From UHGV virus genome UHGV-0816550: a DNA stretch of 18,217 bases; one strand, given 5' to 3'. This DNA comes from a virus. Numbering within the stretch: position 1 is the stretch's first letter; each line of letters opens with the position of its first letter. This document shows, piece after piece, positions 1-18,217 of the stretch. Both the position numbers and the translations under genes were made by a program. The notes below the pieces were generated by a model. It was given only the letters and a program-made list of their open reading frames with translations. It was not told the DNA's origin and made no database searches.

Positions 1-438
1 TTAACCCATCCCACTGGAACAACCAGCCTGTTAACTTTGTCTCGTTTCGGGAGTCGTTTCATTTTCTATCCTAGTATTGAAGCAGATACTCCTGTTTATC
101 CTGATGATGGAAGCCCTTTGATTCCAGCAGAAAACTCAGTGATTCTTAGCTATTATGCGGACCCACCGGAATTCCATGAAGATACAGATACCAGTGCTAT
201 CCTTACTATTGCACCAGAGCTTCTTCTGTATTTCACTCTACGTCACGCTTGCTTATTTGTTCAAGATGATAATGGAGTTCAGAAATGGTCTGCATTAGGA
301 AAAGCTATCCTTGATGAAATAGTAGAGCAGCATAAGAAACAAGAGTACTCAGGTTCACCTATCGCAATTCCGAATAACATGACTCGACTTCAGAGCAGCT
401 TGCCTGATATTTATGGTATTCGTACTTCTCGTGTATAA
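1..438 (+). CDS. 5'-truncated hypothetical phage structural protein (baseplate or fibre-adjacent), C-terminal part only
   Basis: Frame 1 is open from base 1 with no stop, so the ORF enters from upstream of the window; TAA at 436-438. The stop lies 9 nt before the tail fibre start, with the fibre's AAGGAG site at 437-442 overlapping it. No family motif recognised. Confidence 0.55.
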   Translation, partial: LTHPTGTTSLLTLSRFGSRFIFYPSIEADTPVYPDDGSPLIPAENSVILSYYADPPEFHEDTDTSAILTIAPELLLYFTLRHACLFVQDDNGVQKWSALGKAILDEIVEQHKKQEYSGSPIAIPNNMTRLQSSLPDIYGIRTSRV

Positions 439-447
439 GGAGATAAT

Positions 448-3400
448 ATGATCGTTTATAATAGCCAAGCACCTGATGCAGTGAATGATGTTGGGCAGTT
501 TGGTGCTAAGGAAGGCTCTATCGGAGCTTACAAGCAAGCAGCAGAATATGCAGCTGACTCCAAATATTGGGCACTGCTAGCGGAGTCTAAGTTTGGTACA
601 ATTGATGACTTGATCACTGAAGTAGAACGTCTGTATCAACAAGGTGTTTTAATGAAGCAAGATATCGAAGATCTTAAACAGGACTTTAAAGATCAAGATG
701 CTCGTTTGATGACACTTATTGCTCAGACTAACGCAGCAGTGTCGGATGCTAATAATGCCGTTGCTTTAATCAATCAGAAACTTATTGAGGTTCAGAAACA
801 GCTTGATGTTCTGTTGGGAATGTCTGTTGACGTAACTACACTTCCTCCGGGAACTCCGGCTACTGGCTCTTTTAATCCGAACACTGGTGTAATCTCTTTA
901 GGTATTCCAGAAGGTGATCCCGGAAAGGATGGTTCTGTTAAAGATTTGGATACAGCACCTACTGGTGTTCCAGAGCTAGGTGATTTAGGTTTCTATGTTG
1001 ACAAAGATGACAATACTGTCCACAAGACTACTCTAGAGAATATTGCTAACTTAATTCCATCTGTTCGTTCTGTGTCTGTTAACGGTGGAACACCTGCTGA
1101 TGGAGAAGTTAATCTGGTCCTAGACAAAACTACTGTAGGTCTTAATAACGTAGTTAACGTAGCCTCTTATAGTATCTCTCAAGTTGACGGTAAAGTGGAT
1201 GGGTATGTTAAAACCTACAGAACCAAAGCTGCTGCGGATGCTGATGTAGTTAACCGAAAGGTTGGCGAAAACATCCTAGTTTGGGAGGATTATAAATACG
1301 TCTTCTACACTGTAGCTGCCGATAAAACACTAACTCTTTCTAAAACAGAAAATAGGATTGTTACGGTAAACTCTCGAGTTCCGGATTCTACTGGTAATAT
1401 TGATATTACGATACCTACCGGTAACCCGTCTTTGTATTTGGGTGAGATGTTAATGTTCCCTTATGACCCAGCCAAACAGGTGTCATATCCGGGTGTTCTT
1501 CCAGCTGATGGTCGTCTGGTGTCTAAAGATAACGCTGCTGATTTAGGCCCATCTCTTGTCAGTGGTCAACTTCCTGTTGTTTCTGAAACTGCGTGGCAAG
1601 CTGGAGCTAAACAGTATTTCTCTTGGGGCAAGTTAGCTGATGGGGTTACTGATGCGGATTCAACAAACTTTATCAATATTCGACTTCCCGATTGGACAGG
1701 TGGTGAGGCAATTAGATCTCCAAGTAAAACAAGTGACACTCAGTATGATGGAAGACCTCTTTCTCAGGTTCCTTATGTTGTTGCTGTTAACGGTAAGATC
1801 CCTAATGAAGCAACAGGTAATGTTACAGTCACAGCATCAGATGTAGGTGCCCTTCCTACTACTGGTGGTAAGATGACAGGCCATCTAAATCTCAGCTCTG
1901 GGATTGTGTTAACAGGTACCGCGAGTTCTGGAACATCCATTAATATCGCAACTGTTGCAACTGATGGTTCCGTTCTTCTCGGTAGTGATACAGTTAAAGC
2001 TAAAGTCCTATCTTCTGATGTCCCTGTTTATGCAAGCGCTTCGGGAGAGAAGAAGTTTTACACTGAGGCTAACAAACCAACTCCTGCTGAAATAGGGGCT
2101 GCTGCTATCACCTCTGCTGGGGTTAACGGGGATATCACTAAGCTTGAAGGTTTGGTTGGCCCTACTCGACTGGGTGGAGATGCTGTAGGTGATCTAGATG
2201 CTGTTACCTTACGTCAGTTAAGAAACCAAGGGGGTGGCGGTGGTGGGGCTAGCTTGAACGGTGTCTCTAATTTCAATATTGGTGATTTCCGTTTAGTAGA
2301 CAGTCGTGCTCTTATTCACTCTAATGACGTAACTTCTGACGGTCAATTATTATCTCGTACGGCATACCCAGATCTGTGGGCTTATGCTCAAGCGTTGTCT
2401 CCTATCACAGATGCTGCTTGGCTGGCTGACCCCCAACAAAGAGGTAAATACTCTTTAGGTGATGGTTCTACTACATTCCGTGTCCCTGACCGAAATGGTG
2501 TCCAAAGCGGCTCTATCACAGGGTTGTTTGGTAGGGGTGACTCTGGTAATTCTTCTAACAGTGGTTCAGTTTCTGATGCTTCTCTGCCAAACATCACAGC
2601 TAGCTTCTCTTCAGACTTAAACGGAAAAGCTTGGTTTCCTTTCACTACAGCTGACGGGTCTATGCTTGTCTCAACATCCGGTAGTGGAACTTTTATGCCA
2701 ACTGCTGGATATGAAACTGGGACCCAAGGAAATATACTTAGGTTCGATGCATCTAGACAATCCTCAGTTTATGGTCGATATAGTAACACCCAGAACGTAA
2801 TACCTAAAAGTTTTACTGGCGTTTGGGTAATCAGGGCTACTGGTGGATTCACTGCTGCTAATACAGAGTGGTCTGTTATTAACTCCGATGCAACCAAACC
2901 TTCTACTGGGTTTACAGTGTCTGGTGGTTTAGTCCGCTCTGAGTATAAAATAGGGACCGACCTAACTTACTCAGCAACCTTGTCTGCTTATGGGCAAATT
3001 GATGGAGCCTCCGGAACATCTGGAGCTAAAATCTTAAACGGGTCTCAGGAGTGGAAATTCAACAATGCTGGAACATTAGTTCTTCCTAATGCGGTATCTC
3101 AGCTTGGTACAGAAAGACCTGATGGAGCTATCAATGTTGATGCATACCTAAGACCTAAAGATTTGGTAGCCAACTCACTGAACTCTGTCGGTGTTGCGGC
3201 TTACGAGCGAAACGGTATGAGGATGATTAACTTCAATCAAACCACTCCTGGATATGTTTCTTACTTCTCTGGGGATTGGTATGATGGCAGTTACACTCTT
3301 GGTGGCGTTCGTGGTACTGGTACAGACCTGATTCATGCTCAGATTGCGGTAAACAACGGTCAAGGTGTAGCAGCTGATTTTAAGTTCATGCCGGACGGAA

Positions 3401-3762
3401 CTGCTCAAGCAGGGAACTGGTCAAGCACTTCAGACGAAAGACTTAAAACTAACATCAAGCGTATTGAGAATCCTATTGAAAAACTTAAGGCTATCAAAGG
3501 TGTTACTTGGGAACGTCTTGATAAACTTCCTAAACCTAATGGTATTGGCTTCCTTGCGCAAGATGTGGAGAAGGTTTTCCCTGACGCTGTTAAGGCTCTC
3601 CAGTATTCAGACACTGAATTGAAAGATGGAACTATTGTGAAAGATGTTAAGTCTGTAGACACCTATGGGGTAGCTGCTGCACTGCATCACGAAGTCCTAT
3701 TAGTTTTGTTAGATAGAATAGAAGCTCTTGAGAAAGAAGTAAATGAATTAAGGGCACGGTAA
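448..3762 (+). CDS. Tail fibre / tailspike protein 1 (1104 aa) with tail-collar module and C-terminal intramolecular chaperone domain
   Basis: ATG 448 preceded by AAGGAG (437-442). Predicted coiled-coil N-terminus; poly-Gly hinge (QGGGGGGAS); collar-like motif AYPDLWAYAQAL...GDGSTTFRVPDRNG at about 2362-2500; C-terminal S-DERLKTNIKRIENPIEKLKAIKGVTWERLD...LHHEV typical of peptidase S74 self-cleaving chaperone domains. Confidence 0.9.
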   Translation: MIVYNSQAPDAVNDVGQFGAKEGSIGAYKQAAEYAADSKYWALLAESKFGTIDDLITEVERLYQQGVLMKQDIEDLKQDFKDQDARLMTLIAQTNAAVSDANNAVALINQKLIEVQKQLDVLLGMSVDVTTLPPGTPATGSFNPNTGVISLGIPEGDPGKDGSVKDLDTAPTGVPELGDLGFYVDKDDNTVHKTTLENIANLIPSVRSVSVNGGTPADGEVNLVLDKTTVGLNNVVNVASYSISQVDGKVDGYVKTYRTKAAADADVVNRKVGENILVWEDYKYVFYTVAADKTLTLSKTENRIVTVNSRVPDSTGNIDITIPTGNPSLYLGEMLMFPYDPAKQVSYPGVLPADGRLVSKDNAADLGPSLVSGQLPVVSETAWQAGAKQYFSWGKLADGVTDADSTNFINIRLPDWTGGEAIRSPSKTSDTQYDGRPLSQVPYVVAVNGKIPNEATGNVTVTASDVGALPTTGGKMTGHLNLSSGIVLTGTASSGTSINIATVATDGSVLLGSDTVKAKVLSSDVPVYASASGEKKFYTEANKPTPAEIGAAAITSAGVNGDITKLEGLVGPTRLGGDAVGDLDAVTLRQLRNQGGGGGGASLNGVSNFNIGDFRLVDSRALIHSNDVTSDGQLLSRTAYPDLWAYAQALSPITDAAWLADPQQRGKYSLGDGSTTFRVPDRNGVQSGSITGLFGRGDSGNSSNSGSVSDASLPNITASFSSDLNGKAWFPFTTADGSMLVSTSGSGTFMPTAGYETGTQGNILRFDASRQSSVYGRYSNTQNVIPKSFTGVWVIRATGGFTAANTEWSVINSDATKPSTGFTVSGGLVRSEYKIGTDLTYSATLSAYGQIDGASGTSGAKILNGSQEWKFNNAGTLVLPNAVSQLGTERPDGAINVDAYLRPKDLVANSLNSVGVAAYERNGMRMINFNQTTPGYVSYFSGDWYDGSYTLGGVRGTGTDLIHAQIAVNNGQGVAADFKFMPDGTAQAGNWSSTSDERLKTNIKRIENPIEKLKAIKGVTWERLDKLPKPNGIGFLAQDVEKVFPDAVKALQYSDTELKDGTIVKDVKSVDTYGVAAALHHEVLLVLLDRIEALEKEVNELRAR
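3430..3759 (+). other. Intramolecular chaperone (peptidase S74-like) domain of fibre 1, with predicted autocleavage near the Ser-Asp at 3430-3435
   Basis: Motif SDERLKTNI...GVTWERL...GIGFLAQDVEKVFPDAV...LHHEVLLVLLDRIEALEKEVNELR matches the conserved endosialidase/tailspike C-terminal chaperone signature ending in a coiled coil. Confidence 0.7.
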
Positions 3763-3772
3763 TATAAATAAT

Positions 3773-3791
3773 GCTCCCTTCGGGGAGCTTT
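3773..3791 (+). terminator. Stem-loop GCTCCC-TTCG-GGGAGC followed by TTT; candidate terminator or RNA processing/stability hairpin
   Basis: Perfect 6-bp GC-rich inverted repeat with a UUCG tetraloop 11 nt after the fibre 1 stop; only a short U-tract; the AAGGAG site of the next gene follows at 3792. Confidence 0.5.
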
Positions 3792-3803
3792 AAGGAGATT
3801 TAA

Positions 3804-5900
3804 ATGTCTAGAGATTTAATGCCCAAATCTGGCATACTTCAACCATATGTTGTTGTTTCCAGAGATGCAGCTGTTGTTGGCGTTTCCACTGTAGATGGTG
3901 TTGCTGGAGCTGTAAATTTAACTGATAAATACTTGCAGAAAACAGAAGCGGCTGATGTATATCAAACTAAAACAGAAGGTGCATCTAAAGATTATGTATT
4001 AGATTCAATTAAACCTATCATGGAAGGTGCTTTGTTCAAAGCAGACCCTTTTGTAGATAATAACATCCCTTTCCGTTCTGCTGGGGCTAATGGTGTAGAG
4101 TCTGTGGATATGATGAAAGTCACCACTGATAACTCAATTAAGATTGGTAGTTATGCTTCCTCAGTTCAAGGTGTAGAAATTCACTCTGCTGGTCGTCTTC
4201 AGGTTGTTGACCAGAATGACTCTGGGGTAGAAACTAAGTACCCTGTTTATTCTAAACGATACCGCCCTGAGATTGAAGATTTACCTTTCGCTGCAATCGG
4301 AACTTATGTTAAAGATTCAAAAGGTCGTACTGTTGGTGTTACCCGTACAGGTATTAACTCTGATATCAAACAGCTTACACAGAAGGTTACTTTCACTCAG
4401 CCAGTAACTGTTGCCGATGCAGTTGGTGACTATGATGCTGTCACACTAAGACAACTCCGTAATAGTAGTGGTGGTTCTGGTGGTCCTACAATGAGCGGTA
4501 TTTCTAACTTTGGTATTGGTGATTTCAGACTAGTAGACAGCCGTGCTTTTATCCAATCAAATGATGTTACCTCAGATGGTCAGCTGTTAAATCGTGCTGA
4601 TTACCCAGAGCTTTGGGCTTACGCACAACTATTGACCCCAATTAGTGATGCAGATTGGCTGGCTGACCCCCAACAAAGAGGTAAATACTCTTTAGGTGAT
4701 GGTTCTACTACTTTCCGCGTTCCTGATAGAAATGGCGTTCAAACCGGTTCTATCTCTGGTCTGTATGCTCGCGGTGACGGTGGTAACAGCTCCAACGACG
4801 GTACTGTTCAGCAGAACGCCGCGCCTGATATTACAGGCTCCGTTGGTGCGAACATATGGAGCGTATATGGAGATCCTACGGGGGCGATGTTTGCGGCTGA
4901 TCCAGCACTTAATATTCCGTTAGGCGCAGGAACCACACCAGCGCTTTCCGTCGGCTTTCGAGCGGGCCTATCAAACGCCGCTTATGGTCGCGACAACACG
5001 ACCGAAGTCCGCACCAACAGCTTCATAGGTGTCTGGGTTATTCGTGCTAATGGTGGCTTTACTGCTGCTAATACTTCTTGGTCTGTTATTAATGGCGACA
5101 GCGTTGCTCCGGGTACTGGAACAAAGATAGTAGGTGGTGAGATTCGTTCTGACTATAATATTGGAGACTCTATGCACATAAGATCCTCTATGCGTGCTGA
5201 TGGTAACTACGGTCAACGTGGAGGTGGTGTATGGAGAATTGAGGACTATCAAGGTAAAAGTGCAGAGATATCTTTCAACCTTGGTGGTGAGTTAGTGGTC
5301 CCAACATACACCAGAGGCGTGGGGTCGGGTTTCATTGCATCTTCTAAATTAGGGTCTGATGGTCAGTGGCCTACAACATCCCCGGCGTTTATTTGTGAGC
5401 TAACAGGCAGAGTGGGTAATCCCGGAACACCGGGTGCTGTTTTCTCCATGTCTATGGCGGAGAACGTGGGTGTTGATAGCTTTGGCATACTTAGATTCTC
5501 AGGAGCAGGGGTGAATGTGGACTGGCTGTTTAACCAGTTTGGTAGTGCCATAGCTCCTGCTAACTGGGTGAGTAATTCGGATATCCGAATTAAAAAGGAT
5601 ATTGCTAAGATAGAAGAACCTCTTGAGAAGATGAAGAAACTACATGGGTACACTTGGCGACGCTTAGACGGGGGCCAGTTTGGTATTGGGTTCATTGCTC
5701 AAGAAGTTCAGGATATCTATCCAGAGTTGGTCTATACAGGCCCAGACAGAACCCTCCCTGATGGAACAGTTGTCAAAGGTGTCCTATCTCCAGATTCTAC
5801 TGGTATTGCGATTGGTCTTCACCACGAAGCTATTCTGGCTTTGATGGAACAAATCGACACCCTTAAAGCAGAGATTGCTGAACTCAAATCTAACAAATGA
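3804..5900 (+). CDS. Tail fibre / tailspike protein 2 (698 aa), paralogue of fibre 1 with collar module and C-terminal intramolecular chaperone domain
   Basis: ATG 3804 with AAGGAG at 3792-3797. Collar-like motif ADYPELWAYAQLL...GDGSTTFRVPDRNG at about 4596-4737, roughly 80% aa-identical to fibre 1 over this module; C-terminal SDIRIKKDIAKIEEPLEKMKKLHGYTWRRLD...LHHEAILALMEQIDTLKAEIAELK. Confidence 0.9.
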   Translation: MSRDLMPKSGILQPYVVVSRDAAVVGVSTVDGVAGAVNLTDKYLQKTEAADVYQTKTEGASKDYVLDSIKPIMEGALFKADPFVDNNIPFRSAGANGVESVDMMKVTTDNSIKIGSYASSVQGVEIHSAGRLQVVDQNDSGVETKYPVYSKRYRPEIEDLPFAAIGTYVKDSKGRTVGVTRTGINSDIKQLTQKVTFTQPVTVADAVGDYDAVTLRQLRNSSGGSGGPTMSGISNFGIGDFRLVDSRAFIQSNDVTSDGQLLNRADYPELWAYAQLLTPISDADWLADPQQRGKYSLGDGSTTFRVPDRNGVQTGSISGLYARGDGGNSSNDGTVQQNAAPDITGSVGANIWSVYGDPTGAMFAADPALNIPLGAGTTPALSVGFRAGLSNAAYGRDNTTEVRTNSFIGVWVIRANGGFTAANTSWSVINGDSVAPGTGTKIVGGEIRSDYNIGDSMHIRSSMRADGNYGQRGGGVWRIEDYQGKSAEISFNLGGELVVPTYTRGVGSGFIASSKLGSDGQWPTTSPAFICELTGRVGNPGTPGAVFSMSMAENVGVDSFGILRFSGAGVNVDWLFNQFGSAIAPANWVSNSDIRIKKDIAKIEEPLEKMKKLHGYTWRRLDGGQFGIGFIAQEVQDIYPELVYTGPDRTLPDGTVVKGVLSPDSTGIAIGLHHEAILALMEQIDTLKAEIAELKSNK
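5577..5897 (+). other. Intramolecular chaperone (peptidase S74-like) domain of fibre 2
   Basis: NSDIRIKKDI...HGYTWRRL...GIGFIAQEVQDIYPELV...GLHHEAIL plus terminal coiled coil; homologous to the fibre 1 C-terminus but divergent (I estimate about 40% identity by eye). Confidence 0.7.
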
Positions 5901-5903
5901 GAT

Positions 5904-5922
5904 AAGCCCCTTCGGGGGCTTT
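5904..5922 (+). terminator. Stem-loop AAGCCCC-TTCG-GGGGCTT; candidate terminator or processing hairpin after fibre 2
   Basis: Perfect 7-bp stem with UUCG tetraloop 4 nt after the TGA stop; same architecture as the hairpin at 3773-3791; weak U-tract. Confidence 0.45.
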
Positions 5923-5992
5923 AGTAGTAAGTACCCTTAGTAAGTAATGAAACTAATATATCCCAAGAGGTTAATATATAGGAGACACTCAA

Positions 5993-6211
5993 ATGAAAAT
6001 GATGAAACAGGCTGCATATGGTTTAATCTGTTTAGTTGCAGGCGTTGTGGTATCAACCGCAGTTCCTGTAAGCGCAGTTCATCCATTAGTAACTGTCCCT
6101 GCTCCAGTAGAGAAGCTTAGCTCTCAATGCAAGCAGAGAACAATTCAAAATAACTTAGTTGTTATTTGCCCCGATGCTGAATCTAACGCTCTGAGAAAGA
6201 TACTACCTTAA
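5993..6211 (+). CDS. Small membrane protein (72 aa), putative holin or lysis accessory protein
   Basis: ATG 5993 with AGGAG at 5980-5984. One N-terminal hydrophobic segment (AAYGLICLVAGVVVSTAV), a proline-rich stretch and a charged C-terminal tail; sits immediately upstream of a lysozyme that has no signal or anchor sequence. Confidence 0.5.
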   Translation: MKMMKQAAYGLICLVAGVVVSTAVPVSAVHPLVTVPAPVEKLSSQCKQRTIQNNLVVICPDAESNALRKILP

Positions 6212-6240
6212 TTTAAAGGGACTACAAAAGGAGGTTAGGA

Positions 6241-6732
6241 ATGGATAACGCCGCATTGCCACCTGTACAACTAAACTTAAGCCCAGCTGGAATGGAATTC
6301 ATCATGAAGCATGAGGGTATGAGAACCAAGGCTTATAAAGATTCCGCAGGTATATGGACTATATGTGTAGGGGCTACGCGCGATATGAATGGTTATCCGG
6401 TTAGACAAGGATTAACGTATTCTATAGAGGATTGTCTAGCTCTGCTAGATAGAGACACACAAGACTCTGTTCGTGCTACTCAAAAGAACATAAAGGTTCC
6501 TTTACTAGTTCATGAGTTTGATGCACTCACTTCTTTCAACTTCAATGTTGGCAGTGGTGCTTTGAGCACATCTAAGTTAAGGAAGGTTATCAATGGAGAA
6601 GTTAAAGGGGATGTATATTCCGAATTTCTTCGTTGGGATAAAATAACGGTCAAGGGAGAGAAGCAGAGAAGTCAGGGTCTTCATAATAGAAGGGTTGCAG
6701 AAGCTGATCTTTACACCGAAGGTAAATATTAA
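6241..6732 (+). CDS. Endolysin, T4-type lysozyme (glycoside hydrolase family 24)
   Basis: ATG 6241 with AAAGGAGG at 6226-6233. HEG-MRTKAYKD-SAGIWTICVG reproduces the T4 lysozyme catalytic spacing Glu-(9)-Asp-(6)-Thr (T4 E11/D20/T26; here E25/D34/T40). No N-terminal hydrophobic segment, so it would be holin-dependent. Confidence 0.9.
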   Translation: MDNAALPPVQLNLSPAGMEFIMKHEGMRTKAYKDSAGIWTICVGATRDMNGYPVRQGLTYSIEDCLALLDRDTQDSVRATQKNIKVPLLVHEFDALTSFNFNVGSGALSTSKLRKVINGEVKGDVYSEFLRWDKITVKGEKQRSQGLHNRRVAEADLYTEGKY

Positions 6733-6744
6733 TGGAGGTGCCTT

Positions 6745-7548
6745 TTGGCTATCGAAACTAATGCGGTAGTTATTACCGACTTAAACCCGCTCTATCCTAG
6801 AGACAGGGATTACATCTACGAAGGGGCGGCTCAAATCCGCCTCATTAAACAAACGTTACAGAACACATTCCCCAATGTTACAGAACCGGTTGATATAGAT
6901 TCTGATACCTTTAAGATTATGTCAGAGAAGCTTAAGTTTACTGGTGATGCAATGGATGTTGGTGGTCTTATGATCAAGAATGTTACTCCGGGAACTGGTG
7001 ACAAGGATGTTGTTACTAAAGGCCAGATGGAAGCGTTCATGAAGAACTGGATGGAGAATAAGCTCTATCGAATTGGTTCTTACTATATCACTGAAGAAGA
7101 CATTAACCCAGGTGATTCAATCTCCTTAGGGTTTGGTTCTTGGGCTAAAGTGACTGGTGTCATTATGGGTACTGGTGTAGTAAACCCTGATGGAACTGTT
7201 CCTAATGCTCAGAGAGTTGAGTTCCAAGCAGGTGGTACTGGTGGTCGTGTCTTCAATACTATTCGAACTGAGAACGTACCTTTGATGACAGTTAATGGCT
7301 CCAGCTTCTCTCTATCCAGTAATACTCACAGTCACAATATGGTGTTTGGTCGTGGGGATGCTAGTGGTCATAACAGCTCACCAAACTGGTATAGTCCGGG
7401 TGGTGGTTATAGTCAGAGAACTGATAATGACACACATACTCATACAATCTCTGGTAGTGTAAGTCTTGGTCGTGATGATATCTCTCGTCAACCTATTAAC
7501 ACTTTGCCACCATTCAGAGCAGCTCACATTTGGAGACGTATTAGCTAA
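6745..7548 (+). CDS. Short tail fibre-like / receptor-binding tail protein (267 aa) with two HxH motifs
   Basis: TTG start at 6745 with GGAGG at 6734-6738; no in-frame ATG nearby. C-terminal region NTHSHNMVFGRGDASGHNSS...DTHTHTISG has HxH motifs and an FGRGD-x-G-x-NSS motif also present in both fibres, recalling the T4 gp12 type collar and metal-binding tip region. Confidence 0.7.
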   Translation: MAIETNAVVITDLNPLYPRDRDYIYEGAAQIRLIKQTLQNTFPNVTEPVDIDSDTFKIMSEKLKFTGDAMDVGGLMIKNVTPGTGDKDVVTKGQMEAFMKNWMENKLYRIGSYYITEEDINPGDSISLGFGSWAKVTGVIMGTGVVNPDGTVPNAQRVEFQAGGTGGRVFNTIRTENVPLMTVNGSSFSLSSNTHSHNMVFGRGDASGHNSSPNWYSPGGGYSQRTDNDTHTHTISGSVSLGRDDISRQPINTLPPFRAAHIWRRIS

Positions 7549-7557
7549 GGAGGAATT

Positions 7558-10500
7558 ATGGCGCTGTATCCAATAAAGTCACTAGGTGCTGTAGGCGTTA
7601 TCGCTGATCAGGCTCCGACAGACTTAGCTCCTAATGCTTTCACTAATGCTATAAATGCTCGATTTGTTGAGCAGAGAGTATTTAAGACGGGGGGCAATGC
7701 CCCTCTTTCTTATGTAGATGAAGATAAGGATTTAACCCCTCTGTCTTTCGTTTCTATGCCTTTCGATTATTATAGCGCAGGTAATAGCTTTCTTGTTGTA
7801 GGTACTAATAAGAAGTTATATAAACTGACAGATGAAAGCTTGACTGATATTAGCCGTAAGGTTGCTACAGTCACTAAGAAGGCTTCTGCCTCAATTAAGA
7901 TTTATCCAGTTGTTTCTCAGATCGTTCCTAAAGAATCAACTATCTCAATGAACTTCAATCAGACCAAGAATCTAGAGGTTTCTCTTCTCCCTGCTGATGC
8001 TAACAATACCGATCTTATTTGGGAGGTTAGTAACTCATCCTATGGAAGTATTACGGTAGACCCTAGTGACTCTAAACTTGCTACTCTAACATCTTTTGAG
8101 AAAGAGGGTAATCTTGTAGTAACTATCTCTACTGCCAATGAATCCGTAGTGGCTCAGATTGCTGTTAATATTATCGATGGCGATTCAGGCATCTTCTTGA
8201 GTCAAGACACTGTTACAATTCGTAAAGGAGGGACTACTACTCTCACGGCTGTTACTGGCAAGACTCCTGTAACTTGGTCCAGCAATAACGCTTCTATTGT
8301 ATCTGTAACCCCTAATGCCAACTCTTTAACTGCTGTCATTACAGCGAATGGAGAAGGTAATGTAACAATCACTGCTGATAACGGGACTAAGACTGCTTCT
8401 TGTGAGATTGTTTCTATCCCTCAGATTGATAGTATCTCTTTAAGCCAGTCAGATGTTACTGTGAGTAGAGGTTCTCAGTATATTTTAACTGCCACCCTTT
8501 CTCCTGCTAACGCCCCTAATCAAAACATTACTTGGACCTCTTCTAACCCAAATATTGCAACAGTATCAGGGACTAGCACACAAGGGACGATCAACGCTCT
8601 GCTTGCTGGTTTTACTGAGATTACAGCTACCACTGAAGAAGGTAACAGAGTTGCTGTCTGTACTGTACGTGTGGATTTAGCTGGAAGGACAATGAGAACA
8701 AGTGCTATGGCATTTGCCGCTCCTGTGTCAGAGTCAGTAGAAACTCAAGAGGAAGAAGTAGTAACTCCTCCTGAAAGTGAAGAGACGGTTTATTTTGCTG
8801 AGCCTACATCCGGTATTGATACGTCAGGGATGTATGAAGGTAACAACTTCTACGACTACTCTAACGTGAATGACATTGAAGGTTTTGCAAGAGCTTCTTT
8901 ACTGGCAACCCCTTTGTCGTCTGTAACCTTAGATATTGTCAGCGCCTCCCTTGATGTTGGTGAAGAGATTGTCATTACAGCCACAGCTTCTCCAGAAGGT
9001 GAGTACTCTTATCAGTGGTCTGTTGATAAAACTGGTTATGTTTCTACAACTTCAGTTACTGGTAAATCTATCAAACTGGTTGCTCTTCGTAAAGGAGAGA
9101 TTAACGTAACATGTACTGTCAGCCAGATGACTCAGAAAGATTATGATGCTTTTGATGACTACCCTTGGTATCACGCTGTTATCTCTAACTGTGCAGTTGC
9201 TACAACTCACTATGAAACTCCTCAGGTAAAAGAATTCGAATCAGAATACTTTGTAGACCTCCCGGGGTGGGGTGAGCAAACAGTTGTTGATAATGATGGA
9301 AACCCTTCAGTCAAGAAGTTTAACTGGAAATGTGAGAGAGTGAGATCTTTTAACAACCGTCTTTTTGCTCTGAATATGAGAGAGGCTAATGCTTCTGGTG
9401 TTACCACTAACTATCCGCTTCGTCTTCGTTGGTCTAACTTTGCCAATGAGAACAAGGCTCCTACACTGTGGGATGACTTTGCCTATGATCGAGTTGTGTC
9501 TTCGGACTTAGCTTCTAACATCGTAGGGCAGACTCAGGCTCTAGAGAATGGGTATGCTGGTTACATCGACTTAGCAGATTCTAATGGTAGCTTGATTGAT
9601 ATCCTACCTCTTAAAGACTACTTGTTTGTTTATACAGAGTTTGAAACGTATATTGGTTCTCCGACTAATAACACATACCAACCTCTGATGTTCAAGAAGC
9701 TCTTTAACGACTCTGGTATCCTTGCTCCCGAGTGTGTGGTTGAAGTAGAAGGCAGTCACTTCGTAGTTACTCAGAACGATGTAATCTTACACAATGGCGC
9801 AACCAAGAAGTCAATTGCATCTAACCGTGTCAAGAACATGCTGATTAACGAGGTGTGTCTGGTTAATCCTCTAGCAACTCGAGTACACTTGCATCAGGAT
9901 AAGAAAGAAGTTTGGGTTCTGTATGTAGGTCCGGGAGAACCAAAAGAAAGCTTCGCTTGCACCAAAGCTGCTGTATGGAATTATGAGTTTGATACCTGGT
10001 CTTTCCGTACTATCCCATATGCTCAGTGTATTGGTCTGGTTGATCCTCCTGTTTTAGAAAGAGGTCCAATCTGGTCTGACTTCCAAGAAATCACTTGGGA
10101 TGATCCGTCTATTAAAGAACTCGTTTGGAGAAAGGATGCAACAAACTTTAGACAGAGGGTTACGATAGTAGGTTCGTTCTTGAGGGGATTCTATCAGGTG
10201 GATGTAGGTGCTCTTGATTATTTCTATGACAGGCTAAACGATGTTGTTATAGAGAAGCCTCTGGAAATGAGGTTGGAGAGGACTGGTATAGATTTTGATA
10301 ATGTGACGAATGAGTGGAATCAGAAGCATATTAATAGATTCCGACCTCAGACAACTGGCTCAGGTACTTACATATTTGAAGCTGGTGGCAGTCAATTCTC
10401 AAATGAATATGGACACCCACATACATCTAAGACTTATACAATCGGTGTTGACAGGCATGTCTCGGTGAGACTGAACCATCCATACCTTTTCTATAATGTT

Positions 10501-10575
10501 ATAGATAATGATGTTAACAGTAATGCTGCTATCAATGGTTTGACGATAGAGTTTGCTGTTGGCGGGCGGAGATAA
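7558..10575 (+). CDS. Large virion structural protein (1005 aa) with four internal Ig-like (Big_2-type) domains
   Basis: ATG 7558 with AAGGAGG at 7547-7553. Four roughly 80-aa repeats between about 7903 and 9120 with the Big_2 pattern (for example TISMNFNQTKNLEVSLLPADANNTDLIWEVSNSSYGSITVD; VTIRKGGTTTLTAVTGKTPVTWSSNNASIVSV; VTVSRGSQYILTATLSPANAPNQNITWTSSNPNIATV). Flanking N- and C-terminal regions not recognised. Confidence 0.8.
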   Translation: MALYPIKSLGAVGVIADQAPTDLAPNAFTNAINARFVEQRVFKTGGNAPLSYVDEDKDLTPLSFVSMPFDYYSAGNSFLVVGTNKKLYKLTDESLTDISRKVATVTKKASASIKIYPVVSQIVPKESTISMNFNQTKNLEVSLLPADANNTDLIWEVSNSSYGSITVDPSDSKLATLTSFEKEGNLVVTISTANESVVAQIAVNIIDGDSGIFLSQDTVTIRKGGTTTLTAVTGKTPVTWSSNNASIVSVTPNANSLTAVITANGEGNVTITADNGTKTASCEIVSIPQIDSISLSQSDVTVSRGSQYILTATLSPANAPNQNITWTSSNPNIATVSGTSTQGTINALLAGFTEITATTEEGNRVAVCTVRVDLAGRTMRTSAMAFAAPVSESVETQEEEVVTPPESEETVYFAEPTSGIDTSGMYEGNNFYDYSNVNDIEGFARASLLATPLSSVTLDIVSASLDVGEEIVITATASPEGEYSYQWSVDKTGYVSTTSVTGKSIKLVALRKGEINVTCTVSQMTQKDYDAFDDYPWYHAVISNCAVATTHYETPQVKEFESEYFVDLPGWGEQTVVDNDGNPSVKKFNWKCERVRSFNNRLFALNMREANASGVTTNYPLRLRWSNFANENKAPTLWDDFAYDRVVSSDLASNIVGQTQALENGYAGYIDLADSNGSLIDILPLKDYLFVYTEFETYIGSPTNNTYQPLMFKKLFNDSGILAPECVVEVEGSHFVVTQNDVILHNGATKKSIASNRVKNMLINEVCLVNPLATRVHLHQDKKEVWVLYVGPGEPKESFACTKAAVWNYEFDTWSFRTIPYAQCIGLVDPPVLERGPIWSDFQEITWDDPSIKELVWRKDATNFRQRVTIVGSFLRGFYQVDVGALDYFYDRLNDVVIEKPLEMRLERTGIDFDNVTNEWNQKHINRFRPQTTGSGTYIFEAGGSQFSNEYGHPHTSKTYTIGVDRHVSVRLNHPYLFYNVIDNDVNSNAAINGLTIEFAVGGRR

Positions 10576-10579
10576 CAAC

Positions 10580-10608
10580 AAGGGGCTTCGTGCCCCTTTT
10601 ATTGTTTT
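10580..10608 (+). terminator. Rho-independent terminator-like hairpin AAGGGGC-TTCGT-GCCCCTT followed by a U-rich tract
   Basis: 7-bp GC-rich stem at 10580-10586 / 10592-10598, then TTATTGTTTT; lies 5 nt after the TAA stop at 10573-10575 and before the next gene's GGAGGA site. Confidence 0.6.
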
Positions 10609-10618
10609 GGAGGAACTT

Positions 10619-11587
10619 ATGGGTGCAGGTGGTTTTCGTAAGAATACTGGTCGCAACAATACCACACTCCCGTACAACGTTGGGTTTCTCAATAATGTAC
10701 AGGACACAGAAACATATAACGTAGCCGTATATGATGAGCTACAAAAAGTCAGTACAGCTACTAACCAAATGTTCCAAGCTATAGATGAAATTCACGAAGA
10801 GATTGATGTTCGTATTAAAGCTCTTAATGCAATGAATCTACAATTTGATGAGCTTGAGAATAGAATTACTACAGAGATAGAAACAGCTATTGCAGATATC
10901 CAAACCCAGATGGGGAACCTGTCCACTGAGGATATTTGGGATAATTCTGTTCAACCTCCTGTGAAGCTGGAAAGCACTGTATCTGGTTTTAAGACTAGCA
11001 TCGAAGGTAACACAACTAAGATTCAGACAGTAGAAGGTATTGTTAACGATCAAGGTCAAGAGATTGCTCTTGTTCAGACAGAACTGCAAAATATCAACGG
11101 AAGCCTTTCTCAGTATATGAAACTCTCTGAGTATGAAGCTACGTGGGGTGTTAACTCTACAGTCAACGGAAGATATGCTGGGGTCAAGTTAACTAACAAC
11201 GGAACAAACAGTCAATTCCAAGTAACAGCTAACAAATTTATTGTTGGTGATGGCAGCTCTGGGAATACTCCCTTCGTATTTGAGGGTGGGCGAGCTAGGA
11301 TGGAATTCGCTGATATAAAGAATGTCAATATCACAACAGCTCAGATTGCTAACGCTAGAATCCAATGGGCACAGATTGATAACGTATCCATCTCCAACGC
11401 CCAGATTCAGAACTTGTCAGCGGATAAGATTACTGCTGGTTCTATGTGGGGTTCTAACTGGAGACTTACTGTTGGTGGTGACTTTGTTATGGGTGGTACA
11501 GGTGGAGCGCAGTTGTGGATGAATGGTAACAGAATAGACTTCTATGATGGAAGTGGTGCTCTTAGAATCAGGATAGGGAGTTGGTAA
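10619..11587 (+). CDS. Tail protein (322 aa) with coiled-coil region and J-like beta-repeat C-terminal domain
   Basis: ATG 10619 with GGAGGA at 10609-10614; the ORF-track start at 10553 is a TTG inside the previous gene and terminator. Heptad-like central region; C-terminal repeats NITTAQIANARIQWAQIDNVSISNAQIQNLSADKITAGS resemble tail tip / host-specificity protein repeats. Confidence 0.75.
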   Translation: MGAGGFRKNTGRNNTTLPYNVGFLNNVQDTETYNVAVYDELQKVSTATNQMFQAIDEIHEEIDVRIKALNAMNLQFDELENRITTEIETAIADIQTQMGNLSTEDIWDNSVQPPVKLESTVSGFKTSIEGNTTKIQTVEGIVNDQGQEIALVQTELQNINGSLSQYMKLSEYEATWGVNSTVNGRYAGVKLTNNGTNSQFQVTANKFIVGDGSSGNTPFVFEGGRARMEFADIKNVNITTAQIANARIQWAQIDNVSISNAQIQNLSADKITAGSMWGSNWRLTVGGDFVMGGTGGAQLWMNGNRIDFYDGSGALRIRIGSW

Positions 11588-11588
11588 T

Positions 11589-12620
11589 ATGGCATATGGA
11601 ATATGGACACAACCAGTAGGGCCGGGGCCAGCAACCCCCGCTCCCTTATTTATTGATAGCGGAAGTACTTTCCCTCAGTTCAAGAATAGTATAAGAGGGA
11701 GTTTTAACTTTAATGGAGCTGGGAGATCTTTCCCTATTAGTGGATGGGATGGCAGTGGTCAGATAGTTATTGTTCCCACCGGTTCTTTATGCTGGCAATG
11801 GGAAGTCCCTCCTAACCTAGTTCCTGATGTTTATTGTGTGAATAATATCTACGTAGAAAACAGTTCCTCTTTTAGAGTTACTCTGAATCAGAACCCCGGC
11901 AGTAACCCCTTATTTGACTGTGGGTTCAACGTATATCAAATATGGCCTAGAGCGGATAGGAATTACGGAATTACCTTTTCTAATACAGCAGACTACTTCT
12001 CGATATCTGATAGTGGGGTCGTCGGTCAATGTATTTGGGCTTGGCAGGGGACCATAAACAATGCCCTTCAGATACCAAATATCGGTGGGTTCAATATGAC
12101 CAATGCTGTTGTGTTTGCTAATTGGTCTGATGGAGGGATAGGACTATCTTATACTTCTGATGACAGGGTTATTCGTGTTTATCAGAACAGACCTTACATA
12201 AACGGCAACACTAATGAGGGTGGTTCTGTGTTTGCTAGAATTGCAGTATTCTGCAATGGAGCAGGAGTTCCGGAACATAACGGAGGTTTGAATATTTACT
12301 CTCCGGGTACCACGCAATGTGTCTTCTCTACTAATAGAACACCTTTCACTGTGGATACTTTTATAGGCTCAGGAGGTGGTAACACTGGAATGTCATACCC
12401 TATGATACCTCTTACCTCTGGAATAGGTGCGATAAAAGGCCAAGGCAGTGGATGGAGGTATCAGCAAATGAGATCTCACACAATGAGTGGTTCTAGCATA
12501 GGAACTGGTTATGGAAGATATCTATTTCAATGGGATCAAAATTACGACCTAGGAGCTGATACTGTAGTTAATTTATCAGTTCCTGTAATAAATGCAGCTA
12601 AGGTTTTTGCTGGACTATAA
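11589..12620 (+). CDS. Hypothetical virion protein (343 aa), Gly/Asn/Trp-rich
   Basis: ATG 11589 lies 1 nt after the TAA of the previous gene (TAATATG), suggesting translational coupling. Long ORF with composition like neighbouring structural genes; no family motif recognised. Confidence 0.7.
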   Translation: MAYGIWTQPVGPGPATPAPLFIDSGSTFPQFKNSIRGSFNFNGAGRSFPISGWDGSGQIVIVPTGSLCWQWEVPPNLVPDVYCVNNIYVENSSSFRVTLNQNPGSNPLFDCGFNVYQIWPRADRNYGITFSNTADYFSISDSGVVGQCIWAWQGTINNALQIPNIGGFNMTNAVVFANWSDGGIGLSYTSDDRVIRVYQNRPYINGNTNEGGSVFARIAVFCNGAGVPEHNGGLNIYSPGTTQCVFSTNRTPFTVDTFIGSGGGNTGMSYPMIPLTSGIGAIKGQGSGWRYQQMRSHTMSGSSIGTGYGRYLFQWDQNYDLGADTVVNLSVPVINAAKVFAGL

Positions 12621-12632
12621 CAAGGAGATATT

Positions 12633-13415
12633 ATGGCAATTAAAATGGGTATTGAAGAACTAGACCCAATGGTTCAACAGGCTTCAAAGAAGTATGGGAT
12701 TCCTGCTGCTTTGATTCATGCTGTAATCCAAAGAGAGTCTAGTGGTCGTCCTACGGTAGCCTCTGGAACTGGTCCTGTAGGTTTAATGCAGATCAGTAAA
12801 GGGTTGGCTAAAGACTACGGTTACAAACTAGAAGACAGACTTGACCCAGCAAAGAATATTGATATGGGTGCTCGTTATATTAGAGATAACTTAAAGGCTT
12901 TTAATGGTGATGTTAAGAAAGCAATGGTTGGTTATTCAGAAGGTATAGGTGGAGCTAAGCAAATGTTTGCCGGTAAAAAGGGATTTACACCTCAAGCCCT
13001 TGACTCAATGAACAACAAACACTTTCTTCCTTTCTATGATGATGCAGCTTCTCAGATTGCTAACCCTATTGGAGCTTTGCAAGCTGTTCAACCAGTCAAT
13101 CAGTTTAGTCCGGATACTCTTGATAGGGAGAAGGCTGCTCAAGCCCCAACTCAGGCAGAAATTACTGCTTCTAAGACTGGTGCTTTAGGTGGCAATCCAG
13201 TAGAGTTTTACTCTGATGAAGTGCAGGAAGGAGAAAACCAGAAGCCTCAACAGAACTTTGGTAATGCAGTATTAGGGGTAGCTGCTATGCTTGCCGGTAA
13301 ACCTCCTACTTCTCAAACAGTTCAGAGGGCAAGTGCACCACATGCAGCAGGTTCTCAGTACAGTCCACAAACACAAGCAGTGCTCAGACGTTTAGCTAGC
13401 ATTGGTGTAAAGTAA
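12633..13415 (+). CDS. Virion-associated lytic transglycosylase (SLT-domain) protein, 260 aa
   Basis: ATG 12633 with AAGGAG at 12623-12627. N-terminal signature AVIQRESSGRPTVASGTGPVGLMQIS, with the candidate catalytic Glu35 at codon 12735-12737; placed beside putative ejection proteins, as with peptidoglycan-cutting internal virion proteins. Confidence 0.8.
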   Translation: MAIKMGIEELDPMVQQASKKYGIPAALIHAVIQRESSGRPTVASGTGPVGLMQISKGLAKDYGYKLEDRLDPAKNIDMGARYIRDNLKAFNGDVKKAMVGYSEGIGGAKQMFAGKKGFTPQALDSMNNKHFLPFYDDAASQIANPIGALQAVQPVNQFSPDTLDREKAAQAPTQAEITASKTGALGGNPVEFYSDEVQEGENQKPQQNFGNAVLGVAAMLAGKPPTSQTVQRASAPHAAGSQYSPQTQAVLRRLASIGVK

Positions 13416-13434
13416 TAATCTTTAAGGAGGACTT

Positions 13435-14487
13435 ATGTCTTTATTTGGAAAATCAGCTTCTAGCAAAACCACAGTGGCCCCTTCCTCTCAGGTTGATGCC
13501 CTGCTGAAGCAGATTGTTGCTAATGCTCAGAATATGCAGAACAACGATCCGGGATTCATCTCCCAACAGCTGGCTGGGTTTAATGGCAACCAACAAGGTG
13601 CTCTGAACAACTTAGCAGCTTCTACTACTCAGAAGCAATTGGCTGATATGTACACGCCTCGTACACAGCAAGGGTTGGACCAATTAAACTCTCTTGCACA
13701 GCAGTATCAGAATATTGTCAATGGTGGTGGTCTAACTGCTGATGGTGTTAATAACTTCAGTAAAGGATTGAATAACTCAGCTCTTGCTCAAGCGACTAGT
13801 AAGGCAGCTTCCAATGTATCCCTCGGAAATGGTTCTGACTCTGGTTCTCTTCGTAGGGCTGCGGCTCAAGGGGCTGCTTTGAACAGTGCTAATACAAACT
13901 TAGCCCGTACTATCAGTGGCAAGAATATGGGAATCAGTGCTCTCCAACAAGACCAAAACTTTCAGAGGGGTTTACTTGGTGCTCAGTCAGGATTGGCTGG
14001 ACAGAATCTCAACCTTGGTGCTCAAGGTGTTCAGGCAACTCAACAAGCTATCCAGAATCAACTCATGGCTGGTAATCTACAACAGCAACAAGCCCAAGCT
14101 CAAGCTGATATTAATTGGCAGAACGCTATTGGCTCTCAACAGTATGGGTGGAATCAGCTTAACAATCAGCTTAATGTATTAAACAGTGTAAGTCCAATGG
14201 CTGGGTACACGATTAAGAATGCTGCTCCGGGAGTCAATACTGGACAACAGCTCCTAGGTGCTGGTATCACTGGTTTAGGTATTGCAGGTCGTATGGGTGC
14301 TTTCTCTCCTAACCAACAGACTCAGAATGCTTGGAGTTCCTATAACAACTCAGGTGGGCAATCTGGAATGGCTGGACCTATGATTGGAGGTTCTAATCTT
14401 TCTCAACAGAGAGGTCAGTCTAACTGGTTATCCACAGCAGGTAGTAATATCTTAGGTGGTGTCTTAGGGGCATTTGGAGTAAACTAA
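13435..14487 (+). CDS. Q/N/G-rich low-complexity virion protein (350 aa) with C-terminal glycine-zipper segment; putative ejection/internal protein
   Basis: ATG 13435 with AAGGAGG at 13425-13431. Strongly biased composition (poly-Q, N, G, A, S) and a C-terminal small-residue hydrophobic segment (GSNILGGVLGAFGV). Confidence 0.75.
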   Translation: MSLFGKSASSKTTVAPSSQVDALLKQIVANAQNMQNNDPGFISQQLAGFNGNQQGALNNLAASTTQKQLADMYTPRTQQGLDQLNSLAQQYQNIVNGGGLTADGVNNFSKGLNNSALAQATSKAASNVSLGNGSDSGSLRRAAAQGAALNSANTNLARTISGKNMGISALQQDQNFQRGLLGAQSGLAGQNLNLGAQGVQATQQAIQNQLMAGNLQQQQAQAQADINWQNAIGSQQYGWNQLNNQLNVLNSVSPMAGYTIKNAAPGVNTGQQLLGAGITGLGIAGRMGAFSPNQQTQNAWSSYNNSGGQSGMAGPMIGGSNLSQQRGQSNWLSTAGSNILGGVLGAFGVN

Positions 14488-14499
14488 AGGAGATTTGAT

Positions 14500-15469
14500 A
14501 TGGGACTTTTCGGAGGAGGGGGTAGTAAAACTACTTCCCAAATGATTCGCCCTGAATATATTCAACAGTATATTGACCAGCTTAACCAGCAGATTGGTAA
14601 TACTAGTTCTAGGGGATTATGTCTATCGTGACAACGTAGGATTTAATAACAACCAGACAGAAGCCCTTAATAATTTGGCTCAATCCGGTGCTTTAGGGAC
14701 TCTCTCGCAGCAATATATGGATGCAGCAGGTCAAGGGTTGGGTTATCTGGATAATGCCTATAAAGGCTACCAGAGCCTCTCTGGACAAGGTGGGATTACT
14801 GGAGAACAGATTGGTGCTCTCGCTGGTCAACTGTATGACGATGATGCTGTGCAAGCAGCCATTACCGCTAATAATGAACAGGTTCAACAGAACTTGGCAC
14901 GTAATGCTCTTCCTCAATTAGCTCAACAGTTTGCTGGTCAGCAAGGTTCAGGTGCTCGTATGGCTAAATCTTTTGCCCAAGGTGATGCTCTGAATCAGAT
15001 GCAAGGCCAAGCAACAGATATTACCAACAGTGCCTATAACTCGGCTATTAGCCAAGCTGAAAGCATCCTCTCTGGTAATAGACAGAATCAAGCAGCTGCT
15101 CTCTCAGGTCTTTCTAATATTGGTTCTAACCTTTCTAACCTAGGTCAGCAGGGTGCTAATTTGTCTCAACAGCAAATAATGAATCAATGGAATGCAGGAT
15201 TGCAGCAACAACAGCAACAACAGAATGAATATGATAATGCCTACCAGAATGCTCAGAACGCAGCTAATTGGGGATGGCAAGATATCAATAACCAACTCGG
15301 TGCAGCAGGTGTACTTAACGGTGCTCTCGGACAAACTACAACTACTAAAACATCTGGAGGTAGGGGTGGCTTCTTAGGAGGGGGTATGAGTGGTGCAGCA
15401 GCAGGCTCTTCCTTTGGACCTTGGGGTGCATTAGCTGGGGGTGTAATCGGTGGGTTGGCTAGTACTTAA
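14500..15469 (+). CDS. Q/N/G-rich paralogue of the preceding protein, interrupted by an apparent +1 frame change near the G4 run at 14612-14615 (sequencing indel, pseudogene or recoding)
   Basis: ATG 14500 with AAGGAG at 14487-14492 opens a frame that stops at TGA 14629-14631 after 43 codons. The long downstream frame (open from 14546 to 15469) has no ATG start with a ribosome-binding site. Both parts align to the upstream paralogue (MSLFGKSASSKTT vs MGLFGGGGSKTT; GFNGNQQGALNNL vs GFNNNQTEALNNL) only if one base is removed. Confidence 0.6.
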
Positions 15470-15482
15470 TTAGGAGACAAAT

Positions 15483-16274
15483 ATGCAACAGACAACTTAC
15501 GCTCAGGTCAGAAGTCGTGACCCGAGAAATACTTTCTATGGTGTTAATCCGGGAGCGGCTTCGGCCTCTCCTTATATGGCTAGACCAACTCAGACAGCAG
15601 ATATTTCTATGTATCAACGTCCTGCTATACCTGCTGGGCTTTCCTCTCTTGTAGGTCAAACTTCAGTAGATTATCAGAATATGTTGAATCCTGTTCAGAG
15701 TAATGGTCTTCCTTCTGATATCCCAAATGATGTACAACCTCAAGCACAACAGGCTGTAACTCTTCCTGAGTTTGAGAATCAAGAAACCATGCAAGCTGCT
15801 GGACTTTCTCCTTCTTCTATTCCTCCAGAATCAGAACCTCTTCCGGTAACACCTCCTACTAAACCGTTAGAAGCTGGTCCTATGGAGTTTACTCCTTCTC
15901 AGGTGGAACAGGCACAAGGTGTGATTAATACTCTTGCTCAAGGACAAGACGCTGGTGATGGAATGACTGCTGCTACTCGTGCTAAAGATCAGGAACGTGT
16001 TAACAACGATATCTTGCAAGTTGCTAAAGCTAAAAATCCTTCAGAAGCTTGGAATAAACTACAGAAAGAACCTTTCTATCAGAACTCCAGTTTCTATACA
16101 GGTTTAATGGGTGTAGGTCTTTCTATCATGTCAGGTAAGTCTCCTATTGAAGCTTTCCAGATTGGTCAGGGAATGGCTAATCAAGATGAGACTAAGAAGC
16201 AACTGGAAGCTAACCGTGATGCTCTGATTGAACAAGGCTTCTCCCAAGACTCGATCGCAGCTGCTATTGCTTAA
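15483..16274 (+). CDS. Hypothetical virion/ejection-associated protein (263 aa) with Pro-rich linker and C-terminal hydrophobic segment
   Basis: ATG 15483 with AGGAG at 15473-15477. Pro/Ser-rich linker (SPSSIPPESEPLPVTPPTKPLEAGP) and hydrophobic FYTGLMGVGLSIMSG near the C-terminus; no family motif recognised. Confidence 0.65.
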   Translation: MQQTTYAQVRSRDPRNTFYGVNPGAASASPYMARPTQTADISMYQRPAIPAGLSSLVGQTSVDYQNMLNPVQSNGLPSDIPNDVQPQAQQAVTLPEFENQETMQAAGLSPSSIPPESEPLPVTPPTKPLEAGPMEFTPSQVEQAQGVINTLAQGQDAGDGMTAATRAKDQERVNNDILQVAKAKNPSEAWNKLQKEPFYQNSSFYTGLMGVGLSIMSGKSPIEAFQIGQGMANQDETKKQLEANRDALIEQGFSQDSIAAAIA

Positions 16275-17967
16275 CACGTTGAGAGCGAGCACGCTGAGAA
16301 GAGAAGCGATTCAGAGCATACTTAGCAGCACCGAGAGTGTTCATTACCAGACTAGGTGAAGAAGCCTCACGGAATCCATCATCAGTCAGGGAAGTCCAAC
16401 CACGATCTTGGTTACTCATAAACTTAGCCGTATTGTTCAGAGTGTAAGCATCTTGGATAGGATTAAAACCTTCAGGCATGCCTTTCAGTTTCTTCAACCC
16501 ACCGATAGCTTTCTTCATCTCTGGAGAAACGTTATCAGCCATCTTCTGTAGTTCAGCAGCTTTCTCTACGAAGTTGTTAAAGTCTTCACCATCACGAGCT
16601 TTGAATCGATTTGCTTCGTTATAGAAAGTCTTGTACGCATCAATGAAATCACGGTCAGCTTGTGTGCGATTCTTAATATCAATCGGACTGCCAGTAAAGT
16701 CACCAGAAGCTCGGAGAGAAACTAACTCACGATCAAGATTATCCAGAACATCTGTAAGAGCTTTAGTGTTATCCTTGGTGTAGTCAGCCATTGCATCTTT
16801 CATAGCGACAGCTTGCTTCTGGTTGTGCTCATTATCAGCGAAGGCTTTACCACGAGTCTTAGCCGGAGAAGCTAAAGGGTTAAGGCCCGGAATGTTGGAA
16901 TGTTCTTTCTGAACAGAAGCAGCTTTCTCAGCACGAGCTTGGTCAGTATTAAGAATACGCTGAGCAGCAGGAGAATCTACAGCAACAGCATCTGTGATAC
17001 GGAATCCGTTCTCGTCGAGAAGGTTCAGAGCAGAAGCAGCGTTAGCAGTTTCAGCTTTAGAGTAAGCCTCTTTCAGCTCATCAATATTCTTAGCACCACG
17101 AATCAGTTCATCATCAGCAGCAATATCAGTCTTCGCATATTCTGGAGTGTTCTTGAAGACAGCAGAATCCGGACGGCTAATCAAACCATGAACTCCACCA
17201 ACTGCACCACCAAATGCAGCACCCATAGCCCCTTCTTCAATAACCCCTTCCAATGTCTTAGCTAAATCATTGTCATCACCATACTTGTTCTGAACTTCAG
17301 CAGCACCAACAAGAGCACCACCTTTAGCACCAGCCACTGCGTTACTAGCAACGTTCTGACCAATACGACCAAGTGTGGACTCAGCTGTACCAACAGCACC
17401 CGGAAGGATTCTCTGAGCTGCATAGTTAGCACCACCAACTAAGGCTGCATCTAGAACAGACTTATCTTCTCCCTCTTCAGGGGTTTGGTCTGCATACGCA
17501 CGACCGGTCTCACGACCTGCGATGATAGCAGCGGCAGCTAATGGGTTAGCAACTGTCAGACCAATGTCGGCAACCACCCCAGCATACTGACCAGCAGACT
17601 TACCAATCCCATCCTCAATCTTATCCATACGTTCTTTCAAGAGGTTTTGAGCGTTCTCTTGCATACGCTTCCCGTAACCAGTTTGTGCTCCAGTTAGATC
17701 TTCACCAATCTCAACTAAGCCCCCAATACCTCTAGCAAGATTAGCAGAGATGTTAGCACTGCCGGACTGAAGAGCATTTGACACACCTTGAGCAAACTCA
17801 CCTATAGCACCACGTTCTTCTTGTTGTGGTTGTGCTACTGGCTGTTCCTCAGGAATAGAGCCACCTGCTGCCTTATATTGTTCTCTCATTCGAGCTTGTT
17901 GCTCCGGAGAGGCATTCAGATACGCAGGAGCTTTGGAAGCTTCTTCCCACGGTTTAATGTTAGCCAT
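16264..17967 (-). CDS. Hypothetical Gly/Ala-rich protein (567 aa), function unknown
   Basis: Minus-strand ATG at 17965-17967 preceded by AAGGAG; product begins MANIKPWEEAS. The ORF-track start at 18012 has no ribosome-binding site. Stop TAG at 16264-16266 overlaps the 3' end of the + strand gene ending at 16274. Confidence 0.75.
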   Translation of the reverse strand: MANIKPWEEASKAPAYLNASPEQQARMREQYKAAGGSIPEEQPVAQPQQEERGAIGEFAQGVSNALQSGSANISANLARGIGGLVEIGEDLTGAQTGYGKRMQENAQNLLKERMDKIEDGIGKSAGQYAGVVADIGLTVANPLAAAAIIAGRETGRAYADQTPEEGEDKSVLDAALVGGANYAAQRILPGAVGTAESTLGRIGQNVASNAVAGAKGGALVGAAEVQNKYGDDNDLAKTLEGVIEEGAMGAAFGGAVGGVHGLISRPDSAVFKNTPEYAKTDIAADDELIRGAKNIDELKEAYSKAETANAASALNLLDENGFRITDAVAVDSPAAQRILNTDQARAEKAASVQKEHSNIPGLNPLASPAKTRGKAFADNEHNQKQAVAMKDAMADYTKDNTKALTDVLDNLDRELVSLRASGDFTGSPIDIKNRTQADRDFIDAYKTFYNEANRFKARDGEDFNNFVEKAAELQKMADNVSPEMKKAIGGLKKLKGMPEGFNPIQDAYTLNNTAKFMSNQDRGWTSLTDDGFREASSPSLVMNTLGAAKYALNRFSSQRARSQRVKQ

Positions 17968-18035
17968 AACGTCTCCTTTTATAAATAAAAATGTCCTACC
18001 CCCTATATACATTATAGAAGGCAGGACTTAGGTCT

Positions 18036-18217
18036 TATTGAGTGAACCAGCTCGTATCTTCAACAGCTGATAGAGCACCATTAAGCTTAGGATTGGTTGC
18101 TGCACCACCAACCGCTTCTTCTGCTTGTTCAGAGAAAACACCTAGAGGGTCATAGAAACCACCAGAAGGGATTGCACGGTTAACCAATGCAGTAGCCCTC
18201 TTCTTGTCCATACCAGA
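18036..18217 (-). CDS. Small minus-strand ORF, possibly the C-terminus of a gene that starts beyond the window end
   Basis: Frame open from the window edge to TAA (complement of 18036-18038); internal ATG at 18209-18211 would give a 57-aa product MDKKRATALVNRAIPSGGFYDPLGVF...; codon usage like neighbours. Start not determinable. Confidence 0.35.

What the first reader, a model, noticed from the sequence alone, without database searches (positions are those of the whole stretch)
13435..15469. Tandem pair of Q/N-rich, glycine-zipper-ended proteins next to a lytic transglycosylase
Two adjacent paralogues share N-termini (MSLFG.. / MGLFG..), poly-Q/N low-complexity cores (for example LQQQQQQQNEYDNAYQNAQNAANWGWQ) and C-terminal small-residue hydrophobic segments (GALAGGVIGGLA; ILGGVLGAFGV). 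Their position after the transglycosylase gene suggests ejected internal proteins that could form a channel across the envelope. I do not recognise this composition from characterised ejection proteins, so this is the best candidate here for an undescribed functional module.
Basis: partly seen in the sequence, partly recalled or inferred. Interest (0 to 1): 0.7.

Follow-up and report, generated by a model that had tools for sequence, protein, structure and literature searches.

The report
Kuravirus ejection proteins gp21 and gp22
These two neighbouring genes are the already-published "ejection proteins" gp21 and gp22 of SU10/phiEco32-type E. coli phages, which sit inside the phage head and are expelled at infection to help build the DNA channel; the finding is correct in spirit but not a new module, and one copy is broken by a frameshift in this sequence.

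Summary
The window is the late structural region of a Kuravirus (phiEco32/SU10-like E. coli podophage). The two ORFs are true paralogues (31% identity, E=2e-12; both phrog_4287 "DNA ejection protein"). They are Q/N-rich (25-27% against 7-17% in neighbouring ORFs), poorly charged, and end in Gly/small-residue segments. They are 97-99% identical to SU10 gp21 and gp22. Published work found those proteins in virions by mass spectrometry and found them missing from genome-release intermediates. The "ejected internal protein" reading is therefore supported, but the "undescribed module" claim is not.

Added here:
- The family is homologous to LUZ24 gp53 / Pa223 gp56, the proposed outer-membrane channel subunit (hhalign 99.3%, E=9e-21).
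- It is probably, but not provably, related to P22 gp7.
- Elsewhere the domain is fused to peptidoglycan hydrolases or to an S74 chaperone domain.
- The two paralogues form a conserved basic/acidic pair.

There is no solved structure and no informative fold match.

Caveats: in this window gene 2 has a private 1-nt insertion (T14610), so its MGLFG N-terminus is out of frame with the rest. The downstream gp23/gp24 genes are cut by an inversion or misassembly at 16267-16275.

The parts
12633..13415 (+). gp20-like lytic transglycosylase (260 aa), first gene of the five-gene ejection cassette
   Evidence: Pfam SLT E=1.2e-23 and phrog_12507 E=8e-176. It is the SU10_020 orthologue by synteny. SU10 gp20 is reported as an ejection protein with transglycosylase activity.
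13424..13430 (+). Shine-Dalgarno AAGGAGG upstream of P1
   Evidence: Read directly from the sequence. Intergenic gaps of 12-19 nt, with no promoter or terminator signal above chance, indicate co-transcription.
13435..14487 (+). P1, the SU10 gp21 / phiEco32 gp23 orthologue: 350 aa, 35.9 kDa, pI 9.9, the basic paralogue
   Evidence: phrog_4287 E=1.8e-117. 96.9% aa identity to SU10 and 99.1% to phiEco32. MW and pI.
14251..14304 (+). P1 residues 273-290, LLGAGITGLGIAGRMGAF: the family-wide conserved Gly/small-residue hydrophobic segment
   Evidence: Nearly invariant G275, G277, L281, G282, G285, G288 and F290 in 23 sequences. Predicted helix 270-283. Aligned with the Gly-rich tails of LUZ24 gp53 and of the fused proteins.
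14437..14484 (+). P1 residues 335-350, AGSNILGGVLGAFGVN: a second C-terminal Gly-rich segment, conserved only in close relatives
14500..14631 (+). P2 N-terminal fragment as it reads in this window (MGLFGGGG..., 43 aa, ends at TGA). Codons 1-36 are those of SU10 gp22.
14610..14610 (+). Private single-base insertion (T) that frameshifts P2
   Evidence: Absent from Bas91 and EcK-vB. The best public matches, LAMP and EcoN5, are identical over 91 nt except for this base. It is not in a homopolymer run.
14612..15469 (+). Remainder of P2, the SU10 gp22 / phiEco32 gp24 orthologue. With the T removed it is 322 aa, 33.3 kDa, pI 4.3, the acidic paralogue.
   Evidence: phrog_4287 E=2.9e-109 for the repaired protein. 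97% identical to P0053, which stands for 219 member sequences of 322 aa. MW and pI.
15356..15466 (+). P2 residues 286-322, GGRGGFLGGGMSGAAAGSSFGPWGALAGGVIGGLAST: glycine-zipper tail
   Evidence: Seven overlapping GxxxGxxxG motifs. It resembles the C-terminus of P22 gp7.
15483..16274 (+). gp23-like ejection protein, only the first ~263 of 549 aa; cut off by the inversion junction
   Evidence: phrog_12130 positions 1-265 of 551. The forward match to Bas91 ends at 16275.
16267..16275 (.). Inversion or misassembly junction with a 9-nt overlap (TTGCTTAAC)
   Evidence: blastn against four relatives. No public phage record spans it.
16264..17967 (-). gp24-like large ejection protein, first ~567 of 1473 aa, in inverted orientation. 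The true start is the ATG at 17967.
   Evidence: phrog_14629 positions 1-567 of 1473. Minus-strand match to relatives.
18035..18217 (-). C-terminal fragment of the gp23-like gene, inverted; it runs off the end of the window

Best explanation
P1 and P2 are the Kuravirus ejection (internal virion) proteins gp21 and gp22. They are the second and third genes of a conserved five-gene cassette: SLT gp20, gp21, gp22, ~550-aa gp23, ~1470-aa gp24.

Shown in near-identical SU10: both proteins are packaged in the head with the DNA and leave the particle when the genome is released.

Inferred here:
- They fill the 'small, membrane-proximal subunit' slot of the podovirus DNA ejectosome. This is the T7 gp14 / P22 gp7 / Pa223 gp56 position, immediately upstream of the tunnel-sized and the giant subunit.
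- Residues ~10-260 form a helical bundle dominated by a ~120-residue helix.
- After expulsion through the portal and the opened nozzle, this part oligomerises into a hollow helical conduit that prolongs the nozzle.
- The Thr-rich linker and the C-terminal glycine-zipper segments pack into or against the outer membrane.
- gp20 then cuts the peptidoglycan, and gp23 and gp24 complete the path to the cytoplasm.
- The conserved basic (P1) and acidic (P2) pair suggests a hetero-oligomer or two stacked rings.

In this particular sequence P2 is frameshifted and gp23/gp24 are disrupted. The cassette as written would therefore not be functional unless these defects are sequencing or assembly errors.
For: - Identity and synteny with SU10 gp21/gp22 and phiEco32 gp23/gp24.
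- Presence in virions and loss on genome release in SU10 (PMC4281155; PMC9509320).
- The cassette SLT / P1-like / P2-like / ~490-563 aa / ~1108-1422 aa is conserved in relatives at only 40-50% identity (L005, L006).
- Profile-profile homology of the family (A3, 51 sequences) to the LUZ24 gp53 / Pa223 gp56 family: probability 99.3%, E=9e-21, 269 columns. This is supported by LUZ24 gp53 hitting phrog_4287 at E=2e-10.
- Pa223 gp56 is a virion protein proposed as the outer-membrane channel (bioRxiv 10.1101/2025.06.11.659172).
- Operon logic of small OM subunit, then tunnel, then large IM subunit (PMC8954989).
- Same-polypeptide fusions of this domain to SLT or Hydrolase_2 cell-wall hydrolases in other phages.
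- AF2 model with the 51-sequence alignment: pLDDT 69.6, helices 18-256 including 137-256, Gly-rich helix 270-283, disordered tail.
- Conserved opposite net charge: P1 family median +6 (94% positive, n=52); P2 family median -7 (100% negative, n=46).
- Composition and tail resemble P22 gp7. Collinear sub-threshold profile matches beat all controls.
Against: - No localisation, stoichiometry or pore activity has been measured for any member. SU10 cryo-EM shows no density for these proteins.
- The hydrophobic segments are weak: P2 has none at KD15 >= 1.2. No Pfam Gly-zipper model is matched.
- There is no detectable homology to T7 gp14 (hhalign 0.1%).
- The OM-channel role of Pa223 gp56 is itself a prediction.
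- At 322-350 aa the proteins are much larger than gp14-like proteins (181-240 aa).
- S74 chaperone domains on some homologues hint at trimeric, fibre-like assembly rather than a 6-9-mer ring.
Confidence: 0.6

Rival explanations
1. The proteins are ejection proteins, but they do not form the outer-membrane pore. Instead they build part of the periplasmic tunnel, an adaptor between the nozzle and gp23, or an internal plug or portal-associated core that retains DNA and primes ejection.
For: - The long ~120-residue predicted helix (~18 nm if straight) fits a tunnel wall.
- The hydrophobic segments are weak.
- Having two paralogues in addition to gp23 and gp24 gives more parts than the three-protein T7/P22 scheme.
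- SU10 authors only state that ejection proteins form a 'putative extension' of the nozzle.
Against: - Gene position and homology to Pa223 gp56 / LUZ24 gp53, which sits in the gp14 slot.
- The conserved Gly-zipper tail is shared with P22 gp7, which is classed as OM subunit.
- gp23 (549 aa) already has the size of a tunnel subunit.
Confidence: 0.22
2. The proteins form a trimeric coiled-coil fibre or needle-like rod that is expelled ahead of the DNA and pierces or braces the envelope. They do not form a hollow ring.
For: - Homologues in 7-11, GAP52 and Privateer-type phages and in P0149 carry a C-terminal Peptidase_S74 intramolecular chaperone domain directly after the Gly-rich segment. P0127 scores 26.2 bits and P0149 37.9 bits, both above the 22-bit cut-off; four others are sub-threshold at the same position. 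From general knowledge, this domain assists folding of trimeric fibres.
- Fold searches return mainly coiled coils.
Against: - Kuravirus P1 and P2 lack the S74 domain.
- A trimeric tail needle (gp18) already exists in SU10.
- Pa223 gp56 is predicted to form a hollow channel only as a nonamer. Hexamers and nonamers are also multiples of three.
Confidence: 0.1
3. In the genome this window comes from, the module is defective. P2 is a pseudogene, and gp23 and gp24 are split by a real inversion, as in a non-viable variant or a decaying element.
For: - The private T insertion at 14610 is not in a homopolymer run.
- The inversion junction has 9-nt microhomology and is spanned by no public record.
- All three defects fall within the ejection cassette.
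Against: - All other ORFs in the window are intact and of the expected length.
- P0053-like intact 322-aa proteins represent hundreds of sequences.
- A phage lacking gp22-24 is unlikely to propagate. Chimeric junctions at short inverted repeats are typical assembly artefacts.
Confidence: 0.3
4. The similarity between the two ORFs is only shared low-complexity composition. On this view they are not true paralogues and have no specific function.
For: Strong compositional bias: Q, N, G, A, L and S make up ~70% of residues.
Against: - The BLASTP E-value of 2e-12 is composition-adjusted.
- Both ORFs give full-length matches to one PHROG.
- Collinear conserved motifs are seen across 51 sequences.
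- The AF2 core is confidently predicted.
- Reversed and column-shuffled profile controls score far lower.
Confidence: 0.01

Closest known systems
Escherichia phage SU10 gp21 and gp22 (= phiEco32 gp23 and gp24), Kuravirus ejection proteins, phrog_4287
   Same: Orthologues. They have the same gene order after the SLT gene and the same lengths (350 and 322 aa). P1 is 96.9-99.1% identical to them, and repaired P2 is 97% identical to the commonest 322-aa cluster representative, P0053. Calculated masses are the same (35.9 and 33.3 kDa). The SU10 proteins were shown to be in virions and to be lost on genome release.
   Different: In this window the gp22 orthologue carries a 1-nt insertion, and the downstream gp23/gp24 genes are rearranged.
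Pseudomonas phage Pa223 gp56 / LUZ24 gp53 (phrog_7477), proposed outer-membrane channel of the Bruynoghevirus ejectosome
   Same: Homologous over nearly the full length (hhalign 99.3%, E=9e-21). Similar size (313 aa). Both are virion proteins encoded upstream of a ~505-aa and a ~1055-aa ejection protein. Both have a Gly-rich C-terminal tail and the shared G-x-x-G-S-S-R-x-G-V-A-E and Q-rich W/Y-containing motifs.
   Different: Only ~16% identity. It is a single copy rather than a basic/acidic pair. It has no adjacent SLT gene. It is less Q/N-rich (16%) and has an extra ~20-residue N-terminal extension. Its OM-channel role is itself only predicted.
Salmonella phage P22 gp7 (Pfam PF25688 P22_gp7), classed as the gp14-like OM subunit
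   Same: A small ejection protein encoded immediately before the tunnel-sized and large subunits. It is Q/N-rich (17.9%), Gly-rich (14.4%) and poorly charged (10.5%), and ends in a double glycine zipper very like the P2 tail. Collinear weak profile matches: local 20-42%, global 82.5% with E=1.1e-6; all controls <=1.4%.
   Different: It is shorter (229 aa). P1 and P2 give no Pfam P22_gp7 hit, and local hhalign probabilities are below any accepted threshold. The N-terminus of P22 gp7 is cleaved by host OpdA (record note), and nothing equivalent is known here.
Phage T7 gp14 (internal virion protein B, outer-membrane pore of the T7 ejectosome)
   Same: The analogous position in the operon and the proposed role. 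It is the first small ejection protein, water-insoluble and pore-forming, and it extends the nozzle through the OM (PMC8954989).
   Different: No detectable sequence or profile similarity (hhalign 0.1%). T7 gp14 is 196 aa with 4-5 predicted TM helices, is not Q/N-rich and has no Gly-zipper tail. In T7 the SLT domain is part of gp16, whereas here it is a separate gene upstream.

Membership tests
Kuravirus ejection proteins gp21/gp22 (phrog_4287 'DNA ejection protein') | Full-length sequence match to the family profile | tested here: met
   E=1.8e-117 for P1 (residues 1-349). E=2.9e-109 for repaired P2 (residues 1-310).
Kuravirus ejection proteins gp21/gp22 (phrog_4287 'DNA ejection protein') | Position in the cassette SLT / gp21 / gp22 / gp23 / gp24, downstream of the tail needle and DUF6453 genes | tested here: met
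   Gene order is identical to Bas91, SU10 and phiEco32 up to the first 263 codons of gp23. It is also conserved in the distant loci L005 and L006.
Kuravirus ejection proteins gp21/gp22 (phrog_4287 'DNA ejection protein') | Present in purified virions and released with the genome | not testable with these tools
   Published for SU10 orthologues at ~97% identity. Not measured for this genome.
Kuravirus ejection proteins gp21/gp22 (phrog_4287 'DNA ejection protein') | Intact open reading frame | tested here: not met
   P1 is intact. P2 is interrupted by the extra T at 14610, which gives a stop at 14629-14631.
Bruynoghevirus gp56 (Pa223) / gp53 (LUZ24) putative OM-channel family (phrog_7477) | Homology by profile-profile comparison | tested here: met
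   A3 against A4: probability 99.3%, E=9e-21, 269 columns. A3 against single LUZ24 gp53: 97.4%, E=1.3e-11. These are superfamily-level relatives, not members of the same PHROG.
Bruynoghevirus gp56 (Pa223) / gp53 (LUZ24) putative OM-channel family (phrog_7477) | Encoded next to a ~500-aa and a ~1000+-aa virion protein (tunnel and inner-membrane subunits) | tested here: met
   LUZ24 has gp53, gp52, gp51 (505 aa) and gp50 (1055 aa). Kuravirus has gp21/22, gp23 (549 aa) and gp24 (1473 aa).
T7 gp14-like outer-membrane ejection proteins (class as defined in PMC8954989) | Sequence or profile similarity to T7 gp14 | tested here: not met
   hhalign probability 0.1%. No PDB sequence or profile hit to any ejectosome chain.
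T7 gp14-like outer-membrane ejection proteins (class as defined in PMC8954989) | Size of about 180-240 aa with four to five predicted transmembrane helices | tested here: not met
   The proteins are 350 and 322 aa. P1 has only two weakly hydrophobic 15-residue windows and P2 has none at KD>=1.2. No dedicated TM predictor was available.
T7 gp14-like outer-membrane ejection proteins (class as defined in PMC8954989) | Gene immediately upstream of the gp15-like and gp16-like genes | tested here: met
T7 gp14-like outer-membrane ejection proteins (class as defined in PMC8954989) | Outer-membrane localisation after infection and pore activity in bilayers | not testable with these tools
   No experimental data for any phrog_4287 member were found in the library.
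P22 gp7 family (Pfam PF25688) | Match to the Pfam model or significant profile-profile similarity | tested here: inconclusive
   No Pfam hit at E<=1. hhalign against a 17-sequence gp7 profile gives local 20-42% (E 2.6e-4 to 1.1e-3) in three collinear segments, and global 82.5% with E=1.1e-6. The reversed control scores 1.4% and 20 column shuffles score <=0.2%.
P22 gp7 family (Pfam PF25688) | Q/N- and Gly-rich, low-charge composition with a C-terminal double glycine zipper | tested here: met
   The tail alignment G..G.A......PWGA.IGG is.
Glycine-zipper membrane segments (GxxxGxxxG; Pfam Gly-zipper families) | Repeated GxxxG periodicity in a hydrophobic helix | tested here: inconclusive
   P2 has seven overlapping GxxxGxxxG motifs at 286-317. 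P1 has only a small-xxx-small ladder. Neither protein hits a Pfam Gly-zipper model. The relative P0122 and P22 gp7 give sub-threshold hits to Gly-zipper_YMGG.
Peptidase_S74 (intramolecular chaperone) bearing homologues | C-terminal S74 auto-processing domain | tested here: not met
   Absent from P1 and P2. Present in P0127 and P0149 above the Pfam cut-off, and sub-threshold in P0118, P0120, P0122 and P0125.

The most novel reading that the evidence does not exclude
phrog_4287 (Kuravirus gp21/gp22 and the 7-11/GAP52/Privateer 'injection proteins'), phrog_7477 (LUZ24 gp53 / Pa223 gp56) and P22 gp7 form one ancient superfamily. It would be the membrane-proximal ejectosome subunit of all non-T7 'ejectosomal' podoviruses. 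Its parts would be a helical core, a Thr-rich linker and a glycine-zipper tail. In kuraviruses the gene has duplicated into an obligatory basic/acidic hetero-oligomer. In other lineages the same module is fused to the cell-wall hydrolase or to an S74 chaperone. The long helices of the duplicated pair would account for the unusually long post-adsorption tail extension of kuraviruses.
Probability: 0.35. Interest if true: 0.5.

Novelty: already known. Interest (0 to 1): 0.3.

Why it matters
Ejection proteins are the least understood parts of short-tailed phages, and kuraviruses are used as therapeutic and model coliphages. This analysis links gp21/gp22 to Pa223 gp56 and probably to P22 gp7. That link lets results from those better-studied systems be transferred, and it points to a testable hetero-oligomeric (basic plus acidic) channel subunit. 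The finding does not reveal a new kind of module. The role of these two genes as ejected virion proteins is already in the literature and in the annotation databases.

Tried and rejected
- PDB sequence searches with each protein and with the family profile gave nothing relevant.
- The AF2 monomer built with the shallow 23-sequence alignment had pLDDT 40.6 and was unusable.
- hhalign against single T7 gp13, gp14 and gp15, P22 gp20 and gp16, LUZ24 gp51 and gp52, and the gp23-like protein was negative in every case.
- A programmed +1 frameshift at 14610 was rejected. The extra base is absent from all relatives, so the site is not conserved, and UCU-AGG offers no cognate re-pairing.
- A 'Rosetta-stone' link between gp23 and the long fused proteins was not established. 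Only a 34-residue motif is shared (hhalign 35%, E=4e-4; BLASTP E=0.005).
- phmmer of gp20, gp23 and gp24 against the long proteins returned nothing because of its bias filter.
- The phiEco32 proteomics paper (PMC2587145) is not held in the library, and the SU10 supplements hold no gp21/gp22 text.
- The promoter and terminator scan showed nothing above chance inside the cassette.
Full report
**Where the window comes from.** Megablast of 12600-16300 finds 90 phage records, almost all Escherichia or Shigella phages of the phiEco32/SU10 type (Kuravirus). Top identities are 96-97%. Annotated relatives (Bas91, EcK-vB, SU10, phiEco32) show this gene order: endolysin, short tail fibre, nozzle, tail needle, a DUF6453 protein, SLT transglycosylase, two "DNA ejection proteins", a ~550-aa protein and a 1473-aa protein. 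The window reproduces this order from 6241 onward.

**Checking the observation.**
- P1 (13435-14487, 350 aa) and P2 (14500-15469) follow the SLT gene (12633-13415; Pfam SLT E=1.2e-23) with 12-19 nt spacers and strong Shine-Dalgarno sites.
- They are true paralogues. BLASTP gives 31% identity with E=2e-12 under compositional adjustment. Both match phrog_4287 end to end.
- Q+N is 26.6% and 25.2%, against 6.8-16.7% for the other long ORFs. Charged residues are only 6.6% and 8.7%.
- The quoted C-terminal strings exist. P2 286-317 holds seven overlapping GxxxGxxxG motifs, and P1 has a small-xxx-small ladder at 273-290 plus the terminal ILGGVLGAFGV.

Three corrections are needed.
1. P2 is not a single ORF here. 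An extra T at 14610 separates MGLFGGGG... (14500-14631) from the rest. No phage record among 50,697 has this base; LAMP and EcoN5 are identical over 91 nt apart from it.
2. The Q-rich stretches sit in a conserved, confidently predicted helical core.
3. The segments are only weakly hydrophobic and hit no Pfam glycine-zipper model.

**What it is.**
- P1 is 96.9% identical to SU10_021 and 99.1% identical to phiEco32 gp23. P2 corresponds to SU10_022 / phiEco32 gp24, which are 969 nt.
- The calculated masses (35.9 and 33.3 kDa) equal those tabulated for SU10 gp21 and gp22.
- The SU10 proteome paper detected gp21 (53% coverage, 11 peptides) and gp22 (49%, 5 peptides) in virions (PMC4281155).
[quoted passage not shown] It concludes that they are ejection proteins, that gp20 is the transglycosylase, and that together they probably extend the nozzle across the periplasm. 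No density could be assigned to them (PMC9509320). The YF01 paper repeats this assignment.

**Wider family.**
- Word-indexed searches found only P1-like and P2-like orthologues down to ~35-40% identity, with no Pfam domains.
- Both copies and the whole five-gene cassette are conserved in distant relatives that carry SU10-type capsid and portal genes (L005, L006).
- An exhaustive profile search found 378 proteins at E<=1e-3. Many are 850-1640-aa proteins whose first ~300 residues align with the whole profile.
- These hit phrog_4287 at E=1e-17 to 1e-47. Some also carry SLT (P0150; also P0190 and P0230 by BLASTP to the window's gp20), and P0149 carries Hydrolase_2 plus Peptidase_S74.
- P0149 lies in a podovirus tail module with two SU10-type adaptor genes.
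- The ~400-425-aa homologues of 7-11, GAP52, Privateer and Aeromonas phages are single-copy. They end in an S74 intramolecular-chaperone domain directly after the Gly-rich segment.

**Link to characterised systems.**
- LUZ24 gp53 is the equivalent of Pa223 gp56. Pa223 gp56 was found in virions by LC-MS and is proposed as the gp14-like outer-membrane channel, about twice the usual size.
- LUZ24 gp53 hits phrog_4287 at E=2e-10.
- A 51-sequence family profile aligns with a 32-sequence LUZ24 gp53 profile at 99.3% probability, E=9e-21, over 269 columns.
- T7 gp13, gp14 and gp15, and P22 gp20 and gp16, show nothing.
- P22 gp7 shares composition and a strikingly similar double Gly-zipper tail. Against a more diverse gp7 profile, three collinear local matches reach 20-42% probability. 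The global alignment reaches 82.5% (E=1.1e-6). A reversed profile scores 1.4% and 20 column shuffles score <=0.2%. This is suggestive of remote homology but does not prove it.

**Structure.**
- With the deeper alignment, AF2 gives pLDDT 69.6. It predicts a short N-terminal strand (11-13) pairing with 259-261, helices 18-126, one very long helix 137-256, a Gly-rich helix 270-283 and a disordered tail.
- The PDB and BFVD fold searches gave only generic coiled-coil or uncharacterised matches.

**Mechanism proposed.**
- Shown elsewhere: the proteins are packaged in the head and released with the DNA.
- Inferred: they occupy the membrane-proximal slot of the ejectosome. This rests on operon logic (PMC8954989), homology to Pa223 gp56 and likeness to P22 gp7.
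- The helical core would oligomerise into a conduit that prolongs the nozzle, and the Gly-zipper tails would engage the outer membrane.
- P1-type proteins are almost always net positive (median +6) and P2-type proteins always net negative (median -7). I read this as evidence for a heteromeric partnership.
- Fusion of the same domain to cell-wall hydrolases elsewhere ties it functionally to the neighbouring SLT protein.
- The main rivals are a role in the tunnel, an adaptor or a plug, and a trimeric rod, which the S74 domains suggest.

**State of this particular sequence.**
- Besides the P2 frameshift, the forward match to relatives ends at 16275. Positions 16267-18217 are the reverse complement of the gp23-3'/gp24-5' region, with a 9-nt overlap at the junction. 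No public record spans that junction.
- Either the record has a sequencing error plus a chimeric assembly, or the genome is defective. This cannot be decided from the sequence alone.

**Verdict.** The module is already known. Interest is modest (0.3), and it rests on the superfamily links and the conserved charge-complementary pair rather than on novelty of kind.

Noticed in passing
window 14610: A private 1-nt insertion (T, not in a homopolymer run) frameshifts the gp22-like gene. No phage record among 50,697 carries it.
   Followed up: yes
window 16267-18217 (junction 16267-16275): This segment is the reverse complement of the gp23-3'/gp24-5' region of relatives and is joined through a 9-nt overlap (TTGCTTAAC). 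It truncates gp23 at ~aa 263 and gp24 at ~aa 567. No public phage record spans the junction. It is either an inversion or a chimeric assembly.
   Followed up: partly
P1 (13435-14487) and P2 (14500-15469), with orthologues P0001-P0098: There is a conserved charge split between the paralogues. The P1 family has median net charge +6 (94% positive, n=52). The P2 family has median -7 (100% negative, n=46). In this window the pI values are 9.9 and 4.3.
   Followed up: partly
P0149, P0150, P0145 and ~70 other proteins; locus L007 9834-13295: The gp21/gp22-type domain forms the N-terminal ~300 aa of 850-1640-aa metagenomic phage proteins. Some of these also contain SLT, or Hydrolase_2 plus Peptidase_S74 domains.
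   Followed up: partly
L091 7836-9074 (phage 7-11 gp020); P0118, P0120, P0122, P0125, P0127: Single-copy homologues in 7-11, GAP52, Privateer and Aeromonas phages end in an S74 intramolecular-chaperone (auto-cleaving) domain directly after the Gly-rich segment. This hints at assembly based on trimers.
   Followed up: partly
window 15483-16274, ORF residues ~201-234; 21 of 72 long proteins: A 34-residue motif (G-L-x-x-M-x-G-x-S-P-x5-I-G-x-G) is shared between the gp23-like protein and the long fused proteins (hhalign 35%, E=4e-4). A similar LGVAAMLAGKPP lies in the C-terminal part of the SLT protein (residues 208-223).
   Followed up: partly
window 18027-17993, minus strand: A strong terminator-like hairpin (15-bp stem followed by a T-run) lies in what is, in the normal orientation, the 67-nt spacer between gp23 and gp24.
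   Followed up: no
P0091, P0095; locus L005: gp22-like proteins are named from Enterobacter mori and E. cloacae genome assemblies (contigs up to 317 kb), and a 59.9-kb contig carries the whole SU10-like structural module. This could be a kuravirus-like phage carried in, or contaminating, bacterial assemblies.
   Followed up: no
window 11589-12620: The DUF6453 protein (gp19-like, annotated 'membrane protein') lies just upstream of the cassette. It is Gly-rich and poorly charged (9.9%). It is not listed among SU10 virion proteins, and its role is unknown.
   Followed up: no

What the first reader, a model, noticed from the sequence alone, without database searches (positions are those of the whole stretch)
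14500..14635. Frame disruption at a G4 run in the second Q/N-rich paralogue
The ATG at 14500, with a good ribosome-binding site, opens a frame that terminates at 14629-14631, while the rest of the protein continues in the +1 frame to 15469. Alignment to the upstream paralogue (34 vs 35 residues between the conserved KTT and GFN-N-Q landmarks) places the shift at or near GGGG 14612-14615. Either the sequence has a 1-nt homopolymer error, or the gene is inactivated, or it needs +1 recoding. Because an intact paralogue sits upstream, a recently degenerating duplicate is plausible.
Basis: seen in the sequence. Interest (0 to 1): 0.65.

Follow-up and report, generated by a model that had tools for sequence, protein, structure and literature searches.

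The report
Stray extra T breaks phage gene
A single extra T, found in no related phage, splits an otherwise well-conserved DNA-ejection protein gene of a phiEco32-like coliphage; it is most likely an error in this copy of the sequence and not a biological feature.

Summary
The frame break is real in the window: ATG 14500 runs to TGA 14629-14631, and the rest of the gene continues in the +1 frame to 15469. The lesion is not in the G4 run. It is one extra T at 14610 (AGTTC[T]AGGGG), flanked by C and A. GGGG is the ancestral state in intact relatives, and SU10 has GGAG there.

The gene is the Kuravirus ejection protein phiEco32 gp24 / SU10 gp22. It is an old paralogue of gp23 (30% identity), not a recent duplicate.

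- None of the 60 listed GenBank relatives carries the T, and 60 sampled of 99 read through the site in one frame. The one IMG/VR metagenome contig and an ENA contig also lack it.
- Deleting the T gives a 322-aa protein whose first 227 residues are identical to phiEco32 gp24.
- The gene shows 42 synonymous and 4 non-synonymous codon changes against phiEco32. Of 15 lineage-private substitutions downstream of the T, 14 sit at third positions of the ancestral frame, so there is no decay.
- The repaired protein exists exactly in public assemblies, on an NCBI contig that also carries this phage's unique tail-fibre proteins. No frameshifted product is on record.
- The window also holds a private chimeric inversion junction at 16267-16271 that truncates gp25 and gp26.

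Best explanation: a sequence or assembly error. A very recent null mutation is second. Recoding is unlikely.

The parts
12633..13415 (+). SLT lytic transglycosylase ejection protein (phiEco32 gp22 / SU10 gp20), intact
   Evidence: phrog_12507 E=8e-176. Annotated as transglycosylase in phiEco32 and SU10.
13435..14487 (+). Intact Q/N-rich ejection protein, 350 aa (phiEco32 gp23 / SU10 gp21), the upstream paralogue
   Evidence: phrog_4287 E=2e-117. 33 synonymous and 3 non-synonymous codon differences against phiEco32. The exact protein is on record as P0016.
14487..14492 (+). Ribosome-binding site AAGGAG, 7 nt upstream of ATG 14500
   Evidence: Read directly. Conserved in relatives.
14500..14609 (+). 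5' part of the gp24 homologue (phiEco32 gp24 / SU10 gp22), frame 0: codons 1-36 and the first two bases of codon 37
14610..14610 (+). The lesion: one extra T (AGTTC[T]AGGGG), not in a homopolymer and private to this window
   Evidence: Alignments A1 and A2. All 60 listed records match the 60-nt query over 59 nt. It is the only gap in 9.7 kb and in 11.2 kb of alignment. No exact match for the T-containing 30-mer in the viral, metagenome or genome collections.
14612..14615 (+). GGGG run: ancestral sequence (Gly codon GGG plus the G of GAT), not the lesion
   Evidence: GGGG is present in the intact genes of phiEco32, phiEc_1, NJ01 and the ENA and IMG/VR contigs, and in EcK-vB (whose own break lies elsewhere). 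SU10 has GGAG.
14629..14631 (+). Premature TGA stop in frame 0, giving a 43-aa product
14611..15469 (+). 3' part of the gp24 homologue in the +1 frame (last base of codon 37, codons 38-322 and the stop). It has a Q/N-rich body and a Gly-rich hydrophobic C-terminus
   Evidence: The repaired protein is 322 aa, matches phrog_4287 at E=3e-109 and is 100% identical to phiEco32 gp24 over residues 1-227. 42 synonymous and 4 non-synonymous codons. 14 of 15 private substitutions are at third codon positions.
15483..16274 (+). N-terminal 263 aa of the gp25 homologue (551 aa in phiEco32), cut by the inversion junction
   Evidence: Matches only positions 1-265 of 551 in phrog_12130. BLAST against phiEco32.
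16267..16271 (.). Chimeric or inversion junction with 5-nt microhomology TTGCT, private to the window
16264..17967 (-). N-terminal 567 aa of the gp26 homologue (over 1,470 aa in relatives), inverted and truncated at the junction
   Evidence: Window 16267-18217 is the reverse complement of phiEco32 L004 18762-16812. All 12 listed of 99 relatives have the opposite relative orientation.
18035..18217 (-). C-terminal fragment of the gp25 homologue, inverted; it runs off the end of the window
   Evidence: Coordinates mapped and the phiEco32 annotation.

Best explanation
The window is the tail, lysis and ejection-protein module of a phiEco32-like podophage (Kuravirus). The disrupted gene is the homologue of phiEco32 gp24 / SU10 gp22. 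[quoted passage not shown] The break is one extra T at 14610, which turns TCA GGG GAT into TCT AGG GGA and leads to a TGA stop six codons later. The real phage most likely has the intact 969-nt gene, and the T is an error of this particular sequence copy (sequencing, consensus or assembly). Shown: the position and uniqueness of the T, the intact selection signature, the existence of the exact repaired protein in other public assemblies of what appears to be the same phage, and a second private structural anomaly 1.7 kb downstream. Inferred: that the T is absent from the underlying reads.
For: 1. The T is unique.
- All 60 listed of 71 matching GenBank records align the 60-nt query over 59 nt.
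- In tblastn, 60 sampled of 99 records read across the site in one frame; 56 align from residue 1 or 2, the rest start a few residues in or align partly to gp23.
- The IMG/VR metagenome contig (the other two IMG/VR loci are phiEco32 and NJ01 themselves) and the ENA contig k141_14099 lack it.
- The T-containing 30-mer has no match in the viral, metagenome or genome collections.

2. It is the only indel in 9,731 nt against phiEco32 and in 11,244 nt against the ENA contig.

3. There is no decay.
- The repaired protein is 100% identical to phiEco32 gp24 over residues 1-227, while the DNA is about 95% identical.
- Codon differences are 42 synonymous and 4 non-synonymous.
- 14 of 15 substitutions private to this lineage downstream of the T fall on third positions of the ancestral frame. 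My binomial estimate for that is about 2e-6.

4. Independent assemblies point to an intact gene.
- Logan contigs of run ERR975185 are 100.000% identical to window 4682-14453.
- None of the possible frameshift products (43, 298, 291, 264, 250 or 243 aa) is on record.

5. The same window has a private inversion junction at 16267-16271 that truncates gp25 and gp26. A viable phage is unlikely to carry this, so it marks the sequence as chimeric or misassembled.

6. Another deposited genome (EcK-vB, PV591327) has its own private 1-nt insertion in the same gene. Isolated frameshifts in this gene therefore do turn up in database records.
Against: - The T is not in a homopolymer and the rest of the window has no other indel, so the sequence is not generally indel-prone. 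A real mutation would look the same.
The link between the intact gene and this same phage therefore rests on protein look-ups and contig lengths.
- The 'contigs' counts in those tables are visibly incomplete. For example, P0031 is listed with 1 contig although two carry it.
- P0001's Logan source could be a close relative (such as ERR11172772, 97.9% identical) and not ERR975185.
Confidence: 0.8

Rival explanations
1. The T is a genuine, very recent frameshift mutation in this phage or in a sub-population or defective genome. It knocks out gp24. The 43-aa N-terminal peptide is useless, and the phage is either non-viable or survives because the paralogue gp23 partly substitutes.
For: The T sits in a non-homopolymer context in an otherwise indel-free sequence. 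A second database genome (EcK-vB) also has a private frameshift in this gene, which could mean the gene tolerates loss. A paralogue of similar architecture lies directly upstream.
Against: The gene is intact in essentially all relatives and under strong purifying selection. SU10 gp22 is a bona fide virion ejection protein (PMC9509320). The exact repaired protein is recorded on the contig that carries this phage's unique tail fibres. The co-occurring junction that truncates gp25 and gp26 points to an artefact or a dead genome.
Confidence: 0.14
2. The T is real and full-length gp24 is still made by adventitious +1 ribosomal frameshifting. One route is at UCU-AGG-G, where the ribosome pauses on the rare Arg codon AGG, skips the A and reads GGG GAU, which gives exactly the wild-type protein. 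The other is at UCG-UGA-C, a weak stop, which gives a same-length protein with 6 altered residues.
For: The insertion creates an AGG codon in the A-site position, and the +1 reading restores the ancestral sequence exactly. From established knowledge: AGG is the rarest E. coli codon, +1 shifting at hungry AGG codons is known from Spanjaard and van Duin 1988 and from Ty1 CUU-AGG-C, and UGA-C is a poor terminator. Spontaneous suppression of a +1 frameshift mutation at 5% has kept an essential E. coli gene functional (PMC7022156).
Against: It is not conserved in any relative. tRNA-Ser on UCU cannot re-pair on CUA, and tRNA-Ser on UCG cannot re-pair on CGU (inference from the codons). There is no SD-like stimulator upstream and no downstream structure (z=+0.49). 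AGG is used 26 times in-frame in about 5,100 codons of this window, so it is not a strong pause here. Kuraviruses carry a tRNA-Arg(UCU) (PMC9965538). The expected efficiency is about 1% or less (background and shift-prone rates quoted in PMC7022156).
Confidence: 0.04
3. The gene is a recently duplicated copy of gp23 that is decaying into a pseudogene.
For: An intact paralogue lies immediately upstream.
Against: The paralogues share only 30% identity. Both copies are present in all 99 relatives, including those only 65-80% identical. There is one lesion only, 42 synonymous against 4 non-synonymous codons, and private substitutions are still confined to third positions.
Confidence: 0.02

Closest known systems
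phiEco32 gp24 (YP_001671769) / SU10 gp22 (YP_009152873), Kuravirus 'DNA ejection protein', phrog_4287
   Same: Same position in the module: SLT transglycosylase, gp23, gp24, gp25, gp26. Same length after removing T14610 (322 aa). Residues 1-227 are 100% identical to phiEco32 gp24, and the PHROG match is E=3e-109. In SU10, gp20-24 are virion proteins lost on genome release (PMC9509320).
   Different: The window copy carries one extra T that splits it into a 43-aa ORF and a +1-frame remainder.
Database frameshift artefacts, e.g. Escherichia phage EcK-vB (PV591327), whose gp24 homologue is annotated as two CDS
   Same: A private 1-nt insertion in the same gene (970 instead of 969 nt) with otherwise perfect conservation of the downstream frame.
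   Different: Different site: about nt 239, next to a G run in EcK-vB, against nt 111 in a non-homopolymer context here.
[quoted passage not shown]
   Same: The insertion happens to put a rare AGG codon in the A-site of the shift position, and a weak UGA-C stop lies six codons later. A +1 shift would restore the protein.
   Different: There is no slippery P-site codon, no SD-like stimulator and no conservation. This is a resemblance only.

Membership tests
Kuravirus ejection protein gp24/SU10 gp22 (phrog_4287) | Significant full-length sequence match to the family profile | tested here: met
   Repaired protein: phrog_4287 E=2.9e-109 over residues 1-310. tblastn is 100% identical over residues 1-227 to phiEco32.
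Kuravirus ejection protein gp24/SU10 gp22 (phrog_4287) | Conserved synteny: SLT transglycosylase, gp23 paralogue, gp24, gp25, gp26 | tested here: met
   The order is kept up to the gp25 N-terminus, then broken by the private inversion junction.
Kuravirus ejection protein gp24/SU10 gp22 (phrog_4287) | Single uninterrupted ORF of about 322 codons | tested here: not met
   The window as given has a 43-aa ORF plus a +1-frame remainder. The feature is met only after deleting T14610.
Kuravirus ejection protein gp24/SU10 gp22 (phrog_4287) | Present in the virion and released with the genome | not testable with these tools
   Shown for SU10 gp20-24 by SDS-PAGE and mass spectrometry (PMC9509320). Not known for this phage.
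Programmed +1 ribosomal frameshift (prfB / Ty1 type) | The frame break is conserved among homologues | tested here: not met
   None of the 60 listed of 71 records has the extra base. All 60 sampled of 99 records have one frame across the site.
Programmed +1 ribosomal frameshift (prfB / Ty1 type) | P-site codon whose tRNA can re-pair in the +1 frame (e.g. CUU-U, CCC-N) | tested here: not met
   The P-site codon is UCU and the +1 codon is CUA. At the stop, UCG shifts to CGU (read; pairing rules from established knowledge).
Programmed +1 ribosomal frameshift (prfB / Ty1 type) | Slowly decoded A-site codon (rare codon or stop) | tested here: inconclusive
   The A-site codon would be AGG, which is rare in E. 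coli. However, AGG occurs 26 times in about 5,100 in-frame codons of this window, and kuraviruses encode tRNA-Arg(UCU).
Programmed +1 ribosomal frameshift (prfB / Ty1 type) | Stimulatory element (upstream SD-like sequence or mRNA structure) | tested here: not met
   Upstream sequence GGTAATACTAGT has no SD-like motif. The fold of 14600-14720 has z=+0.49.
Decaying duplicate / pseudogene | Relaxed selection (dN/dS near 1) and multiple lesions | tested here: not met
   42 synonymous against 4 non-synonymous codons, and one lesion only. 14 of 15 private substitutions are at third positions.
Decaying duplicate / pseudogene | Recent duplication (high identity to the parent copy) | tested here: not met
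   30% identity to gp23. Both copies are present in the relatives examined and both gene queries match 99 records.
Homopolymer-length sequencing error | The extra or missing base lies inside a run of the same base | tested here: not met
   The extra T is flanked by C14609 and A14611. The G4 run has the ancestral length.
Transcriptional slippage site | Long homopolymer (about 7 or more A/T, or similar) at the shift site | tested here: not met
   The longest nearby runs are G4 (14612-14615) and G5 (14518-14522).

The most novel reading that the evidence does not exclude
The T is real in a viable phage, and enough full-length ejection protein is made by unprogrammed +1 frameshifting at UCU-AGG-G (or at UCG-UGA-C). 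This would be a natural case of intrinsic suppression of a fresh frameshift mutation in a virion gene, and could show how low the required dose of this ejection protein is.
Probability: 0.03. Interest if true: 0.45.

Novelty: not a real feature. Interest (0 to 1): 0.07.

Why it matters
It matters mainly for annotation. The gene should be annotated as the intact 322-aa Kuravirus ejection protein, or flagged as frameshifted pending read evidence. It should not be called a pseudogene, a recoding site or two genes. The case also shows that the paralogue-spacing argument located the break to within 2 nt but blamed the wrong bases. Together with the inversion junction at 16267-16271, it warns that this sequence copy needs checking against reads before any biological conclusion is drawn from its ejection-protein genes. 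If the T were real, which I think unlikely, it would give a natural test of whether gp24 is dispensable or rescued by low-level +1 frameshifting.

Tried and rejected
- **Homopolymer G3/G4 error:** rejected. GGGG is ancestral and SU10 has GGAG.
- **Conserved programmed frameshift:** rejected by the survey of relatives.
- **RNA structure stimulator:** none (z=+0.49).
- **tRNA genes in the window:** none.
- **Exact scans for the T-containing 30-mer:** no hit in viral contigs, metagenome contigs or genome contigs.
- **Junction 33-mer in viral contigs:** no hit.
- **Window in other collections:** no match in E. coli complete genomes or PLSDB plasmids.
- **Look-ups of frameshift and junction products:** none is on record. 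This covers the 43, 298, 291, 264, 250 and 243 aa products, the 263-aa gp25N and the 567/582-aa gp26N.
- **Fetching DNA that encodes the intact P0001:** A gapped pattern in genome contigs found nothing.
- **Functional family beyond the PHROG:** nothing useful in Pfam, NCBIfam or PDB for gp23 or gp24.
- **Reinitiation:** considered. The nearest in-frame starts in the +1 frame downstream of the stop are TTG 14675 and ATG 14717, with no RBS. They would remove the conserved N-terminus, so I did not favour this.
- **Searches not run:** I did not use the search for homologous proteins or structure prediction, because the answers would not change the verdict.

Full report
**What the window is.** The 18.2-kb window matches about 100 GenBank phage records of the phiEco32 group (Kuravirus, Gordonclarkvirinae) at 90-96% identity. 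It covers the tail-fibre, lysis and ejection-protein module.
- Gene order follows phiEco32 gp13 to gp26 and SU10 gp18 to gp24.
- ORF 12633-13415 is the SLT transglycosylase (phiEco32 gp22).
- ORF 13435-14487 is gp23.
- The gene that starts at 14500 is gp24 (SU10 gp22).
- Both Q/N-rich proteins hit phrog_4287, 'DNA ejection protein'. Neither has a Pfam, NCBIfam or PDB relative.
- In SU10, gp20-24 are present in virions and absent from genome-release intermediates. That paper proposes they extend the nozzle across the periplasm (PMC9509320).

**Checking the observation.** The frame break is there as described.
- AAGGAG lies at 14487-14492 and the ATG at 14500.
- Frame 0 ends at TGA 14629-14631 after 43 codons, and the remainder reads in the +1 frame to 15469.
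- From start to stop the window has 970 nt, while phiEco32, phiEc_1 and SU10 have 969 nt.
- The paralogy with gp23 is real but old: 30% identity, E=3e-13.

**Where the lesion is.** Alignments with seven relatives (six different phages) put the extra base unambiguously at T14610: window AGTTC-T-AGGGG against AGTTC-AGGGG.
- The T is flanked by C and A, so it is not a homopolymer change.
- The GGGG at 14612-14615 is the ancestral Gly codon GGG plus the G of GAT. It is present in intact genes, and SU10 has GGAG there.
- The T is the only gap in 9,731 aligned bases against phiEco32 and in 11,244 bases against an ENA contig that is 97.2% identical.

**How common it is.** It is private to this window.
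- A 60-nt query centred on the site aligns over 59 nt in all 60 listed of 71 matching records. The best three rows (phage LAMP, and EcoN5 listed under two accessions) differ only by the gap.
- In tblastn with the repaired protein, 60 sampled of 99 records read across the site in a single frame; 56 align from residue 1 or 2 and the rest start a few residues in or align partly to gp23. These include relatives only 65-81% identical.
- The one IMG/VR metagenome contig is intact; the other two IMG/VR loci are phiEco32 and NJ01 themselves.
- The T-containing 30-mer is absent from the viral, metagenome and genome-contig collections.

**Is the gene decaying?** No.
- Deleting T14610 gives a 322-aa protein whose first 227 residues are 100% identical to phiEco32 gp24, although the DNA differs at 49 of 969 positions.
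- Codon differences are 42 synonymous and 4 non-synonymous. This is the same pattern as the intact gp23, which has 33 and 3.
- Of 15 substitutions downstream of the T that are private to this lineage (relative to the seven loaded sequences), 14 fall on third codon positions of the ancestral frame. By my binomial arithmetic the chance of this is about 2e-6.
- Selection on the full-length reading frame therefore acted through essentially all of this lineage's own divergence. The T is either extremely recent or not real.

**Independent assemblies of the same phage.**
- Two Logan contigs of run ERR975185 are 100.000% identical to window 4682-11377 and 11376-14453. That run therefore contains this very phage. 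The second contig stops 157 nt before the T.
- Exact-sequence look-ups in the 15-billion-protein collection show that the window's two tail-fibre proteins (1,104 and 698 aa) are singletons. They are seen only on an NCBI contig of 28,121 nt.
- The exact gp21, gp22 and gp23 share that longest-contig length, and so does the exact repaired 322-aa gp24 (P0001, sources NCBI and Logan).
- No product the frameshifted sequence could yield is on record (43, 298, 291, 264, 250 or 243 aa), and neither are the junction-truncated gp25 and gp26 products.
The most economical reading is that other assemblies of this phage have an uninterrupted gp24.

**A second anomaly in the same window.**
- Collinearity with every relative ends at 16271.
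- Window 16267-18217 is the reverse complement of the segment that lies 2.6 kb further on in phiEco32.
- The junction has a 5-nt microhomology, TTGCT.
- It cuts gp25 at residue 263 of 551 (one search shows a match to only positions 1-265 of the profile) and gp26 at residue 567 of about 1,500.
- This junction is also private to the window. Three consecutive conserved ejection-protein genes disrupted by two private lesions within 1.7 kb is what a chimeric or misassembled sequence, or a dead genome, looks like. It is not what a viable phage looks like.

**Recoding.**
- After the insertion the site reads AGU UCU AGG GGA. A ribosome that paused on AGG and skipped the A would read GGG GAU and make the exact wild-type protein.
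- A weak UGA-C stop follows six codons later. This resemblance to hungry-codon +1 shifting is worth stating.
- Against it: the break is not conserved. tRNA-Ser cannot re-pair on CUA or CGU. There is no SD-like element upstream and no structure downstream.
- AGG is used 26 times in-frame in the window's genes, and kuraviruses encode tRNA-Arg(UCU) (PMC9965538).
- Quoted error rates are 1e-5 to 1e-7 per codon, rising to 0.1-1% on shift-prone sequences (PMC7022156).
- At best this would be weak, adventitious suppression of a real mutation.

**Verdict.**
- The best explanation is an erroneous extra T in this copy of the sequence (confidence about 0.8).
- A genuine very recent null mutation comes second (about 0.14).
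- Adventitious +1 suppression (about 0.04) and a decaying duplicate (about 0.02) are unlikely.
- There is nothing new about the gene itself.
- Read mapping of ERR975185 across 14580-14640 and 16240-16300 would settle both anomalies.

Noticed in passing
window 16264-18217 (junction 16267-16271): Private inversion or chimeric junction with TTGCT microhomology. gp25 is cut at residue 263 of 551. The following 1,951 nt are the reverse complement of the gp26 N-terminus plus the gp25 C-terminus. All relatives examined (the 12 listed of 99 GenBank records, and the ENA contig) have the opposite orientation.
   Followed up: partly
L003 (PV591327.1 Escherichia phage EcK-vB) 1601-2570: The same gene carries an independent private 1-nt insertion at about nt 239, next to a G run. 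It is annotated as two 'DNA ejection protein' CDS, which is probably also a sequence error.
   Followed up: partly
window 448-3762 and 3804-5900: The two tail-fibre proteins (1,104 and 698 aa, each with a C-terminal Peptidase_S74 intramolecular chaperone domain) are singletons at 90% clustering among about 15 billion proteins. They diverge from phiEco32 gp14 and gp15 after conserved N-termini, so they are new receptor-binding alleles on a standard Kuravirus backbone.
   Followed up: partly
L009, L012 (Logan ERR975185 contigs 56 and 25): Public run ERR975185 contains this exact phage (100.000% identity over window 4682-14453). Its Logan contigs break at window 11377 and 14453. An NCBI contig of 28,121 nt appears to be another assembly of it.
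   Followed up: partly
window 15350-15466 and 14380-14484: Both paralogues end in Gly/Ala-rich hydrophobic tails (for example GGFLGGGMSGAAAGSSFGPWGALAGGVIGGLAST). These look like glycine-zipper membrane segments, which would fit a role in forming a trans-envelope channel.
   Followed up: no
window 2445-2549 vs 4682-4786: The two tail-fibre genes share a short homologous segment (about 82% identity over 105 nt). It is a possible recombination point for swapping fibre modules.
   Followed up: no

What the first reader, a model, noticed from the sequence alone, without database searches (positions are those of the whole stretch)
16264..17967. Gly/Ala-rich 567-aa minus-strand protein of unknown function
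A well-supported ORF with a good ribosome-binding site, rich in Gly/Ala stretches (GGAVGGVHGL; AVAGAKGGALVGAAEV) and predicted helical regions, opposite in orientation to the tail/ejection block. No family motif recognised; it could be a scaffold-like or internal protein.
Basis: inference. Interest (0 to 1): 0.4.

Follow-up and report, generated by a model that had tools for sequence, protein, structure and literature searches.

The report
Inverted fragment of phage ejection-protein gene
The "567-aa minus-strand protein" is the first 38% of the known 1473-aa DNA-ejection protein of phiEco32/SU10-type coliphages, cut off and turned round by an inversion seen only in this sequence, so it is a broken copy of a known gene, not a new one.

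Summary
The ORF is real at 16264..17967 (-), with AAGGAG 5 nt upstream of the ATG and the quoted Gly/Ala stretches. It is not a complete gene. It is codons 1-567 of the 1473-aa gene 26 of phiEco32 (SU10 gp24, PHROG 14629): 96% identical, no gaps. SU10 gp24 is a 163-kDa virion protein that leaves the head with the DNA, i.e. an ejection protein.

The window is a Kuravirus late block, colinear with relatives up to 16275. From 16267 to the window end it is the reverse complement of the relatives. One breakpoint lies after codon 263 of gene 25, the other after codon 567 of gene 26. They share 5 nt (TTGCT), and the junction supplies both stop codons.

None of 82 relatives spans the junction, 98 of 99 carry the full-length colinear gene, and distant homologues are 1086-1754 aa. 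The fragment shows no decay (55 synonymous vs 8 non-synonymous codon changes). A +1 frameshift also breaks gene 24 nearby.

Most likely this is a chimeric or assembly-level artefact, or a very recent defective rearrangement. Novelty: already known. Interest: low.

The parts
16264..17967 (-). Truncated CDS: codons 1-567 of the Kuravirus 1473-aa ejection-protein gene (phiEco32 gene 26 / SU10 gp24), plus a junction-derived TAG stop
   Evidence: PHROG 14629, positions 1-567 of 1473, E=0; 545/567 identical to phi32_26, no gaps
16267..18217 (.). Segment inverted relative to all relatives. It runs to the window end, so the second breakpoint is outside the window (expected about 675 nt further on if this is a simple inversion)
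   Evidence: window 16267-18217 matches EcK-vB locus L002 13701-11751 in reverse (96.2%), while window 5902-16275 matches L002 706-11075 forward (96.7%); no record spans the junction
16267..16271 (.). Junction microhomology TTGCT, shared by the gene-25 parent (forward) and the gene-26 parent (reverse complement)
   Evidence: sequences read directly; chance of at least 5 nt is about 0.5%
16264..16266 (-). TAG stop of the truncated gene-26 fragment. It is the reverse complement of CTA in gene-25-derived sequence, so it is not a native stop
15483..16274 (+). Truncated gene-25 homologue (SU10 gp23, 60-kDa ejection protein): codons 1-263 of 551, ending in a TAA (16272-16274) supplied by gene-26-derived sequence
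   Evidence: (PHROG 12130, positions 1-265 of 551)
18035..18217 (-). C-terminal end (codons 492-551 plus native TAA) of the same gene 25, now on the minus strand upstream of the gene-26 fragment
   Evidence: (PHROG 12130, positions 492-551 of 551, E=1.3e-35)
17973..17978 (-). Native ribosome-binding site AAGGAG of gene 26
   Evidence: identical in relatives
18006..18014 (-). TAATGTATA, the consensus element of promoters read by the phage sigma factor phi32_gp36. This is the P26 promoter, carried along on the inverted segment
   Evidence: only match in the window; PMC8948821: consensus tAATGTAtA, and gene 26 is one of six genes downstream of experimentally mapped gp36 promoters; same position, -45 to -47, in 7 relatives
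17993..18027 (-). Hairpin with a 15-pair stem followed by ATTTTTATTT, in the gene 25-26 intergenic region. It encloses the promoter element and looks like a terminator for the upstream operon
   Evidence: conserved with pair-preserving substitutions in the clade at about 80% protein identity (L007)
14500..15469 (+). Gene-24 homologue (SU10 gp22 ejection protein) broken by a 1-nt insertion at about 14610. This is a second lesion in the same module
   Evidence: insertion relative to both phiEco32 and EcK-vB; deleting one base restores a 322-codon ORF

Best explanation
The ORF is not a gene in its own right. It is the first 567 codons of the Kuravirus giant ejection-protein gene (phiEco32 gene 26 / SU10 gp24, 1473 aa, 163 kDa). 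It sits with its native promoter element, hairpin and ribosome-binding site on a segment of at least 1.95 kb that is inverted in this sequence only. One breakpoint is after codon 263 of gene 25 and the other after codon 567 of gene 26. The ends are joined at a 5-nt microhomology (TTGCT), and the junction happens to give both truncated reading frames an immediate stop.

Shown for relatives: the full-length protein is packed in the head and leaves it at genome release, together with the SLT transglycosylase and three other ejection proteins.

Inferred: after the tail needle is lost, the protein passes through the portal and nozzle. It then helps build the conduit that carries DNA across the periplasm and inner membrane. 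The conserved Gly/Ala-rich, moderately hydrophobic helices (aa ~120-265, with invariant G213xxxG217xxxG221 and G249AxxG253) would be the membrane-inserting or helix-packing module. Downstream lie a confidently predicted helical domain (aa 270-525), then in the intact protein a Pro/Glu-rich linker and a long charged helical C-terminal part. The linker and C-terminal part are missing here.

Origin of the inversion (inferred): most likely a chimeric-molecule, assembly or sequence-handling artefact, or at most a very recent defective genome. It destroys two conserved ejection-protein genes, a third is frameshifted 1.7 kb away, and none of them shows any decay.
For: Identity. PHROG 14629 matches positions 1-567 of 1473 at E=0. 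The ORF is 96% identical to phi32_26 residues 1-567 with no gaps and ends exactly at the junction. tblastn finds 99 Kuravirus-like records.

Inversion. blastn gives a forward match up to 16275 and a reverse match from 16267. The two halves of gene 25 lie on opposite strands. None of 82 records spans the junction, and every colinear match stops at 16275. The junction is absent from viral, metagenome and genome contig collections, and megablast of the junction region finds nothing in E. coli genomes or plasmids.

Full length is the rule. 98 of 99 records hold the 1473-aa gene in one colinear place. Distant representatives at 30-68% identity are 1086-1754 aa with the homologous region at the N-terminus.

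No decay. There are 55 synonymous against 8 non-synonymous codon differences.

Second lesion. A +1 insertion breaks gene 24.

Microhomology. 5 nt, with chance about 0.5%.

Function of the full-length protein. [quoted passage not shown]

Structure and conservation. AF2 predicts an all-helical protein with aa 270-525 at pLDDT 80-95. The highest 19-residue Kyte-Doolittle hydropathy is 1.83, at aa 131-149.
Against: The window ends inside the inverted segment, so the second junction is unseen. A true reciprocal inversion therefore cannot be told apart from a one-sided chimera. No reads are available, so artefact versus real rearrangement is a judgement and not a measurement.

A 5-nt microhomology is what in-vivo template switching would also leave. 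It argues against a k-mer graph misjoin. The inverted segment keeps its own promoter (P26), so the fragment could be expressed if the arrangement were real.

The membrane-insertion role of the Gly/Ala region is inference only. Hydropathy is borderline, AF2 confidence there is low (pLDDT 31-65), and no solved structure or Pfam family matches.
Confidence: 0.9

Rival explanations
1. The inversion is a genuine in-vivo rearrangement carried by a replicating phage. The 567-aa N-terminal module is expressed late from its own P26 promoter as a stand-alone protein, in effect a natural domain split of the giant ejection protein.
For: A 5-nt microhomology is typical of replication template switching. The inverted segment carries the intact TAATGTATA promoter element and RBS. 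The break after residue 567 falls just after the confidently folded helical domain (aa 270-525) and just before the Pro/Glu-rich linker. Both truncated frames end cleanly at the junction.
Against: The rearrangement would remove the promoter and start from the C-terminal 906 codons of gene 26 and from the C-terminal 288 codons of gene 25. Both proteins are conserved and full length in 98-99 relatives. Both are virion ejection proteins. Gene 24 is also frameshifted, so three of five ejection proteins would be defective. No other sequence in any collection shows the junction.
Confidence: 0.08
2. One reading: a complete, independent 567-aa gene for a scaffold-like or internal protein, natively transcribed opposite to the tail/ejection block.
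For: The ORF has a good RBS, a start and a stop.
Against: The stop is created by the junction. Every homologue from an intact gene is 1086-1754 aa; the shorter entries (65-513 aa) are a frameshift-split gene, a product on a 1.7-kb contig, or were not examined. The C-terminal end of gene 25 lies upstream on the same minus strand while its N-terminal half lies on the plus strand. The scaffolding protein of this phage group is a different gene (SU10 gp8).
Confidence: 0.01
3. A programmed invertible segment (Gin/Cin/Hin-type switch) that flips part of the ejection module.
For: An inversion is present, and phages such as Mu and P1 do carry invertible segments (established knowledge).
Against: No inverted repeat longer than the 5-nt (8 of 9 nt imperfect) match lies at the visible breakpoint. 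Every window ORF I scanned or matched corresponds to an adaptor, fibre, lysis, nozzle, needle or ejection gene, and none is a recombinase. Both orientations would have to be coding, but this one truncates two genes. None of 82-99 relatives has the flipped orientation.
Confidence: 0.01

Closest known systems
phiEco32 gene 26 product (YP_001671771.1, 1473 aa) / SU10 gp24 (163 kDa ejection protein); PHROG 14629
   Same: Residues 1-567 are 96% identical with no gaps. The upstream promoter element, hairpin and RBS are the same. The neighbouring genes are the same (SLT, two phrog_4287 ejection proteins, gene 25).
   Different: This copy is truncated after residue 567 and lies on the opposite strand, with gene 25 split around it. 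The Pro/Glu-rich linker and the charged helical C-terminal 906 residues are not in the window.
T7 internal core / ejection proteins gp14-gp15-gp16 and P22 gp7/gp20/gp16 (functional analogues)
   Same: They are head-internal proteins released before or with the DNA to extend a short tail across the envelope. One very large member accompanies several smaller ones, and a lytic transglycosylase activity is present in the set (established knowledge; SU10 model in PMC9509320).
   Different: A profile search found no PDB chain with sequence similarity (best E=1.5), and Foldseek found no fold match (best E=0.75). The transglycosylase here is a separate 260-aa protein (12633-13415), whereas in T7 it is the N-terminus of the large protein gp16.
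Inverted chimeric junctions made by strand displacement or template switching (for example MDA chimeras: inverted sequence, intervening skip, short junction microhomology)
   Same: The join is inverted, it skips 2.6 kb, and it has 5 nt of microhomology.
   Different: The library and assembly method of the source is unknown, and no reads were examined. The resemblance is recalled from the literature and was not tested here.

Membership tests
Kuravirus giant ejection protein (phiEco32 gp26 / SU10 gp24, PHROG 14629) | Sequence homology to the family | tested here: met
   PHROG 14629 E=0, 1245 bits; 96% identity to phi32_26; 99 phage records
Kuravirus giant ejection protein (phiEco32 gp26 / SU10 gp24, PHROG 14629) | Full-length architecture of about 1100-1750 aa: Gly/Ala-rich N-terminus, helical domain, Pro/Glu linker, charged helical C-terminus | tested here: not met
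   Only profile positions 1-567 of 1473 are present, and the ORF stops at the junction. Relatives are 1086-1754 aa
Kuravirus giant ejection protein (phiEco32 gp26 / SU10 gp24, PHROG 14629) | Last gene of the late block, same strand as and directly downstream of gene 25 | tested here: not met
   Opposite strand; gene 25 is split, with its two parts on opposite strands
Kuravirus giant ejection protein (phiEco32 gp26 / SU10 gp24, PHROG 14629) | Own phi32_gp36-type promoter (tAATGTAtA) upstream | tested here: met
   TAATGTATA at 18014-18006 (-), 47 nt upstream of the ATG as in relatives
Kuravirus giant ejection protein (phiEco32 gp26 / SU10 gp24, PHROG 14629) | Present in virions and lost on genome release | not testable with these tools
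   Shown for SU10 only (PMC9509320 and PMC4281155)
T7 gp16-type internal core protein | Detectable sequence or fold similarity, and an N-terminal lytic transglycosylase domain in the same polypeptide | tested here: not met
   No PDB sequence match. No Foldseek PDB match with E<=0.001. No Pfam SLT domain in this protein or in full-length phi32_26. The SLT domain is in a separate gene
Phage scaffolding protein | Encoded next to the major capsid gene and absent from mature virions | tested here: not met
   The gene lies at the end of the tail/ejection block. The homologue is abundant in mature SU10 virions, and the scaffold is SU10 gp8
Site-specific invertible segment (Gin/Cin/Hin type) | Inverted-repeat recombination sites of about 26 bp or more at the ends, and a serine invertase gene nearby | tested here: not met
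   Only 5 nt are shared at the visible junction. No long inverted repeat flanks it. No recombinase among the window ORFs scanned. The second end is outside the window

The most novel reading that the evidence does not exclude
The inversion is real and tolerated. The phage then makes the N-terminal Gly/Ala-rich and helical module (1-567) of its giant ejection protein as a separate polypeptide from the P26 promoter. This would show that the N-terminal module can act, or at least be packaged, on its own, and that the ejection module tolerates drastic rearrangement.
Probability: 0.04. Interest if true: 0.4.

Novelty: already known. Interest (0 to 1): 0.1.

Why it matters
Mainly as a warning about annotation and sequence quality. 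Taken at face value, the window would add a spurious 567-aa hypothetical protein and a spurious 263-aa protein, and would hide three broken ejection-protein genes.

On the biology, the underlying gene family has a shown role (the Kuravirus 163-kDa ejection protein) but no known structure or mechanism. The conserved glycine-zipper-like N-terminal region identified here is a reasonable target for membrane-insertion experiments. That applies to every Kuravirus and not to this window in particular.

Tried and rejected
- **Source contig.** I searched for the exact junction in viral, metagenome and genome contigs. I looked up the exact 567-aa protein. I ran megablast of the junction region against E. 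coli genomes and plasmids. I ran the search for related loci in IMG/VR (best hit 96%, all colinear). Nothing was found, so the source and its reads could not be examined.
- **Word-indexed protein searches.** They returned only two fragments. One of them, P0001, is a frameshift-split gene 26 on a colinear Logan contig.
- **Structure.** The single-sequence AF2 model was unusable (pLDDT 40). The 8-sequence model was better (64.4; aa 270-525 confident). Foldseek gave no PDB match. In BFVD it recovered only family members: EP335, and a 1107-aa Vibrio phage Vp_R1 protein at E=2e-4. Tape-measure-protein hits were not significant.
- **Pfam and PDB sequence searches.** The fragment, full-length phi32_26, seven distant homologues and the family profile gave nothing. 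GenBank names such as 'TolA protein', 'erythrocyte binding protein' and 'liver stage antigen' probably reflect the low-complexity charged and Pro-rich regions.
- **Chimera between two different phages.** Rejected: both sides have the same nearest relatives (the EcK-vB group) at the same divergence.
- **De Bruijn graph misjoin at a repeat.** Unlikely: only 5 nt are shared.
- **Programmed invertible segment and scaffold protein.** Rejected; see the rival explanations.

Full report
**Observation**

Its ATG is at 17967, and 567 sense codons lead to a TAG at 16266-16264 on the minus strand. AAGGAG lies at 17978-17973, 5 nt before the ATG. The mechanical ORF list extends to an upstream ATG at 18012. 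However, the homologues and the annotated phiEco32 gene start at MANIKPWEE.

Both quoted Gly/Ala stretches are present. The protein is 16% Ala and 9.5% Gly. The enrichment is confined to residues ~55-265, where G+A is 30-42% per 40 residues.

**What the window is**

The window is the late structural block of a phiEco32-like coliphage (genus Kuravirus). Its genes, in order, are:
- the end of the SU10-type adaptor;
- two long-fibre genes with Peptidase_S74 chaperone ends;
- holin and lysozyme;
- the short fibre, the Big_2 nozzle protein and the tail-tip needle;
- a DUF6453 protein;
- an SLT transglycosylase;
- two paralogous phrog_4287 'DNA ejection proteins';
- homologues of phiEco32 genes 25 and 26.

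About 100 sequenced relatives match at 80-99%.

**What the ORF is**

The 567 residues align to residues 1-567 of the 1473-aa phiEco32 gene 26 product, with 545 of 567 identical and no gaps. The alignment ends exactly at the ORF's stop. PHROG 14629 matches at positions 1-567 of a 1473-position profile.

The plus-strand ORF that converges on it (15483-16274, 263 aa) is the N-terminal half of gene 25 (PHROG 12130, positions 1-265 of 551). The open frame running off the window end on the minus strand (18217-18035) is the C-terminal end of the same gene 25 (positions 492-551 of 551).

blastn makes the geometry explicit. Window 5902-16275 matches the closest relative (EcK-vB, L002) forward at positions 706-11075. 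Window 16267-18217 matches positions 13701-11751 in reverse.

So a segment running from the middle of gene 25 to codon 567 of gene 26 is inverted. It is 2626 bp long in the reference, and 1951 bp of it lie in the window.

At the junction the two parents share TTGCT (16267-16271). A microhomology of 5 nt or more is expected in about 0.5% of random joins.

Both stop codons are products of the junction. The TAG of the gene 26 fragment is the reverse complement of CTA in gene 25 sequence. The TAA of the gene 25 fragment comes from the TTAAC of gene 26 sequence.

**Is the arrangement found anywhere else?**

No.
- Of 82 phage records that match an 801-nt probe centred on the junction, none covers it in one piece.
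- Every colinear match of the whole window stops at 16275.
- 98 of 99 records carry the 1473-aa gene as one colinear piece.
- The junction sequence is absent from IMG/VR, JGI metagenome contigs and GTDB genome contigs. Megablast of the junction region found no match in E. coli genomes or plasmids.
- Distant family members found by an exhaustive HMMER scan (30-68% identity) are 1086-1754 aa, with the homologous part at their N-terminus. The short hits were not examined.
- One 388-aa entry is a frameshift split of an otherwise colinear gene on a Logan contig.

**Origin of the inversion**

The fragment differs from its nearest relative by 55 synonymous and 8 non-synonymous codon changes. It therefore evolved under the constraint of an intact gene until essentially now. 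Both sides of the junction have the same nearest relatives at the same divergence, so the join is intragenomic.

A second lesion lies 1.7 kb away. An extra T at about 14610 frameshifts the gene 24 homologue after 37 codons, and removing one base restores 322 codons.

Three of the five ejection-protein genes would thus be defective. In SU10 all five proteins are virion components released at ejection.

I therefore favour a non-native origin: a chimeric molecule, or an assembly or sequence-handling error. A very recent defective genome is second. A tolerated rearrangement is a distant third.

Some evidence cuts the other way. The 5-nt microhomology argues against a k-mer graph misjoin, and it is equally what in-vivo template switching leaves. 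The second junction is outside the window. No reads were available. This part remains inference.

**Expression signals**

The inverted segment brings its own signals. The only TAATGTATA in the window lies at 18014-18006 on the minus strand, 47 nt upstream of the ATG. This is the single-element consensus of promoters read by the phage sigma factor phi32_gp36. Gene 26 is one of six phiEco32 genes behind an experimentally mapped promoter of that kind (PMC8948821).

The element sits inside a hairpin with a 15-pair stem followed by a T-run (18027-17993). The hairpin is conserved in all relatives examined, with pair-preserving substitutions in the clade at about 80% protein identity. If the arrangement were real, the fragment could therefore still be transcribed late. 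It would run convergently against the gene 13-25 late transcript.

**How the intact protein probably works**

Shown for SU10: gp20-24 are in the virion and missing from the genome-release intermediate, and gp24 is 163 kDa with 73% peptide coverage. The authors' model is that these proteins extend the nozzle into a channel across the periplasm, with gp20 cutting peptidoglycan.

Inferred here: the family's invariant positions cluster in the Gly/Ala-rich part. They are G130, D134, G155, A174, G178, A184, P189, A210, G213, G217, G221, G249, A250 and G253. They form GxxxG-type spacings on predicted helices. The most hydrophobic 19-residue stretch, at residues 131-149, has a Kyte-Doolittle score of 1.83.

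This fits a membrane-inserting or tightly packed helical module. AF2 confidence there is low, but residues 270-525 are predicted as a confident helical domain (pLDDT 80-95). In the intact protein a Pro/Glu/Ala-rich linker follows, then a long, highly charged helical region with a basic tail.

No Pfam family, PDB sequence or PDB fold matches. T7 gp14-16 and P22 gp7/20/16 are therefore functional analogues only.

**Verdict**

Novelty: already known. Interest is low.

Noticed in passing
window 14500-15469 (lesion at ~14610): A 1-nt insertion (T), absent from both phiEco32 and EcK-vB, frameshifts the gene-24 / SU10 gp22 ejection-protein homologue after 37 codons. Deleting one base restores a 322-codon ORF. 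The site is not a homopolymer (AGTTC[T]AGGGG).
   Followed up: partly
window 17993-18027 (-): The gene 25-26 intergenic hairpin (15-pair stem plus T-run) encloses the phi32_gp36 promoter element TAATGTATA. A terminator-like structure and a promoter thus occupy the same 35 nt. The hairpin is conserved with pair-preserving changes in the clade at about 80% protein identity (L007). It may couple termination of the gene 13-25 late transcript to initiation at P26.
   Followed up: partly
window 15632-15834: About 200 nt of the gene-25 homologue (residues ~50-118) do not align with phiEco32 but do align with EcK-vB. This is a mosaic or hypervariable stretch inside an ejection protein.
   Followed up: no
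window 448-3762 and 3804-5900: The two long-tail-fibre proteins share a near-identical internal block (…DAVTLRQLRN…GDFRLVDSRA…DVTSDGQLL…RGKYSLGDGSTTFRVPDRNGVQ…). Each ends in a Peptidase_S74 intramolecular chaperone domain.
   Followed up: no
L002 (PV591327.1, EcK-vB) 2493, 5443, 6308, 9540: The closest GenBank relative has several single-base indels relative to the window, at sites where the window and phiEco32 align without gaps. Its annotation splits the nozzle and gene-24 homologues, so that record probably contains sequencing errors.
   Followed up: no
L009 (Logan SRR5240730 contig) 3222-7348: Gene 26 is called as two ORFs (388 aa, and 988 aa running to the contig end) that overlap by 4 nt. 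This is a frameshift in an otherwise colinear Kuravirus contig.
   Followed up: no
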